Assembly (NCBI GenBank): GCA_965197475.1
Contig: CBDANF010000002.1
Span: 1,184,001 to 1,248,000, forward strand
DNA from: Candidatus Poribacteria bacterium
GTDB lineage: Bacteria; Poribacteria; WGA-4E; WGA-3G
DNA length: 64,000 nucleotides
Direction of reading: 5' to 3'
This document shows, in pieces, positions 1 through 64,000 of the stretch. Position numbers and translations under genes: made by a program. The notes below the pieces were generated by a model. That model worked only from the letters and a program-made list of their open reading frames with translations. It searched no databases and was not told the origin of the DNA. Numbering within the stretch: the stretch's first letter is position 1; each line of letters begins with the position of its first letter.

Positions 1-12
1 CTTCGGTACCGA

Positions 13-1257
13 ATGCAGGATATTCGAGGGGCTGAACTGGATACGCGCGAGGCACTCAAACTTAACCCTTCTCACGTTCCAGCAAACTGGCAGCTTGGGC
101 GAATCTTAGCGCGTCGTGCTTATTATTCAGGTGGGAAAAATGTGTCGGAAGTATTGAAAACACTTAAAAAAGTGACTGAATTAGACCCTGATCATTTCGG
201 AGCACACCAAATGCTTGCCGATTTAGCATTCCAACTCCGTGAGTACTCAACTGCAGAAACATCTTTTAAAGCACTAACCCGTATCGTACCTTTTGAACCT
301 GAATTTCACAAACGCCTCGGTGATATCTATCGAAGGACAAATCAACCGCAAGCAGCTCTTGATGCTTACCAACGCGTCATTAAAATTAAACCCAACGATC
401 TAAATGCGCAAAAACATATAGGACACCTTTATCTTACCGTAGGAAAATTGGCGGAAGCACAACAAACCTTTAAGCAAATCCTTGTCGTAACACCGCGGGA
501 CGTTAATGCTAACTTAGGCCTCGGTTTGGTACTTCAGGAAATTGCGCAGCGTGCACTTATGCCAGAGAATGGCAACCCACAAAGTGAGACAGTTGAGATG
601 TCAACACTCATCCGAGATGCAGAAACATATCTTGGACGAGCGATCTTCTTTTCCAAGGAGTTTATCAACAGTTCTCAGGACGAATCCCAACGCGGTTTTT
701 ACCGACAGATTGCGGCCGATGCACAGTATGCTTTAGCAAATGTCTATATCCTTTTTAAAAACTTTAAGAAAGCCGAGGATACTTTCGCACAACTCCTCGC
801 TGACGATCCAGAGCACATCGGTGCAACATACGGGATTGCTTCAGTCTATCAAACGATGGGAGCATTCAAAAAAGCAGAAACATATCTGCGTAAAACGCTT
901 ACGATCCAACCGACACATGAATATGCACTCAATGCCCTCGGTTATCTTTATGCTGAGCAAGGAACACGGCTTGAAGAAGCGGAAGCGTTAATTAAGCGCG
1001 CACTTGCAAAGTCTCCAACTAACGGCGCATATCTGGATAGCCTCGGATGGGTTTTCTATAAACAAGGTCGCTTTCCGGAAGCCATCACGACTCTGGAGAG
1101 TGCGAATCAACAGATGCCCGAACAAGCTGAAATTCTGATGCACCTTGGTGATGCTTACCTCAAAAACGGTGAACCTGAAAAAGCCCGTGGTGTCTGGCGG
1201 CAAGCCCAAACAATCGAACCTGATAATGATGAAATACAGGAACGACTTGAGCAATAG
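13..1257 (+). CDS. TPR-repeat protein (probably 5'-truncated by window edge)
   Basis: Many TPR-like helices, including ALNALGYLYAE and YLDSLGWVFYKQG; frame is open back to base 1. Confidence 0.85.
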   Translation: MQDIRGAELDTREALKLNPSHVPANWQLGRILARRAYYSGGKNVSEVLKTLKKVTELDPDHFGAHQMLADLAFQLREYSTAETSFKALTRIVPFEPEFHKRLGDIYRRTNQPQAALDAYQRVIKIKPNDLNAQKHIGHLYLTVGKLAEAQQTFKQILVVTPRDVNANLGLGLVLQEIAQRALMPENGNPQSETVEMSTLIRDAETYLGRAIFFSKEFINSSQDESQRGFYRQIAADAQYALANVYILFKNFKKAEDTFAQLLADDPEHIGATYGIASVYQTMGAFKKAETYLRKTLTIQPTHEYALNALGYLYAEQGTRLEEAEALIKRALAKSPTNGAYLDSLGWVFYKQGRFPEAITTLESANQQMPEQAEILMHLGDAYLKNGEPEKARGVWRQAQTIEPDNDEIQERLEQ

Positions 1258-1353
1258 TTTTCGGCTTTCGGCAATCAGCATTCAGTTAAGAGACTTCTTT
1301 GCTGATAGCCGAAAGCTGATGGCTGATGGTTATCTCACTGAAACTATTAAGAA

Positions 1354-3075
1354 ATGCGAAATATTATAGTTACGTTTTTCTTTTTAACGCTAACCTTCTC
1401 AGCACAGTATGGCGAAACGTTCCAATGTGGTACACCATATCTAAAAGATGGCATGGTGTACCGACTTTCACCAGATGTGGCAACCGCACCAGCACACCCT
1501 GCAGCACCAGCACACCCTATCGGATTCCAACGAACATTCTTTGCTATTGATTTCGCAAGAAAACAGCAGTATATCATTAATGCTACGTTACGGGCAAGTG
1601 GTCCTCACTGCTATATCTTCGTTGAAGATTCGGAGTGGCAAGAAAACGTTACTGCACAAACTGTTCACGCTATCCAAACAGCGTTTGATTCAGCGACACC
1701 AGCAGACCCACGGCGCGGAATCTATGATATATTAACGGAAGACCTTGGTCCGCCGCCAGATATTGATGGAAACGAAAAAGTTATTTTGCTCTTTCTCAAA
1801 ATCCGTGATATTGGTGCCCGCCACGCGACAGCGGGTTACTTCATGCCGATAGATCAACATCGTGGTATGCTGCACCATCCAACCCTTGGGCCGCTACATA
1901 GCAACGAGGCAGATATTCTCTATATCAACTCAAAAAATCAGTCAGCGAATTCTGATGCGATTCAGTCTGTTATCGCCCATGAATTTCAACATCTTATCCA
2001 TTGGCGGCATTCTCCAAACGAGGAAACATGGATAGACGAAGGGTGTGCTGATTACGCTGCATTTCAGTGTGGTTATAACCTTTATCAACACCTGAATGCT
2101 TTTCAGAAAGCACCGAACATCTCGCTGACCGATTGGTCCCAGATGAGTCAAACGAACCTACTGGCACACTACGGGGCTGCTTTTCTTTTCATGTTGTACC
2201 TCCACGATCACTATGGTGGTGGACAGACTGTCGCCGCGCTTGTAAAAAATCGTTTAGACGGAATTTCAGGCATTACACAGACGTTGAAAGCACGAGGGAC
2301 GCATCGTCCCTTCTCGGATATTTTCGCAGACTGGAAAGTCGCAAATTATCTTACTACTTGGAAGACGTTTGGAACTGTAGAAAAAACTTTCCGGTATAAC
2401 TCATTAGCACTTGCAGTTCAACCGCTATTTACTCATGAGAGTTACCCAGCTCTTGGCAAAAATAGGACGCTTGCCAATTTTGCCGCGCACGCTATTGAAT
2501 GTAAGGTGGCGACTGCAGGACAGGCGGGTCTAACCCTCAGTTTGTCTGCCCAACGTAACATGCCTGTCAATATCAAGGTCGCATATTTACATAAAACAGG
2601 GGAGATTGAGGTTGAGTCGCTACCCTTTAAAACTATTGACGGAACCGCCTCATTGGATATTCCCACTTTTGGAACTGATGTCCAACGTTTGATGCTTATT
2701 CCAAGTCTACAGATTGAAAATCAAAGTTTTTCTCAGCAATCTATAACTTATGACTATAGTGCTTTTGAGGGTAGTTTAGGCACTTACACCACACACGTGC
2801 TGCCGAATCCGATACATCCGAACTATTGGGAAATTGTTGCTGTTCCAAGCGAGGTAACGAGTGTACATTCGTTTACTGTAACACTGACATACCAAAACCG
2901 TAATCTTCTTGATGCTAAACCGATGGTGTATGTTAAAAATGAAGGCAACGCACTCTATCGCTACGTTTTTCATCTCGATCCTGAGGTTGAAACAACAGAG
3001 GTTGAATGGAGCATCATGCGGGGTGACACGATTATTGATGAAGGGGTTTTGAATGAATCAACTGATAACCGATAA
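1354..3075 (+). CDS. Secreted zinc metallopeptidase (M30/M6-like)
   Basis: Signal peptide, CGTP segment, HEFQH plus WIDEG zincin motifs. Confidence 0.75.
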   Translation: MRNIIVTFFFLTLTFSAQYGETFQCGTPYLKDGMVYRLSPDVATAPAHPAAPAHPIGFQRTFFAIDFARKQQYIINATLRASGPHCYIFVEDSEWQENVTAQTVHAIQTAFDSATPADPRRGIYDILTEDLGPPPDIDGNEKVILLFLKIRDIGARHATAGYFMPIDQHRGMLHHPTLGPLHSNEADILYINSKNQSANSDAIQSVIAHEFQHLIHWRHSPNEETWIDEGCADYAAFQCGYNLYQHLNAFQKAPNISLTDWSQMSQTNLLAHYGAAFLFMLYLHDHYGGGQTVAALVKNRLDGISGITQTLKARGTHRPFSDIFADWKVANYLTTWKTFGTVEKTFRYNSLALAVQPLFTHESYPALGKNRTLANFAAHAIECKVATAGQAGLTLSLSAQRNMPVNIKVAYLHKTGEIEVESLPFKTIDGTASLDIPTFGTDVQRLMLIPSLQIENQSFSQQSITYDYSAFEGSLGTYTTHVLPNPIHPNYWEIVAVPSEVTSVHSFTVTLTYQNRNLLDAKPMVYVKNEGNALYRYVFHLDPEVETTEVEWSIMRGDTIIDEGVLNESTDNR

Positions 3076-3100
3076 CTGATAATTATCAAAGGAGGTATAC

Positions 3101-4072
3101 ATGCCGAACACACTTTATGCAGGAACGATTGGACAAAGTATTTGGCGGAGCACCGATACCGGTAAAACCTGGAATCGCGCAAGCAACGGTATTTTTCCAG
3201 AAGCAGATATCCGCGCAATTGTTGTTCATCCAACGGATTCAAAAACACTTTATGCTGGTACAGAAAAAGGGGTTGTCAAAACCACAGATGGTGGCAATTC
3301 GTGGCAACACATGCCAAGTGAGATGGATAGTCGAGAAGTTTGGTCGCTCGCCATTCATCCGACTGCGCCTGAGACACTCTATGCCGGAACTTGCCCATCC
3401 GCGTTTTTCAAAACAACAGATGGCGGTGAGACTTGGACACAACTTGACGCGGAACTTGCACAAGAATGTGAGGGGATTCCGATCATCCCGCGCGTAACAA
3501 CTATCATTATTGATCCTGAAGACCATGAAACTGTTTATGCGGGGATTGAAATTGACGGTATGCGTCTTAGCACCGACGGTGGCAAAACGTGGCATAACCG
3601 AAGTGAAGGATTGAGCAGCCAAGATATTCACGGGTTGACGGTGGTGCCAGGTGAACAAAAAGTGCTTGTTGCCGCGACAAATAACGATGTCTGTATCACT
3701 ACAGATATGCACAATTGGACACCGTTGAAGGTTCGGGATCATTATCCGTGGCCGTACTGCCGTGCAGCGTTCTATTTGAATGGCGAAAATGCTAAAGTTT
3801 TTATCGGGGCAGGTAATGGTCCTCCCGGTGATCAAGGTGGTATCTTCCACAGCCAAGATATAAATGCAGCGGCGGCAATTCGTTGGGATCGCTCCGATAT
3901 CGGGATGACTGCAAATAGCACTATTTGGTGCTTTGGCTATAATTCGCGTGTTGATGGATTGCTGATAGCTTGTAGTGTGAGCGGACAACTTTTCTTGAGT
4001 GAGGACAATGGCGATTCTTGGGTGAAGTTGACGCATGAATTTGGAGAGGTGCGCGCCTTGGCGGTTGGGTAA
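3101..4072 (+). CDS. BNR/Asp-box beta-propeller protein
   Basis: Repeated S/T-x-D-G-G-x-T/S-W boxes; AGGAGG RBS. Confidence 0.8.
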   Translation: MPNTLYAGTIGQSIWRSTDTGKTWNRASNGIFPEADIRAIVVHPTDSKTLYAGTEKGVVKTTDGGNSWQHMPSEMDSREVWSLAIHPTAPETLYAGTCPSAFFKTTDGGETWTQLDAELAQECEGIPIIPRVTTIIIDPEDHETVYAGIEIDGMRLSTDGGKTWHNRSEGLSSQDIHGLTVVPGEQKVLVAATNNDVCITTDMHNWTPLKVRDHYPWPYCRAAFYLNGENAKVFIGAGNGPPGDQGGIFHSQDINAAAAIRWDRSDIGMTANSTIWCFGYNSRVDGLLIACSVSGQLFLSEDNGDSWVKLTHEFGEVRALAVG

Positions 4073-4205
4073 AGAATAATGCATCACAAAGAAAATGCCG
4101 TGTGTGTTGGTAATTCACATTAAATTATCTCTACAAGCAATAAAATAGGCAGATACCCAATCAAGGATACCTGCCTGTTGAATTGATGTGTGCTCGCGTT
4201 CTGTG

Positions 4206-5684
4206 TTATTGACGGGGTTCATGAAATCTGATGCTCCCGTAATAATCCCTACAACTCTGTCCGTTTCGATAGCACAACGCCCACGACTCACCGCAGATGT
4301 CCCGCACACCTGGACTCTTCAATTTACGGCGCGTACAAGGCCCCCGTGTTTGGTGCCAATAAAGCGCAGTTGTATCACACGACCAATATTCGTGGCCGTT
4401 TATACACCAAATACGATGTCTATTCGGATCCGCAACCTGCTGCGTGCAGGCACTGCGACCACAACTGAAAGTCGGGAACGTGTGCGTATGAGAACTACAC
4501 GCATAGAAACTGGTAACTGTGCAATACGCGAGACCCCCATCTTGGGTTACGCTAACAAGACAACTCGCTTGCATTGAATGCGAATTGGATTCACTTGGCG
4601 GACCACTATGATTACCACACGCATACGTTATCGGACACGCTGAACACCCGCCCGTTGTGCAGTAATCGCAATTCGGTGAGTTGTCGGTCTCCGTGATAGG
4701 GGTTGGGGACGGGTCCCCGAGATGTGCCGCTCGATAAGTGCCATACGGATCAACGGGATCATTTAAATGGGACCCCACAACTTCAAAATAATCCGAAATC
4801 TCTTCAGCACGCGACTCATGCGTGGTGCTCGAAGACCACCACGCGTTGCGATGACTAAACTCCGGATTCGTGCAAACCCGATACGGTAGGTTACAACGCG
4901 TTTCACGTACATCGTTATACCAAAACCATTTTTGGCAATTCCGAACACCATGTCTGGCAACTCCATCTGCATTACAAGTGTAATAGAAGATACCATCCCC
5001 TGGCACCGGGGAATTACGATGTACCTCTTCACTACCACACAACTCGCGATGCGTATTGTAAGCTTCACTCGGCGTGGAAAACGTGTCTGAACACGATGAA
5101 GAACCCAGACAATTGAACTCAGGCAAATCATCACGACACGTCTTCTCTTCCCAGTCCGGCACGGTATGATTGACGTTAGATGGTGAAGCATCATCATGCT
5201 GATTCGTATGATGCGAATTGACAGTCGTCTCAGCATGCTTATGTGCACTATTATACAAGGGAACTGTTATATTATAAAACCAATCTATTTCACCCTTCAG
5301 TAACTCAAGCATATCGCTATAAAGATCCATCAGGCTCAGGTTTTCATATAGTTTTGTCAATTCTTTCTCCGCATCCGACTCCAGAAAGCCCAGCAACCTG
5401 GCTGCGGTCAAGAGCGTGCCATCGCTGAGAAAGTTTGATACAGCAGTATCAAGATTTTGCGTGCGCGCCTCATCTGTCGCCTCCTCCCATTTGGCACTCA
5501 CCTTGTTTACAACTGTCCACGCATCCTGAACTTTAGCACGTTGATCTCTGACTTTCCCTTCCATACTGCTCAGATCCACTATGGCGTTGATTGGGACTAT
5601 ATCATCATTAGGGGTTGCATAACAGAAAGTAAAAACAGATAGACAGATAGCGTAAATTCCAATCGTGTAAATTGTTTTTCTCAT
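4206..5684 (-). CDS. Secreted Cys/His-rich protein (cassette A gene 3)
   Basis: Signal peptide, helical N-terminal part, Cys/His-dense C-terminal half; AGGAG RBS; paralog of 7559-9304. Confidence 0.8.
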   Translation of the reverse strand: MRKTIYTIGIYAICLSVFTFCYATPNDDIVPINAIVDLSSMEGKVRDQRAKVQDAWTVVNKVSAKWEEATDEARTQNLDTAVSNFLSDGTLLTAARLLGFLESDAEKELTKLYENLSLMDLYSDMLELLKGEIDWFYNITVPLYNSAHKHAETTVNSHHTNQHDDASPSNVNHTVPDWEEKTCRDDLPEFNCLGSSSCSDTFSTPSEAYNTHRELCGSEEVHRNSPVPGDGIFYYTCNADGVARHGVRNCQKWFWYNDVRETRCNLPYRVCTNPEFSHRNAWWSSSTTHESRAEEISDYFEVVGSHLNDPVDPYGTYRAAHLGDPSPTPITETDNSPNCDYCTTGGCSACPITYACGNHSGPPSESNSHSMQASCLVSVTQDGGLAYCTVTSFYACSSHTHTFPTFSCGRSACTQQVADPNRHRIWCINGHEYWSCDTTALYWHQTRGPCTRRKLKSPGVRDICGESWALCYRNGQSCRDYYGSIRFHEPRQ

Positions 5685-5693
5685 GGTATTCTC

Positions 5694-6422
5694 CTATTTT
5701 GGTATTGGGAAATTTGAGGACATTCTCTCGGGACGTAGATATAGGATGTACTGACCCGTGTTTCGTGTCCACCTTAACTTCCCTAAATCATTCATCCGGG
5801 CAAGTTCCCACTTATGACGTTTGAATTCCTCACTCGGAGGTGCCCTATCTTTAAATGTGAACGCATCATCTCGCGCTTCCAGCTCACGACTCTTCTCAGT
5901 ATCTGCCATTATACGCGCCTCAATATTCCTCATTGTGTTTAGGACTATGGGGTTGGCGAGGTCATTGATACTTTCATAGTATGTTATCAGATAGATGTCG
6001 CGTGCGATGGCTGCTGCCTCAGCGTCATCAGGTGGGAAGGGCGGTATCCATTTAGCACTCCAGTGTCCACGTTCTTTTGCTTGTAGACGGAGTGCTTCAA
6101 CAGGATGCGTCTCTAAGAGCTCTGTGTGGTGTGTCAATGGACCGGCAGACGTTTTCGGCACCGGAGCATATAGTGCATCGTGCCACTCATCACCGTGCCA
6201 GTGTCCGTGTGGTGAAGCCCCTGGTGGCGGTTGCCTGTCAGCAATAGTTATGGGTTGCTTCTTTACTTTCTGGTTGTCGCGAATTTTGTCTAACTCTTCA
6301 TCTGAGGACGGGTTATAGACGGTTTCCGTTTCGGTATCTTTGTCTATCAACAAGAACACACCCGCAATACCGATCAAGACGATGAGGACAATGATTCCTC
6401 TCAATATGTTCCTATTCATCAT
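5694..6422 (-). CDS. N-terminally anchored protein with HGHWHGDEWHD motif (cassette A gene 2)
   Basis: One N-terminal TM helix; AAGGAG RBS before ATG 6422; N-terminal ~40 aa shared with copy B. Confidence 0.8.
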   Translation of the reverse strand: MMNRNILRGIIVLIVLIGIAGVFLLIDKDTETETVYNPSSDEELDKIRDNQKVKKQPITIADRQPPPGASPHGHWHGDEWHDALYAPVPKTSAGPLTHHTELLETHPVEALRLQAKERGHWSAKWIPPFPPDDAEAAAIARDIYLITYYESINDLANPIVLNTMRNIEARIMADTEKSRELEARDDAFTFKDRAPPSEEFKRHKWELARMNDLGKLRWTRNTGQYILYLRPERMSSNFPIPK

Positions 6423-6858
6423 AGTTCTCCTTACTATAAAGTTGTTCACTTTGCGCTGCTGCGTTTAGCGTGCAAGGTGCTTTCTGTTGTGGACAAATCG
6501 GTTGCTGTTCCACCTTTGGACAGTCCTTCCGTGTCCATTTAAGGCAGGGGGTTGTGTCTGTCTGTGTAGCATCAATCACTTTTATTGTGCCAAACAGTAA
6601 CCCTCCACCGATACAGACAATAAGTGCCGCTGTGAGTCCTATCTTTCGTCTCCGTTGCATTTTCGGTTTCGGAGTATCCTGTTGTGTGTCCATCTGTTTT
6701 AAGGACAAGAATCCCCAAAGCGAGATAACGAGTGCAACGATACTCAGATGGATTCCGTGCTGCTCAAAAAAGAGTGCGAAGAACGAGATAGCGATGAGTC
6801 CACCGAATGCAGCCACGGCTGCGATGTCGGCATTCGCTGTTAAAAATCTTGTTTTCAC
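6412..6858 (-). CDS. Small 3-TM membrane protein (cassette A gene 1)
   Basis: Three hydrophobic segments; GGAGG RBS before GTG 6858; near-identical to copy B. Confidence 0.75.
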   Translation of the reverse strand: MKTRFLTANADIAAVAAFGGLIAISFFALFFEQHGIHLSIVALVISLWGFLSLKQMDTQQDTPKPKMQRRRKIGLTAALIVCIGGGLLFGTIKVIDATQTDTTPCLKWTRKDCPKVEQQPICPQQKAPCTLNAAAQSEQLYSKENYDE

Positions 6859-6974
6859 AATTATATAGCCTCCATTAAAATTTGTCAAATAAAACTATCT
6901 GTTATATCCTATCGTTGTGCATAGTACACGTGCGCAACAAGGATGACAAGCATTGAAACACTTTCCAATGCAAC

Positions 6975-7020
6975 AACAAAAGCCCGCGACGAGCCACTCC
7001 GTGTGAGACGAAGCGCGGGC
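6975..7020 (-). terminator. Leader intrinsic-terminator candidate, cassette A
   Basis: Minus strand GCCCGCG...CGCGGGC stem followed by TTTTGTTGTT. Confidence 0.6.
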
Positions 7021-7084
7021 GGGCGCGAAAATATCGCAGCTGCTAACATCTGCGATAAGACCTTGAAAACTAAATTGGTTAAAA

Positions 7085-7231
7085 TTAACGAATGTGAAGT
7101 GGGGGGGGGGTAGTTAACTTATAGTTAAAATATGTCAATCGACGTATACCGCGCGGACAAATCCTGCTCATGTAACAGGTGTCCGGCGTGATCATTTTTT
7201 GGATTATGGTTTTGATATGTCGGTCCCTCAT
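7085..7231 (-). CDS. 48-aa leader uORF crossing a C10 tract (MRDRHIKT...KLTTPPPLHIR)
   Basis: AAGGGGA RBS-like sequence; same length, no indels, in copy B (10700-10846). Confidence 0.55.
   Translation of the reverse strand: MRDRHIKTIIQKMITPDTCYMSRICPRGIRRLTYFNYKLTTPPPLHIR
7101..7110. repeat. G10 homopolymer (C10 on coding strand)
   Basis: Read directly; identical tract at 10716-10725. Confidence 0.95.
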
Positions 7232-7417
7232 TGTCAAATCCCCTTATGCGACAAAATATGATTAGCGGCGGTGCAACTTTCCACTTCCTCAAAAATTTCA
7301 TGTTGCACGCTCATAATATCACTACTACTCAATTTAGCGTGTCTTTCTTCCATGGGTTACAGTAAATTTGAACTTTTTTCTAAAAATTCGTAAATTTTTG
7401 TATAAATCTGAATAAAG

Positions 7418-7454
7418 AAAATGCCGTGTGTGTTGAGAATACACACGGCATTTT
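7418..7454. terminator. Terminator hairpin after cassette B
   Basis: AAAATGCCGTGTGT-N9-ACACACGGCATTTT. Confidence 0.75.
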
Positions 7455-7558
7455 GCGTGTTGGTAATTCACATTAAATTATCTCTACAAGCAATAAAATA
7501 GGCAGATACCCAATCAAGGATACCTGCCTGTTGAATTGATGTGTGCTCGCGTTCTGTG

Positions 7559-9304
7559 TTATTGACGGGGTTCATGAAATCTGATGCGCCTGTAATAATC
7601 CATACAACTCTGTCCGTTTCGATAGCACAACGCCCACGACTCACCGCAGGGTCCCCGGACACCTGGACTCTTCAATTTACGGCGCGTACAAGGCCCCCGT
7701 GTTTGGTGCCAATAAAGCGCAGTTGTATCACACGACCAATATTCGTGGCCGTTTATACACCAAATACGATGTCTATTCGGATCCGCAACCTGCTGCGTGC
7801 AGGCACTGCGACCACAACTGAAAGTCGGGAACGTGTGCGTATGAGAACTACACGCATAGAAATTGGTAACAGTGCAGGAATGCCCCCATATATTGGTTAT
7901 GGAACAACTCGCTTGCAACGCATGTGAACTGGATTGACAAGCATAGATCGTATGTCCACACCCCCAAGTTTCTGATCTATGGTCGTAGTCCGAGGATGAA
8001 CCTAGCCAATAGGTATGTCCACAGGGGCCGATGGCAGGACCACTGGTGATCGTGGTTGTTCCATGACTACTCGTCTCTGGACACTGTGCATACACACAGC
8101 CCCAATAGACGCGGTTGTTACAAGCTCCCTCGTTGCACGTATACGATACATGATAACCTGAAGTCCCCACCGCATGAATGCCACACGCATACGTTATCGG
8201 ACACGCGGAACACATGCCCGTTGTGCAATAATCACAATCCGGTGAGTTGTCTACAACAACGGGATTGGATGCCGTGCTTTCTGTACTGCTATCACCATTG
8301 TCAGAGTGCGTGCTTGCACCCGGGATATCAGGGTGATGATCAAATCTCTTGCCCATGCACCTTCTATAGAGGGTGCCACACGGACGTTTCTCCAGCGGTG
8401 CACCATAGTAATCTTCCCTTTCATATACCCATTTCGTGCAAGTCCGCCTCCGATGTTTCGCTTCATCGCTGCTACAATTGTAATACTGACGTCCACAGCC
8501 ATCCGCGGGAGAACGGATTTGAAGTATTTCTGATACGATCCTATTCAAATTTGCGACAATATCCGCTGAGTCACTCCCCGGCCCCATATAGACTCGCTCT
8601 ACCGCCTCTTCATATACATTTCTTGCTGTGCCACAGCTGACATCGTGAGGGCTATCTGGTGTGTCGAATTCCAAATTACAGCTGCCACCACACGGAAATT
8701 TGGGAAGATCTGGATGAGTGGGTTTTATGGGGGGATCCCCAGCCTTCTTCTTTGAAGTACTAGAATGCGAATTATAGTGATTTACGGCTGCGACAAGATC
8801 TCTGTATGCCTCCATTATTGAATTCGCTTCATCAGTCCCCTCAAACGTTACCGAGTTATCCCAATTCGCGTCAATATCTGATGCCAACACATTAGCCTGG
8901 CCGAGTTCATATACAATAAGGTCCTCTAACGAGTACGCTGAGTACATAGCCGTAACAATCTTTACGGTTATACCATACGCTGATGCAACCGCATCAATAA
9001 TGTTAGTTTTCGCACTACCGGTGAGTGCCGAGATTTGTTGGTTTCTAATTGAGGATTGTGTACCGAGCCATTGGCCATGAAGATACAATAACTTAGCTAC
9101 ATGTTGATCCCGCAAATCATCTAAAGCCTCAATATAATTATCCCAATCCTCCAACTCTGTATTAGCATTGTCAAAGTCGTCCTGAAGTGCTTGCCTATCT
9201 TCCGAGGAAGGATAGCCATTTATGGTGTGCGATCCTGTGTGAATAGCGGGCATAAAACTTACCAAAATGAAAAGCACTATAAGAATCGATCTTTTTGATT
9301 TCAT
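7559..9304 (-). CDS. Secreted Cys/His-rich protein (cassette B gene 3)
   Basis: Signal peptide; last ~100 aa almost identical to 4206-5684; extra Cys-rich modules. Confidence 0.8.
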   Translation of the reverse strand: MKSKRSILIVLFILVSFMPAIHTGSHTINGYPSSEDRQALQDDFDNANTELEDWDNYIEALDDLRDQHVAKLLYLHGQWLGTQSSIRNQQISALTGSAKTNIIDAVASAYGITVKIVTAMYSAYSLEDLIVYELGQANVLASDIDANWDNSVTFEGTDEANSIMEAYRDLVAAVNHYNSHSSTSKKKAGDPPIKPTHPDLPKFPCGGSCNLEFDTPDSPHDVSCGTARNVYEEAVERVYMGPGSDSADIVANLNRIVSEILQIRSPADGCGRQYYNCSSDEAKHRRRTCTKWVYEREDYYGAPLEKRPCGTLYRRCMGKRFDHHPDIPGASTHSDNGDSSTESTASNPVVVDNSPDCDYCTTGMCSACPITYACGIHAVGTSGYHVSYTCNEGACNNRVYWGCVYAQCPETSSHGTTTITSGPAIGPCGHTYWLGSSSDYDHRSETWGCGHTIYACQSSSHALQASCSITNIWGHSCTVTNFYACSSHTHTFPTFSCGRSACTQQVADPNRHRIWCINGHEYWSCDTTALYWHQTRGPCTRRKLKSPGVRGPCGESWALCYRNGQSCMDYYRRIRFHEPRQ

Positions 9305-10035
9305 CGGTTCCTCCTCTGTCGTATCACATCAAGATCTTCTTTTGACGGTAGACCTCCATATTTTTCCCGCGGATCTCCATATTTTTCAAAAGGAGAGGGA
9401 TGGTTAGACTTTGGGATGAGTGCATTGTACGGCTCAAGGAGTTTCTCCAATTCCTCAACTCTTTCAAGTGCATAACGGTTATTCGTTTTGTCTGAAGAAT
9501 AAAGATTTCGGAGTCTCCACATTGCGTTCTTAACTTCCTGTATTTCCTCCCATAATGCATGACTTCTTAGATCACCAGAATTGCGGTATTTTACATAAGT
9601 CTGCACAAGTTTTTTAACTCTATCCGTGTAAGCTTCACTGAAGACATCCTCAGGAAGTTTCAGTTCTGATGGTACCGTATTCGGTATCGCGCGTTCGCCT
9701 TTTTTGCGCCACGTGTTGTCTGGATACAACCGCCACGTGTCGTCCGTTTCAAAAGATGGTTGGTTTCCAGCATCCACGACAGCGGGATCATGGGGAGCAT
9801 CGTGCCAAGTTCCATCTGCGTGCCGATGCCCTTTTTCTCGGTTTCCTTCTGGCGACTGTGCTTTGGCTGCTTTCTGTGCTGCCAAATCCTGCCTTATCTT
9901 TTGCCACTCTTCTTCCGATGGCGGGTTATAGACGGTTTCCGTTTCGGTATCTTTGTCTATCAACAAGAACACACCCGCAATACCGAGCAGGACGATGAGG
10001 ACAACGATTCCTCTCAATATGTTCCTATTCATCAT
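9301..10035 (-). CDS. N-terminally anchored protein with GHRHADGTWHD motif (cassette B gene 2)
   Basis: TM helix; its stop overlaps the gene 3 start (ATGA). Confidence 0.8.
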   Translation of the reverse strand: MMNRNILRGIVVLIVLLGIAGVFLLIDKDTETETVYNPPSEEEWQKIRQDLAAQKAAKAQSPEGNREKGHRHADGTWHDAPHDPAVVDAGNQPSFETDDTWRLYPDNTWRKKGERAIPNTVPSELKLPEDVFSEAYTDRVKKLVQTYVKYRNSGDLRSHALWEEIQEVKNAMWRLRNLYSSDKTNNRYALERVEELEKLLEPYNALIPKSNHPSPFEKYGDPREKYGGLPSKEDLDVIRQRRNR

Positions 10036-10471
10036 AGTTCTCCTTACTATAAAGTTGTTCACTTTGCGCCGCTGCGTTCAGCGGACAAGGTGCTTTCTGT
10101 TGTGGACAAATCGGTTGCTGTTCCACTTTTGGACAGTCCTTCTGTGTCCATTCAGGGCAAGGGGTTGTGTCTGTCTGTGTAGCATCAATCATTTTTATTG
10201 TGCCAAACAGTAACCCGCCGCCGATACAGACAATAAGTGCCGCTGTGAGTCCTATCTTTCGCCTACGTTGCTTTTTCGGTTTCGGGGTGTCCTGTTGTGT
10301 GTCCATCTGTTTTAAGGACAAGAATCCCCAGCACGAGATCGTGAGTGCAACGATACTCAGATGGATTCCGTGCTGCTCAAAAAAGAGTGCGAAGTACGAG
10401 ATAGCGGTGAGTCCACCGAATGCAGCCACGGCTGCGATGTCGGCATTCGCTGTAAAAAATCTTGTTTTCAC
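10025..10471 (-). CDS. Small 3-TM membrane protein (cassette B gene 1)
   Basis: Paralog of 6412-6858; GGAGG RBS. Confidence 0.75.
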   Translation of the reverse strand: MKTRFFTANADIAAVAAFGGLTAISYFALFFEQHGIHLSIVALTISCWGFLSLKQMDTQQDTPKPKKQRRRKIGLTAALIVCIGGGLLFGTIKMIDATQTDTTPCPEWTQKDCPKVEQQPICPQQKAPCPLNAAAQSEQLYSKENYDE

Positions 10472-10587
10472 AATTATATATCCTCCATTAAAATTTGTCA
10501 AGTAAAACTATCTGTTATATCCTATCGTTGTGCATAGTACACGTGCACAACAAGGATGACAAGCATTGAAACACTTTCCAATGCAAC

Positions 10588-10639
10588 AACAAAAGCCCGC
10601 GACGAGACACTCCGTGTGAAACGAAGCGCGCGTGCGGGC
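10588..10639 (-). terminator. Leader intrinsic-terminator candidate, cassette B
   Basis: Minus strand GCCCGCACG...CGTCGCGGGC followed by TTTTGTTGTT. Confidence 0.55.
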
Positions 10640-10699
10640 GCGAAAATATCGCAGCTGCTAACATCTGCGATAAGACCTTGAAAACTAAATTGGTTAAAA

Positions 10700-10846
10700 T
10701 TAACGAATGTGAAGTGGGGGGGGGGTAGTTAACTTATAGTTAAAATATGTCAACCGACGTATGCCGCATAGACAAACCCTGCTCAGGTAACAGGTGTCCG
10801 GCGCGATTATTTTTTGGCTTGTGGTTTTGATATGTCGGCCCCTCAT
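10700..10846 (-). CDS. 48-aa leader uORF crossing a C10 tract (MRGRHIKT...KLTTPPPLHIR)
   Basis: Co-linear with 7085-7231. Confidence 0.55.
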   Translation of the reverse strand: MRGRHIKTTSQKIIAPDTCYLSRVCLCGIRRLTYFNYKLTTPPPLHIR

Positions 10847-11029
10847 TGCCAAATCCCCTTATGCGAAAAAATACGGTTTGCGGCGGTGCAACTTTCCACT
10901 TCCCAGAATTTCTATGTTGCACGCGGATATTATCCATAACTAAACCTAATTACGTGTGTATTGCCTCCTAAGTTACAGTAAATACGAACTTTTTCAAAAA
11001 TCGTAAAATTTAAGTTTTAAAATTGTCGC

Positions 11030-11059
11030 TTGACTTTTTTCTGCAATTTATGCTAAACT
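11030..11059 (+). promoter_or_regulatory. Sigma70-type promoter candidate
   Basis: TTGACT-N18-TAAACT with extended TG. Confidence 0.5.
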
Positions 11060-11243
11060 TTTGAAATAAGCAGGTTGTGCGCTGAACTCAATGATTTGTT
11101 GGCAGACATAAGGGTTTTGCCCTCCGTCTAAAGGACGCAGTACATGCACAGAGGTTCTGTGACGGACTCACCTGCAAACCCTTGTGAATACAAGTGGCAA
11201 TAAAGATTTGACAAAAGTTTAATCAAGGAGGCTTATCTCTATC

Positions 11244-12017
11244 ATGCGTTTTTTTAGTTTTTTATTCATACCCATTTTCCTCGTTTCAATCGTTGGATGT
11301 TTTGGAGACGGTGAGGTTAATATTAAAACTCCGCCATCTTTTAGCGAGGTGAAAAAAGTTGTTATCACGCCTTTTATTACTGAAGATGAATCGAAGGAGA
11401 CACAGGAACTTGGCAAGCGACTTAGCGTCAATTTGGCAAACCGTTTTGAGCTTATTTTTAAAGACCTTGGATGGGTTTTTGACATATCGGAGAAAGTTCG
11501 CCCGGTAGGCGAAAAAGTTGAGGAGCTCGGATTAACATTAAATGATGTTTACACAGATCCAGCCTTGGCGGCTAAAGCAGGTCAGGCACTTGATGCGGAC
11601 ATGATCATCACAGGGATGGTTTTGACCCCTAAACTCCGCCGTAAGGATAGCGATGAACATCTCATGCGTCAAGGCAGACAAACTGGAATTTCAGGAACAT
11701 CTACCTATATCACAACCCGGCAGGATGCAATCGGTGGAGTACGTGTCAAGGTTATTCATGTAGCATCAGGCAAAATTCTCTATAACAATAAGATTAGTTC
11801 TTTTCTCAAGTATTGGTTTGCCTATCAAACGCAGCAGAGTGGCCAAGTTGTTTTTAAAGAGGAAGTGGAGATGCTTGCTGATTTAGGAAAACAGTTACCA
11901 CTCCGAATTTCGTATATGCTTTACCCAAGTGGACTGAAAAGGGATCCTGAAGAAAAGGTTTTGCTGAAACCAGATCTCATTCTCAAAGGCACATCCGGCA
12001 TATTTAAATTCGATTAG
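11244..12017 (+). CDS. Lipoprotein (CsgG/LpoB-like fold suspected)
   Basis: Lipobox IVGC; AAGGAGG RBS; alpha/beta pattern ALDADMIITG. Confidence 0.7.
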   Translation: MRFFSFLFIPIFLVSIVGCFGDGEVNIKTPPSFSEVKKVVITPFITEDESKETQELGKRLSVNLANRFELIFKDLGWVFDISEKVRPVGEKVEELGLTLNDVYTDPALAAKAGQALDADMIITGMVLTPKLRRKDSDEHLMRQGRQTGISGTSTYITTRQDAIGGVRVKVIHVASGKILYNNKISSFLKYWFAYQTQQSGQVVFKEEVEMLADLGKQLPLRISYMLYPSGLKRDPEEKVLLKPDLILKGTSGIFKFD

Positions 12018-12046
12018 AATTACCTTTAATGCCGGTTTTAAGCCTA

Positions 12047-12086
12047 AAGGCGGACGGAAGTTTGAGCTTCGGCCCGCCTTGTTTTT
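12047..12086 (+). terminator. Intrinsic terminator
   Basis: AAGGCGG...CCGCCTT stem then GTTTTT. Confidence 0.65.
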
Positions 12087-12121
12087 AATAAGGTTCATGT
12101 TTTTCTTTATCAATTATACTC

Positions 12122-12668
12122 TACTATAGTTTGGACAATTTTTAAGGTTCTTGTGTGAGATATTGAATTTATGGAAACGCCTTATACCAAATTAGTGGAT
12201 TAGTTTTATTTTTCTGGGCAGACTGCGCGCTTACATGAAGATTAAGAATTTAATCGGGTAATTTACAGTTTCCCCGGGGCTGGTAGGTGCGGTTTCCTAA
12301 CCGCTTAGCTCCAACCCGGTAGGTGCGGCTTCCAACCGCACCGGAACTTATGGAATATGCGTCCGATAGCCATTTTCGCAAACGACTCGGTGCGGTTAGA
12401 AACCGCACCTACCGGTAACGGAGCAAATTAGAATTACCGAATTAATTTGTTAATCTTCATCAAAGCGTGCCTACCGAGTGGGATCAAGTTAATTTGGTAT
12501 TAGACATCAATAAGATTTTATTTATACACATTTCGCCCGGCTGGGCTGCTTATTGCTGTACCCGAAATATTTTTCTGTGAGTTACGATCCTGTGAAAAAC
12601 TCATAGAAAAATCGGAAAATACTTGAAAACTCAACATGAAACAGACAGAAATTGTCCCAACTTTCGTA
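12122..12668. mobile_element. TA-flanked MITE (TIR TACTATAGTTTGGACA family) containing two nested MITE-like elements
   Basis: Terminal IRs; body matches 21836-22114; inner IR pairs at ~12182/12502 and ~12225/12470. Confidence 0.7.
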
Positions 12669-12672
12669 TACT

Positions 12673-13143
12673 CTAAGATAACGTTGGATTAGTATCTTGA
12701 AAAAAATCGTAAATTTGGCGCGCGTAGGCTTTACCATGTTGTAGGAGTTCCGAAGATACATCGTAGAGTTCGGGGGCTGGCAGTCCCTCATAAGGGTTGG
12801 CTATTTTCTGAGAACAGGTTAAGGCGTGTTCAAAGAAATTTAGCGTTTTAAGATCAATTACGCCACTTTCTTGAACTGCACGAAAGCCATGGTATTTTTG
12901 GTATGGAGGTGTCTTACCGCTAAATTCTATTATGGCATTGTTTATGTCTACTGCCCGTTGCACAATCATTAGGAAACAACTTTTGACATAAGAATGCGTC
13001 AACCTATCAGCTGCTATATATTCATCTTTGTTTGCGGGCAGCCCGTTCTGCAATTGACCGAAACATTCCTCCATATACGCCAATTTTGCCTTAACAGGAT
13101 TGAACTGACGCTGCAATGGTGTTTTTTGAGAGGTTTTTGACAT
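12673..13143 (-). CDS. DUF86/HepT-like HEPN protein, degenerate active site
   Basis: IVQRAVDINNAII and LQ/VQESGVID pattern; SQKIANPY in place of RNxxxH(xY). Confidence 0.6.
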   Translation of the reverse strand: MSKTSQKTPLQRQFNPVKAKLAYMEECFGQLQNGLPANKDEYIAADRLTHSYVKSCFLMIVQRAVDINNAIIEFSGKTPPYQKYHGFRAVQESGVIDLKTLNFFEHALTCSQKIANPYEGLPAPELYDVSSELLQHGKAYARQIYDFFQDTNPTLS

Positions 13144-13199
13144 TGTATACTCCTAAGGAAGAATTTATTACTGTCAATACGTAATCTTTAAAAAATTTG

Positions 13200-13396
13200 T
13201 TTATACACATTTCGCCCTGCTGGGGCTTGTTACGTTAAGGTTATCGTTTTCTATACACATTTCGCCCTGCTGGGGCTGCCTTTGCTGCACCTATAATAGT
13301 TTTTCTGTGGGTTACAACTTTGCACAAAACTCACAGAAAAATAGAAAAATACTTGAGAACACAACATGAAACAGACAGAATTGTCCAAACTTTAGT
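13200..13396. mobile_element. Right half of the same MITE family
   Basis: Matches 21975-22113; ends TTGTCCAAACTTTAGT. Confidence 0.7.
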
Positions 13397-13407
13397 TCAT
13401 TAAAAAT

Positions 13408-13533
13408 TATACCAAATTACCTTGATTAGAAGTTTTCTGATAAAGTCAGCGTTGTGAGGCACCAAATCAACGCCGAATACGCGTATGGTATTCGTAGGGG
13501 ACCTTGTACTACAAATTAGGTTAATGTGATATT
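13408..13533. mobile_element. MITE-like element (TATACCAAATTA ends)
   Basis: Left end matches 12182; right end degenerate. Confidence 0.45.
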
Positions 13534-13637
13534 AGACGTGATTTAATTAGAAAAGTTGTAACAGAACCCAAAATTAAAGAAATTGGCGGGACAAAATAGT
13601 ATATGATAAAATTCTAAATGGTCGTAGAGGCAGAATA

Positions 13638-14615
13638 ATGAAAGCGATTACGAGAATCGGTGATGGCGGACCAGAAGTCCTGCAATTAGGCGAGGTGTCT
13701 CCGCCTCAGCCGACAGAAACGCAACTTCTGGTGGATGTGAAGGCGGCTGCGCTAAATCGCGCTGACTTAATTCAACGGCGCGGTGGGTATCCACCGCCAC
13801 CAGGTGAGTCCGAAATACTCGGTTTAGAAATTGCTGGCATAGTCTCAGGGATGGGAGCGGCAGTCAACGGATTTAACGAAGGTGGTAAGGTTTTTGGACT
13901 CGTCGGGGGTGGAGGTTATGCGGAACAGGTGGTTATTGATTACCGCATGGCGATGTTGATACCAGAAGAATGGAGTTTTGAAGAGGCTGCTGCTGTTCCA
14001 GAGGTGTTTTTTACCGCAAATGAGAATATTTTCACATTAGGACGATTATCAGCTGGCGAGACTATTTTAATTCATGCGGGCGGAAGTGGTGTAGGCACTG
14101 CGGGTATACAGATCGCCCGTCGTGCTGGGGCTCGTGTGTTTGTCACCGCAGGGACATCCGATAAAATTGATAACTGCAAAGCATTGGGTGCTATAGCGGG
14201 TATTGACTATAAGCAATCTGATTTTGTTGCTGAAATTAAGCGGTTGACGGTTGGAGAATGTGTGGATGTCGTATTAGACTTTATCGGTGCCCCATATCTG
14301 GCGCGGAACTTGCAGATACTCAAAACGAAAGGCCGTTTATTGCAAGTTGGGTTAATGGGCGGTTCGGCAGCAGAAATAGACTTAGGAATGGTGATGCGCA
14401 AACGCTTGCAGATTATCGGCTCCGTAATGCGTCCGCAGTCACTTGATGAAAAAATATCTATCACGCAGCGATTTGTAGACCGTTGGTTACCTGAGTTGAA
14501 GACAGGGACACTCCGGCCAGTGATTGATTCTGTGTACCCTTTAGCACAAGTGCGTGAAGCACATGCGTATATGGAAGCAAATCGTAATTTTGGTAAGATT
14601 ATTTTGAAGGTATAA
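13638..14615 (+). CDS. NAD(P)H-quinone oxidoreductase (MDR/PIG3 family)
   Basis: LNRADLIQRRGGYPPPPG, HAGGSGVGTA, GKIIL motifs. Confidence 0.9.
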   Translation: MKAITRIGDGGPEVLQLGEVSPPQPTETQLLVDVKAAALNRADLIQRRGGYPPPPGESEILGLEIAGIVSGMGAAVNGFNEGGKVFGLVGGGGYAEQVVIDYRMAMLIPEEWSFEEAAAVPEVFFTANENIFTLGRLSAGETILIHAGGSGVGTAGIQIARRAGARVFVTAGTSDKIDNCKALGAIAGIDYKQSDFVAEIKRLTVGECVDVVLDFIGAPYLARNLQILKTKGRLLQVGLMGGSAAEIDLGMVMRKRLQIIGSVMRPQSLDEKISITQRFVDRWLPELKTGTLRPVIDSVYPLAQVREAHAYMEANRNFGKIILKV

Positions 14616-14790
14616 TCGGAGAGTTAGTGCCAAATTGCTACAGAAGTTTATTTTACCGTGAGTTTGACTAAAGCGCGTAGTGCATCAACGCGAAGTGTGT
14701 TTGTGGCACTTGGGCAGGGTTCAACAACGTGAAACCTAACACTGCAGCTGTTGTAAAGGTAATAACATGTTGGGTTTCGCAAGCTCTACC

Positions 14791-15054
14791 CATACCTGTT
14801 AATTTAAGGAATTGAAACCGTTTTTTAGCGGTGGGGTGTAGCCTCGTAGAGGCGGTATGTTTATAGAAAAGGCATTACCCCGCGTTCCTGAGCCTCGTAG
14901 AGGCGGTATGTGTATAAAATCTATATGTCACTCCTACGGAGTTCAACAAGTGTGAGAAGCATATTTCTATAAACATATCGTTCCTACGGAACTGAAGAAA
15001 TCGGGCGGACAAAGTCCTCTCACAAGAAAGATAATACGCTAATTGACACCTATG
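14791..15054. mobile_element. MITE with CAT-terminated IRs inserted in a REP-like palindrome
   Basis: CATACCTGTTAATT / AATTGACACCTATG ends; 18-bp direct repeats at 14773-14790 and 15055-15072. Confidence 0.65.
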
Positions 15055-15231
15055 GGTTTCGCAAGCTCTACCCAACCTACGGATACTGAACCACAACATA
15101 AATAATTGTGGGTATTCTAATAATTCCACATTTTTTGAAGAAAAACAGATCGGTTTTCAACTAAAACTAACAATTACATCTCAATATTACATCAAGTTTA
15201 AGATATACACTTCAACCCATTTATTAAGGTT

Positions 15232-18200
15232 TTGATAATGCTCTCAATTGAACATTGGCATGGGAGATCGGCAGCTTTGTGTAAACGTATTGTGCACGCG
15301 TTGCTATACGTAATGCAGCGTTTCTTAAGTGTGTCTCCCAGAATATCAGTGTGTCTCATGCACGCATGCTGCCTCATTTTCGTATCGGTTTTGTTTGTCT
15401 TTAGTTTTACTGCTGTTGCTGATGTTACCCAAGTGACCTCAGCAGATGGCATTACTGTAACTTTCAAACTTCCGCAACTTCAGGTTACGCAAGTTACACC
15501 AGATGCAGATTTTAAAGATGCAGAGGTAGGTGGTGTATACCACACAGTGCGATATTCAGAATGCGGTTGGATTCGAGAGCCAGGTTTTCCCAGATTGCCG
15601 GTCACACGTCTGTTTTTAGCTGTTCCCGCCGATGCCCAACTGAACAACGCTGATGTTTCTGTCAACGCGGGGTCTTCACAAACCCATAACGGTGTGAGGC
15701 TTTTGCAAAGCGAAAAAGAGATACCGCTGAGTACCGAGGGTGTTTCTATTGCAGCAGGACCTTTACAAACCGATGGCGGTGCGGGGTTTATCCAAAATAA
15801 AAAAGGGGCGAATCCTAATTCTGGTTCCGATCGGTATCCGGCAGTGTTAGCACGTATAGAGATGGATGGTTACATCCGTTCCCAACGCGTCATCAGTTTG
15901 GCTTTGCATCCAGTGCAGTATAATACTGCGACGCGTGAACTTCGTTCTTATAGCAGTCTCAATGTCTTTATTCCTTTTCATTCACAATTGAAAGCTCGTG
16001 CGGCTGCTGCTACACTTGCCCCTAACCTAACAAACTTAACACATACAGCTTCTCCTTATGAACAGACCTTTTCACGGCATATTCTCAACTACGCACAATA
16101 CCGTACGTTATTCAACAGCGGATTGGAAACAGGCAGATCTTTTCGTGCCGATACTGAAATGTTTCCTGCTGCGCCTGCTGCACCGGGGCTTACCGACAAA
16201 TCATTTCAGACCCGTTACAAACTCTATATTGATGAAACTGGCGTATATAAGGTTACGGGAGCATCTCTCCGCACCAACTGGGGTATTGATCTTATAGGTG
16301 TTGATCCGAGAAAACTTCGTCTTACACATGGGGATCAGGAAATTCCTATCTACGTTAGCGGTGCGGTGGATGGAAGTTTTGACGCAGAAGATGCGATCTT
16401 TTTCTTAGCACACGGTTCTACTGACCCTGAGAGTCCTGTCCGAAAGAATGCATATACGTTGTGGAATGTCTATTGGTTGAGTATTGCTACGGAAGGACAA
16501 AATCCGGTACGCGTGCCACAAATTGAAGCGAGTCCAAGTGATGCAACAGCAGTTCAAGTCCCAACTTTCCGCTCGCGCGTCGTTTTTGAGGAGGATCGCC
16601 TCACCAATAACCTCGAATTCGTCTATCCGGAAACCGTTGCAGCTGGTGATAAACACAAGTGGTTTGATGCGTTAGACTTTTGGTACTGGGACGGTATCAA
16701 AAATTCGAGCGATATTGGGGAATTACGACTTAATTTTCCACTCCATGACATCGCGAAAAGCTTTGATCCGCCACAGATACAGGTTGTGTTACAAGGTGGA
16801 ACACCCGTGCCTCATGAAATTCTCGTAGCAGTTAATGGTGTTCGGGTTGATCTTGCCAAGTGGGATAGTCAAGCACAAGTGACTCTTGCAAAGAATCTCC
16901 GTGTTTGGAATAACCTCAAAGATGCAGCGAAAGGCGAAACCAATGTTCTTTCTCTAACGCGTATTGACACCACCTTTGAAGAGGACACAACCCGTTATCC
17001 GTATCATATCTATCTCAACCGGTTCTGGGTTGACTATACGCGTCTCTTTTTAGCTGTAAACGGTCAACTCCGTTTTGGTACTCCTGTCAAGACAGGGCGC
17101 GAGAATGAAAATAAAAGTGTTACACATCAATTTCGTATTGATGCTTTCCTTGATTCGCAGATTTCCGTTTTCGAAACAGATGGGAACATACTTACGGCAA
17201 AACTTCAAGGTGTTCATGTTGCGCGCCATGCGACAGATGATGTCATGCGCGAGCGGCTCAAAGTATTGAATTCTGGTGACCTCAGAGCGGTGCCAAATAA
17301 CACCTATACAGCGACTTTTCAGGTGCCGGATACCCGAACAACCGAGTTTATAGCGGTGTCTGATACCGCACTTCGGAAACCTATTCAGGTAGAAACAGTT
17401 CCTCCAAGTGATTTACGGGACCCATTGAACGGTGTGGATTACCTTGTTTTGACACATCCAAGATTTCGCGATGCCGCCGACAGGTTAGGAAACTGGCGTT
17501 CAACAGCAGACGGTGGTGGATACCGAACCAAGGTTGTGGACATTAATGATGTTTACAACACTTTTGGTGACGGAAAGGTTCATCCTATCTGGATTAAAAA
17601 TTTTCTGACGTATGCGTATCAAAATTGGGCACCGCCAGCACTCTCATATTTAGTGATCTTCGGTGATGGCACCTACGATTTTCGAGGTATTGACAAAGAA
17701 ATCTATTCTGAACCACCAGAACTTTCAGGTTATATACCCACCCACTATATTTCAACAGATTCCTTCGGCAGAACAGCCGCGGACCATTGGTATGCCACAG
17801 TTTCCGGACACGATGAATTTGTCGATTTTTATCTCGGTAGATTAACTGTTGAAAATGAGGTGGAAGCAGACACAGTTGTTGATAAGATTATCAATTATGA
17901 AGCGCGACGTCCTAACGGTGCGTGGCGGCGGCGGATTATCTCTGTTGCTGATGATGAAGTTAGCAACTCTGGAGATTTTATTTTTAAAAAAAGTCTCAAC
18001 GAAATTGCCAAAGACCGTACACGACTCGGATATGAAACTGTTGAAATTTATCTTGAAGATGTCATAGATGAGGTTGAAGCAAAGCCCGACGAATTCCCTG
18101 GGATTCTTCCTCGGCACGTTGCGAAAGGTAGGATTATTGATGCTTTAGGCGAGGGCGCAGCCATAGCACAATACGCCGGACATGGTGGGCGTATTGTTTG

Positions 18201-21200
18201 GGCACACGAAGCCATTTTTGATAACGCTTCAATTGATAAGGTTGAGGAGACCGGACATCTTCCGTTTATGTTGGTGTTGAGTTGCTATAACGGGTATTTT
18301 GACGCGCCAGGTGAACCGAGTATGGCGGAAAAACTGCTCCGGAAAAAAAGGGGTGGTATCATCGGCATGCTCAGTGCAACGCGACTTACCTACGGTAACG
18401 GGAACGAGGCACTCAACCAAATTATTTTTGATATGCTGTTCCAACGCGATGTTCGACAACTCGGTCCCCTCAGTTTTGATTCTAAACTTGAATTCCTACT
18501 GACAGAGGGCACGGGGCAGCTTAACATCATGCTTGAATATACGCTTTTCGGTGACCCTGCGATGCGTATCGCCATGGCAGATTATGACATCATTCCCGAA
18601 ATTGAGACGAAGACGGTCAAAGCAGGTGATACCCTCAAAATCGCCCCTGGATTCATTCAAACTGCCCGCTATGATGCCGCAGCAAAGCGGAAGGTTTTTA
18701 CACGGAATACGAGTTTTGATGGGGAACTCACAGTAAAAGCGGTTTTTCCCGGACAACAATTGGTCGGTGAAGATAAAACCGGTGCACCGAAGGAATACTA
18801 CTCCGGCGATGTGGTTGTCCCAAAGACGATCTCTGTGAAGCGGGGCAGCTATCCTGCTGTTAAAATAAGCGTGCCTGATAACATTTCGCCCGGGGATGCA
18901 CATGTGGAGTATTATGCTGAAAATGCCACCGAAATCGCTGTTGGTGGTGATGGTTTCACTGTCGATGTGCCGAAAATACTTGATATAAAACCTCAATTAA
19001 TTACCACATCATCTGGTGAGGACATGATCGAAGTTTCCGTGCTTGTTTCTGATGATAAAAAGGCGACGGTTTCTGTCGTTTTAGAATGGAGAAACCCGGA
19101 GAACCCTGATGATAACAAGGTTTTTCTCATTCCTGCTGCAATAGTTCCCGAATCAACAACATCTTTGGTAGCCACGGCGAGGTGGTGGAAACTTCCTGAA
19201 CCTTTACCTGTGCCAACCGATGGATCCGCGTTTCGATACGATATTCAGGTTACGGATGAGGATGATTTTGTTGTGTACTCGGATTATCACCGATTCTATC
19301 CATATACGTATCCCAACCTTGCTGTGGTTTCTAACCGTGCTGCAAAAATTAGACAAATCACTTATAAGTTAGGTGGTCCTGAAGGCACAGCGAATGAACG
19401 TTTTTTGTCTGTTGATATTGAATTAACGGGCACCTCAAGTTCTCAGGATGAAGATGTTTCTGAGCACGACTTGATATCGGTACTAGGGCTTTCTGATGTT
19501 GATGTTGAAGTAGCCTTTTTTAGCGGAAACCCAGATATAGATGAAAATGGTATCGTTGACACGGAAGCGCATCTGATCGGTAGCACGAGAATATCACCGA
19601 AGGACTGGGTTACGCGAAATCCTCTACATCAACGTTCTAATGCCTATACACCTGATCCACTCAACACTAATCCAATCGCTACTGCCGCTATTCCAATATT
19701 CCTACGTAGCGGCATACATGACATTTTTGTATATGTCGATCCGATTTTTACCGACGCAGATGAACCTGGAAAAGTGCTTGAAAATAATGAAACAGATAAT
19801 ATCGGGTATAGACAACTTACTGTTTCAGGTAGCATCGTCGGGGAAGTGCCTGCTCGAATGGCGAGTGTTGATGGGGGTTTTAGGATAACTGCGCCTGCGG
19901 GTGCTGTTCAAAATAAATCTTCAGTTCTGACTGTTCTTCCTATTGTTTCAGATGCTGTGGATGCAGAGTACGCTTACTTGATCGGCGGGACAGGAGAGGT
20001 GAGAAATACCACACCGCATCTGCCGTTTCCTATTATCGGACGTGAACGAACAGGTGATCGCGAGGCTGGAATGCTGCTGCCAGTAGCACTTTCAACTCGT
20101 CCATTCCTACTTGGATACACACTGCATTTAAACGAAACCGAATCTGTTGAACAATGGGCTGATCAATGGAATTCATTTAAACTCCAGGCACCGGTTGCCG
20201 TTGAACTTGATTTTGATTGGGCAGCACTCCAGCAGGAAGTTATACGTGAACTTTTTGGGAGTGAGGCAAATGTGTCAATTGAGGGACCAGCTATAGAGAC
20301 AACCCTTAGTACCGCTGTAGAGGAACGAGTACGCAACATCGGCGCATATCTTTGGATTGACACTTTAGCTAATTGGGTACGTCTTGATTCTGAAATCAAA
20401 AGACATACTAACGGCGATATTTACACATCTACACGGGCTGCCCAAATCCGTTCCGATAACACTGGTGATGGAAGGCTTGACGATGTTGCAATTTCATCGC
20501 AAGGAGCTGACACAGGAACGTGGATAGTCCTTTTTGAGACTGCGCGAACCTATCGCCTTCTTTTTATGCCTCAAGAATCTGTTGCAGGAACAGGGGTAGA
20601 CGGGAACACTATGGGGCATCAATTAGAAGAAATTGAGAGAGGGATTTCCATTATATCTTTTAGTAATGTGAGGACAACTTCCACCGACGCTGCTCCCGGA
20701 TTTGCTATTGACATTGAAGAAGGAGAAACCCCTTTCCAATTCGGTGATATATTACGTTTCAACATCACGCAGATTGAAGTGCCAGGTGAGGGAGGCACTC
20801 AATTTTATGCGTCTTCTTTTATCAGTAGAAACAGAGGAGATGGAGCAATACAGTATCTTGACTTGGAACCGGAGACGACAATGCCACAAGATGTTTGGCT
20901 CATCATGTTTGTCTCCGCAACACAGTTTCAGATTGAGGGAAAAAACATTGGTGTCTTGGCGAAGAATGGAGCACCGATATACGGAACAGTCGGTAAACCT
21001 TTTGAACACAGCGATTATGGGTTAAGTCTGCTGATAACGCAGGGTCCCAGACCTTTTACTGCGGGGGACCGATTCCTGTTTGAAACCACCAAGGTCGGAA
21101 CAATTCAAGCGCAAACCTCCTATTTGGGAACAGTTACCTGTCTTCAAAGCGAGGATACGTTGCCTCCCAACATCCAGTTAACGATTGGCAACCAGCAGCA

Positions 21201-21792
21201 CTTTACTTCTGGTACCTCAGTTGATGCTGCCCCACTTATCCAAGCAACGCTCACTGATGCGCGCGGTGTTGACTACATCACTCGTCCTGTTCAACTTGCC
21301 TTGGGGCGATTCGGAGAGTTTGAGACTATCGCTGAAACCGAATACAAACTTACGCACCATCCTGGGTCTAAGCAAATAGTTTTGACATATAATTCACCTG
21401 AACTTGAACCTCGTGAATATCAACTCCGACTCACAGCAAGCGACCTTGATGGAAATACGGGTGAGGATGAAATTACTTTTCATGTGCACAGCAAACTCCA
21501 ATTAGTGGAACCTTTGAATTATCCAAACCCGTTTACGCGAGATACCACAGTGACATGTGAATTGACACGGCCTGCAGAGTCGCTTACTATCAAAATCTAT
21601 ACCCTTACTGGGAGGCTTATCAGACAACTGAAAACAGAAGCACCTGCGGGGTATATACAACTTAAGTGGGATGGTAAAGATGACGATGGTAACGTGGTTG
21701 CTAATGGTGTCTACTATGGAAAAATTATTGTTAAAAGTTTTGACGATGAAGACGACCAGACCCATATTCTGAAAATGATGAAATTGAAATAG
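15232..21792 (+). CDS. Large C25 (gingipain/PorU-like) cysteine peptidase with C-terminal FlgD-Ig/sorting-like domain
   Basis: PGFPRLP propeptide, FGDG, AGHGG (His), LSCYNG (Cys), LFGDP, NYPNPF...WDGKD...GVY; true start may be 15313 or 15358. Confidence 0.85.
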   Translation: MIMLSIEHWHGRSAALCKRIVHALLYVMQRFLSVSPRISVCLMHACCLIFVSVLFVFSFTAVADVTQVTSADGITVTFKLPQLQVTQVTPDADFKDAEVGGVYHTVRYSECGWIREPGFPRLPVTRLFLAVPADAQLNNADVSVNAGSSQTHNGVRLLQSEKEIPLSTEGVSIAAGPLQTDGGAGFIQNKKGANPNSGSDRYPAVLARIEMDGYIRSQRVISLALHPVQYNTATRELRSYSSLNVFIPFHSQLKARAAAATLAPNLTNLTHTASPYEQTFSRHILNYAQYRTLFNSGLETGRSFRADTEMFPAAPAAPGLTDKSFQTRYKLYIDETGVYKVTGASLRTNWGIDLIGVDPRKLRLTHGDQEIPIYVSGAVDGSFDAEDAIFFLAHGSTDPESPVRKNAYTLWNVYWLSIATEGQNPVRVPQIEASPSDATAVQVPTFRSRVVFEEDRLTNNLEFVYPETVAAGDKHKWFDALDFWYWDGIKNSSDIGELRLNFPLHDIAKSFDPPQIQVVLQGGTPVPHEILVAVNGVRVDLAKWDSQAQVTLAKNLRVWNNLKDAAKGETNVLSLTRIDTTFEEDTTRYPYHIYLNRFWVDYTRLFLAVNGQLRFGTPVKTGRENENKSVTHQFRIDAFLDSQISVFETDGNILTAKLQGVHVARHATDDVMRERLKVLNSGDLRAVPNNTYTATFQVPDTRTTEFIAVSDTALRKPIQVETVPPSDLRDPLNGVDYLVLTHPRFRDAADRLGNWRSTADGGGYRTKVVDINDVYNTFGDGKVHPIWIKNFLTYAYQNWAPPALSYLVIFGDGTYDFRGIDKEIYSEPPELSGYIPTHYISTDSFGRTAADHWYATVSGHDEFVDFYLGRLTVENEVEADTVVDKIINYEARRPNGAWRRRIISVADDEVSNSGDFIFKKSLNEIAKDRTRLGYETVEIYLEDVIDEVEAKPDEFPGILPRHVAKGRIIDALGEGAAIAQYAGHGGRIVWAHEAIFDNASIDKVEETGHLPFMLVLSCYNGYFDAPGEPSMAEKLLRKKRGGIIGMLSATRLTYGNGNEALNQIIFDMLFQRDVRQLGPLSFDSKLEFLLTEGTGQLNIMLEYTLFGDPAMRIAMADYDIIPEIETKTVKAGDTLKIAPGFIQTARYDAAAKRKVFTRNTSFDGELTVKAVFPGQQLVGEDKTGAPKEYYSGDVVVPKTISVKRGSYPAVKISVPDNISPGDAHVEYYAENATEIAVGGDGFTVDVPKILDIKPQLITTSSGEDMIEVSVLVSDDKKATVSVVLEWRNPENPDDNKVFLIPAAIVPESTTSLVATARWWKLPEPLPVPTDGSAFRYDIQVTDEDDFVVYSDYHRFYPYTYPNLAVVSNRAAKIRQITYKLGGPEGTANERFLSVDIELTGTSSSQDEDVSEHDLISVLGLSDVDVEVAFFSGNPDIDENGIVDTEAHLIGSTRISPKDWVTRNPLHQRSNAYTPDPLNTNPIATAAIPIFLRSGIHDIFVYVDPIFTDADEPGKVLENNETDNIGYRQLTVSGSIVGEVPARMASVDGGFRITAPAGAVQNKSSVLTVLPIVSDAVDAEYAYLIGGTGEVRNTTPHLPFPIIGRERTGDREAGMLLPVALSTRPFLLGYTLHLNETESVEQWADQWNSFKLQAPVAVELDFDWAALQQEVIRELFGSEANVSIEGPAIETTLSTAVEERVRNIGAYLWIDTLANWVRLDSEIKRHTNGDIYTSTRAAQIRSDNTGDGRLDDVAISSQGADTGTWIVLFETARTYRLLFMPQESVAGTGVDGNTMGHQLEEIERGISIISFSNVRTTSTDAAPGFAIDIEEGETPFQFGDILRFNITQIEVPGEGGTQFYASSFISRNRGDGAIQYLDLEPETTMPQDVWLIMFVSATQFQIEGKNIGVLAKNGAPIYGTVGKPFEHSDYGLSLLITQGPRPFTAGDRFLFETTKVGTIQAQTSYLGTVTCLQSEDTLPPNIQLTIGNQQHFTSGTSVDAAPLIQATLTDARGVDYITRPVQLALGRFGEFETIAETEYKLTHHPGSKQIVLTYNSPELEPREYQLRLTASDLDGNTGEDEITFHVHSKLQLVEPLNYPNPFTRDTTVTCELTRPAESLTIKIYTLTGRLIRQLKTEAPAGYIQLKWDGKDDDGNVVANGVYYGKIIVKSFDDEDDQTHILKMMKLK

Positions 21793-21826
21793 CCTTTTCT
21801 GAAAATGATGAAATTGAAATAGCCTT
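21767..21826. repeat. Perfect 30-bp tandem duplication spanning the stop codon
   Basis: TTCTGAAAATGATGAAATTGAAATAGCCTT x2. Confidence 0.95.
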
Positions 21827-21835
21827 ATTACGATT

Positions 21836-22344
21836 TACTAAGGTTTGGACAATTTTTAGAGTTCTTGAATGATAGTCTGTGTTAATAGAAACACCGTAGA
21901 CATCAATATAAGATTTATTGATATACATTTCGCCCCGCTGGGGCTAATAGAGTTGTTTACCAGCGTTTCTATAAACATTTCGCCCCGCTGGGGCTGCCTT
22001 TGCTGCACCTATAATGGTTTTTTGTGGGTTACAACTTTGCACAAAACTCGTAGAAAAATAGAAAGGACTTGAGAACACAACATGAAACAGACAGAAATTG
22101 TCCAAACTATAGTAATAGAAACACCATAGACATCAATATAAGATTTATTGATATACATTTCGCCCCGCTGGGGCTAATAGAGTTGTTTACCAGCGTTTCT
22201 ATAAACATTTCGCCCCGCTGGGGCTGCCTTTGCTGCACCTATAATGGTTTTTTGTGGGTTACAACTTTGCACAAAACTCGTAGAAAAATAGAAAGGACTT
22301 GAGAACACAACATGAAACAGACAGAAATTGTCCAAACTATAGTA
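21836..22344. mobile_element. MITE (TACTATAGTTTGGACA family) with 230-bp internal tandem duplication
   Basis: Left TIR at 21836; right TIRs end at 22114 and 22344; 21883-22112 and 22113-22342 near-identical. Confidence 0.8.
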
Positions 22345-22357
22345 CCATTTAGAAAAT

Positions 22358-23362
22358 ATGAGAAAAAAACTTTTCATACTTATCCTTTTTTTACACAATG
22401 TTCTGCCCTTAGCAGCTGAACAGACGTATACGGCAGACTTCCTCACATTTGGGGCCGGTGCGCGTCCATTAGGCATGGGCAATGCCTTTACGGCTATTGC
22501 TGATGAGGCAAGTACTACTTACTATAATCCTGCTGGTATCGCGCAGTTGACGCATCACGAATTTAATTTTATGCACGCTACGCTTGCAGACCTTGCTGCG
22601 TATGATGTGGCAAGTTACATATACCCTTTTTCCTCAAAAATGACTTTCGGCATCAGTTGGCTCCGTGTTGGTGTAGACGACATACCGATTACAGGTATTC
22701 CTGTGACCAGTAAAGCAATTGGTCCTAACAACCGTCCTTATGTCGTTGGGACTTTTAGCAGTACAAGTAATGCGGTGCTGCTCAGTGGGGCACGGCAGCT
22801 GACAACTTTACCACGTGATGTCTCTATCCATCTCGGTGCCAGTCTCAAATTGATCTATATTGATACGTATCTTAATAACAACGCTGTTGGTGGCGGAAGC
22901 GACCTCGGTGTTCTTGCAAAAACGGACCCAGACAAACCGGCTGCTTTCTCCTTCGGTATTGTTGCGAGTGATTTTCTCACGACTAAACTCTATTGGAACA
23001 CAGTGCCAGAAACCGCTGGTGAATCGCCTCATACAGAGACACTTTCGCCCCGTCTCAAAATAGGTGTTGCCTACCACCAGAAACTCGCTATTTTCAACAG
23101 TAAACTCACGTTAGCTGCTGATGTAGACACTCGTAACGCCTATGAATTCCACACCGGTGCAGAATACGTTCTGTTTGACCTGTTAGCACTTCGCTGCGGG
23201 TTTGATGGCCGGAACGGCACTTCCCGCGCGATGTACTTTACCGCTGGTGCTGGGCTCCAACTCCGATTTGTTACCGGTGCAGCATTTCATGTGGATTATG
23301 CCTATCAGCGACAGCCGGATTTAGGTATCAATAACCGCCTCTCCCTCCGTATTCTATTTTAG
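22358..23362 (+). CDS. PorV/PorQ-family outer-membrane beta-barrel
   Basis: FLTFGAGARPLGMGNAFTAIAD...YYNPAG; VDYAY; C-terminal F. Confidence 0.85.
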   Translation: MRKKLFILILFLHNVLPLAAEQTYTADFLTFGAGARPLGMGNAFTAIADEASTTYYNPAGIAQLTHHEFNFMHATLADLAAYDVASYIYPFSSKMTFGISWLRVGVDDIPITGIPVTSKAIGPNNRPYVVGTFSSTSNAVLLSGARQLTTLPRDVSIHLGASLKLIYIDTYLNNNAVGGGSDLGVLAKTDPDKPAAFSFGIVASDFLTTKLYWNTVPETAGESPHTETLSPRLKIGVAYHQKLAIFNSKLTLAADVDTRNAYEFHTGAEYVLFDLLALRCGFDGRNGTSRAMYFTAGAGLQLRFVTGAAFHVDYAYQRQPDLGINNRLSLRILF

Positions 23363-23479
23363 TTGTTGGTTTGTGTGCTGTCTGAATCTCGGATGATACG
23401 GATTTCGCAGATTTTTTGTCCTAATTCCCCAAATTTACCTTAAATTTTGCTAATTTCTATATTTTTTTGTAATTTTTGC

Positions 23480-23508
23480 TTGACTTTTTAATACTTTAAA
23501 CATATACT
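23480..23508 (+). promoter_or_regulatory. Sigma70 promoter whose -10 box is the MITE insertion site
   Basis: TTGACT-N17-TATACT; empty-site reconstruction gives TATAAT. Confidence 0.6.
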
Positions 23509-23587
23509 ATAGTTTGGACAGTTTTCGTTTGTATTGTTTTTCGCAATGAGTAGTTTTGGACTTGAAATTTTTTCTCAAATTTTTCAC

Positions 23588-23617
23588 TTGACACTCAAAT
23601 TCTTTCCATGTTATACT
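23588..23617 (+). promoter_or_regulatory. Promoter inside IS cargo
   Basis: TTGACA-N18-TATACT with extended TG. Confidence 0.65.
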
Positions 23618-23625
23618 ATTCTCAA

Positions 23626-23702
23626 GTTCGTTGGGCAGGATTTCTATCGCAACACTCCTTGTGTTGTGTCCTGCCCTCACCCATAGAAAGGTGTAAACGA
23701 AC
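23626..23702 (+). ncRNA. Candidate structured RNA with pseudoknot
   Basis: Four stems plus a 7-bp loop-bulge pairing, starting at the predicted TSS. Confidence 0.5.
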
Positions 23703-23809
23703 CTACGAACGATACCCGTTTAACGTATCAATTTTATATGCTTGAACAGTGCATAACGCACTGGAAATACGCTATGCACCAATTTATCTCAAGCAAAGTG
23801 AGGTATACT

Positions 23810-23941
23810 ATGGCTAAAAAAGCCACTGGCACGCGTGTACGCGATGCCAAAGACGGACGGTTCCTTCCCAAAGGCACGGACAAACGCCGTCCCGCCACAA
23901 CGGTGAAAGAAACTGTCAAATCTCACAAGCGGTGTAAATAA
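23810..23941 (+). CDS. Small basic protein (RDAKxGRF...RRPATTV)
   Basis: GTGAGG RBS; followed by hairpin 23955-23982. Confidence 0.7.
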   Translation: MAKKATGTRVRDAKDGRFLPKGTDKRRPATTVKETVKSHKRCK

Positions 23942-24011
23942 TCCGCTTGCAAACATGTAGGGGGTCTTTTGATCCCCTACATACACATTTTACCTCACAA
24001 AAGGAACATTG

Positions 24012-24522
24012 ATGAAAACTTTGTCGTTTATAATGGTTGTGATGTTATTCACTACGCCATATCTCACACTTGCACAACAAACAAGTGATGCTGCGCAAGC
24101 AATATTTGATGCACGACGTGATGCAACACTTGCAAACACTCAAATATGGGGAACTGTTGGTTGTCTACTTGGTGTTACCGGTATGTTAATTGCGTATGTT
24201 GTCACACCAATAAAAAACCCATTTAATGGACAATTTATTCTATTTTGTATTGAAAATAAAGTGCTTTTTTCACATAATGGAGGTTTATCAATTAGTATTT
24301 TTTAGCATTTTCATAACCGCGTATTGAGAGACCATAGATAGATACTGATTTCTGAGTGCTTTTGAGAAATATCAGGTTGCTTATTACACAAGCATTTATC
24401 AAAAACTTGTGAAAAACGACCAAATAACACATGCTACAATAGGATGTGTTATTGGAACTGGCACTATGGTGGGACTTTGGATAATTTTAATTTCAGCTGC
24501 TGATTCTCCATACGGGTATTAG
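24012..24522 (+). pseudogene. Interrupted exported membrane protein
   Basis: Signal peptide + TM to VVTP (~24209), AT-rich segment with stops, then VAYYTSIYQ...TM...PYGY stop. Confidence 0.5.
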
Positions 24523-24578
24523 CAATTCCAACCAACGAGGGGACTCTGTCCCCTCTAACCCCAAAGGAGACTAAACCC

Positions 24579-24851
24579 ATGTGGGTAATATTCAAGCCGC
24601 CTTCCGATCCTGTTGATTTTTCACTTTTAGCCTTACATACAGAGAGTTTTGTAGAACTCGCCCTTGTAAAACTTGATACAAATTTTCGCGTAGTGATTCA
24701 GAAACCTTTTGACACGGACAATGAGAGGTTGGAATTTGCTCTTGACATGATCGATGCTCTGAAAGATGGAAAGCCAACTTTTGAACTTCCACAGCATTTT
24801 CCCTCAAATCCTGATGACAAAAAGAACAAGATTGATAAGGCATACCTTTAG
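24579..24851 (+). CDS. Hypothetical protein (IS passenger)
   Basis: AAGGAG RBS; 90-aa ORF. Confidence 0.55.
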   Translation: MWVIFKPPSDPVDFSLLALHTESFVELALVKLDTNFRVVIQKPFDTDNERLEFALDMIDALKDGKPTFELPQHFPSNPDDKKNKIDKAYL

Positions 24852-24860
24852 TTGTGTCCA

Positions 24861-25742
24861 TCACCGCATACTTTCATTAACAAACTTATCAAAGATACTG
24901 TCAATGCTCCTATAGTTGTATTTATAGCACGCCTCTGCTACATACAGGGGCGTATATTCAGTCCAGTAGTGGTGATGACTTCCATACCAAGCTCGTTTGA
25001 GTAGACTCCAAAACCCCTCAATTGTGTTTGTGTGGACATCACCCTCAACAAATTGCGTTTGATGATCTATGATATGGTGTTTCATCTCCTTGCCGATAGC
25101 GAGATACGCCTTATACTCATCGGTCATCAACTCCGAATCCTCAACTTTGACGACTCTTCGGATAAAGTCTAAAATAGTCCGTCCTGTCAAATCTTTAGCG
25201 AGTTGTGCTACAACTTTCCCGCCCCGCTGTACTGCCCCGATAATAGCGTCTTTCTCTGTTCCACGTCCACGCTTGGCAGGCACGTGGTCTTCCTTCTTAT
25301 TAGGCTTACGAGGTTTACCCCCGATGTAAGTTTCATCTGCCTCTATGATGCCTTGTAGTAGCACGTTACCTTTCTTTGCCATTTCAGCACGGATACGAGT
25401 CATGATATACCATGCTGTCTTTTGATTCAAGTCTAAATCGCGCGCAAGTTGATGACTTGACAAACTTTTCTTCGCATTCGTTATCAACGAAATAGCCAAA
25501 AACCACTTCTGTAACGCTATCTTTGTCCCGTGAAACACCGACCTGCACGTCACCTTGAAACTCACTTGGCACTCGTGGCAGTTCCAACGACCGATACGAC
25601 CGATTTCTGTTTCTGTCCGTTCTCCTATATGATCGCTTTCACAATGCGGACACACAGGTTTACCTCGCCACCGAATCTTCTCTAAATGCGAAATACAACT
25701 CTCTTGATCGGGAAAACGCTCCATCACCTTCAACAAATCCAT
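24861..25742 (-). CDS. IS1595-family transposase
   Basis: CPHC/CHEC zinc ribbon, EADETYIGG, MTDE, HTNTIEGFWSLLKR; AAGGAG RBS before ATG 25742. Confidence 0.95.
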   Translation of the reverse strand: MDLLKVMERFPDQESCISHLEKIRWRGKPVCPHCESDHIGERTETEIGRIGRWNCHECQVSFKVTCRSVFHGTKIALQKWFLAISLITNAKKSLSSHQLARDLDLNQKTAWYIMTRIRAEMAKKGNVLLQGIIEADETYIGGKPRKPNKKEDHVPAKRGRGTEKDAIIGAVQRGGKVVAQLAKDLTGRTILDFIRRVVKVEDSELMTDEYKAYLAIGKEMKHHIIDHQTQFVEGDVHTNTIEGFWSLLKRAWYGSHHHYWTEYTPLYVAEACYKYNYRSIDSIFDKFVNESMR

Positions 25743-26258
25743 CAGATAACTCCTTGAAATAGGAGTTGCTTTTTCTGACGGATTTCTGATATAATACCAG
25801 ATAAGATTAGAACCGTCAAAAAGCAACTCGCTTTTTGTGTTCATTTAGGGGGCTACCAACCCCCTATTTTCTTATCTATATTATACCATATAAACCCAGT
25901 GGACACAAGGCTTTATAGCGATTTTTTAAAATTTTTCTCAAGTCCAAAACTACTCATTGCGTTGTTTTTTATACACCTGTCGCACCGCTGGTGCTTGGCT
26001 ACTGGAGGCATTTACGTTTCTATACACCTATCGCACCCGCTGGTGCTGCCAATATGGGCGATAAAATTCTTTTTCTGTGGGTTTCAGACAGTGTTGTAAC
26101 TCAACGAAAATATATCAGACATCAAAGTGGCAGTCCCAGAGGGACGGAATGTGTATAGATCATTACCAGTCCCACTCCAAGCCCCAAAGGGGCGAAATGT
26201 GTTTTAGCGCGAGATTCAAAAATGAAAATGAAAAGCATCACGTCTCAAAAAACTGTCC

Positions 26259-26351
26259 CGCTCATGTATAAAGTGTGTGCTGTTGTTTTCAATAAACGCA
26301 GTGGCCACGCGGGTTTAACTTTTTCATTAGCACTCATTCTTTACATGAGCC
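26259..26351. mobile_element. 93-bp IS1595-type MITE
   Basis: CGCTCATGTA...TACATGAGCC ends; 8-bp TSD AACTGTCC. Confidence 0.85.
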
Positions 26352-26608
26352 AACTGTCCAAACTATAGTAATGAAGCTATGACGGGGCTGGTTTTCATTC
26401 TATCACAAATATAATCCTGTGGCGATAGAAACATGGAAACCAGCGCGCCCGAAGGTTAGAGTTGTCAGTGCCGTTTCCTTTTCACTTTTCCTGCCAACCG
26501 AACCTTTGTGGTCTGTCAAAAATGATGAACCTGCTCACGATAAAAGAGGAGGCACAAGATGCGACGCGGCTACAAAGTTTTTTGCATTAATCCATTTGCC
26601 CCAAAGAG

Positions 26609-27061
26609 ATGTTTATACGTATTTTATTTCTATGTCTTTGGATAATATGCGGCCATCCTCGGGGAACATATCATTCTGCGGCGGCTCCGGTTCTGTATTC
26701 AGAAACATCCCCCGTTTCACATCCGCCCCGTATCACGGCTCCCTGGATGACTCCAGAGGAGCTTGCGGCGTTGCATCTGAATGCGTATTGTCAAGTCATC
26801 ATAGATGTCAACATATTTCGTCCGCTGCAAAAGCACGAGCGCGTCAAAATCAACCCGTATCAACTTATCGGGACGCTCGAGAAAGAAAAGGAAACGTTAG
26901 CGTATCTGTTAGACACTTTCACAAAAAAGGTTCACCCCGTCACATCCGGTGAAAAGTTAGACAAGTTCACTGTGGAGAACGTCACCCGCAGAAGTGTGAC
27001 CCTTCGTGACAAAAATGATGTCATTACAAAGTTAGAACTCGGTACTATGTTTCTTAAGTAA
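26609..27061 (+). CDS. Exported protein, GspC/PilP-like beta domain suspected
   Basis: Signal peptide; NIFRPL, YQLIGTL, FTVENVTRRSVTL pattern. Confidence 0.55.
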   Translation: MFIRILFLCLWIICGHPRGTYHSAAAPVLYSETSPVSHPPRITAPWMTPEELAALHLNAYCQVIIDVNIFRPLQKHERVKINPYQLIGTLEKEKETLAYLLDTFTKKVHPVTSGEKLDKFTVENVTRRSVTLRDKNDVITKLELGTMFLK

Positions 27062-27108
27062 AATAACCCATGCCACAAACTGAAAGTTTGTGGACAAAGG
27101 AGACTCTC

Positions 27109-28428
27109 ATGAAAAATCGGACATATTGGGCACTCGGTGTCCTTGTGCTACTCATTATTTTTGGGATATGTTACGTAATCGGTAATCGGTTTTCAGAGCC
27201 TGAACAAACAGAAGTCTCCCCATCAGAGACGGAACAGCTTGAAGTCCAAGCAAGACCCAAACTGCCGCCACTGGGAGAGAATTATGCGACGGGGCATTGG
27301 GATGGGGATGTGTGGCATAGAACTGCCCCGCCAGAACCTGACACCGTGATGCATGAAGGAAAAGCTATGACCTTACGCAAGCTCTACAGAGCAGCTTTTG
27401 ATCATTGGCGGAGTTGGGATGAGGAAGTGGCGATCCTGAACCGTATCATCGCAGAAGCCCCCTACTCCAAAACAGCATTCTACGCACGAAGTTATCTTGC
27501 GAGGCATGATGAAAATGGCGAGACTATTTGGAATAATGCCTTACTCTTCGAGCGTCTACAACCTTTGGTCAACTACCATCCTGACTCCCCAGGTTTGCTC
27601 TGTGATTTATTAATGCATGGCATGCACATCTATCCGAAAGCCGCGATCCATTATGGTACAGAGGCACTCAAATATGTGGGGAGGTACGGTGTGGGGGTTG
27701 GGCATAGTGCTTATCCGGAAAGCATTCATCATTTTCTCGGTTATGCGTATCAGCGGATTGGGGATTACAATAGTGCCGTATCACATTACAAGCAGTGCCT
27801 TGAACTGATTAGAGCCCATCCCAACCGAACGCTTACAGGATTAGATCCAAAATTAACCAAACGTCTTATAGATATGATTCTTTCGGGGAACCCGCCGCAC
27901 GGTCCGCTGGCTCAGAAGAATGGCCCGGGTCTTATCGCACCTGTTGCGGCACCGGTGTCTGCCCCTGTGATATCCGATCCTGTTCCGAAGGGAGAAGTTC
28001 CCTTAGAAGTCCCGCGTGCTGTGCCGTTGGGGGACGATGACGACCTTCAGATGGATTCGCAGCACCGTGAGGTGGATCGTCGTGATCTTGCAAAAAGAGC
28101 GGCTCAAGCGCAGCAGCGGCATCAACAGGCAGAACAGCGGCATCAAGAAGCACAACAGCGTTTTGATAACTTCGTTCACGAGTTGCATCAAATCGCTACG
28201 CTAAAGACCGAAGGTGATTTTGAAAAGTTTTTAATGCAAGAGATGGCAAAACGGTTGCGCGGCACAAAGCCGGACCCCCAACCGGACACACGTTCTTCGG
28301 TAAGTGCTGATCGGATGCGGCGTGCTTCACAAATCTTTAGAAGTGCTCGGACGCCGGCTGAAGGGTTCAAAGCGCTTCAGAAAGCGGATCCTGATCTTGC
28401 CAAAACACTTCAGCGGCCCCGTCGCTGA
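27109..28428 (+). CDS. N-terminally anchored GHWDGDVWH-motif protein with TPR and coiled coil
   Basis: TM helix; AAGGAG RBS; TPR HHFLGYAYQRIGDY. Confidence 0.8.
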   Translation: MKNRTYWALGVLVLLIIFGICYVIGNRFSEPEQTEVSPSETEQLEVQARPKLPPLGENYATGHWDGDVWHRTAPPEPDTVMHEGKAMTLRKLYRAAFDHWRSWDEEVAILNRIIAEAPYSKTAFYARSYLARHDENGETIWNNALLFERLQPLVNYHPDSPGLLCDLLMHGMHIYPKAAIHYGTEALKYVGRYGVGVGHSAYPESIHHFLGYAYQRIGDYNSAVSHYKQCLELIRAHPNRTLTGLDPKLTKRLIDMILSGNPPHGPLAQKNGPGLIAPVAAPVSAPVISDPVPKGEVPLEVPRAVPLGDDDDLQMDSQHREVDRRDLAKRAAQAQQRHQQAEQRHQEAQQRFDNFVHELHQIATLKTEGDFEKFLMQEMAKRLRGTKPDPQPDTRSSVSADRMRRASQIFRSARTPAEGFKALQKADPDLAKTLQRPRR

Positions 28429-28458
28429 ACACTTTAGAAAAAAAAAGGAGTTTTCCGA

Positions 28459-30800
28459 ATGAAAAAACATATTGTTTTCCTAACGTTTACATTGCTTTTC
28501 TGTTATTTGTGTTGGCTCATGTAAAGAATGAGTGCAAATGAAAATTTAACCCGTGTGGCCATTGCCTTCATGAAAATAACCGCACACACCTTTTACATGA
28601 GCGTTTGTGTTTTCCTTATCTCTGTGCGGATGCTGGTATCACTGTCACAGTCACGCCGATGTTTGATGAAAACTATTATCCGAAAGGGTTTCCCACCCAC
28701 ACGTTTGATTTCGCTGTGGAGATAACGATAACGGATCCGAGTCAATACTACATGATACAAGACTACATGATACAAGCGAAACTGACCTTGTCCAATTTTA
28801 AGGGGATCGCTGCGAACGCTGGTGATTCTCTTGAAGATGATCTCTATTTTGATGCTGAGGATAATAGCGATTGGACGTGGGTGGATTCGACGACCCTCAA
28901 GTGTGAGTATAACTCCATGAATACGACCCTCCCGTCCTCTATAAAAGTTCGCTGTAGGGACTGGGGTGCACATGGGGAAATCAACGTCACGACCACAGAC
29001 ACAGACATCACGCGGCATATTCCCATAGATGTGAACCAGAACGACATCGCAGATGGTTGGGAAAAGGAGCATGGTATCTATGAATCGGATGTTGCAAAGG
29101 CACAAGCAAAAGCAGCTGACCACGATGACGATGAAAAGGGACCTGGCACAAACCCGAATCATGGCGACGGGTGGTCGGTCTACGACGAGTACCGCGGGCT
29201 CTATACCACAACAGATGAAAGAGGTAACCCTACCGGATACACGCGTCTGAACCCCGAGATAAAAGATATTATGTATACTTCGCATGCAAATGTGGAAAAG
29301 TATGGGACAGGGGCTCTGCCCGGTGTTGAGATGCACTCCTTTACGCATGTGGATCACAATCTCTATCAGATGGGTTTTGATCCGTTCACCAATATTTATG
29401 AGTATGCGAGTAGTGGTGAAGTCGGTCATATAGACACTGTAGACGATAAGATAGGGAGAGTGAACTACAACTCAAATCCGGGGGGAAAAGCAACCCCAGT
29501 CCCCGGTGCCCGTAGCGTGTGGTCAATCCGAATCATAGATAACGGAGACGATGGTACCAAAACCATTCGGCTGGGAAATGCTACGGCTGGGTCTCCTTCT
29601 AAGTATTCATTAGCCACAATCTTTACCGACAAAATAGAAAGACGAATAATGGTGGGCTGGAATACACTCGTAGGGTATCCTAACATAAATGAAAACGATT
29701 TTGTAGACCCATCCCCTGAGACATTGAGAGCAAGGGCAAAGGAAAAGCTAATTCCTATTGTGATTGGGCATGAAGTTGCGCATTGTCTCAATATCCATGC
29801 CAATTGTAATCACCTCAACTGTATTATGCATCATAATCTCAGACTCATCTTTGTTGCTGATGGGTGCTTTCTTCTGATAAAGCAAATAGAGAATCCGGCT
29901 TTTAAGCAGTTGACTGGCGTAAATGATCCGAATTTCGCCACAACGCCAGAATTCATTGATGCTCGAGATGCTGAGGGAAAGCTGATTCCATTAGCGGGGC
30001 CCGTATTAGATAATAGCCACATCGGCCACATGGCTGTGACCGGGTCTCCTGGGAGCCATAATAGCATAGAGGACTGTTCTTTTGAGATCGGTTGCGTGGT
30101 TGATGAAGCCGATGATAGTGATGATGAAGCAAATAGCGGCAATGGAAACCTTGATGGCGGCACTACCACCCCGACCACCTACCTGGCAGATTCATCTACC
30201 AGGACATTAGCCCCTGCCAGTGGGTCAAATACCTATGCCACGGCAGGGTCAACACACGAGGCGAGTCTTACAAGCAGCGTGCCTTATGACTCGGTTGTTT
30301 GGCAGGTTAGGACACCCAGCAATACCAGTCATCTTGTCCCAACTGTTGAGACGGACACCGGCGATGGCACCGCAACCGATGCATCGATGAGTTATACTTT
30401 CCCGGCAGGTGTAACCGGTACCTACACGATTATGGCTTATGTGTGGTATTCAGATTTGTCGGCGCGTGCAATGTCCTACGATGTCAGAGTCACACTCAGT
30501 CCGGGGTTGCGTCCGATCAATAGTTCAACTTACTATGCAAATGGTGGTGAAACATACGAGATGGGACTTGTGACAGACGCTCCCTTTTCTCAGGTCCGTT
30601 GGTATGTGAAAGAACCTGGCGATACGAGCACTGATGGCACGAATGTTAAAACCCTCTCGGTTTCAGGTGTAACGATTACTGATACGGAGCTTAGCTACAC
30701 GCTTCCTACCAGTAATCCTGGAAACTATAAGATTACGGCGCATATTTACAGATCAGATGGTTCTGATTATAAAGTCACCTACAATGTTTATGTCTATTGA
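28459..30800 (+). pseudogene. Secreted zinc metallopeptidase with two C-terminal Ig-like repeats; signal peptide disrupted by MITE
   Basis: HEVAHCLNIH...CIMH; removing MITE + one TSD joins ATG 28459 to the 28605-30800 ORF. Confidence 0.8.
28514..28603. mobile_element. 90-bp IS1595-type MITE
   Basis: GGCTCATGTA...TACATGAGCG; TSD TTTGTGTT (28506-13, 28604-11); inverted homolog of 26259-26351. Confidence 0.9.
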
Positions 30801-30819
30801 CACAATTACGATCTCAGGG

Positions 30820-30854
30820 CAGGCAGGTAACATTGGTGTTACTTGCCTGTTTTT
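30820..30854 (+). terminator. Intrinsic terminator
   Basis: CAGGCAGGTAACA-TTGG-TGTTACTTGCCTG-TTTTT. Confidence 0.8.
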
Positions 30855-31148
30855 ATGTACCAGGATGGACGCAAATTGAGGAGAAAAAGGAAGTATTGGA
30901 CTTAAAAAGTCGTTATTTCGGTGTTTTTAACCCTCTAAATCCCCCTTCTCAAGGGGACTTTTGAACCTGTTGCGTAAGTCCTATGTACGTATACACGCGG
31001 TTGTCTGAATCTCGGATTATACAAATCAACGCCTCATGCGCGTGTGGCATTCGGCGGTCGTTCCTACAGAAGAAAGGATGGCAGTTGGGACTCGGTTGAT
31101 GATTTCAAGGAAAACATTGATGGCAGGTTGCTGACAACTGACCGCTAT

Positions 31149-32324
31149 TTATGGACAAACAAACTTCCCTAAAATTTTCCCACATGATGCTCCTGTTGCA
31201 TTCGGCACATTGCCAAAATTCCCATGCACCGCTTCGTTCGCGAGGATAGCAAAGGCAATTGCCTCTTTAGCATCTCCTGAAACACCTTTTTCTGTTACAT
31301 CAACAGCTGGGATAGGAGCGAATGCATCGGTGAGTCCACGCATCATAAGAGGATTTCGTGCCCCGCCACCGCTGACGTATAGAATGTCCAGCGGTGTTTT
31401 TGTCTCGGCAAAATGCGTATGGTATTGAGCGATACTCTCAACTGTCAATGCTGTGAGCGTTGCAAGTCCATTATTATCTGAGATCTTTTGTTCCCGAATT
31501 TGTGACAAGCAGGTGTCCGCAAACGTTGTTCCAAACATCTCGCGTCCTGTCGTTTTGGGTGGAGATAACTCAAAAAACGGATGTGCAAGCCATTGTCTTA
31601 AGAGAGGTTCACAGACGGTACCTTGCCGCGCCAACTCTCCATTTTCATCAAATTGCTTTGTGCCATCTGTTATTTTTTCTACGCATGCATCCAAGATCAT
31701 ATTGCCAGGGCCTGTGTCTGATGCTTTAACTGCTTCAATCCCTTTTCCTGCTGGTAACACCGTCAGATTTGCAATGCCACCTATATTTAAGAGTCCAATT
31801 GTTTGTGTTGAATGGTGAAATAGCAAATAATCGGGGTATGCTACTAACGGTGCGCCTTCACCACCCGCTGCAACGTCTGCCACACGGAAATCGGCGATGG
31901 TTGGGATACCTGTCTCATGTGCTATCACTGCAGGTTCACCAATTTGGAGTGTCGCTGGGGTTGGTGCTGAGGGCATGTGGTGAATCGTTTGCCCGTGCGA
32001 TCCGATTAGATCAACTTTTGCTGGTGCTACGCCAACCTTTTCCAGTACCGTCAAAACACTTCTCGCGAATAGTTTTCCCAACACAAAATTCATTGTGCAG
32101 ATTTCATCAACTCGCGCTGTCTCCACACTAAAAAGGTTAAAGATTCTCGAACGAATATCAGGTGAGTATGGAAGCGTTTCAAACGCTATCAGTGATATTT
32201 CGGTAGTCAGTCCTGACCCCGTAATCTCAACAAGCGCGACATCCACGCCATCTGCAGATGTGCCGCTCATTAAGCCGATAATTAGTTTTTTCTCTTTTTG
32301 TAGGAGATCGTAAAATGGTTTCAT
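31149..32324 (-). CDS. anmK: Anhydro-N-acetylmuramic acid kinase
   Basis: IGLMSGTSADG, GSHGQT, GGEGAPL, LNIGGIAN, DTGPGN, PPKTTGRE. Confidence 0.95.
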   Translation of the reverse strand: MKPFYDLLQKEKKLIIGLMSGTSADGVDVALVEITGSGLTTEISLIAFETLPYSPDIRSRIFNLFSVETARVDEICTMNFVLGKLFARSVLTVLEKVGVAPAKVDLIGSHGQTIHHMPSAPTPATLQIGEPAVIAHETGIPTIADFRVADVAAGGEGAPLVAYPDYLLFHHSTQTIGLLNIGGIANLTVLPAGKGIEAVKASDTGPGNMILDACVEKITDGTKQFDENGELARQGTVCEPLLRQWLAHPFFELSPPKTTGREMFGTTFADTCLSQIREQKISDNNGLATLTALTVESIAQYHTHFAETKTPLDILYVSGGGARNPLMMRGLTDAFAPIPAVDVTEKGVSGDAKEAIAFAILANEAVHGNFGNVPNATGASCGKILGKFVCP

Positions 32325-32446
32325 GGTTTTTGGTAATCGGTTGTTAGTTGTCGGTTAGTAAGGCATTGTCTATCACAAGTCTCTTTAACCGAATGGGTGG
32401 ACGGCACGGCGGAGCGTGCCTACTACTATGCAACGAAAACGATTAA

Positions 32447-33610
32447 CTAATACAACAGATACGGTTTTCGTCGTTCTTGGAATCTCTCCGCGTGAGCAGA
32501 CCATGCTTCAATAATTTCATTGCACGGTGTTCTCGCTAACAGTGCTTCACGGAGGGTTGAATTTCCTGCTAATCTATCAAAATGTGACTCTCTAAATTCA
32601 AATTCATCAGAGTGTTCAGTAAGTAATGTTCCTAACATCCATACTGCAATTTCAACCGGTGTTACCTGCTCTTGATTAATAATATGTATTGCAACGCCGT
32701 GACATACTTCATCACTATATTTGGAAAACTGCGGCGTAAACACAATTGGACGGAAAAGCACACCCGGAAACTGATGCTCGTTCAATCGAGTTGCGCATCT
32801 CTGGCTATCTATCCATGGTGCACCAATATATTCAAAAGGCTTTGTAGTTCCTCTTCCTTCGCTTATATTTGTGCCTTCAAATAGACATGTTCCGGGATAG
32901 AGTGTTGCAGTCGCAAGCGTTGGCATATTCGGCGAGGGCGGTGCCCACTGCAGACCTGTTTCGTTATACCACATCTCCCGATGCCACCCTTGCATCTGAG
33001 CAATCTTGAGCGGAAATCGAAATCCTTGTTCTGCATGAAAGAGTTTTGCAGTTTCACCAATCGTCATGCCGTAGCGGACAGGAATTGGATATGGTCCAAC
33101 CAGGGATGTGTAGTCAGATTCTAACATCGGTCCCTCTATGTGGATACCTCCGATAGGATTTGGACGATCCGCAACAATGCACGCAATACATTTACCCGAC
33201 TCCATCGTACATTCAAGTGCTTTCATTGCCTCCAGTAGCGTGCCAAGATAGGTATAATATCGCGCCCCCACATCTTGTATATCATAGATGATTACATCTA
33301 AGTTCTTTAGAATTTCTGCCCATGCAAGTGTTGTTCCATATAGGCTATAGACCTGTAGTTTTTGCGCTTCTGCTGTATTCTCTTGATTGTGATCATACTT
33401 TGAATCTGCTATTTTTACCCCATCCTGCGCTGCGCCCCACAACCCATGCTCCGGCGAAAAAAGCGCGACCAAATTGAGTTCCGTTAACAATTCAATAGTG
33501 TGTGTCAAGTTTTCATTTACACCGGTGTGGTTTGTAATCAAACCGATAGATTTGGCATCAATCCATTCCTGTTTTTCTGTCAGTAGGTGGGTTATACCGA
33601 GTTTTATCAT
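32447..33610 (-). CDS. DUF1343 / NamZ-type exo-beta-N-acetylmuramidase
   Basis: LFSPEHG, YDIQDVGARYYTY, DRPNP, PPSPNMP, SEGRGT. Confidence 0.9.
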   Translation of the reverse strand: MIKLGITHLLTEKQEWIDAKSIGLITNHTGVNENLTHTIELLTELNLVALFSPEHGLWGAAQDGVKIADSKYDHNQENTAEAQKLQVYSLYGTTLAWAEILKNLDVIIYDIQDVGARYYTYLGTLLEAMKALECTMESGKCIACIVADRPNPIGGIHIEGPMLESDYTSLVGPYPIPVRYGMTIGETAKLFHAEQGFRFPLKIAQMQGWHREMWYNETGLQWAPPSPNMPTLATATLYPGTCLFEGTNISEGRGTTKPFEYIGAPWIDSQRCATRLNEHQFPGVLFRPIVFTPQFSKYSDEVCHGVAIHIINQEQVTPVEIAVWMLGTLLTEHSDEFEFRESHFDRLAGNSTLREALLARTPCNEIIEAWSAHAERFQERRKPYLLY

Positions 33611-34668
33611 CCGAAGACTATCCTGTGGAATTGATTTCGACATTCAATGATGCCTGTGCGTTGCGCGTCTGGATGAACCCGATTTGTCAACAGGATCGCA
33701 GCAATCCCCTTTTCAAGATCAATCCGTATTGAGGTGCCTGTGAAACCGGTGTGATACATTGACCCATCGGCAAGGATGTGCCAACCAATACTCCGTTGTT
33801 CGGGAGCATCAGGTGGTGTCTGTGGTGTGGCTAATGCCTTTATACTGTCAGAAGACAAAAACGTGCCACTATCTTGGAGTAGCATTTGACAAAAGGTGAT
33901 AATATCTCTCACATTAGAAAACAGCCCTGCATTGCCGGATACACCCCCCAGAAAATTGGCATTTTCATCGTGAACCTCTCCGATGATAACGCCTTCGCGC
34001 CAGTTGTGACCGCGGTAAAAGCGTCCGTGTTGACCTGAATTTACCATTCTGCGTTCGAAGCTATTTGAATCCTCTGTTGCTACGCAGTTATCGTGCAACG
34101 TTGGCGGTGGGTTATATAGGGTGCGGTTCATACCAAGCGGTTTGAAGATTGTGTTATGTGCTAAACTGTCTAACGATTCTCCCGTAATGGTGGAGATGAG
34201 TTTCCCCATGAGGATATATCCTAAACAACTGTAGGTTACCTTCTCTCCGGGGATTGATTCAAGAGCCATTCTACCCAAATGTTCTATCACATTTTCAGGT
34301 GAATCTGTTTCAATATAGAGTGGTTTCCAAGCAGGTAAGCCGGAGGTATGTGAGAGAAGATGGCGACACGTAATGCGCGGTTGTTTGAATGCGGGTAGGT
34401 ATGTCTGTGCAGGTGCATCTAACGACAACTTTCCAGAGGCAATCAACTGCATGGTAAGTGTTCCGATGACGATCGGTTTTGTCAAGGAGGCGAGGTCAAA
34501 CAACGTATCGTGAAGCATCGGTGCCTGCTTCGGTGTTATAATACGATCTCCGAACGCTGCGTGATAGATGACCGTGTCTTTTTGGAGGATGGCGACAACA
34601 GCACCGGGGAAAATCTTTTCGGTGATTCTTTTTTTAATGAGTGTTGAAATTGCTTTTGCGTTCATCAC
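33607..34668 (-). CDS. Beta-lactamase-fold serine hydrolase (AmiE-like)
   Basis: FDLASLTK, YSC, GEVHDENA, HTGFTGT, LTNRVHP. Confidence 0.9.
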   Translation of the reverse strand: MMNAKAISTLIKKRITEKIFPGAVVAILQKDTVIYHAAFGDRIITPKQAPMLHDTLFDLASLTKPIVIGTLTMQLIASGKLSLDAPAQTYLPAFKQPRITCRHLLSHTSGLPAWKPLYIETDSPENVIEHLGRMALESIPGEKVTYSCLGYILMGKLISTITGESLDSLAHNTIFKPLGMNRTLYNPPPTLHDNCVATEDSNSFERRMVNSGQHGRFYRGHNWREGVIIGEVHDENANFLGGVSGNAGLFSNVRDIITFCQMLLQDSGTFLSSDSIKALATPQTPPDAPEQRSIGWHILADGSMYHTGFTGTSIRIDLEKGIAAILLTNRVHPDAQRTGIIECRNQFHRIVFG

Positions 34669-34731
34669 TCATCAGTTTATCGTATTATCAGAAAGGTGTC
34701 AATAGGTTTGTTTATGCCTATATTACTTCTT

Positions 34732-35717
34732 GGCTCATGTAAAAAGTAAGTGCTATTTTTTCAAAGTTATGTTAGCGTGTTACCTATGGACTTTCCAATA
34801 CAATCTCTCATGGATGAAGAAAAAACTCAAGCGTGGGTGTTGGATCATTTCCACCTTCAAGGGCTGTGTTGCCCAAAATGCCAAGCGAGCGTGGCGGAGG
34901 CACGCAAGTTCCGTCCGACTGAAACAAGTGGTCTACAAGTGTATCGCTGCAAACACTGTGAGAGCATCTACAACCTCTATACCGGGACGGTCTTTGCTGG
35001 CACGCAGTTTCGTCCCTCACAGGTCGTTCTGCTTTTGCGCGGTGTCTGTCAAGGTGTTTCAAGTGCACAACTCGGGTGTGAACTGGGTCTAAGTCGTCAA
35101 ACCGTTCTTTCTATAAGACGTAAACTCCAAACTTCGGCAGAGCAGATACAACCCGAAGCTGCTTTACCTGATGCTGAAGTCGAAACAGATGAGATGTTTC
35201 AAAACGCCGGTGAAAAAGGCGATAAGCACGTTGATGCTTCGGATCCGCCGCGTCGGCGTGGCAATAAACGCAGGGGACATGGGACTTATGACAATGATCG
35301 TCCGCCTATTGTTGGGACGAAAGGTCGCGAAAGCGGTCTCCTGAGATTACGTGTTGTGCGGCACACCGATTCTGCGACGCTTTCAACACACGTTCATCAG
35401 TGGACGTTGCCGACTTCAACGGTGTATACGGATGGTTGGCGTGGCTATAACCGTATTCAGCGCGCCCGTGAGATTGTTCTCCATAAGGATGGCGAGTGGG
35501 CAAGAGACGCAGACGGTGATGGTCTTTACGAGATCCATACAAGGACGATTGAAGGTGCCTGGACGACGCTGCGAAACTTCCTTCGTCCCTTTCGTGGCGT
35601 TCATAAAAAGTTCCTCGCCGGTTACGTCGCAATCTGTGAGTTCGTCATGAATCTAAAAGCTGTCAGTGTTGATTTTATAGCAAAACTCGTCAAAAGCACT
35701 TACTCTTGACATGAGCG
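34732..35717 (+). mobile_element. IS1595-family insertion sequence
   Basis: Imperfect IRs (G/C)GCTCATGTnAAnAGTAAGTGCT; no TSD seen. Confidence 0.85.
34786..35709 (+). CDS. IS1595-family transposase
   Basis: CPKC/CKHC, VETDEMF, VYTDGW, HTRTIEGAW. Confidence 0.9.
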   Translation: MDFPIQSLMDEEKTQAWVLDHFHLQGLCCPKCQASVAEARKFRPTETSGLQVYRCKHCESIYNLYTGTVFAGTQFRPSQVVLLLRGVCQGVSSAQLGCELGLSRQTVLSIRRKLQTSAEQIQPEAALPDAEVETDEMFQNAGEKGDKHVDASDPPRRRGNKRRGHGTYDNDRPPIVGTKGRESGLLRLRVVRHTDSATLSTHVHQWTLPTSTVYTDGWRGYNRIQRAREIVLHKDGEWARDADGDGLYEIHTRTIEGAWTTLRNFLRPFRGVHKKFLAGYVAICEFVMNLKAVSVDFIAKLVKSTYS

Positions 35718-35883
35718 CGATTTTTTAGTGGCTGAAACAGAAAAAATAAAACCTTCGGTTTAAAATATGCGCCCCTCCGTTGCCTCAAACTGAACACAGC
35801 AAAAAAGACTGAATTGTTCATGTTATGTTTATTAGCCTCCCAAATCACGTTATTTACGTAACAACGCAGAAAACTTAAATAAC

Positions 35884-35912
35884 TTGCTTTTATTTTTCAA
35901 TCGTGGTATTCT
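35884..35912 (+). promoter_or_regulatory. Promoter candidate for sdh operon
   Basis: TTGCTT-N17-TATTCT with TG. Confidence 0.5.
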
Positions 35913-35938
35913 ATAAAATATAGAAGGAAAAATTGCCT

Positions 35939-36763
35939 ATGTCACACCCAGAACTAACATTAACTGAAAACCGACCTTTCCAAACCCAGCGAAAAGATAC
36001 CTGGTGGGTACAACCGTTGGCTGTATTCATTGGGTTAGGAGCATTCATAGTTTACGCAACCTTCCGGGTTTTTGAAGGGAACCATTTCATCCACGGTCCC
36101 TATTTAACTCCCTTCTATTCACCGCTCCTTTTTGGCACTAACGAAGTTGCACATAGCGTTGACCACAGTTGGTTTGGCTTAATGCCTTCTTGGATTCCAG
36201 GTTTCATTACGCCTGCTGTTCTTATTTTATGGGCACCACTCGGATTTCGTTTTACATGTTATTATTACCGTGGCGCGTACTACAAAGCGTTTTGGGCAGA
36301 TCCACCCTCTTGTACAGTATCAGAACCGCGCAAAGGGTATCGAGGCGAACACTCATTCCCATTGATAATACAAAACATCCACCGATATTTTCTTTATGTA
36401 GCAATCATAATATTAGGTGTCCTTGCTTATGATGTATGGAAAGCACTCTGGTTTGATACTGATGTTGGAAACGGTGTAATAGAAAAAAAAATTGGTATCG
36501 GAATCGGCACAATTGTTTTAGCAGGTAATGTTATCTTTTTAGGTGGTTATACGCTTGGATGTCACTCATTACGGCACTTGGTTGGTGGCGTAGTAGATTT
36601 ACTGTCAAAGGCACCAGTGCGCCGTAACATGTATAACTGTATCAGTTGTTTAAACGAACGACATATGCTCTGGGCATGGATGAGTCTCTCTTGGGTCGGT
36701 TTGTCTGATCTCTATGTCCGGACGGTTGCTGTCACCGGTTGGCAAGACTGGATTATATTTTAA
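35939..36763 (+). CDS. Succinate dehydrogenase membrane anchor (mycobacterial Sdh1-type)
   Basis: FRFTCYYYRGAYY, QNIHRYF, YTLGCHSLRH; upstream of sdhAB. Confidence 0.85.
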   Translation: MSHPELTLTENRPFQTQRKDTWWVQPLAVFIGLGAFIVYATFRVFEGNHFIHGPYLTPFYSPLLFGTNEVAHSVDHSWFGLMPSWIPGFITPAVLILWAPLGFRFTCYYYRGAYYKAFWADPPSCTVSEPRKGYRGEHSFPLIIQNIHRYFLYVAIIILGVLAYDVWKALWFDTDVGNGVIEKKIGIGIGTIVLAGNVIFLGGYTLGCHSLRHLVGGVVDLLSKAPVRRNMYNCISCLNERHMLWAWMSLSWVGLSDLYVRTVAVTGWQDWIIF

Positions 36764-36846
36764 ATACCACAACGCTTTTACTGCTATCCTAAAGAAACCT
36801 ATAGACAATATAAATAACGTTTTGGGAAAAGTGAGGAAATTATAGT

Positions 36847-38664
36847 TTGGCATCTTTTGAAACTATTGAGTATGACGTATTAATAATCGGTGCTGGAGGC
36901 GCAGGACTACGTGCTGCGATTGAGGCAGCTACAAGTGACCTAAAAGTCGGGTTGGTTTGCAAATCTCTGCTCGGAAAAGCGCATACTGTGATGGCGGAAG
37001 GTGGCGTTGCCGCTGCGCTGGCAAATGTGGATGAAAGAGACAGTTGGCGGGTTCACTTTGCCGACACAATGCGCGGCGGGCAATACCTCTCTAACGCTCG
37101 AATGGCAGAATTTCATGCAAGGGAATCGCCTGACCGAGTCCGTGAACTTGAAGCCTGGGGTGCTCTCTTTGATCGTACAAAAGAAGGTAGTATCCTACAA
37201 CGAAACTTTGGAGGACATCAGTATCCGCGGCTTGCTCACGTCGGTGACAGAACTGGTTTAGAGATGATACGTGCCTTGCAGGACCACGGTATTCATCAAG
37301 GCGTTGATGTGCACATGGAGAATACCATCGTTTCTCTGCTCAAAACAGGTGATAGGGTATCAGGTGCCTTCGGTTACGAACGTGAAAAAGGACGATTCAA
37401 AATCTTTTCTGCAAAAGCCGTTGTCTTGGCAACAGGTGGAGTTGGAAAGGCATACAAAATCACAAGCAACAGTTGGGAATATACTGGCGACGGTCATTCT
37501 CTTGCATATCATGCAGGTGCTGAACTGATTGATATGGAATTTGTCCAGTTTCACCCTACAGGTATGGTCTGGCCACCCAGTGTCAGAGGCATCTTAGTCA
37601 CTGAAGGTGTGCGAGGGGAAGGTGGCATCCTGAAAAATAGTGAAGGCAACCGCTTCATGTTTGACGATATTTCTGAACTCTATGTGAATCAGACAGCAGA
37701 CAATCCTGAAGAAGGTTGGCGTTATACACAAGGTGATCGCGAAGCACGTAGACCGCCAGAATTGTTGACCCGTGACCATGTTGCACGCTGCATCGTCCGA
37801 GAAGTTCATGAAGGTAGAGGTAGTCCACACGGCGGTGTGTTCTTAGATATTGCTTGGATTAAGGAGAAAATTCCCAACGCAACCGAACATATTCGTAGAA
37901 AACTGCCGAGTATGTATCACCAATTCAAGGAACTTGCAGACATTGACATCACCGCAGAACCGATGGAGGTGGGTCCGACTACGCACTATATTATGGGTGG
38001 AATTCGTGTTGATGCCGATTCCCAAATGACTTGTGTTCCCGGTCTCTTTGCTGCAGGTGAGTGCGCAGCAGGTCTACACGGAGCAAACCGTCTCGGTGGT
38101 AATTCTTTGTCCGATTTACTTGTCTTTGGTAAACGTGCAGGCGAATACGCTGCACAATTTGCCATTGAAAACGGAGATGTCGTGCTTGAAGAAAGTGCAA
38201 TAGACTCAATTGCTCAGTATGTTCTCAAACCTTTTGATAACCCAGAAGAAGGTGATAACCCTTATCAGATTCAGGCACAACTACAAGAGAAGATGCAGGA
38301 ATTAGTGGGCATTGCACGTAGCCAAGAAAGCCTTGCACAAGCTTTGGAAGAAATTCAGAGTCTACGCGAAAAAGCGGAAAACTCACATGCTATCGGTAAT
38401 CGTGAATATAATGCGGGGTGGCATACTGCACTTGACCTTGACTGTCTGCTCACAGTTTCAGAGGCAATTGCGCTTGCGGCACTTGAACGTAGAGCAAGTA
38501 TCGGCGCGCATTCACGTGATGATTACCCAGAAAAAGAAGAACCAGGGTCTGGCAAATATAACACTATTGTCCAAAAAGCTGGCGATGACGCAATGGCTAT
38601 TCGGCGTGAACCTGTTCCTGAATTGCCGGAAGAACTTCAGCAAATTATAGAAGAAATGGGATAA
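36847..38664 (+). CDS. sdhA: Succinate dehydrogenase/fumarate reductase flavoprotein
   Basis: IIGAGGAG, AHTVMAEGG, QFHPTG, LHGANRLGGNSL. Confidence 0.95.
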   Translation: MASFETIEYDVLIIGAGGAGLRAAIEAATSDLKVGLVCKSLLGKAHTVMAEGGVAAALANVDERDSWRVHFADTMRGGQYLSNARMAEFHARESPDRVRELEAWGALFDRTKEGSILQRNFGGHQYPRLAHVGDRTGLEMIRALQDHGIHQGVDVHMENTIVSLLKTGDRVSGAFGYEREKGRFKIFSAKAVVLATGGVGKAYKITSNSWEYTGDGHSLAYHAGAELIDMEFVQFHPTGMVWPPSVRGILVTEGVRGEGGILKNSEGNRFMFDDISELYVNQTADNPEEGWRYTQGDREARRPPELLTRDHVARCIVREVHEGRGSPHGGVFLDIAWIKEKIPNATEHIRRKLPSMYHQFKELADIDITAEPMEVGPTTHYIMGGIRVDADSQMTCVPGLFAAGECAAGLHGANRLGGNSLSDLLVFGKRAGEYAAQFAIENGDVVLEESAIDSIAQYVLKPFDNPEEGDNPYQIQAQLQEKMQELVGIARSQESLAQALEEIQSLREKAENSHAIGNREYNAGWHTALDLDCLLTVSEAIALAALERRASIGAHSRDDYPEKEEPGSGKYNTIVQKAGDDAMAIRREPVPELPEELQQIIEEMG

Positions 38665-38690
38665 GCACAACACACCGGAAGGAATTGAAT

Positions 38691-39431
38691 ATGGCTAAAG
38701 CAACTTTTAGAATCTGGCGCGGGGATGCAAACGATGCACAATATGTTGATTACGAAACCGAGGTCTCTGAAGGCATGGTGGTTTTAGATGCTGTCCACCG
38801 TATTCAAGCAGACCAAGCAAATGACCTCGCTGTTCGGTGGAACTGCAAGGCTGGCAAATGCGGATCCTGCTCTGCAGAAGTGAACGGTAATCCTAAATTG
38901 ATGTGCATGACACGCCTCAACGATTTACCGCTTGACGAACCTGTTACCGTTGAACCGATGCGGGCATTTCCCCTTATCAAAGACCTTGTTACAGATGTGT
39001 CGTGGAACTACAGGGTAAAAGAAAAAATGAAACCTTTCACGCCACGACCCCCTGATTCAGAAGATGGAACATGGCGCATGGAGCAAGAGGACATTGACCA
39101 TATCCAAGAGTTCCGAAAGTGTATTGAATGCTTCCTCTGCCAAGATGTTTGCCACGTCTTACGTGAGCATAATCTTCATGATGAGTTCATCGGACCCAGG
39201 TTCTTTGTATACGCAGCATCTTTGGAAATGCATCCCATAGATACCGAAAATCGGTTGGAAGAATTGAAGGATTCTGACGGTATCGGGTATTGTAACATCA
39301 CCAAATGCTGCACGAAAGTTTGTCCTGAGCATATCACGATTACAGATAATGCAATTATCCCGCTGAAAGAACGAGTTGTTGATCAGTTTTATGATCCGAT
39401 CAAGAAACTCTTCCGCGTTTTTAGCGGTTAA
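38691..39431 (+). CDS. sdhB: Succinate dehydrogenase Fe-S subunit
   Basis: CKAGKCGSC, CIECFLCQDVC, CNITKCCTKVCP. Confidence 0.95.
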   Translation: MAKATFRIWRGDANDAQYVDYETEVSEGMVVLDAVHRIQADQANDLAVRWNCKAGKCGSCSAEVNGNPKLMCMTRLNDLPLDEPVTVEPMRAFPLIKDLVTDVSWNYRVKEKMKPFTPRPPDSEDGTWRMEQEDIDHIQEFRKCIECFLCQDVCHVLREHNLHDEFIGPRFFVYAASLEMHPIDTENRLEELKDSDGIGYCNITKCCTKVCPEHITITDNAIIPLKERVVDQFYDPIKKLFRVFSG

Positions 39432-39475
39432 GTATGTCATTTTGGATTTATCTAATAGATTAACCACAAAATCAA

Positions 39476-39504
39476 TTGACGTTCTTCAAATTTTGTGTTA
39501 GACT
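39476..39504 (+). promoter_or_regulatory. Promoter candidate
   Basis: TTGACG-N17-TAGACT with TG. Confidence 0.5.
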
Positions 39505-39539
39505 GTACTTGCCATTGACAAAACCACCATAATTGTGCC

Positions 39540-39848
39540 ATGAGCATCCTTGATGAAATCTACACCAAAATCGTAAATTGGCAATTTGAACTTTTGCTAC
39601 ACGTCAGTACAAGGAAAATGTCTAACAAAGCAGGCTGGGATGAAATCCTAATTGATCAGAAGGTTACGTACACGCTTGAAATGTATGGGAAGTTGTTCTT
39701 AATTAAAAATGTACCTGCCCGTATCAACGTTGAAACAGGAGAACAATTCTTTTCTCCGAAAACTGTTGACCGTTTTCAACAAATTGTGTGGAACCAGCAG
39801 CAACCCGTTAGAACTGTTACACTGCCTGTATATGAGTATACAAATTAA
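39540..39848 (+). CDS. YgiT/MqsA-like antitoxin domain with short toxin-like N-terminal remnant
   Basis: IKNVPARINVETGEQFFSPKT...PVYEY pattern. Confidence 0.6.
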   Translation: MSILDEIYTKIVNWQFELLLHVSTRKMSNKAGWDEILIDQKVTYTLEMYGKLFLIKNVPARINVETGEQFFSPKTVDRFQQIVWNQQQPVRTVTLPVYEYTN

Positions 39849-39895
39849 CATAACGATACTTATAATTTCTTTTGAGTTACTCGGAGACTTTAATA

Positions 39896-41029
39896 ATGGC
39901 AAGCAAGAATGATATTTTAAGAGTCGGTGTGATTGGACCTGGCGGTGCAGGACGAGGCAACACACTCGGATTTGCAACACGCCCAGATGCGCAAGTAGTC
40001 GCTGCTGCAGACACCCATGAATCCAGTTTAGATGCGTTAGAAAATGCGCTTCAACAGCGGGTTGAAGATTATAAACCCAATAGTTTTACACGTTATCTCG
40101 GTGAACATGAATATGTGGAGATGCTTAATCATGAAGATTTGGATATTGTCGGGGTCTTCTCACCACATTCTTTGCATGATATTCATGTGAAATACGCGCT
40201 CCGCGCGGGTTGCCATGTCATCGTTGAAAAACCGATGGCAAATATTGTCGGTGATGCGATCACAATAACAAAAATCGCAATCAGCAGTGGCTTACACCTC
40301 GTCGGTGGTTATCAACGTCACTACGAAGATACCTATATTACTGGTAGACGTGCAATTGCAGAAGGACTCATCGGTAACTTGAAAAAGTTTGAAGTATATA
40401 TGGCACAGCGATGGGGTGCTGGTGGATGGCGTGGTGATCCTCGCTTCTCTGGCGGTGGGCAACCTAACGACTCAGGAAGCCATCTACAAGATATTTTCCT
40501 TTGGATGACAAATGCTTTACCGTCTGAAGTTTACGGAACAACAGATATGAAATTTGAAGACAATGATGGAAATCTTGTACCGAAATTCGTTGAGATTAAT
40601 TCCTACTCTGATGTCAAACTCGGTAACGGTGCAGAAGGAACAATCACTATTCTCGGCAATACTCGCGTAGGGTTTGAAGAGTGGGTCATTCTTGAAGGGG
40701 ACGAAGGCACGATTGAAATCAAAAATGGTATCCGCTATACGCCCAAGGGCGGCGACGCGCAGCCGCTTTCATATCCACGTCCTGAAGGATATCCACGCAG
40801 CAAGGTTGACCAACTTGTCGGCCTTGTGAAAGGTGAGTACGACACAAATTACACATCCGGTGTCAACGGTATTAGAACCAGTTGGCTAACGAACTCCATT
40901 CTTGAAGCAGGCAAAGGTCCTGATGAAAAAAATCAGGTGGATTGCGACAAACTTATTGAAAAAGAGGGTTATACCCGCCAGAATATTTTAGACCTAATTG
41001 ACCAATGCACATCAAAACAGATGTATTAG
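39896..41029 (+). CDS. Gfo/Idh/MocA oxidoreductase
   Basis: VGVIGPGGAG, VEKP, DSGSH. Confidence 0.9.
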   Translation: MASKNDILRVGVIGPGGAGRGNTLGFATRPDAQVVAAADTHESSLDALENALQQRVEDYKPNSFTRYLGEHEYVEMLNHEDLDIVGVFSPHSLHDIHVKYALRAGCHVIVEKPMANIVGDAITITKIAISSGLHLVGGYQRHYEDTYITGRRAIAEGLIGNLKKFEVYMAQRWGAGGWRGDPRFSGGGQPNDSGSHLQDIFLWMTNALPSEVYGTTDMKFEDNDGNLVPKFVEINSYSDVKLGNGAEGTITILGNTRVGFEEWVILEGDEGTIEIKNGIRYTPKGGDAQPLSYPRPEGYPRSKVDQLVGLVKGEYDTNYTSGVNGIRTSWLTNSILEAGKGPDEKNQVDCDKLIEKEGYTRQNILDLIDQCTSKQMY

Positions 41030-41137
41030 ACCAGAAATATCTCAAGATATGATAGCCCCTGCTTGTCCAGCAAATCAATCATGTGTGAGATAGATATAAA
41101 ACGTTCCTATTAATTCCTACTTTATAAGGAGAAAATC

Positions 41138-43072
41138 ATGAAATTTGTCAACTATTGTCTGCTTATAACTTTTGCCATTTTAACAGTTGCGCAAATCGGT
41201 TGTTTATCCGGTGGTGCGATGGGAACTGCGGAAAAATTAGTTGAGGTGAAAGACTACCGCGGAGCGATAGAAGTTTATCAAAGTGTTGTGGACACCAAAC
41301 CCGGTACTCCAGATGCTCATCAAGCTCTACTTGCCATTGGTAAACTCTCCATTGAGCACATGAATCAACCTTCACAAGCCATTAAGGCTTTTCAAGCAAT
41401 CATCACAGAAGTACCGGAAAGCGATCTAGCTGCAGACGCACGCTACAGCCTCGGAATGCACTACTATCAACAAAAAGATTTTGACGCAGCACAAATTCAA
41501 TTCGATACTATTGTTAACCAATTCCCTAATCTTGAGTTAAGTCACAACGCGCAGCTAATGCTGGCAAAAAGCTATGAGGAAGGGCAAAAATATGAACAAG
41601 CTGTGGAAGTCTTTGATAATTTTGCCAACCGTAACCCGCATAGTGAACGAGCTGTGCAAGCCCTTGCTAATAAAGCGCGGATACAGCGCAAAATCCTTAA
41701 AGATGATGACGAAGCGAAACGCACACTTCAATTTTTGGTTAAAAAGTATGGGAACATTGATGAGGCAAAGTTTCACATTGACAAAGCAAAAGAAGAACTA
41801 AATGAACTCAATGCAGAAATCCCGGAACCAGAAAATCCTGAAGACACACAGCTCGGGCGAGCGATTGCAAGACGAAAAGCACGCCGTGAAATGGATCGCC
41901 CTAAAGATGTTGAAAAAAGTCCGGTCATGAAAACCGACACTTCTGTAGAAGACTCCGGTTTTGGAATTGCCGCAGAGGATATAATGAGAAACTTTGGTGG
42001 TGATACTGCTATTGCGGGAGACGAAGAAGGTACCTATTACGATGCCGAACTGATGATCGCGGGATTCTTTTACGGTGACGAAAACTTTCGTGATGCAGGT
42101 GTGTTATACTTTGATGGAATTGCACGTGCAGAGGCAGAAAAGGTGAAAATTGACCCGTACAATTACGTACGTCTCTCAATTTGTTACCGAAAACTCGGGA
42201 TGCATCAAAAGGCAGCAAAAGTCCTTGAAAAAGCATCCAAGAAAGATAGCAAAGTAATTGATTCGGTAATCACTACTGGCGAGACTCAATTTACGAATGA
42301 GGAATATGAAAAAGCACTCGAAACTTTTACCTCTGTTGCCGGCTTGAATCGGAACAAAGATGGAGAAATATATTGGTATCTTGGAAAGACGTATGAAATG
42401 CTTGGAGATTACGAAAAAGAGAGAGATTCTTTTGAACGAGCTGTCGCAATAAATCCTGAGGATACGGATGCGTTGCAAAGCCTCGCGGAAGTACTGGCGT
42501 TTCGTTTAAAAGATCGGAAAACTGCCGGTATTTTCCAAGACCTCGTTGATCAGAAAAAGGATTCTTTCATTACACTGAAAACTCTTGGAGACGTTTGTTA
42601 TAAACACGGTGAATACAATAAAGCACAGATCAAGTATAAAGCTGCTGCCAGAACCGCAAAACGTCTTTTGGATCAGTCAGAAAATGTTGCGGAAAAAAAG
42701 ATTCTGACGCATCAATACGGTTATGGAACTCTTCTTGCTGCAATCGCAATCTTCAAATCAGGTAGAGAAGAGGACGCGCAAAAGATGATTGACACTTTTG
42801 CTAATCAATATCCCGATCACCCACTGCTTCCTTATGCAAAAGGTGAGATTGCACTAATCAAAGGCGACGAGAAAGTTGCCGTTGATGCTTTCAAAGAATC
42901 TATTGAGAAAGACCCACGCTTAGATATTCCTGTGATAGCTCTTGGGGATTATTATGTGTCTAAAGGTTACAATGACGAAGCTATCACGCTATGGGAAAAC
43001 TATCTAGAAAAGGATAAGTACAATGCTAAAGTACTCCGCCGGTTAAAACCGTTAAAAGGAAACGGCGAGTAA
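41138..43072 (+). CDS. TPR lipoprotein
   Basis: Lipobox QIGC; many TPRs; AAGGAG RBS. Confidence 0.85.
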   Translation: MKFVNYCLLITFAILTVAQIGCLSGGAMGTAEKLVEVKDYRGAIEVYQSVVDTKPGTPDAHQALLAIGKLSIEHMNQPSQAIKAFQAIITEVPESDLAADARYSLGMHYYQQKDFDAAQIQFDTIVNQFPNLELSHNAQLMLAKSYEEGQKYEQAVEVFDNFANRNPHSERAVQALANKARIQRKILKDDDEAKRTLQFLVKKYGNIDEAKFHIDKAKEELNELNAEIPEPENPEDTQLGRAIARRKARREMDRPKDVEKSPVMKTDTSVEDSGFGIAAEDIMRNFGGDTAIAGDEEGTYYDAELMIAGFFYGDENFRDAGVLYFDGIARAEAEKVKIDPYNYVRLSICYRKLGMHQKAAKVLEKASKKDSKVIDSVITTGETQFTNEEYEKALETFTSVAGLNRNKDGEIYWYLGKTYEMLGDYEKERDSFERAVAINPEDTDALQSLAEVLAFRLKDRKTAGIFQDLVDQKKDSFITLKTLGDVCYKHGEYNKAQIKYKAAARTAKRLLDQSENVAEKKILTHQYGYGTLLAAIAIFKSGREEDAQKMIDTFANQYPDHPLLPYAKGEIALIKGDEKVAVDAFKESIEKDPRLDIPVIALGDYYVSKGYNDEAITLWENYLEKDKYNAKVLRRLKPLKGNGE

Positions 43073-43139
43073 AAAACACATTCGATTACCCTAATGAAGA
43101 TTGTAACTTCATGAAATAATCTGTAATGAGAAAAGTTTT

Positions 43140-43179
43140 CGTGTGTTAAGCAGGTTTTTTAAAACCTGCTTAACACACG
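43140..43179. terminator. 19-bp-arm palindrome / terminator
   Basis: CGTGTGTTAAGCAGGTTTT-TT-AAAACCTGCTTAACACACG. Confidence 0.7.
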
Positions 43180-43246
43180 GTTTGTAAGAAACTCCACATT
43201 ACAATAGGACTCCGAAATTCTACGTTTACTATTTTTTCAAAAAAAC

Positions 43247-43275
43247 TTGACGTTTAACCGTAAATTATGTATAAT
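43247..43275 (+). promoter_or_regulatory. rho promoter
   Basis: TTGACG-N17-TATAAT. Confidence 0.75.
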
Positions 43276-43701
43276 ATACATTGATATGATTCAATCAATG
43301 GATCAAACATTCGGTCCCGACACAAAAGGATGTCAAATTCCTGCCAACACTTTCAGACGGACCCCAAAAACAAACCCAAATTCTGCTTTCTGTCAGACAG
43401 GTACCCTCCAAAACATATCGGATGCAACTGCTGGCTGTTGTTTGCCCACGGGGCACGATGAAAATTTGCCCTACGATGTATAATACGTTCCAAAAATACA
43501 TTTTTATTCAATTTTATATTTACTCCGGCATCATAGACCGGGATATCTTTACTATATTGAGACAGTTCGCAGCATCTTGCGATTTCTGTCAGATTCACAA
43601 GTATTCACCTGATTCTGTTTTTTATATTTCGCGTTGACGTAGCAATGTTTGCGCACCAAAAATCTCAAATGGAGACAGGTATTACTGAGGAGTATGAAAC
43701 T

Positions 43702-45063
43702 ATGGAGAGCTTGGAAATAGGCAAGCTCCAAGAAATGGAGATTTCAGCCCTAAATACCCTGGCACAATCCTACGGTATTGAAGACAGTAATGGATTACAG
43801 ATACAGAAGGATGAACTCATTACTCGGATTCTTGAACAGGCCACTGAACAAAATATACCTCTTTATGGAAAAGGGGTGTTGCAGATTTTAGATGGCCGAG
43901 ATCAGAACTACGGTTTTCTTAGGTCTCCGCGTTCTAATTATTTGCAGAGTGATGAAGATATTTATGTTTCTCATTCACAAATACGTTTGTTTGGTTTGCA
44001 AACCGGACATGTTGTTGAAGGTTTGATCCGTCCTCCTAAGAAACCGGAGAACAAAATAGAACATAAGAAACCGGAGAACAAAACAGAACGTTACTATGCT
44101 TTGTTACAGATTGAGAAAGTCAACGGTCAACCACCGGAATTAGTTAAGGCCAGAATCCCCTTTGACAGTCCAATGCCGGTTTTTCCCTATGAACAGTTTA
44201 AACTTGAACACAAACCCTCCGAATTCGGTACGCGTATTATTGACCTCATAGCACCCATCGGTAAAGGACAGCGAGGTTTAATTGTTGCACCACCTTATTG
44301 TGGAAAAACAACCTTACTCAAAAATATCGCCTGCGGTATTGAATCGAATCATCCGGAAACTTCACTCATCTTTTTACTAATTGATGAACGACCAGAAGAG
44401 GTTACCGATGTTATCCGGACGGTTAAAGGTGAAGTCATCAGTTCTACCTTTGACGAACCCCCCGAACGACACATACAGGTTTCAGATATGGCACTCGAAA
44501 AAGCCAAACGCATGGTTGAATGCGGGCAAGATGTTGTGATCTTACTTGACAGTATGACTCGTCTTGCAAGGGCACACAATATAACAACACCACACAGTGG
44601 GAAAACCCTTACGGGTGGGTTAGATGCTATGGCGTTTGTGAAACCCCGCCGATTCTGCGGTGCTGCACGCAAGTTTGAGGAGGGTGGAAGCTTAACGATT
44701 ATTGCTTCTGTTCTTGTTGATACTGAAAGCCGATCCGATACTTACATCTATGAGGAATTCAAAGGTACAGCCAACATGGAAATCCACATGGATCGTACTT
44801 TGTTAGAACTACAGATTTTTCCAGCCATCAACATTGGAAAATCAAGAACCCGTCGTGAAGAACTGTTGTTAAAACCTGATGTCCTTAACATGGTTTGGGC
44901 TTTGCGAAAGTTCACAAGCCCGATGAGTCCAGCTGAATCAATGCAACTTTTAATTAAAGAGTTCGGCAAGACTGAGACGAATGAGGAATTTCTTAAAAAT
45001 ATGGTCGAAGATGCTGGACAAACAGGAAAACAGCGTTCACAATCATCCAGAGCTGGAAAATGA
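43702..45063 (+). CDS. rho: Transcription termination factor Rho
   Basis: [38 protein letters not shown]. Confidence 0.97.
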
Positions 45064-45360
45064 GAATTACGTCCTAATGTGCCATAAGTTTTTAGACATC
45101 TTTATCTGATCTTAACGGAGATATTAATTGAAAATTATGAGATAACGCTCGGAACAAGTTCCAGTAGGTTGGGTAGAACGGAAACCACAATAAAATGAGG
45201 TGCTAAAAAGAAGTTGATGCCTCATTTAAACTGAAATTTCCGAAAAATGAGTGAAACCCAACTCTCTTATTTTCTCTTCTACTTACACTTGGTATCTAAT
45301 ATTGAACTCACGCGTTATTACTAACGACCTAAATACACTAATGAAAAAAGGAGCAATTTT

Positions 45361-45573
45361 ATGAAACCTGAAATCCACCCAGAGATAACAGAATGCACTA
45401 TCAATTGCGTTTGTGGTGCTACATATCAAACGGTTACAATCCAATCAGAGATGCGTGTAGACGTTTGTGCGAAATGTCACCCATTTTACACGGGACAACA
45501 AACACGTTTTATTGATACTGCTGGACGCGTTGAGAGTTTCCGTCGTCGTTATGGACTCACTGATAAGTCGTAA
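45361..45573 (+). CDS. rpmE: 50S ribosomal protein L31 (Zn-binding type)
   Basis: [20 protein letters not shown]. Confidence 0.97.
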
Positions 45574-45727
45574 CATTTCGAAAATAGAATGGATTATCCA
45601 AGCTTTCTCATAGTTTATTTCAATCGCGCAATTCATAGGGTTTAACAGTCTACAGATTCGTTTGACGCAGTGGAAGCCCAAAGCCAAATTTATGAGATGT
45701 AAAGTAATCTCAGCCAAGGGAATTGAA

Positions 45728-46798
45728 ATGTTCGATAAACTCAAAGACATTCAAAATAAATATATAGATGTCGAAAAATCATTAAGTGATCCTGTACAAA
45801 TTTCCAATCCTCAACGTCTGCAGGAACTTTCAAAGATGCACGCTGAACTTTCGCCTATTGTGTCTGCATATAAGGATTATCAACAGATGGAAACTGCAAT
45901 CGAAGAAACAGAGACACTGTTAGTAGATGAGAGTGATGCAGACATGTTGGAGTTAGCTCAAGAGGAGATGAATAGTCTCAAGAAGCAAAAAGAGGAACTG
46001 ACAGAAACACTCAAGATGCTTCTTATCCCAAAAGACCCGAATGATGATAAAAATGTTATTATAGAAATCCGAGCTGGTACTGGCGGAGAGGAAGCGAGCC
46101 TTTTTGCAGCAGAAATATTTCGCTTGTACACCCGATATGCAGAAAGAAAAGGCTGGAAAGTCGAAATGCTCAGCGCAAATGCTACCGGGTTGAAAGGATT
46201 TAAAGAGGTCATTTTTTCAATTGAAGGGAAAGCTGCTTATAGTCATCTCAAATATGAAGGCGGAATTCACCGTGTCCAACGAATTCCTGCCACCGAAACA
46301 AGCGGACGAATTCACACCTCTGCTGCCACAGTTGCTGTGCTTCCTGAAGCGGAAGAACTTGAATTGAAAATTGATGAAGCTGAATTACGGATTGATACCT
46401 ACCGATCTTCGGGACCTGGCGGGCAAAGTGTTAACACTACGGACTCTGCTATCCGCATTACGCATATCCCAACAGGTATAATTGTAACCCAACAGGACGA
46501 AAAATCGCAGCACAAAAATCGCGCAAAGGCGATGAAGATCCTCCGAGCACGACTCCAAGAAAGAAAACAAGCGGAGCAGGATAGCGAGCGCGCGGAAACC
46601 CGCCGATCCATGGTTGGTAGTGGGGACAGGAGCGAAAAAATTCGCACATATAACTTCCCGCAATCTCGTGTTACGGATCACCGTATCCAGTTTAGCACTT
46701 ATCAGTTAGATGCTGTTTTAGATGGCGAATTAGATCAGTTTATTGAGCGGTTAACAACTGCTGACCAAGCTGAAATGTTAAAAAACGAAGAAAACTAA
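45728..46798 (+). CDS. prfA: Peptide chain release factor 1
   Basis: PAT motif, GGQ, RSEKIRTYNFPQ. Confidence 0.97.
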   Translation: MFDKLKDIQNKYIDVEKSLSDPVQISNPQRLQELSKMHAELSPIVSAYKDYQQMETAIEETETLLVDESDADMLELAQEEMNSLKKQKEELTETLKMLLIPKDPNDDKNVIIEIRAGTGGEEASLFAAEIFRLYTRYAERKGWKVEMLSANATGLKGFKEVIFSIEGKAAYSHLKYEGGIHRVQRIPATETSGRIHTSAATVAVLPEAEELELKIDEAELRIDTYRSSGPGGQSVNTTDSAIRITHIPTGIIVTQQDEKSQHKNRAKAMKILRARLQERKQAEQDSERAETRRSMVGSGDRSEKIRTYNFPQSRVTDHRIQFSTYQLDAVLDGELDQFIERLTTADQAEMLKNEEN

Positions 46799-47044
46799 GT
46801 TAAAGGTAGTAGGCACGCTCCGCGTGCCGTAACCGAGTAAAATAGCGACAATGCCATAAGTGAGTTATAATTGAGACTTCAAACCAGTTATTATAGGCGC
46901 ACTTTGTAAGCGCGCAGTAATTGAGACTTCAAAATTTGAATCAAGTAAGGACAAAAAACTCACAGGAGCAAGCCTCTTCCGCCTTCCCAATTTTTACCTT
47001 CTCTATCTTACGCTACGGAGTTCCCTGAAATCAGATAAGAATTT

Positions 47045-47914
47045 ATGGCTACCAAAATCTGGCACGTGCTTGAACTCCTTGAGTGGACCACAGGTTATTT
47101 TGAAAAGCATAACATTCCCAACCCCCGATTAGATGCTGAGGTGTTACTCGGACACCTGCTCAAAAAAAGTCGTTTGCAACTCTACCTTCATTTTGATATG
47201 CCAGTTTTTCAGGATGATCTTACGTTGTTCCGAGAACTCATTAAGAAACGAATAGCTCGGACACCGATCAGTTATCTCACGAACCGCAAGGAGTTCCTGT
47301 CGCTGGATTTCTACGTTGATGAAAGAGTGCTTATTCCGCGCCCGGAAACGGAATTTATCGTAGAAACAGTTCTTAAGGCAAAAGGGGAGACCTCCCAACG
47401 TTTATTGGATATAGGTACGGGAAGTGGTGTTATTGCGACTGCCCTCGCGGCCAACAAGCCTGAATGGGAAATTATCGCAACCGATATATCTAAAGATGCG
47501 TTGGCGGTTGCTGAAAAAAATAGAGATGCACATGACTCCACAGAACGTATTACCTTTTTACACGGTGATCTATTTGAACCGATAAAGACCCTACAGTCCA
47601 CACGATTTAATTGGATTGTTTCTAACCCACCCTACGTTATGACCACCGCACACGATACCCTAAGTCCGGATGTCCGTGACTATGAACCGCACATTGCGCT
47701 GTTCGCAGGTGAAGATGGTTTATCTATCATTCGCCGACTGATTGCTGAAGCTCCGAATTACCTCCATCCTGAAGGTAAACTCATTTTTGAAATTGGTGAC
47801 ACACAAGCAGAGTCGGTTAAAGCGTTGCTTGAGCAACAACCTGCATATCAGAATTATCGGTTTATAAAGGATTACGCTGGAAAAGACAGAGTTGTTCTTG
47901 CGAGTGTGAAATAA
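47045..47914 (+). CDS. prmC: Release factor glutamine methyltransferase
   Basis: LIPRPETE, DIGTGSG, NPPY; follows prfA. Confidence 0.95.
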   Translation: MATKIWHVLELLEWTTGYFEKHNIPNPRLDAEVLLGHLLKKSRLQLYLHFDMPVFQDDLTLFRELIKKRIARTPISYLTNRKEFLSLDFYVDERVLIPRPETEFIVETVLKAKGETSQRLLDIGTGSGVIATALAANKPEWEIIATDISKDALAVAEKNRDAHDSTERITFLHGDLFEPIKTLQSTRFNWIVSNPPYVMTTAHDTLSPDVRDYEPHIALFAGEDGLSIIRRLIAEAPNYLHPEGKLIFEIGDTQAESVKALLEQQPAYQNYRFIKDYAGKDRVVLASVK

Positions 47915-47960
47915 ACGTGGATATTTTTGACATCTACTTTCCTAACGCACGCGTCAAATA

Positions 47961-49709
47961 CTAATCTGGTCGCAGGCGAGATAACCCAAAAAACAGTAGA
48001 AAAATGACTCCTGTTCCAATTACTATTCCGATCCATGATGGCAAACCCAGCGCGGCTGGAAGATAACCACAAATTAAGGCAATTACAGCGACAGTAAGCG
48101 CATAAGGCATTTGGGTTCTCACATGATGCATCGGATCACAACTACTCACAATCGCACTCAGGATAGTTGTGTCCGAAATTGGCGAACAGTGATCCCCAAA
48201 GATTGCGCCATCCAACACAGCACCAAGACAGATGATTGTTGTGATCCCGTAACTATTACTGTCAAGTAAATATGCTACTGGAATCGCTGTCGGAATAAGA
48301 ATCGCCATCGTCCCCCAACTGGTGCCGGTCGCAAAAGAGGTAAGTGATGCAACAACAAAAACAAGTGCCGGAAACCATAATGGAGACACCACATCACTGA
48401 GTATTGATGCGATAAACTGTCCTGTCAGCAGTTTATCACAACTCGCTTTTATGCCCCACGCACATAATATAATTCCTATCGGTAGGAGCGTTCCTGAAAG
48501 TCCCTCTTTGACAGCCTTGCCAATTTCTGGAAAAGACATTTTAGAAAACAGACGCGCGCAAACGATTGCGGCAACGAAAGCAGTTATGGCAGAACTGGCG
48601 AGTATTTTGACATTATTCGCATTTGAAAGTGCATCCCGCCACGAAGTCAAGTAGTAAATAGGTTTTGAAAACACAAATTGCCACATTGACAAAGAGAAAA
48701 GAGATGTGTTTTCTTGCGGATCTATACTTAAGCCATTAAGAAATTCATTCCTGTGGCCGTCTATCCATAATCCACCAAGAATCAACCCAAAAAGAAGTGA
48801 CAATGGAATAACCGCTGAAAAAATCTGTGTATTACCGTTTGTTGTGCTAACATTTGCTGCAATACCACCCATAACTTTCGCATCGGGAGCTGAAACATTT
48901 CCGGTGTCCCGAGCACGGGTTTGCGCACTCCGCATCATTCCGTAATCCCTTCCGCTGAGGGTATTAATAAGAACGAAGATGATGGTTAAAATACAATAGA
49001 AGCGGAACGGCAGCGCATCAAAGAACATAGAATAGCCATCACTCGCTAAGCCTATATTTTCTGCAACTCCGTCAAACAGTCCCACCTCATACCCGATCCA
49101 TGTGCTAACGAAGGCAAGTCCAGCAATCGGTGCACTGGTAGAATCTACAATATACGCTAACTTTTCACGACTTACTTTATAACGATCGGTGATGGGGCGC
49201 ATCGTAGGACCAACGAGCATTGCGTTGCTGTAGTCGCCGATGAAAATAATTGTTCCCATCACAGCAGTGATGAATTGGGTAGAACGGGGTCCCCTTGCAA
49301 GGTGAGATAAAAGTGAAATAGCACTCGCAATTCCTCCAGACGCAATTACCACGGAAATCATAGACATCATGAACAGCACAAAGAGGATTACCCAGATGTT
49401 GAATAAGTCAATGCCATCATTCGTAACAGTAACTGCACGAGCAAACCAATAAACCTCCAATACAAACGCTTTCAATGACAACTGTTGCTGGCTCCATGCA
49501 AGGATAATTCCTGCCCCCACTGCTACGCCAAGACTCAAAAACAGACGCGTTGTTATCACGGCCAATGTGATTGCAATCAGCGGCGGAATAACGCTATACC
49601 ACACAACTATCCCATCATCTGTTGTGACATTCGGAAACTGCCACATCAGCACAATGCATATCGCTAATAAGATTGGCACACATATCAGGGTTTTATGTTT
49701 GTAGTTCAA
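47961..49709 (-). CDS. Na+/H+ antiporter NhaC-family transporter
   Basis: SREKLAYIVDSTSAP, TGTSWGT, GDHCSPISDTT. Confidence 0.9.
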   Translation of the reverse strand: MNYKHKTLICVPILLAICIVLMWQFPNVTTDDGIVVWYSVIPPLIAITLAVITTRLFLSLGVAVGAGIILAWSQQQLSLKAFVLEVYWFARAVTVTNDGIDLFNIWVILFVLFMMSMISVVIASGGIASAISLLSHLARGPRSTQFITAVMGTIIFIGDYSNAMLVGPTMRPITDRYKVSREKLAYIVDSTSAPIAGLAFVSTWIGYEVGLFDGVAENIGLASDGYSMFFDALPFRFYCILTIIFVLINTLSGRDYGMMRSAQTRARDTGNVSAPDAKVMGGIAANVSTTNGNTQIFSAVIPLSLLFGLILGGLWIDGHRNEFLNGLSIDPQENTSLFSLSMWQFVFSKPIYYLTSWRDALSNANNVKILASSAITAFVAAIVCARLFSKMSFPEIGKAVKEGLSGTLLPIGIILCAWGIKASCDKLLTGQFIASILSDVVSPLWFPALVFVVASLTSFATGTSWGTMAILIPTAIPVAYLLDSNSYGITTIICLGAVLDGAIFGDHCSPISDTTILSAIVSSCDPMHHVRTQMPYALTVAVIALICGYLPAALGLPSWIGIVIGTGVIFLLFFGLSRLRPD

Positions 49710-49989
49710 AGATTACCTCAAGACAAGCGTAAAAGAGCATTTGATGCACCAGTATTTTGTTTGCATAAAATATCATGAAAGTGTAAAAAAATCAAGATTT
49801 CCTTTTATAAAAATAAAAATTTGTAGACATCTACTTGTAAGCGCGCTGATTGACGGTGTATCGTTAATTGAAAAAATTACTATAGTTTGATTATATCGGT
49901 ATCAAAGTTAATCAAAATCTGCTTGCAATATATCTAATCATATTGTAAAATATGCACAAGTTTTACACAATTTCAGGAGAACCTCCCAA

Positions 49990-50940
49990 ATGCTTAAAGC
50001 TGGATTTATCGGAGCTGGGGGACGCAGCCAAGGTGCGCATTACCCAAGTGTCAACCGTCTTGAAGATGATGTTGAGATGTCCGCAGCGTGTGAACTTGAC
50101 GAGGGAAAACTTGCACAGGTCGCACAAAAATATGAGTTTCCTCACACATTCACCGACCACCGTAAGATGTTGGATACACTCGATTTAGATGTCGTTTATT
50201 GCGTCATGAATGAGAAATGGATTTTGCAACCGGCATTAGACTGTCTGAATGCAGGAAAGCATCTGTTTATAGAAAAACCTCCTGGCGCAACGAGCGATGA
50301 AACACAACAATTGTTGGAAGCAGCAGTAGCGAACGATGTCTACTGTATGGTTGGCTTTCAACGTAGATATGCTGCAGTCACACGAGAAGCAATACGGCGA
50401 GTCTCAGAAAAAGGTCCCGTTTCATTAGCTGTCACAACATTTAACAAGCAGATTCTCGGTGGTAACCGAGAATTCACAACAACGCTTTGGAATGATGTCT
50501 GTCACGTTGTTGATCTACTACGTTATATGGCAGGTGGTGAACCGGTTGAAGTTACAGCACATCGCGACATCTTCGGTGCGGAACAGCGCAACTTCTACAC
50601 CGCTTTTGTTCGTTTTGATAATAATGCCACTGGCGTAGTCTTCGGCAATCGGGCATCAGGCGGACGTGTTCTGCGCTCTGAATTGCATGGAGTCGGTATC
50701 GGATGTTACATGAAAATCCCCGAAGAGATCGAAATTTATGAGAATAACCAAAGGAATGTAATGGGAGGTTGGGAAGTAGACGGCGTTGACCAACGCGATT
50801 CTGCAAGTTACGAAGGTGTGCTTACAATGCATCGCCACTTCGCAGACTGCGTACGGAATAAAAAAGTTCCGCTTACTGATCTTCGTGATGTCATTCATTC
50901 TATTCATCTTGTTGACCAAATAGAGGGTCCCTTACCCTAA
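49990..50940 (+). CDS. Gfo/Idh/MocA oxidoreductase
   Basis: GFIGAGG, IEKPP, GFQRRY. Confidence 0.9.
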   Translation: MLKAGFIGAGGRSQGAHYPSVNRLEDDVEMSAACELDEGKLAQVAQKYEFPHTFTDHRKMLDTLDLDVVYCVMNEKWILQPALDCLNAGKHLFIEKPPGATSDETQQLLEAAVANDVYCMVGFQRRYAAVTREAIRRVSEKGPVSLAVTTFNKQILGGNREFTTTLWNDVCHVVDLLRYMAGGEPVEVTAHRDIFGAEQRNFYTAFVRFDNNATGVVFGNRASGGRVLRSELHGVGIGCYMKIPEEIEIYENNQRNVMGGWEVDGVDQRDSASYEGVLTMHRHFADCVRNKKVPLTDLRDVIHSIHLVDQIEGPLP

Positions 50941-50962
50941 CATAAATTAGGAGGCAAAATAG

Positions 50963-51826
50963 ATGCTTGATGAACGCCATCTCCAGCATCAAATTACTGA
51001 TGAACAACTGTGCGCGTTAAATGCAGATGGGTATTTTATCGTTGAAGACGCACTTCCCTTAGACCTCGTAACCCTACTGGAACAGCGAGTTGACGCTATC
51101 TATCAAGTTCATTTAGATGCTGAATATGACCCCTACACGAAAAAACGGATGACACCGCACGACAATTTTTTCTATCCGAATTTTCTTGGTAAAGACCAAC
51201 TTTTTATCAACGTTTTGGACTGGTATAAAACCTTTCCAAAGGTATGGAGCATTCTGGGATGGAATATCTACTCTTATCATAGTCATTTTATCATCACGCC
51301 ACCCCGACCAACATCAGTGCGTGGTAAAACGTCACCGCTCGGTTGGCATCAAGATAGTGGTCGCGTGAACATTGAAATTGAGAGTTCGCCTCGACCACGT
51401 TTATCTATCAAAGTTGTCTACTGGCTGTCGGACTGCTCAGAGAAAGGGCGCGGGAATTTCTATGTTATTCCAGGGAGCCATTTGTGGGATACATTTGAGA
51501 GACCGAAAGACGGTTCGATTCCCGATGGCGCAACGCCTGTTTGTTGTAAGCTTGGGGATGCAGTCTTTTTTGACCGCCGTATCTGGCATGCACGCAGTCA
51601 AAACGACTCTAATGTCACGCGAAAAGGGCTTTTTTACGGGTACGGTTATAGATGGTTACGCAGCAAAGACGATATGACAATTCCTTCAGAGATTTTTGAG
51701 CAGAATGACCCGATTCGTCAACAACTTCTTGGTGGCGGCACGAATGCGAATGGTCACTTTTCTCCGAAGGATGTTGACGTTCCATTGAAGGTGTGGCTTG
51801 AAGAGAAAGGTGTTATTTCAACATAA
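50963..51826 (+). CDS. Phytanoyl-CoA dioxygenase (PhyH) family
   Basis: WHQD, VIPGSH, GDAVFF...WHA. Confidence 0.9.
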   Translation: MLDERHLQHQITDEQLCALNADGYFIVEDALPLDLVTLLEQRVDAIYQVHLDAEYDPYTKKRMTPHDNFFYPNFLGKDQLFINVLDWYKTFPKVWSILGWNIYSYHSHFIITPPRPTSVRGKTSPLGWHQDSGRVNIEIESSPRPRLSIKVVYWLSDCSEKGRGNFYVIPGSHLWDTFERPKDGSIPDGATPVCCKLGDAVFFDRRIWHARSQNDSNVTRKGLFYGYGYRWLRSKDDMTIPSEIFEQNDPIRQQLLGGGTNANGHFSPKDVDVPLKVWLEEKGVIST

Positions 51827-51830
51827 TACC

Positions 51831-51859
51831 TTGACATTTCGTCAAATCTGTGGTATGTT
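51831..51859 (+). promoter_or_regulatory. Promoter candidate
   Basis: TTGACA-N17-TATGTT with TG. Confidence 0.55.
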
Positions 51860-52120
51860 ATAATCGCATCGTGGGTGGAAGGGGACACCAGCCCCTATCC
51901 ATGATGTATTGCACAAAACAACATGGTAGCAGGCACGCTCCGCGTGCCGTCCGCCGCGCATTTGATGTTGATTTAGATTTCTTGTGGGACAGAACTTTGT
52001 AAGCCCGATAGTTGTCTGAACCTCGGATTATACGGATTTTGCAGATTGCACGGATTTTTTGTTGGGTTTCGCAAGCTCTACCCAACCTACGGACTTGTCA
52101 ACATTATTCAGGAGGTTAAT

Positions 52121-52885
52121 ATGAACAAATTTGCGAAAAAGGAGTTATTAGAAAAAATATCCAGCATTTTCTTGCTATGTTTGTTAGTTGCTTCATGTGA
52201 TTCGCTATACCCATTAATTCCAGATGAACTTGAGGACAAACCCATCTATCTTGATGGACAGGAGCTGAGTTATACCATAACAGATGATGGTATTTACTTA
52301 GAAACGTCTAAAGTCAATGATCCGCTCACACCGCTTCTAAAACTCTTAAGTAATGAAGAGAAGTCGAAAGGCCAACTTCTCTATGGAACTCTTGAGAGTG
52401 TTGATCATATTTACGATGGGGATACAATTGGGAGAACAATCGGCGGTGTATTTCATGGTGTCTCTGTGAAGATCTATCCAGAGTGTGATCTTGCGGAATC
52501 TGAGACTAACACGCTTTGGTTAGGTGTTGAATGCCGTGAGGATGGAATTTTCACTGTGACAAAAATCAGGATATCCGGAATTGACGCGCCTGAAAAATAT
52601 CCAAAGACGGCAGGACGCACTGAAGAATCTCTGAACAGAGAAAAAGCACGAGCTGCGGCTGCATTAGAATTTCTTAAATCGTTGATTCTTAAATACAACG
52701 AAGATGGAAAAGAAATAGGATTTGCGATTAGAATTATCGACAACTCCAAATATGGAGACACTCTTGCAGATGTCATTCTCTTCAATGATGAAATGTATGT
52801 TGATGTTGCTACCGAAATGATAAAAAATGGACACGCCGTGTCCTACGATGGCGGAACAAAAACACACGATTGGGGCGCGGAGTGA
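52121..52885 (+). CDS. Thermonuclease (SNase-like) lipoprotein
   Basis: Lipobox VASC; YDGDT, IRISGIDAPE, KYG, GHAVSYDGG. Confidence 0.8.
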   Translation: MNKFAKKELLEKISSIFLLCLLVASCDSLYPLIPDELEDKPIYLDGQELSYTITDDGIYLETSKVNDPLTPLLKLLSNEEKSKGQLLYGTLESVDHIYDGDTIGRTIGGVFHGVSVKIYPECDLAESETNTLWLGVECREDGIFTVTKIRISGIDAPEKYPKTAGRTEESLNREKARAAAALEFLKSLILKYNEDGKEIGFAIRIIDNSKYGDTLADVILFNDEMYVDVATEMIKNGHAVSYDGGTKTHDWGAE

Positions 52886-52919
52886 CGGTTCACATCCTTT
52901 TAATCGAACCTGTATATAA

Positions 52920-53765
52920 TAGACATTATAATGATTTAAATAACAGGAGTTTCATAACGCCAGGGTCTGAAGTTTAGGCGAAAATTGTGTAAACCACAAT
53001 AGGTTTCCATAACTAAATCACAAAACCCTTTCTTCCAATTCCTGAGTTTATCTTTGACAATGCGGCATCTTTTGACACCACTAATCGCATGTTCAACGCG
53101 TATGCGTATAGACGCTATCTTTCTATTGTTTTCTTTTTCTTCATTCGTCCGTTCTCTACCTCTCGGTTTTTTCTTCGGTTGAATGATGTTTATATCCGGG
53201 AGAACGAAACCCTGAAAACCGGTATCTTGGGACAATGTGCTACCCTGTGGCACACAATAGCCCACCATATCGGCTATGTGTTTGTCATGATATCTCCCTT
53301 CAAAGAAGGTGTCAATAGGACAACTTTGCAGGTCTCATTGATAATCAAATTATTTTTCACTGTATGACATTTCTTTTTACCACTATAATAACCCTTTTGA
53401 GTTTGTGGGTCTTTGGGGCATCGTATCGGGCGTTCGGTGCTATCATGAAAAAAATGTTCTCCTTCTTGATTTTGAGTTGATACTTTTGATGGAGCACATA
53501 TAGGGGCGGGGTCTGTTTCCCGAGATGGCAACTCTCCAAGTTTTGCTAATGCTTTGTTCAATATTGATAAAAGCAAGTGAATCCATCTATTAGCAAGAGG
53601 TTGAGACATACCAAAGAGCGCACCCAATAGAACTTGTTTCGGAGCATCACGCAGGTAAATCAAGATAAATAGCAACATATCTTCATGGCAAGCAAAACGA
53701 CTATTTTTATAGGGTTTATATCTCCGATTTTTGCGTGGTTTGCCATCAAGGGTATGTGTTCGCAT
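52920..53765 (-). pseudogene. 5'-truncated, frameshifted IS5/ISL2-type transposase copy
   Basis: Highly similar to 53786-54620; 1-nt deletion near 53302; keeps one IR (TAGACATTATAA). Confidence 0.85.
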
Positions 53766-53769
53766 ATAT

Positions 53770-54812
53770 TAGACATTATAATGATTTAAATAACAGGAGT
53801 TTCATAACGCCAGGGTCTAAAGTTTAGTCGGAAGTTGTGTAAACCACAACAAGTTTCCATAACTAAATCACAAAACCCTTTCTTCCAATTCCTGAGTTTA
53901 TCTTTGACAATGCGGCATCTTTTGACACCACTAATCGCATGTTCAACGCGTATGCGTATAGACGCTATCTTTCTATTGTTTTCTTTTTCTTCATTCGTCC
54001 GTTCTCTACCTCTCGGTTTTTTCTTCGGTTGAATGATGTTTATATCCGGGAGAACGAAACCCTGAAAACCGGTATCTTGGGACAATGTGCTACCCTGTGG
54101 CACACAATAGCCCACCATATCGGCTATGTGTTTGTCATGGTGTCTTCCTTCAAAAGAAGGTGTCAATAGGACGACTTTGCAGGCCTCATTGATAATCAGA
54201 TTATTTTTCACTGTATGGCATTTCTTTTTACCACTATAATACGCCTTTTGAGTTGATGGGTCTTTTGGGCGTCGTATAGGGCGTTCGGTGCTATCATGAA
54301 AAAAATGTTCTCCTTCTTGATTTTGAGTTGATACTTTTGATGGAGCACATATAGGGGCGGGGTCTGTTTCCCGAGATGGCAACTCTCCAAGTTCTGCTAA
54401 TGCTTTGTTCAATATCGATAAAAGCAAGTGAATCCATCTATTAGCAAGAGGTTGAGACATGCCAAAGAGCGCACCGAATAGCACTTGTTTCGGTGCTTCA
54501 CGAAGGTAAATCAGTATAAATAGCAACATATCTTCAGGTGTATCAAAACGACTATTTTTATACGGTTTATATCTCCGTTTTTTGCGCGGTTTTCCTGCAA
54601 GGGTATGTGTTTGAACATACTCTAAAAAACATTTAGTAAAATAAGGTGATAGTTCAGTCCAATCTTCTAAGGTATATCCGGTGAGGGACAGGAGCGTATC
54701 AGGTTTGTCCCTTAGTTCTTGAAAACTTATCATGAGTTAGCCTCCTATTGTCCGATTGTAATAAGTATAATAGAGACTAACCAAACGGACAACTAATTAG
54801 TTATAATGTCTA
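53770..54812 (-). mobile_element. IS5-family (ISL2-like) IS; transposase 53786-54733
   Basis: IRs TAGACATTATAA; DSTERP, YYSGKKKCH, QDTGFQG, RIRVEHAI. Confidence 0.85.
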
Positions 54813-54846
54813 ATATGATACAACCACTATGTTAGTTAAATGTCAA

Positions 54847-54936
54847 ATGCGAAATAAAATCAACAAACTATATTTCGGCGACAATCTTGAAGTCATGCGC
54901 GAAATAGGCAGGCACAGGTACCCGCCCCTACAATGA
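54847..54936 (+). pseudogene. N-terminal remnant of a DNA methyltransferase
   Basis: NKLYFGDNLEVMRE, then breaks into REP-like sequence. Confidence 0.5.
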
Positions 54937-55089
54937 TATGGAAAAATGTATCGGGATTGAAAACCCTTTCCCACAAGAAGGGGTTGCCCCTCACAACAAG
55001 GATTCGGTGCGGTTAGGAAACCGCACTTACCAAGAAGTATTCACATATTTTCAGATTTTACGATAACCAAATTTTAGAGGTATAAAAAA

Positions 55090-56106
55090 ATGTTTCAAAA
55101 CCTATCTATTCGATGTGTTGGAGTCGTATTGTTAATAACAGTACTTTTGATTCCAGCAGCTATAGCGGAGAAAGAAGTGGAAAAACCAAAAGAACTTACA
55201 GTTGGAATGATCGCACCAAGTTTTACATTAAAAGATGAGACAGCCAAAGACAGAAATCTCAGTGAATTCTTGGGCAAGAAGAACGTTGTGCTTGCCTTTT
55301 ATCCGAAAGATTTTACCGGTGGCTGAACAGCTGAACTTCAGTCGCTCCGGGAAAAATTGAGTGACATAGAGAAAACAGAAGCTGTCCTATTTGGTGTCAG
55401 TGTGGACAATGTTGAATCGCATAAAAGGTTCAAGGCGGAACAGCAGTTTGGATTTTCACTATTAGCAGATACTGAGTTTGAGGTCAGCAAGCAATACAGC
55501 GGCATTATGGAGAGGTTCAACGCTTCCAGACGCACTACCTTCATTATTGATAAGGCTGGATATATACGTGCGATTGATAAAAAAGTTAAAGTACAAACGC
55601 ATGGTGATGACGTTGTTAAACTGCTCAAGGAAGTACTTCCTAAAATAAAAGTTGGGCAGCCTGCTCCCGATTTTATCGCTAAGGATGTCGCGGGAAAAAC
55701 GCATAAACTCAGCAAGTTGCGTGAAAAAAAGAACGTGGTTTTAGCATTTTACCCACGTGATTTTGGGCGTGGCTGAACGGTTGAAGTTTGCTCGCTCCGT
55801 GATGAGGCGAGTAGTTTTACTGAACACGATGTCCAAGTTTTTGGGATTACTGTCAATGATGCAAAATCGCATCAGAAATTTACGGAAGAAAATGAGTTGA
55901 ACTTTCCACTTTTAGTGGATACTGAGAAAAATCTTGCCTTACTCTTTGGTGCTGCAAAAAAACCAGAAGACGAACGGTTCAAGCGGTTGACAATTGTTAT
56001 TGATAAAGCAGGAAAGATTGTGAAAATTGACAAAGAGGTTAACGCAAGCACACACGGGTCAGATTTAGTGGGATTTTTCAAAACCCCTGTTACGCCGAAA
56101 AAATAA
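55090..56106 (+). CDS. Exported two-domain peroxiredoxin (BCP/PrxQ-like) selenoprotein, 2 Sec
   Basis: Three ORF-track pieces form one frame; TGA at 55324 (FYPKDFTGGU) and 55774 (FYPRDFGRGU) occupy peroxidatic positions; hairpins follow both. Confidence 0.88.
55341..55365 (+). promoter_or_regulatory. SECIS-like hairpin 1
   Basis: GTCGCTC/GAGTGAC stem 14 nt after UGA. Confidence 0.6.
55791..55811 (+). promoter_or_regulatory. SECIS-like hairpin 2
   Basis: CTCGC-TC / GA-G-GCGAG stem 14 nt after UGA. Confidence 0.6.
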
Positions 56107-56109
56107 TTG

Positions 56110-56721
56110 ATGACACAAAAAACTTTTTCGGCATTTCCTGCGTGGGTCGCCTTGGGCACTTCCGTAATTTTTAGTCCGTTTATTGTGCCTATTGTGACAG
56201 CTGTGTTCGTTGTCCAAAAACATGCGAGTACAAGCCAAGACGCTATACTTTGGCTTGCTGTTGTAGGGACATTTGTAACAGTTCTACCAATATTGGTAAT
56301 CATATTGCTATTTCGGTTTTCAAAGGTGAGTAATATACATCTCCACACCAAAGAAGAACGGCTAATCCCGCTCTGTTTCACACTAGTCAGCATGATCTTG
56401 GGTACTATTATTCTCTATAAGATTGAGGCAAATCAAAGAATTATTTGGGTGTGCCAAGCATATATCGTTAACAGTGTGGTGTTTTCGGCTATAACACCAT
56501 TATGGAAAATTAGTTTCCATACCAGTGTTGCCACAGGCTGTATTATTGTTTTAGTTTTACTTGTTAATTTGAATTTGATGTGGCTTTTTCTTCTTATTCC
56601 GCTAATCGCATGGGCACGAATTTACCGGGAACGGCACACACTTCTTCAAGCTGTCGCTGGAACACTATTAGCAGCTGTGAACACGATGCTCTTTTCACAT
56701 TTTCTACCGCCTTCAGGTTAA
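56110..56721 (+). CDS. PAP2-like membrane protein
   Basis: Multiple TMs; WKISFH, WARI...HT. Confidence 0.7.
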   Translation: MTQKTFSAFPAWVALGTSVIFSPFIVPIVTAVFVVQKHASTSQDAILWLAVVGTFVTVLPILVIILLFRFSKVSNIHLHTKEERLIPLCFTLVSMILGTIILYKIEANQRIIWVCQAYIVNSVVFSAITPLWKISFHTSVATGCIIVLVLLVNLNLMWLFLLIPLIAWARIYRERHTLLQAVAGTLLAAVNTMLFSHFLPPSG

Positions 56722-56800
56722 GGCGAAATAAAATGATCCTGCGGGTAGGAGTGCTTTGTACGCGCGCTGATCAACGATGTTTCTTTAATTGTAAAATGGA

Positions 56801-57601
56801 CTATAAATGACGTTCTAAAACGGGTAGATTATCCCAATCGCATTGCAAGCAGAAATAGCTGTCATTAATGCGTCTCACTTCGCCTTTACATTCAGGACAG
56901 TTCGTAAGCTGTTCGGGTTTGACCGGTTCCATTTCAGAGGAAGATGGGAACATCAACAACTGTTCTATTGGTATAACACTTTCCCGAGTGACGATATCTT
57001 GTTGCACAACTTCAATTACTTCTTGGGGGTTTAGATGGAGGGGAGGTGGCGCGTTGTCAGTTAGATCAATAAATTTACTCCGATAAAAACGGGTGATTTC
57101 AAAATCATTTACACGCCGCATGAATACCGTAAATTTTCCTGGCGATACCAAGTAGGCAGAAGAATCTACAATATGATGCTTCGCATTCAGCGTAAATTCA
57201 AAACCTTCATATTCAAAAATAGAATTGCCTCGGTCCATCCAAATTGTATCCGGAATTCTCTGAAACACCTCGTGTAATTCGTAAGAACGGGCAACAGAAA
57301 GTATTAAAGCGTATCGCTGATGCGGATATTGAGATAGACGTTCAATTGGAAGAAAAGATTCCGGTTCAGAAATTTGGTGGAGAAATGTCGTAAACGCTTT
57401 GTATGCCGCTTCTTTAGCTTCTCGCAAAATCGCACGATTTTCCCGTTGGAAGTTGGAGTTATCTCCTTCCGAGTCCAAAACGTTGTAATCGCTGATGTAC
57501 ATTTCAGTCTGGACATCAACATCAATAGTCCTATTTTCATTTCGTAGCAGATGAAGACGTTGAACCGGTTCTTCAACTGTTTTGATGACAAAAGGCAACA
57601 T
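56801..57601 (-). CDS. Hypothetical protein with C-terminal zinc ribbon
   Basis: CPEC...CLQC; AAGGAG upstream. Confidence 0.65.
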   Translation of the reverse strand: MLPFVIKTVEEPVQRLHLLRNENRTIDVDVQTEMYISDYNVLDSEGDNSNFQRENRAILREAKEAAYKAFTTFLHQISEPESFLPIERLSQYPHQRYALILSVARSYELHEVFQRIPDTIWMDRGNSIFEYEGFEFTLNAKHHIVDSSAYLVSPGKFTVFMRRVNDFEITRFYRSKFIDLTDNAPPPLHLNPQEVIEVVQQDIVTRESVIPIEQLLMFPSSSEMEPVKPEQLTNCPECKGEVRRINDSYFCLQCDWDNLPVLERHL

Positions 57602-57820
57602 GGCAACCCGTTTAAACTCCTTGATAGGATAGATGGGAGAATTTTAACATATTTGATGCGAATGTTCAACCAAAATTGATTCATACCCAGCGAAATTTGC
57701 TATCCTTATGGTAACGTGAGATCAAAATAAGAATTCAAATGTAGGTTGGGTAAAGCGTGGGCGAAACCTAACAGAAAATACTTTTGACAAAATATTTATA
57801 CTCCCAAATCTATATTTTAT

Positions 57821-57849
57821 TTGTATCTTCAGCGACTATGTGCTATACT
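57821..57849 (+). promoter_or_regulatory. Promoter candidate for yebC-ruv operon
   Basis: TTGTAT-N17-TATACT with TG. Confidence 0.5.
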
Positions 57850-57950
57850 ATCTTATGGTGTAATATAATTAGACATTATCAGTTGCAGTATGCCTCTGAT
57901 GGGATCGAGGCTCTATTCTGTTGAGTTGTAGTTGAGAAAGGACACAGATT

Positions 57951-58697
57951 ATGTCAGGACACTCTAGATGGTCAACGATTAAACATAAAAAAGCAGCCAT
58001 TGATTCTAAACGTGGTAAGCTTTTTTCGAAATTGGTTAAAGAAATTACTGCGGCTGCACGCCTGGGGGGTGGAGATGTAGACATGAATCCGCGCCTTCGC
58101 ACAGCAATAGCAACAGCAAAGTCAAGCAACCTTCCTAATGACAATATAGAGAAGGCTATTCTTCGTGGCACTGGCGAACTTGAAGGTGCTTCTTTAGAAG
58201 AAATCGTTTATGAAGGATACGGTCCCGGCGGTGTCGCGCTGATGATAGAGGTGATAACAGACAACCGTAATCGTGCTGTCGCTGACATTCGACATGCGCT
58301 CGGTAGGTTTGATGGTAGAATCGGCGATCGCGGATGCGTGGCGTGGGGATTTGATAGATGCGGACTCATTGTTGTTGATGCGGATAGCATTGATGAAGAA
58401 GAGTTGTTTATGGTTGTGGCAGATGCGGGGGCTGAAGATTTAACACCATTGGAAAACGCTATTGAAATCATTACACCGTTTGAACAGTTTGATACCGTCG
58501 TTACTGCTATTCAATCCACCGATGCAGTCATTCAATTAGCGGAAATTAGCATGATTCCTCAAAATACGGTTAAACTTGAAGGCAAACAGGCAGAACGCAT
58601 GCTTCGGCTTATGGAAACTCTGGATGAACTGGATGATGTGCAAAAAGTTTACGCTAACTTTGACATTCCAGACGATATTCTCAAAGCAGCAGCGTGA
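57951..58697 (+). CDS. yebC: YebC/PmpR family protein
   Basis: MSGHSRWSTIKHKK, YEGYGPGG. Confidence 0.95.
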   Translation: MSGHSRWSTIKHKKAAIDSKRGKLFSKLVKEITAAARLGGGDVDMNPRLRTAIATAKSSNLPNDNIEKAILRGTGELEGASLEEIVYEGYGPGGVALMIEVITDNRNRAVADIRHALGRFDGRIGDRGCVAWGFDRCGLIVVDADSIDEEELFMVVADAGAEDLTPLENAIEIITPFEQFDTVVTAIQSTDAVIQLAEISMIPQNTVKLEGKQAERMLRLMETLDELDDVQKVYANFDIPDDILKAAA

Positions 58698-58716
58698 TTA
58701 CAGGGACATATTGTTA

Positions 58717-59235
58717 ATGATTATCCTTGGGATTGACCCTGGCATTGCGAACATAGGTTATGGAATCGTCCAGTCTAACACAAAAGGTGCTCAACCGCTA
58801 CACTTCGGAAATATCAAAACCAGCCCCAAAAACGCATCAGAGGAACGTCTAAAATTAATATATGATACTATCACTGATCTCATTGCACAGTTTGACGTAG
58901 AAGCAGTTGTGATTGAAGATATTTTCTTCAGCAAAAACGTGAGCAGTGCTTTTGTTGTCGGCGAAGTGAAAGGCATTATCAAATTAGCAGCGGCGAACAA
59001 CAGTGCTTCTGTGGCAACCTATACACCATTACAAGTAAAACAAGCTGTTGTCGGATATGGAAAAGCGACAAAAATTCAGGTTCAAAGGATGGTACAGGCA
59101 TTACTAAAACTGAAAGAATTGCCACAACCTGACCACGCAGCCGATGCCTTAGCATTAGCAATTTGTCACGCGCGTTCCCACAAAATGATCCAACTGCAAC
59201 AAAAATATGAAAAAGTAAATGTCACTAAACGCTGA
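58717..59235 (+). CDS. ruvC: Holliday junction resolvase
   Basis: ILGIDPG, VGYGKATK, DHAADALA. Confidence 0.95.
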   Translation: MIILGIDPGIANIGYGIVQSNTKGAQPLHFGNIKTSPKNASEERLKLIYDTITDLIAQFDVEAVVIEDIFFSKNVSSAFVVGEVKGIIKLAAANNSASVATYTPLQVKQAVVGYGKATKIQVQRMVQALLKLKELPQPDHAADALALAICHARSHKMIQLQQKYEKVNVTKR

Positions 59236-59252
59236 AAGGAAAACGCATCAGC

Positions 59253-59849
59253 ATGATTGCTCATCTAAAAGGAACGCTTACCTATAAAGATACCAAAGCG
59301 GTTGTCGTAGATGTAAACGGGATCGGCTATTTAGTTGAAGTTCCGGAACGAACAATCAACGGATTACCTGCTATCGGCGAACCTATTACGTTTTATACCT
59401 ATTATAGCCAAAATAGAGAGAATGAAATAAAACTTTACGGATTCACTTCACGAGACGTACTTAAAATGTTTGAATTGGCACTCACCGTCAAAAGCGTTGG
59501 TCCTTCGCTTGGGCAAAATATCTTTACAATACTATCACCTTCACAATTCCAACAAGCTGTCCTAAAAGAGGATATGGCAACTTTAATGCGTGTCCCCCGG
59601 TTGGGGAAAGAAATCGCGCAGCTTATCATCTTAAAACTGAAAAAAAACATCGCCAAAATCAAATTAGAAGAAAAAGTCGACATCAGCGGCGTAGGATCAA
59701 CGCATCAAGAAGTTATTAATGTACTTGTTAATCTTGGAGCATCAGAACTTGAGGCTGAACAAGCAGTAGAAAAGGCGCAAGATTCTCTCGGTGAGAATGC
59801 TGAACGTGATGCTCTGGTGAAGGAAGCACTCCGATATATCCGAAATTAA
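59253..59849 (+). CDS. ruvA: Holliday junction branch migration protein
   Basis: MIAHLKG, VNGIGY, LYGF; lies between ruvC and ruvB. Confidence 0.92.
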   Translation: MIAHLKGTLTYKDTKAVVVDVNGIGYLVEVPERTINGLPAIGEPITFYTYYSQNRENEIKLYGFTSRDVLKMFELALTVKSVGPSLGQNIFTILSPSQFQQAVLKEDMATLMRVPRLGKEIAQLIILKLKKNIAKIKLEEKVDISGVGSTHQEVINVLVNLGASELEAEQAVEKAQDSLGENAERDALVKEALRYIRN

Positions 59850-59945
59850 TCTTTTTATTATTGCAGACAATGTGAATTTTGCTAAAATGCAAAACACACT
59901 TTAAAAGCGAAACTGTTATGAACATCCTTGTGTTAGGACAACAAA

Positions 59946-60986
59946 ATGGATAAATTTGATATTCATGATAATAGTGAAGATGATTTCGGATACAGTCTCC
60001 GTCCGGAAACTTTAGATGAATTTATCGGACAAGAAAAAGCCAAAGAACAACTTCGTATCCACATTGATGCTGTAAAAAGTAGACGTGCTGCAAAAAGTAA
60101 GCGTACTGGAAAAAGTAAGGATTATGTGTTAGAACATGTCCTCCTCGTAGGTCCCCCGGGACTGGGCAAAACTACACTTGCCAAAATCATCGCTAACGAA
60201 TTTGGAACAAATTTCAAACAGACAATCGGTCCTGCCCTGGAACGTCTTGACCTCGCCTCTACATTGACCAATCTTGAAGAAGGTGATATTCTATTTATTG
60301 ACGAAATCCACCGAATGAAAAGGATAAGTCAAGAGTCACTTTACCCTGTCCTTGAAGAATTTGAACTCGATTTAGCTATTGGTCAAGGCCCCGGCTCAGA
60401 TGTTGTGCAAGTTGACATTGAGCCTTTTACCCTTGTGGGGGCAACAACGCGTGAAGGTTTGCTTGAAGGGCCTTTTCGCACCAGAATCGGAATCTATATA
60501 CATCTTGATTACTACACGCCTGAAGATATCCAACAAGTCATCCGTATCAATAGCGCAAAACTCAACATTGAAATAGAAGAAGATGCAGAATACGCTTTAG
60601 CACTGCGCGCACGCGGTACTATGCGAATTGCAAATAAGCTGCTGGCTAACGTCAGAGACTATGCACAAGTTAAGAGCGGTGGCGTTTTGACGCTTGATGT
60701 TGTAGAGGAAGCACTGGAATTCTTCGGTATTGATGAAAAAGGTTTAAACGCGCAAGACTACGCGTATTTCCGTGCCCTAATTGAGAATTTCAAAGGTCGC
60801 GCGGGGTTAAAAGCACTCGCTGTGGCACTCAGTGAAGATGAGCGAACTATCTCTGAAGTTTATGAGCCACACTATATTAAAGAAGGATTCCTGATGCTTA
60901 CACCGAGTGGGCGCGTTGCAACTGAAGCAGCTTATAAATATTTCGGATACCCAACTCACAATCAACCGACACTTTTTGACGTATAA
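59946..60986 (+). CDS. ruvB: Holliday junction ATPase
   Basis: LRP..L.EFIGQ, GPPGLGKTTLA, FIDEIHR, FTLVGATTR. Confidence 0.95.
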   Translation: MDKFDIHDNSEDDFGYSLRPETLDEFIGQEKAKEQLRIHIDAVKSRRAAKSKRTGKSKDYVLEHVLLVGPPGLGKTTLAKIIANEFGTNFKQTIGPALERLDLASTLTNLEEGDILFIDEIHRMKRISQESLYPVLEEFELDLAIGQGPGSDVVQVDIEPFTLVGATTREGLLEGPFRTRIGIYIHLDYYTPEDIQQVIRINSAKLNIEIEEDAEYALALRARGTMRIANKLLANVRDYAQVKSGGVLTLDVVEEALEFFGIDEKGLNAQDYAYFRALIENFKGRAGLKALAVALSEDERTISEVYEPHYIKEGFLMLTPSGRVATEAAYKYFGYPTHNQPTLFDV

Positions 60987-61025
60987 TCTGTCTTTCAGCA
61001 ACACCGAAATCAGTGAAACCTTTTT

Positions 61026-61052
61026 GTAGGCGCGGTTTTGAACCGCGCCTAC
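61026..61052. repeat. GTAG-type REP-like palindrome (related copies near 12283-12413, 14769, 15053, 32401, 45164, 46806, 51925, 52061, 55005, 57741)
   Basis: GTAGGCGCGGTT-TTG-AACCGCGCCTAC; several GTAG-led palindrome families recur in intergenic DNA. Confidence 0.7.
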
Positions 61053-61123
61053 TGAAGCTTAAAAATATTATAAATTTATCTGTTTCATTTCAAACGAACC
61101 TTTAGTTTTCAAACAATGAAGAT

Positions 61124-62152
61124 ATGAAACTAACAGATTTTGATTACGATCTCCCGACAGAGCGCATTGCGCAAGTGCCATTGCAGCATCGAGATGCATC
61201 ACGGCTCATGGTTATTGACCGAAGCACAAGAGAATTTCATCATACGCAATTTTCAAAGGTGGGAGAATTTTTGCCTGATGCAGCACTGTTAGTTTTGAAC
61301 GACACAAAGGTTATACCCGCAAGATTGGTCGGAAATAAAAGTGAGACCGGTGGCAGAACTGAATTGCTTCTTGTTGAGGAAAAGGAACGCGATACTTGGG
61401 AGGTACTTGCAAAGCCGCGTCGGAGCCTAAGGGTAGGCACGCAGTTGGTATTTGGCGATGGTGTATTGAAGGCAGAAGTCTTGGAGAAACCTGATAATGG
61501 AAATTGCATCGTCCATTTCAACTATGATGGCACATTTTTCGCAATCCTCGCTGAAATAGGAATGATGCCTTTGCCACCATATATTCGTCGTCCACCAGAT
61601 GCTGAGGATAAGGTGCGTTATCAGTCAGTTTATGCTTCTACCGAGGGTGCTATAGCGGCACCGACTGCGGGGTTACACTTTACCCAAGCATTGTTGGAGG
61701 AATTAAAAAGTAAAGGGTTACAAACCGCTATGCTAACACTGCATGTGGGAATTGGGACGTTTCAACCGGTCAAAGTTGAAAACGTCAAAACCCACAAGAT
61801 GCATGCAGAATATATACACCTTACTGAGAGTGAAGCGAATCGAATTCGTGAGGTGCGTAAAGCAGGTGCAAAAATAGTTGCTATCGGCACCACGGTAGTA
61901 AGGGCCCTCGAAACTGCAAGCGCGACCGGAACAATCAAACCTTATAGTGGGTATAGTGAACTTTTTATCTGCCCTAGTTATCAATTTAAAATTGTAGATG
62001 TGTTGCTAACCAACTTCCATCTACCGAAATCTACTTTACTCATGCTTGTAAGTGCTTTCGCTGACACAACGCTGATACAGAAAGCATACCAGGAGGCACT
62101 TCAACATAACTACCGTTTTTATAGCTATGGCGATGCCATGCTAATTCTTTAA
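61124..62152 (+). CDS. queA: SAM:tRNA ribosyltransferase-isomerase
   Basis: FDYDLP, AAPTAGLHF, TNFHLPKSTL, FYSYGDAM. Confidence 0.97.
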   Translation: MKLTDFDYDLPTERIAQVPLQHRDASRLMVIDRSTREFHHTQFSKVGEFLPDAALLVLNDTKVIPARLVGNKSETGGRTELLLVEEKERDTWEVLAKPRRSLRVGTQLVFGDGVLKAEVLEKPDNGNCIVHFNYDGTFFAILAEIGMMPLPPYIRRPPDAEDKVRYQSVYASTEGAIAAPTAGLHFTQALLEELKSKGLQTAMLTLHVGIGTFQPVKVENVKTHKMHAEYIHLTESEANRIREVRKAGAKIVAIGTTVVRALETASATGTIKPYSGYSELFICPSYQFKIVDVLLTNFHLPKSTLLMLVSAFADTTLIQKAYQEALQHNYRFYSYGDAMLIL

Positions 62153-62176
62153 AAACAGAGGAGAAATTATTTTACG

Positions 62177-62479
62177 ATGGAAAGTATAACAAGTATGCTT
62201 TTTATGATTGTCCCTTTGGGACTTATCATGTATTTTCTAATGATTAGACCTGAACAAACGAGACGAAAAAAACATCAGGCTATGCTTGAGAATTTGTCAA
62301 AAGGTGATCAAATCGTAACAAATGGCGGATTACACGGCAAAATTCTCGGTCTCAGTAATGATAAAAAGATCATTATCCTCTCCGTTGGGGAGATGAATAA
62401 TCAGGAAGTAAAGGTTCAAATTTCGTTGAGTGCTGTTGCTTTTCTCAAAAAGGGTGGTGAACTTATTGAAGGGGAGTAG
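62177..62479 (+). CDS. yajC: Preprotein translocase subunit YajC
   Basis: YFLMIRP, GDQIVTNGGLHG. Confidence 0.9.
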   Translation: MESITSMLFMIVPLGLIMYFLMIRPEQTRRKKHQAMLENLSKGDQIVTNGGLHGKILGLSNDKKIIILSVGEMNNQEVKVQISLSAVAFLKKGGELIEGE

Positions 62480-63107
62480 CGTGTGTTATCAATAGTTGGT
62501 AGCACACACCTGCATAAGTCATCAAGCGCGCGCGGGTTTTTTCTGGCACCACAAGTAGATCATTGTTGTGTAGAACGATTCGCGCTGTTTTCTTAGTGGA
62601 GGCAATCAGTTGTACCGTTGCATATCCGCTTTCGTTTTGGAATCGATAGAAACAGGCTGCTTCTCCAACCCATTCAATTGAAGTGTCGTTTTCTATGATG
62701 TGCAGTTGATAATCTGCTTCAGTTTTTACCTCTCCTACATCTAAAATCGCAGCTGCTGTATCCAAATGTGATGGTGTTTTACAAATTGCTATTTCAACCC
62801 TATCCGTGTTCGTAATAACTTCATAAGTTGTATGGTGCGGAATATACGCAACGCATGCGTCACCATCAAAAACATCTGAGCGTTCACCTAAAATCCCATT
62901 CGCCTTGTTTCCGTTATGACCTACCAATAAGGTACATTGTCCACCTAATGCAATCAGGACAACTTCGCAATCATCGGAATGATCGAAAAATGTTGAATTG
63001 GGAGCAAGGTTGAGGACACCGAAATGTAGATTTGTAATGCTCAACTCTCCAGGGTTTAAAAGGTGAGCGTATCCCTCGGTTGTAGTATAGTGTCTAACTG
63101 TTCGCAT
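62463..63107 (-). CDS. IolB/KduI-like cupin, shortened
   Basis: EVVLIALGG, GERSDVFDG, AYIP. Confidence 0.6.
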   Translation of the reverse strand: MRTVRHYTTTEGYAHLLNPGELSITNLHFGVLNLAPNSTFFDHSDDCEVVLIALGGQCTLLVGHNGNKANGILGERSDVFDGDACVAYIPHHTTYEVITNTDRVEIAICKTPSHLDTAAAILDVGEVKTEADYQLHIIENDTSIEWVGEAACFYRFQNESGYATVQLIASTKKTARIVLHNNDLLVVPEKTRARLMTYAGVCYQLLITHATPLQ

Positions 63108-63691
63108 CAGGTTATAATTTCTGCTAATTGTTCAACAAGACTTGCCAATGGAAGTCCAACAACGTTAAAATAACAACCTTCAATCCGATTTACAAAAGCT
63201 GCGCCACGTCCTTGTATACCATACGCCCCAGCTTTATCTGTTGCTTCTCCGCTATTAATATAGTTCACTATATCTTCCAAGCAAAGTTCCCGAAAATATA
63301 CCTTGGTTACTTCTGACCAAGTTATCTCTTTTCTCTGTTTTACATCAATTAAGGATACGCCAGTTACGACATTGTGGGATCTGCCACTAAGTTGTGTTAA
63401 CATCTGCTGGGCATGTGCATCATCCATCGGTTTACCAAGGAGTTCATCCTCAAACGAAACCAACGTGTCCGCGCCAATAACAACCCCCTCGGTATGCCGC
63501 TCAGCTACAGTACTTGCTTTCAACGAAGCAAGTTTTTGCGTCACTACCTCGGGGAGTATATTCTTGTCTGGTGCAGGTTCTTGAATCTCACTGGGATAAA
63601 TCTCAAAGGTCAATCCGATTTGAGATAAGAGATCAGCACGGCGTGGAGATGCCGAAGCCAAGATGAGTCTCGGGATTTTCACGATAGGCAT
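63107..63691 (-). CDS. maf: Maf-family nucleotide pyrophosphatase
   Basis: LILASASPRR, IGADT, DKAGAYGIQ, NVVGLP. Confidence 0.95.
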   Translation of the reverse strand: MPIVKIPRLILASASPRRADLLSQIGLTFEIYPSEIQEPAPDKNILPEVVTQKLASLKASTVAERHTEGVVIGADTLVSFEDELLGKPMDDAHAQQMLTQLSGRSHNVVTGVSLIDVKQRKEITWSEVTKVYFRELCLEDIVNYINSGEATDKAGAYGIQGRGAAFVNRIEGCYFNVVGLPLASLVEQLAEIIT

Positions 63692-63698
63692 GGTACTG

Positions 63699-63974
63699 TT
63701 ATTTCAGGCAATACCACTGGTCACTGTTTCTATTCTGAATTTGCAATAATTCGGCATCTAATAATTCGGTGATACCGTTGTCAATTTCTGTTTTGGAAAA
63801 CCCGGCTTTTTCGAGAAGTGCATCACGATTTGGCGTGCGAAACCACTCCGGTTTATCAATGGAATCAGATTTACCCCGAAAAACCTCAAGAGCACTATAT
63901 AGACGTAGAGTCTTTGCAGAAAGTCCAACGAGCGGGTTTAAGCCCGTGTAAAATCCAAGCGATTGTTTTTGCAC
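63699..63974 (-). CDS. Hypothetical protein
   Basis: GAGGA RBS; same orientation as and close to maf. Confidence 0.55.
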   Translation of the reverse strand: MQKQSLGFYTGLNPLVGLSAKTLRLYSALEVFRGKSDSIDKPEWFRTPNRDALLEKAGFSKTEIDNGITELLDAELLQIQNRNSDQWYCLK

Positions 63975-64000
63975 TTTTTATTCCTCAATAACTATATATT

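Follow-up and report, generated by a model that had tools for sequence, protein, structure and literature searches.

Homopolymer phase variation is known in Neisseria, Haemophilus and Campylobacter. Another well-known type of control is found in the pyrBI operon of Escherichia coli, where the leader ORF invariably extends through the attenuator and UTP-sensitive pausing provides the signal.

Several related cases have been described. In E. coli, terminators which lie late inside a translated ORF or close behind it are repressed, and their efficiency grows with the distance from the stop codon (PMC4824070). In the ermC leader ORF, frame-shifted ribosomes translate onward and unfold the downstream mRNA (PMC5009743). 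These two cases make the attenuator mechanism discussed here physically plausible. The mgtP ORF in the leader of Salmonella mgtCBR contains consecutive Pro codons and is part of a transcription attenuator (PMC3641672). Also described are a G-tract switch in pilus genes of Bifidobacterium (PMC9187656) and a flagellar switch in Clostridioides difficile, in which phase variation takes place by premature termination in the 5' leader (PMC7446863).

The DNA we have analyzed (the window, 64,000 nt from a Candidatus Poribacteria genome) contains two copies, A and B, of a leader in which a short ORF (uORF) crosses a run of ten C. We propose, on the basis of sequence comparisons, that they belong to a lineage-specific family of frame-dependent transcription attenuators of Candidatus Poribacteria, in which the frame after the tract decides termination. 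We give this proposal about an even chance of being correct. The features of both copies are listed below in the order of transcription.

Copy A:
7337..7361, minus strand: TGTAAC-N16-CGC motif, conserved in the long copies of the same genome (alignment)
7240..7243, minus strand: Shine-Dalgarno-like GGGG, G-rich, with the uORF ATG 8 nt downstream
7085..7231, minus strand: leader ORF (uORF), ATG at 7231, 48 codons plus TAA at 7087-7085
7114..7128, minus strand: palindrome TTAACTATAAGTTAA, ending 3 nt upstream of C10, conserved at the nucleotide level
7101..7110, minus strand: C10 tract, Pro codons of the uORF, proposed frame switch
7084..7098, minus strand: post-tract motif TTCACATTCGTTAAT, containing the frame-0 TAA at 7087-7085, with nearly invariant nucleotides
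7043..7081, minus strand: three further frame-0 stop triplets (7081-7079, 7072-7070 and 7045-7043), with none in the other two frames
7032..7057, minus strand: hairpin 1 (TATCGCAG / CTGCGATA) and then a U-rich stretch (folding, RNAalifold)
6971..7024, minus strand: predicted intrinsic terminator, a long hairpin with base stem GCCCGC / GCGGGC, plus TTTTGTTGTTG
6950..6971, minus strand: hairpin 3 (GCATTG / CAATGC), directly downstream of the U-run
6893..6911, minus strand: three stop triplets with 7-nt spacing, which close all three frames
6860..6888, minus strand: TTGACA-17-TATAAT, a perfect sigma-70 consensus which overlaps with the RBS of gene 1 (GGAGG, 6873-6869)
6412..6858, minus strand: gene 1, membrane protein of 148 aa whose tail is Cys-rich, no Pfam family
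5694..6422, minus strand: gene 2, 242 aa, with an N-terminal membrane anchor and a His-rich stretch, no Pfam family
4206..5684, minus strand: gene 3, secreted protein of 492 aa, Cys-rich, no Pfam family

Copy B:
10700..10846, minus strand: leader ORF, 48 codons, ATG at 10846, C10 at 10725-10716
10584..10672, minus strand: hairpin 1 and terminator, which contain 2 nt inserted as compared with copy A (coordinates from offsets)
10473..10501, minus strand: perfect sigma-70 consensus which overlaps with the RBS of gene 1B
7559..10471, minus strand: operon with gene 1B, gene 2B (9301-10035) and gene 3B (7559-9304)

A preliminary description of this DNA had claimed a 48-codon uORF through C10 in both copies, which is exact in the sequence. 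In copy A, the C-terminus of the peptide is FNYKL-TT-PPP-LHIR. The four stops described after the tract (7085, 7079, 7070 and 7043) are all in the uORF frame. A stop-free stretch was also described, and the next stop triplet in any frame after 7043 is in fact at 6909. Together with those at 6902 and 6895, this stop closes all three frames, each stop being in a different one, as had been stated. The claim that a tract of C9 or C11 would lead to read-through agrees with our translations: In copy A, C9 gives 111 codons (stop ending at 6895) and C11 gives 107 (6909). In copy B the lengths are 48, 107 and 110 codons, despite the 2-nt insertion, which sits within the terminator. The same description took the unit to be a slippage-controlled attenuator. 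This reading stands as far as the anatomy is concerned, which is found in about 90 diverged copies from 28 genomes; that C10 means OFF and a change of one base means ON is only what we infer.

The genome-wide search for the leader and the test of stop-frame bias proposed at that stage have been carried out: A family was found, and its post-tract stops are confined to one frame as far as the terminator. The genome itself gives 16 DNA matches, 15 of them real copies. There are about 100 copies overall, in 28 of the 40 genomes of the genus, these 28 being the genomes which match the peptide profile. At the DNA level, 19 of the 24 other genomes of the genus have matches, and none of 16 genomes from three other families of the order. 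When the phylum is searched, matches appear in 24 of 39 genomes of the genus, in the one genome of a sister genus (1/1) and in 0 of 65 from the largest other genus.

Matches found with nhmmer were kept only if they spanned model positions ≤70 to ≥270. Start codons were assigned by scoring the candidates against the peptide profile. Removal of 7 instances without a recognizable tract reduced the 98 instances to 91. The counts of uORF starts and stops are based on 72 of these, after removal of 19 with a weak peptide score or a short distance from start to tract. The post-tract counts are based on 86, since the U-run of five instances was missed by the search pattern. The hairpin alignment also contains 86 of the 91 sequences, with five divergent ones and some short ones left out.

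The region between the start codon and the tract (about 116 nt) has a single stop triplet in the uORF frame in the 72 instances. The remaining frames have 264 and 260, and the uORF frame is open in at least 71 of the instances. The uORF is under strong selection to stay open. It starts with ATG in 61 cases, GTG in 9 and TTG in 2, and a G-rich run is found 6–10 nt before the start in most of these instances. A short, presumably translated ORF with a start codon and a G-rich RBS, as expected in the 5' leader of a leader-peptide attenuator, is a feature of this family. This result bears on a very different explanation, that the unit is a non-coding repeat (a miniature mobile element or a gene for a small RNA) with the hairpin/terminator module as its 3' end. 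The unit is multi-copy, a C-rich stretch might by analogy act as an anti-Shine-Dalgarno seed, and in three loci (L013-L015) the hairpin and terminator module is present by itself, without uORF or tract, directly behind TTGACA-17-TATAAG. Nevertheless, an absence of stops limited to one frame (1/264/260) is not a feature of a non-coding repeat, the orientation of the unit relative to the downstream gene is fixed, and no terminal inverted repeats were noticed in an informal look. There is no Rfam family either: A scan of positions 5000-12000, on both strands and with a permissive E-value, only gave matches at chance level, none near the gathering score. We find this explanation scarcely credible.

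Several sequences around the leader could be promoters. Upstream of the uORF ATG, within 200 nt, 23 of 73 instances have a perfect 12-of-12 sigma-70 promoter, as compared with 0 of 730 shuffles, which places the uORF within a 5' leader. The two copies in the window have no good sigma-70 promoter upstream of the uORF, the best one matching 8 of 12 positions. The TGTAAC-N16-CGC motif of copy A presumably resembles ECF-sigma promoters, and is a possible ECF-type promoter for this leader. An earlier worry was that a TTGACA inside the uORF (7137-7132) drives transcription. This has been dismissed: The promoter scan gives no -10 partner at 16–18 nt, and the sequence is not conserved, other copies have TTGGCA or TTGGCG. 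A promoter on the plus strand, with the G tract inside its spacer, was also discarded, as no acceptable -35 could be seen by eye. Finally, the sigma-70 consensus at the gene 1 RBS matches 12 of 12 positions and is conserved in paralogues. It could make part of the transcription of the operon independent of the leader, a complication which the preliminary description had left out of account. On the other hand, it ends 1 nt before the start of gene 1, so its transcript would lack both the start codon and the RBS.

From the tract to the end of the U-run, the 86 instances contain 208 stops in the uORF frame and only 10 and 17 in the other frames. Over 100 nt past the U-run, the corresponding numbers are 135, 100 and 127. 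In 67 of the 91 instances, one frame has an early stop and the remaining two stay open as far as the U-run end, which exceeds chance (0.16 per instance in dinucleotide shuffles). As the copies have a common ancestry, none of these counts represents independent trials. Past the U-run, 68 of 86 instances have both alternative frames open and all 86 have at least one, one of them being shut before the end of the U-run in the remaining 18. Copies which are in frame stop 47–102 nt (median 81) ahead of the 3' arm of the terminator. Twenty-eight of the 86 copies have out-of-frame tract lengths, which in single copies may carry homopolymer errors of metagenome assembly. As read from their frames, 26 of these 28 would be translated past the U-run of the terminator. 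In-frame and out-of-frame copies can occur within one genome. An ORF spanning the terminator, as in pyrBI, is absent in the canonical frame and present in one or both of the +/-1 frames. We also considered whether short tracts correspond to units which have lost their open frames. The difference between short or interrupted tracts (16/23) and the others (52/63) is slight and does not discriminate.

It might be thought that the uORF is just an independent small-protein gene with its own terminator, that the operon has its own promoter and that the out-of-frame copies are the result of decay or assembly errors. The predicted peptide has about 48 amino acids, is basic and contains Cys, with a polyproline C-terminus. 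The ORF is conserved, with its start and RBS, a good terminator closes the unit, a perfect sigma-70 consensus is found just ahead of gene 1, and about two thirds of the copies are in the frame which ends in xHIR-stop. But the dN/dS of the peptide is 0.66, which corresponds to a weak constraint and suggests that it is translation itself that matters, not the peptide; around the tract, conservation is that of nucleotides, not of amino acids. In a decaying gene, we would not expect alternative frames whose lack of stops extends exactly as far as the terminator. Moreover, the sigma-70 transcript would miss the gene 1 start codon and RBS, a same-strand gene always follows the unit, and the uORF has no Pfam family. 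All this makes a small-protein gene decidedly unlikely.

The RNA structures have been analyzed by folding. RNAalifold finds, in the 86 aligned sequences, five pairs in hairpin 1, four of them with double compensatory changes, and six pairs in the base stem of the terminator, three with double changes. Conservation within the family is highest in the terminator, and the hairpin and U-run of copy A are recovered by the terminator scan, by folding and by covariation. An intrinsic terminator is thus predicted downstream of the leader ORF and ahead of the structural genes, with a GC-rich hairpin, a U-run and covarying stems. Hairpin 1 is a possible pause hairpin. By eye, the arms of hairpin 3 are altered in the alignments of other copies and are still complementary. 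A pairing between the start region of the uORF and the sequence after the tract also looked good by eye; we have rejected it because shuffled partners pair about as well (duplex energy -5.3, sd 2.4, as compared with -6.1).

A mutually exclusive antiterminator, of the trp/his type, was not found either: The consensus fold of 68 whole leaders only contains hairpin 1 and the terminator. This is relevant to a possible sensing of proline, in which stalling at the Pro codons, due to low Pro-tRNA or low EF-P activity, would refold the leader, tract variation being incidental. Such a system has a precedent in mgtP of the Salmonella mgtCBR leader, and EF-P is reported to sustain transcription-translation coupling at polyproline (PMC5021804). 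Close to its end, the leader ORF has a conserved row of three to five Pro codons, and CCC is a rare codon. However, no conserved antiterminator pairing was found in the consensus fold; the stall site is about 100 nt away from the terminator. Proline sensing also leaves unexplained the stop bias (208/10/17) and the read-through frame of 26 of the 28 out-of-frame copies, and none of the downstream genes has a connection with proline or Mg. We consider it very improbable.

The pure C run varies from 3 to 34 in different copies. Contingency loci have repeats which are long enough to slip and whose length is polymorphic among near-identical sequences. Here, the window copies have C10 and the pure run is at least 8 in 63 of 86 instances; tract length is unequal in 8 of the 13 pairs of copies with at least 95% identical 80-nt flanks, pairs which are paralogues and species and not cells of one population. 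Such runs are otherwise very rare in the genome (5.7 Mb), which only has 15 C/G runs of 8 or more: Nine are in the poly-C leader family, and 12 belong to two repeat families. The tract thus appears to be both hypermutable and maintained, and a change of its length at the DNA level, one of the options named earlier, is shown between paralogues and species. In public reads (Logan contigs), the stretch is found in three runs of one study as short pieces which break at the tract. In one run there are minor contigs 1–2 bases shorter in the tract, possibly derived from paralogues, and the single RNA run gave no match. These observations do not count for or against expression or heterogeneity.

Not all copies behave as freely switching tracts. 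Free switching would leave one third of them in frame; about two thirds hold frame 0 (58 of 98, or 55 of 86 in the set with a U-run), so something favours the in-frame state. Three copies of the same genome, diverged by 5–10%, all retain C10: Either the instability of the tract does not extend to every timescale or there is selection for frame 0. A palindrome capable of forming a 5-of-5 paired hairpin lies 0–7 nt from the tract in 76 of 91 instances (shuffles 560 of 1820), with few compensatory changes. This palindrome (TTAACTATAAGTTAA in copy A) and the post-tract motif TTCACATTCGTTAAT are conserved as nucleotides, a conservation which the attenuator model does not explain.

The frame might also change without mutation, by slippage of RNA polymerase along the C run or by a ribosome which stalls at PPP(P) and slips +1 or -1 on CCC_CCC_C. 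Runs of at least 10 are longer than the RNA-DNA hybrid. The run is preceded, at a distance of 3 nt, by a conserved palindrome reminiscent of the upstream stem-loops which, as Penno et al. are said to have found in 2015, stimulate transcriptional slippage. Shifts of +1 at CCC-C which depend on m1G37 and EF-P have been described, and EF-P is encoded in the genome. In addition, CCC is the rarest Pro codon (15%), with tRNA-Pro GGG and UGG present, and in the ermC leader, drug-induced frameshifting lengthens translation. Slippage of this kind predicts a graded read-through, possibly dependent on EF-P or tRNA-Pro, and not a heritable switch. A ribosomal shift, however, needs one direction only, yet both alternative frames are open in 68 of 86 instances; open frames are retained about equally by short or interrupted tracts (16/23 versus 52/63), and genomic copies are found in both alternative frames, which means that the tract does change at the DNA level. 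Slippage without mutation seems unlikely to us as the explanation, and we infer that heritable slipped-strand change is the main source of frame changes.

The genes which follow the leader are also of interest. Gene 1 probably starts at GTG, judging from the RBS spacing and the conserved N-termini. Gene 3B codes for a secreted Cys-rich protein of 581 amino acids. No family was found in Pfam for genes 1–3 of both cassettes or for the uORF, and the search of the ESM Atlas with the 581-aa product of gene 3B gave no usable match. Gene 1 has no relative when used as a query against the genome contigs. In the loci examined, the downstream gene is always on the same strand as the unit, in a fixed orientation, it codes for a protein with a signal peptide or membrane anchor, and it begins 40–250 nt past the terminator.

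The frame-dependent attenuator that we propose would work as follows. Transcription would start upstream of the leader ORF, and ribosomes translating it would cross the hypermutable, proline-encoding poly-C tract. With C10, the ribosome would meet the stop cluster 13–55 nt past the tract and be released a median of 81 nt before the terminator 3' arm and U-run; RNA polymerase, now uncoupled, would allow hairpin 1 and the terminator hairpin to form, with termination as a result (OFF or low). With one base more or less, the ribosome would trail the polymerase through hairpin 1 and the terminator, blocking hairpin formation, and transcription would reach the downstream operon for membrane and secreted proteins (ON). 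Termination at the hairpin, its suppression by the translating ribosome and the ON/OFF assignment are deduced from the arrangement of frames and hairpins and should be read as predictions. A further step is to consider the leader as a contingency locus, in which heritable +/-1 slippage of poly-C in the leader ORF turns on intact operons by terminator read-through, with 10–15 such operons for secreted or membrane proteins in each genome. We hold this tentatively, as a little less probable than an even chance.

If the proposal is correct, homopolymer phase variation and ribosome-mediated attenuation, two textbook mechanisms which have so far been treated apart, would be joined in a single device. 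Contingency tracts would have a third site of action, besides coding regions and promoters, with the regulated genes left intact. Surface variation would be combinatorial and reversible, without ever truncating structural genes, across a genus of uncultured sponge symbionts, and a first regulatory logic could be proposed for the lineage-specific secreted proteins of the unculturable Poribacteria. The switch would also be compact and portable, so that it may be tested in E. coli reporters. The preliminary description knew of no account of a tract coupled to attenuation, and we have found none in the open-access literature we searched.

The comparison with known systems may be summarized as follows. 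Contingency loci also have a hypermutable homopolymer before genes for surface or secreted proteins, with many loci per genome. Their known tracts lie inside the structural gene, causing truncation, or in the promoter, whereas the poly-C tract belongs to a leader ORF of its own and would exert its effect by way of a terminator, the structural genes being intact. The switch of C. difficile resembles the proposed one in acting after initiation by termination in the leader; it differs in the use of DNA inversion by a recombinase and of Rho, instead of homopolymer slippage and an intrinsic terminator. The mgtP leader shares consecutive Pro codons in a translated leader ORF of an attenuator. It senses Pro-tRNA through alternative stem-loops, while we have found no alternative pairing in the poly-C leader, whose Pro codons are a slippery C run of variable length. 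In the ermC leader, a frame change in the leader ORF also leads to translation past the normal stop, unfolding of the RNA and expression of the downstream gene. That control is ribosomal, induced by a drug and exerted on translation initiation, through a sequestered RBS; the target of the poly-C leader would be a transcription terminator, its homopolymer varies at the DNA level and both alternative frames are open. Finally, in pyrBI the structural genes are likewise preceded by a short leader ORF and by a terminator of the intrinsic type, with termination suppressed by a closely trailing ribosome. The difference is that the canonical frame of the poly-C leader stops about 81 nt early and that no frames but +/-1 reach across the terminator, which would make the reading frame itself the signal in this leader.

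The two leaders in the window, copy A (uORF start at 7231) and copy B (10846), are both on the minus strand. We call frame 0 the canonical frame of the uORF, whose stop comes soon after the C tract. The features of copy A are the following:

7399-7244, minus: conserved upstream stretch
7243-7240, minus: G-rich ribosome-binding run GGGG
ATG 7231 to TAA 7087-7085, minus: uORF of 48 codons, spanning C10
7110-7101, minus: C10 tract, inside the uORF
7079, 7070 and 7043 (lowest coordinates), minus: three further frame-0 stop triplets
7057-7032, minus: hairpin 1
7024-6971, minus: long GC-rich hairpin with TTTTGTTGTTG (the terminator)
6971-6950, minus: third hairpin
6911-6893, minus: three stops with 7 nt spacing, closing all frames
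6888-6860, minus: perfect TTGACA-17-TATAAT over the GGAGG of gene 1
6858, minus: GTG start of gene 1

All coordinates in the preliminary description were confirmed on the sequence. The copy B leader is about 90% identical, with a 2-nt insertion in its terminator. The claim that C9 or C11 would lead through the terminator in both copies, despite this indel, is borne out: Instead of 48 codons, the uORF has 111 with one C fewer and 107 with one C more in copy A, 107 and 110 in copy B, and all four extended ORFs cross the terminator (a script-only check).

The simplest reading of the leader sequence would be the mechanism already proposed, in which the frame decides termination. In frame 0, the ribosome would leave the RNA well ahead of the terminator, which would then work. 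In either alternative frame, it would trail the polymerase across both hairpin 1 and the terminator, suppressing termination. Terminators just behind a translated ORF, or late inside it, are reported to be repressed, with an efficiency that grows with distance from the stop (PMC4824070). EF-P is described as maintaining transcription-translation coupling at polyproline (PMC5021804), and in the ermC leader frame-shifted ribosomes are reported to continue translating and unfold downstream mRNA (PMC5009743).

The genome-wide search for the leader and the test of stop-frame bias suggested in the preliminary description both gave positive results: The leader is one of a family, not a lone pair, and the bias holds family-wide. 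With the 541-nt leader as query, the bacterium's own genome (5.7 Mb, 3 contigs) gave 16 matches, of which 15 are real copies: nine long ones ending just past the U-run, three partial ones with the tract, and three with the hairpin 1 and terminator module alone. At the DNA level, the leader has matches in 19 of 24 further genomes from the genus, and in none of 16 that represent three other families in the order. With a profile from 16 peptides, matches were obtained in 28 of 40 genomes of the genus; in genomes drawn from the whole phylum, they were obtained in 24 of 39 of the genus, the only one from a sister genus, and none of 65 from the largest other one, besides a single weak match elsewhere. 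Instances from all reported places were gathered with an nhmmer profile, retaining 98-99 distinct ones. The window also encodes Rho (43645-45063, plus; NCBIfam, over cut-off), whose closest relatives, 80-86% identical, are from Candidatus Poribacteria MAGs (sponge symbionts).

Stops between uORF start and tract were counted in 72 instances, chosen for a confident match to the peptide and a distance of 90 nt or more between both points. The ORF frame contains a single stop triplet, the other two 264 and 260. Start codons are ATG (61), GTG (9) and TTG (2), with a G-rich run mostly 6-10 nt ahead. The peptide is weakly constrained (median dN/dS 0.66, 780 pairs of 46 ORFs), and single-base indels between lineages are compensated, preserving the frame. 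We consider the uORF a real coding-type sequence with a regulatory-leader signature, in which translation appears more important than the product.

After the tract the situation is inverted. A frame-0 stop comes at most 30 nt past it in 58 of 98 instances, nearly all ending in xHIR, YIR or HIC; 29 are out of the canonical frame and continue, 3 end early, one has no tract yet keeps the frame, and 7 could not be parsed. From tract end to U-run end (110 nt on average, 86 instances), there are 208 stops in the canonical frame versus 10 and 17 in the others. In the 100 nt beyond the U-run, an internal control, stops are spread over the frames (135, 100 and 127). Both alternative frames are open beyond the U-run in 68 of the 86 instances, at least one in all of them. 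Out-of-frame genomic copies pass the U-run in 26 of 28 cases; in-frame copies stop a median of 81 nt (47-102) ahead of the terminator 3' arm. Two open frames over the segment are found in 67 of 91 cases, versus 16% of dinucleotide-shuffle trials, counts which are not independent because the copies have a common ancestry. Nevertheless, frame-0 stops vary in position and number (1 to 6 per copy) and segment indels differ among copies, so the pattern is maintained, not merely inherited.

The hairpins also covary. In the RNAalifold prediction from 86 sequences, each starting at the tract and reaching 150 nt past it, double compensatory changes are found in 4 of the 5 pairs of hairpin 1 and in 3 of the 6 pairs of the terminator base stem; the terminator's apical part is of variable length or absent. 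Single-sequence folding gives the same two hairpins. The consensus fold of 68 whole leaders has no antiterminator and no conserved structure inside the uORF. Hairpin 1 and the U-rich stretch after it may be a pause site synchronising ribosome and polymerase. The three module-only copies (C2:57636, C2:59655 and C3:838081) consist of hairpin 1, terminator and hairpin 3 directly 3' of TTGACA-17-TATAAG. They lack uORF and tract, and may represent an independent small RNA or a different kind of leader. Another copy (C2, about 611,450-611,560) has three TTAGGGGGG units right after the terminator, matching a C-rich stretch close by; its gene 1 homologue starts 210 nt past the terminator, versus about 100 usually.

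Among copies, the pure C run has 3 to 34 bases, and in 8 of 13 copy pairs with at least 95% identical flanks (80 nt) tract length differs by 1 to 6 bases. The whole genome (43% G+C) has 15 C/G runs of 8 or more, 9 in the leader family and 3 in a second family of repeats; the nine longest, of 10 bases or more, are all in one of these two. These comparisons indicate that the tract is hypermutable and maintained. In the second family (C2:777897, G31; C2:1312654, C16; C3:1663561, C13), the G tract is hypervariable (13, 16, 31), with near-identical flanks in the three copies; it lies 9-11 nt past a TGTAAC-N17-CGT motif and 7 nt ahead of the ATG of a 17-codon ORF.

Tract changes at the DNA level are directly visible among copies. 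A Pro-encoding C run would also be an ideal site for ribosomal slipping: CCC is used least of all Pro codons (15%), and the genome has tRNA-Pro GGG and UGG as well as EF-P (gene at C2:1148793-1149338, about 35 kb upstream of the window). Both alternative frames are in use and remain open, which speaks for bases gained or lost at the DNA or RNA level rather than a ribosomal shift in one direction. At the RNA level, a palindrome, TTAACTATAAGTTAA (7114-7128, minus), is conserved 3 nt 5' of the tract and recalls transcriptional slippage, which a stem-loop reportedly stimulates. A motif, TTCACATTCGTTAAT (7084-7098, minus), lies 2 nt 3' of the tract. Across species, both are more conserved as nucleotides than as encoded amino acids: Changes are mostly of non-synonymous type, with third codon positions fixed. 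Either could stimulate slippage or bind a protein.

In 23 of 73 instances, the 200 nt ahead of the uORF start contain a perfect sigma-70 consensus (12 of 12), which places the uORF within a 5' leader; 5 more have 11 of 12 (shuffled controls: 0 and 7 of 730). For the window copies no good sigma-70 promoter was found there (best 8 of 12). They have in common a TGTAAC-N16-CGC motif, which we suspect is an ECF-type promoter. The 12-of-12 TTGACA-17-TATAAT at gene 1 (6860-6888 and 10473-10501, minus), with the gene 1 GGAGG in its spacer, ends 1 nt before the GTG, so transcripts initiated there would not include the gene 1 start. This consensus is kept in the paralogous cassettes L004, L005 and L007-L009, with similar ones in other genomes, and might drive genes 2 and 3 or prevent read-through. 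A clean intrinsic terminator (stem-loop and T-run, 7415-7450, minus) closes the copy B operon just 5' of the copy A leader, so the two cassettes form separate transcription units.

At the loci inspected, the terminator is followed, 40-250 nt further on, by the start of a gene on the same strand, whose product, from one of several unrelated families, has an N-terminal membrane anchor or signal peptide. Window genes 1-3 gave no Pfam family; genes 3 and 3B code for secreted Cys-rich proteins with a common C-terminal domain. The whole cassette is duplicated in tandem (4206-11011, minus), with 90-95% identity over leader, gene 1 and the first ~40 codons of gene 2. The remainder of gene 2 is unrelated, and the third genes share only the C-terminal Cys-rich domain.

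Some observations stand against the frame-dependent mechanism or are unexplained by it: Frame 0 is found in two thirds of copies, C10 is kept in three own-genome copies 5-10% divergent, tract flanks are conserved as nucleotides, a perfect sigma-70 consensus lies 1 nt ahead of the gene 1 start, and three copies consist of the terminator module. The proposed switch, with a putative function, appears confined to one genus of uncultured symbionts. Our search of a library of open-access papers found no description of a matching coupling between tract and attenuator. Each component is of a known type: contingency tracts, leader-ORF attenuation and frameshift-extended leader translation.

Follow-up and report, generated by a model that had tools for sequence, protein, structure and literature searches.

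A probable selenocysteine-containing tandem peroxiredoxin with two conserved in-frame UGA codons in Poribacteria

Introduction

Three short open reading frames follow one another in the window (the whole 64-kb stretch of DNA analysed here), and the TGA codons that break them apart lie at the positions where a peroxiredoxin (Prx) carries its catalytic cysteine. Are these ORFs the remains of a decayed gene, three small genes, or one gene in which TGA is read through, and if TGA is read, as which amino acid and in what kind of protein? Peroxiredoxins having selenocysteine (Sec) in a T/SxxU motif are an established selenoprotein family according to the consulted portions of PMC1794560, PMC2398784 and PMC13188914, so the chemistry of such an enzyme would not be new, and the recoding system is known as well. 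The table in the 2026 review PMC13188914 assigns one Sec to Prx. The portions of the same review considered here also describe bacterial selenoproteins with several Sec residues or fused domains, namely Prx-like UxxU proteins, MbdU and the HUGP/GUXX-star fusions, and those of the GOS survey (PMC2398784) report a Prx-PP2C fusion and neighbouring genes for Prx and Prx-like 2.

Results

Reading frame and domain organization

The region 55090..56106 (+) was a single frame of 338 codons closed by TAA, and the only stops within it were two TGA codons at 55324..55326 (codon 79) and 55774..55776 (codon 229). Translation with table 11 split this frame into ORFs starting at 55090 (78 aa), 55357 (139 aa) and 55897 (69 aa), the same three that an earlier note on this DNA had joined into one frame broken only by two TGAs. 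Both TGAs were located in the context GGC-TGA-AC and were followed downstream by TCGCTCCG. The surrounding peptides were FYPKDFTGG-U-TAELQ in domain 1 and FYPRDFGRG-U-TVEVC in domain 2, so that both TGAs occupy the position of the peroxidatic Cys in BCP/PrxQ enzymes, as that note had claimed; its description of a first domain without a resolving Cys and a second one with Gly in place of Thr was likewise accurate. A Shine-Dalgarno-like GAGG was present approximately 10 nt 5' of the ATG. On the basis of the frame, the Pfam matches and the orthologues, 55090..56106 (+) was considered to be the complete coding sequence of a probable tandem two-Sec peroxiredoxin.

Residues 1-26 (55090..55167, +) were predicted to form a Sec-type export signal peptide, with R8, a hydrophobic core and A-I-A preceding E27. 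Cleavage between A26 and E27, if it occurs as predicted, would leave a mature protein of 312 residues, in which U79, U229 and C234 would be the only redox residues. The N-termini were hydrophobic in all full-length orthologues. The AlphaFold model had low confidence over residues 1-31 (pLDDT <50 for 1-11 and 14-31), with a helix assigned by DSSP at 6-19. The remainder of the chain consisted of peroxiredoxin domain 1 of the BCP/PrxQ type (55192..55644, +), containing P72-x3-T76-x2-U79, R148 and Gln at the position five residues after U79 (+5), and peroxiredoxin domain 2 (55645..56103, +), containing P222-x3-G226-x2-U229, C234 at +5 and R299. The active-site set was therefore P72, T76, U79 and R148 in domain 1 and P222, Gly226 (not Thr), U229 and R299 in domain 2, the active-site Pro and Arg being retained in both.

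Orthologues and variation of active-site residues

Species-representative genomes were scanned in a genomic search, which gave 18 tandem loci (L001-L017 and L024). Seventeen of the 18 records were titled Poribacteria, including L010 from Poribacteria WGA-3G, and the other, L008, a MAG, was titled 'uncultured bacterium'. The orthologues were 53-83% identical to the query over the best segment. TGA was found at both sites in all of the 19 sequences (the window and 18 orthologues), and both the frame and the protein conservation continued through these codons. The earlier note had named a lack of homologues preserving UGA or Cys at both sites as an observation that would speak against Sec; what was found is that every one of the 18 tandem orthologues keeps TGA. 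The alternation of Cys and UGA that it suggested looking for was seen at a greater distance, where Cys stands at the site. Indeed, exported single-domain proteins (P0022-P0035), 41-48% identical, had Cys at this site within FTSGC or FTGGC, and distant two-domain forms also carried Cys there. The in-frame UGA is accordingly aligned with the redox Cys of homologues in these sequence comparisons. Codon 79 is thus probably read as Sec at the peroxidatic position of domain 1, and codon 229, likewise TGA in 19/19 sequences, is its probable counterpart in domain 2.

A related form (P0019-P0021) had Ser at the domain-1 site and ended where the domain-2 TGA would be.

The residues around the two sites varied among the orthologues. 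The +5 residue of domain 2 was Cys in 19/19 sequences, and that of domain 1 was Gln or Lys in four (the window and L001-L003), Cys in seven (L004-L010) and Arg in eight (L011-L017 and L024). The position of the catalytic Thr in domain 2 was occupied by Gly in 11/19 (the window and L001-L010) and by Thr in the other 8/19. The description of two differently configured domains in the earlier note therefore holds for the window and does not extend to the whole family, since only sub-clades show the loss of the +5 Cys or the Gly. The peroxidase activity of domain 2 is not assured, given that the catalytic Thr is missing from it in 11/19 sequences.

A quick maximum-likelihood tree was constructed from the 38 domains of these proteins and 60 of the 80 eligible single-domain homologues. 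The first domains and the second domains each formed a clade (support 99), and the two clades branched in parallel, indicating that the tandem is older than the divergence of these genomes. The node joining both clades against the single-domain homologues had a support of only 61 with long-branch warnings, so that an internal duplication is only one possible origin of the two domains on this tree.

Family and fold

Both halves of the protein were AhpC/TSA peroxiredoxin domains of the BCP/PrxQ type. Pfam detected two AhpC/TSA (PF00578) stretches with an E-value of 4e-68, and the best NCBIfam model was the BCP-type thiol peroxidase NF006960 (178 bits, cut-off 140). The selenoprotein models for PrxU (NF040737, 105.8 versus 270 bits) and Prx-SUH (NF045827, 17.2 versus 298) remained below their curated cut-offs, and the ResA-type model NF002854 (89 bits) and the SelL-related model NF040769 (41 bits) also matched weakly, below cut-off. 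Domains 1 and 2 were 43% identical to each other (E 7e-40). The AlphaFold model (pLDDT 88.1, pTM 0.83) gave the same fold twice: each modelled domain could be superposed on Bcp1 (3drn) and AhpE (1xvw) with TM scores of 0.84-0.90 on the target, and U79 was aligned to the Cys of the AhpE motif. Matches to known structures included 3drn with an E-value of 9.5e-22 and AhpE (1xvw/4x1u) with approximately 1e-19, and single-domain BCP, AhpE and PrxQ structures matched each domain. None of the PDB chains among these structure matches covered both domains (TM on query about 0.4).

These assignments bear on the kind of reaction that the protein might catalyze. Both UGAs could be recoded in a thiol-disulfide (selenol) oxidoreductase or a redox relay of the cell envelope, in which domain 2 would be a non-peroxidatic partner. 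An apparently exported protein whose mature part has U79, U229 and C234 as sole redox residues would suit such a function, as would the Gly for Thr in 11/19 second domains, the weak sub-cut-off ResA-type and SelL-related matches, and the P0019-P0021 variant, which pairs a Sec domain 2 with a Ser-site domain 1. However, the best family matches are the BCP and PrxQ peroxidases, the Prx active-site Pro and Arg are present in both domains with the domain-2 Thr kept in 8/19, and the motif is the Prx-type PxxxTxxU rather than the WCxxC of ResA/TlpA, so that we regard this function as improbable.

Representation in databases and genes for Sec incorporation

Among database proteins of 185-592 aa, a search identified 17 full-length relatives with the tandem arrangement; they came from short metagenomic contigs and were 48-74% identical. 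At the positions of the two TGAs, 16 of the 17 were printed with W/W, and P0016 had W and then G. One of them, P0005, matched the translated L007 gene at 96% identity across 280 positions and showed W where the DNA of L007 has TGA, demonstrating that the database Trp is artefactual and comes from gene calling with a table in which TGA is Trp. Shorter proteins were far more numerous, with 812 matches at E<=1e-20, and the best 120 of them were all 139-140 aa long and covered the same 41% of the query; six that were inspected ran from the first start after TGA1 to the Gly just before TGA2. The expectation of the earlier note that the gene would be annotated in fragments was borne out by these pieces. 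The gene is common in public data and is consistently mis-annotated, and the error is systematic, producing either 139-aa fragments or table-4 translations in which Trp fills the active-site positions. The counts of the Poribacteria selenoproteome and the inventories of antioxidant enzymes are consequently likely to be understated.

Several of the short database matches stem from NCBI records.

The genes selA, selB and selD were not found by Pfam over the 45 ORFs of the 64-kb window, and ARAGORN detected no tRNA-Sec, nor any tRNA at all, in the window or the 18 orthologous loci. The supplementary COG table of PMC5649159, in the part considered here, lists two SelA, one SelB and one SelD for Ca_Poribacteria_WGA3G (the 36th genome column by count), WGA-3G being the source of L010, and according to the main text of that paper SelA and SelB are found together in most sponge-symbiont bins. 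In the consulted part of PMC13582414, Poribacteria are listed as one of the phyla whose group 4 hydrogenases contain Sec. Both papers support a Sec trait in the phylum indirectly.

If the locus were a pseudogene in decay, or if it held three distinct small genes in which both TGAs act as real stops, this would agree with the absence of Sec machinery from the window and with the pieces that table-11 callers yield, the best 120 of the 812 short matches being 139-140 aa. Such an explanation is nevertheless very improbable, because the TGAs stand at the same codons in 19/19 sequences, the orthologues being 53-83% identical, with the frame and the protein conservation continuing beyond them. Separate fragments would sever each Prx fold at its active site, and the parallel clades of the first and second domains indicate that selection has kept both together from the ancestor of these genomes onwards.

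RNA constraint downstream of the TGA codons

Synonymous variation was compared along the gene in the 19 sequences. Over the 20 scorable codons at +1 to +13 of the TGAs, the normalised synonymous entropy was 0.254, and the remaining 158 codons had a value of 0.745 (Mann-Whitney p=1e-10), so that variation was reduced threefold over the first 13 codons 3' of either TGA. Of all 13-codon stretches in the gene, the one directly after TGA2 varied least at synonymous positions, followed by the one directly after TGA1. Part of the nucleotide conservation after TGA lies over a conserved S-L-R-D peptide.

A hairpin resembling a SECIS element was found after each TGA, confirming the proposal of the earlier note that the shared GGC-TGA-AC context is accompanied by a hairpin 14 nt downstream. 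SECIS-like hairpin 1 (55341..55365, +) had a 7-bp stem GUCGCUC/GAGUGAC, starting from 14 nt after the TGA, and an 11-nt loop, CGGGAAAAAUU. SECIS-like hairpin 2 (55790..55812, +) had the stem GCUCGCUC / GAG-(bulge)-CGAGU and a 6-nt loop CGUGAU. Both hairpins begin 13-14 nt after the UGA and have G-containing apical loops, as expected of SECIS-type elements under the spacing and loop rules of bSECISearch.

The conservation of these structures was examined at both sites. At site 2, RNAalifold folded the sequences into a hairpin of eight pairs, interrupted by a single bulged base and capped by the 6-nt loop CGKGAU; 98.7% of the cells were paired across the 19 sequences, compared with 26-38% when the partners were slid, and double-sided changes were seen in two pairs, both in L017 and therefore in one lineage. 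At site 1, the sub-clades differed in register around a common GCUC/GAGY core (Y = C or U). In the window and L001-L010, the stem had seven pairs and the loop 11 nt; 98.7% of the cells were paired over these 11 sequences, and pair 18:42 was CG in seven and GC in three. L011-L017 and L024 had a hairpin of the site-2 type at site 1, with 96.9% of the cells paired; no double-sided pair change was found in this set. The slid-partner controls over both sites gave 15-57% of cells paired. The compensatory changes amounted to three pairs in total for sites 1 and 2, and the covariation was thin, as most of the hairpin pairs were invariant. When the two hairpins of the window were compared alone with shuffled sequences, they were not significantly stable (z -1.85, with 7/200 shuffles as stable, and z -0.29, with 72/200). 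Since the folding energy of the single sequence is weak, the reality of the hairpins rests on their conservation and not on energy. The RNA evidence is strong for constraint and moderate for the exact structure.

Rfam gave no match at the gathering score for the whole window, or at E<=10 for 55250-55900. A covariance model built for the hairpins was run over 412,679 bases comprising the window and the loci; it recovered the 38 known sites together with two weak matches (E 3.2 and 5.2), and no convincing similar SECIS was found elsewhere in these bases.

Use of TGA in the window

The 45 long ORFs of the window ended with TAA in 20 cases, TAG in 13 and TGA in 12. A six-frame scan of the window with TGA allowed as sense gave five candidate frames, and the frame at 55090 was the only one of the five lying outside, and not overlapping, another listed ORF. 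As it was the lone clean candidate and its TGAs were kept in 19/19 sequences, the two-TGA frame is more than a chance occurrence. Joining ORFs across TGA revealed no other selenoprotein gene in the window, the four other frames being inside or overlapping listed ORFs; in the 18 loci, 11 non-Prx frames were obtained in this way, and none of the four checked in Pfam had a family. The orthologue in L015 apparently ends at a third TGA, and together with the 12/45 ORFs ended by TGA this indicates that TGA is not a sense codon throughout. The release factor gene seen in the window encoded RF1, which is uninformative on UGA.

Genome-wide reading of UGA as a standard amino acid (Trp in code 4 or Gly in code 25), to which the relatives printed as W/W in 16/17 and W then G in 1/17 and the presence of RF1 without RF2 in the window might point, is hardly credible, because TGA closes 12 of the 45 long ORFs, the four other TGA-sense frames lie inside or overlap listed ORFs, a peroxidatic residue changed to Trp or Gly would leave both domains inactive even though both are conserved, and the local drop in synonymous variation and the hairpins after the TGAs are unexpected for an ordinary sense codon.

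Some orthologue mRNAs apparently also end in UGA.

Discussion

Proposed function of the tandem protein

The locus is very probably a single gene for an exported tandem peroxiredoxin of the BCP/PrxQ type, in which both peroxidatic residues are Sec, each specified by a UGA with its own in-frame SECIS. Both UGAs would be decoded as Sec by SelB and tRNA-Sec, each being directed by the hairpin located within the coding sequence approximately 14 nt downstream. The product would then undergo Sec-dependent export and cleavage of the signal peptide. Outside the cytoplasm, each selenocysteine may attack H2O2 or an organic hydroperoxide and thereby be converted to the selenenic acid. In domain 2, Cys234 at +5 could resolve this intermediate to form an intramolecular selenenylsulfide, like the BCPs of the CxxxxC type. 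Domain 1 of the window has no resolving Cys, so that it would work as a 1-Sec peroxiredoxin in the manner of AhpE, with either an external thiol or domain 2 regenerating it. A periplasmic thioredoxin-like protein would presumably be the reductant.

A further step along this line is that the two domains make up a self-contained extracytoplasmic relay, where the selenenic acid of domain 1 is resolved across the interface by U229/C234, and the loss of the otherwise essential Thr from domain 2 would be tolerated because Sec, with its low pKa, would not need to be activated by it. We consider such a relay unlikely, though conceivable. If true, it would be a natural proof that selenium relaxes the active-site requirements of peroxiredoxins, in a phylum of sponge symbionts facing host-derived peroxide.

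Comparison with known peroxiredoxins and selenoproteins

The protein resembles the Sec-peroxiredoxin family represented by PrxU of Eubacterium acidaminophilum in its AhpC/TSA fold, Sec in PxxxTxxU and a SECIS within the coding sequence after UGA, but its chain carries a pair of Prx domains, each having its own Sec and SECIS, as well as a putative signal peptide, and it belongs to the BCP/PrxQ type. By sequence and fold the closest proteins are BCP/PrxQ and AhpE, which are single-domain, cytoplasmic and Cys-based and do not share the missing catalytic Thr of domain 2. Escherichia coli BCP is of the CxxxxC type, and domain 2 has the resolving Cys at +5 in common with this type. Domain 1 of the window is likewise comparable to AhpE of Mycobacterium tuberculosis, a 1-Cys enzyme according to the PDB titles, in lacking a resolving Cys.

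The double and fusion selenoproteins described in the consulted portions of the review and the survey are alike in carrying more than one Sec per chain and in fusing selenoprotein domains of the Trx fold. A Prx-Prx tandem with a Sec of its own in each domain has no mention in those portions of PMC13188914 or of the GOS survey PMC2398784. In a full-text literature search for tandem or two-domain peroxiredoxins, the titles of the matches concerned engineered probes, Prx oligomerisation and HMGB1, and searching the literature for selenoproteins or selenocysteine in Poribacteria did not bring up an account of the tandem protein. The judgement that Sec-peroxiredoxins are known while an exported fusion of two is unusual agrees with these sources as far as their consulted parts extend, the family being established and the tandem two-Sec form being without a description among them. 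A single chain that unites a pair of Prx domains with two Sec residues and two in-frame SECIS elements, and that is conserved throughout a candidate phylum of symbionts of sponges, may therefore be new.

Such a gene is a small natural model in which two UGA codons recoded one after the other on the same bacterial mRNA can be studied. The orthologues also provide natural variants for asking what a peroxiredoxin gains from Sec, domain 1 carrying Cys, Arg or Gln at +5 and domain 2 having either Thr or Gly at the catalytic Thr position.

Gene neighbourhood

The window is Poribacterial as judged from the gene order that it shares with orthologous loci and from its RuvB, which was 98% identical to the RuvB of L001. 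No conserved redox partner was found by synteny in the window and the 18 loci, with no thioredoxin, CcdA or DsbD nearby. The gene order in the window was GFO-PhyH-Prx-membrane protein-unknown-YebC-RuvC-RuvA-RuvB-QueA, which was common to 10 of the 18 loci, and in other clades the gene was located among shikimate-pathway or unrelated genes. The gene immediately downstream (56107..56721, +) abuts the peroxiredoxin coding sequence and encodes a 204-aa multi-pass membrane protein, to which Pfam assigned no family and which had a weak PAP2/LpxE-like match (LpxE, E 0.0086, below cut-off). It adjoins the peroxiredoxin gene in 10/18 orthologous loci, and the two genes may be co-transcribed.

Genes flanking the tandem peroxiredoxin

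Between the PhyH-like gene and the tandem peroxiredoxin gene (55090-56106), the window contains an SNase-like gene at 52046-52885 as well as two minus-strand ORFs for DDE transposases (53274-53765 and 53786-54733). In 10 related loci, PhyH lies immediately 5' of the peroxiredoxin gene, and the search of all 18 loci with a tandem peroxiredoxin orthologue gave no match to the SNase-like gene or the transposase. The region 52046-54733 looks like a recent insertion, judging from this comparison of gene order. The window is rich in mobile elements, as two IS1595-type transposase genes (24861-25844 and 34750-35709) were identified in addition to the DDE transposases at 53274-54733.

On the downstream side, a gene for a multi-pass membrane protein of 204 aa (56107-56721) starts at the base next to the peroxiredoxin stop, and this position was kept in 10 of the 18 loci. 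The protein belonged to no Pfam family, and its sole resemblance was a weak one to LpxE/PAP2-like proteins (E 0.0086).

Termination codons of the orthologues and Ser-type relatives

The orthologue in locus L015 apparently ends at a third TGA, at position 10922, where the relatives read ...FFQSM-stop. In locus L002, a TGA-TGA pair at about 11017-11025 comes after the final conserved residues. If these two orthologues close at TGA, UGA would serve both for selenocysteine, at two sites, and as the stop within one mRNA.

The related database proteins P0019-P0021, one of which is encoded on a 94-kb contig, have Ser at the active-site position of domain 1 (CPTELLVGST), and their annotated sequences end with ...FYPKDFTSG, where the TGA of domain 2 would be located. 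These proteins may represent a one-selenocysteine derivative with an inactive first domain.

Other genes in the window

Two neighbouring three-ORF sets of similar ORF lengths were found on the minus strand, within 4206-6888 (492, 251 and 158 aa) and within 7559-10501 (581, 253 and 158 aa). None of these ORFs matched a Pfam family at 1e-5, and the sets may be a duplicated operon of unassigned function. The 2186-aa ORF at 15232-21792 contains a C25 (gingipain-type) peptidase domain with a propeptide, along with a C-terminal FlgD Ig-like domain. The clustering of genes for AnmK, NamZ and a beta-lactamase-fold protein on the minus strand (31149-34668) suggests recycling of peptidoglycan (MurNAc).
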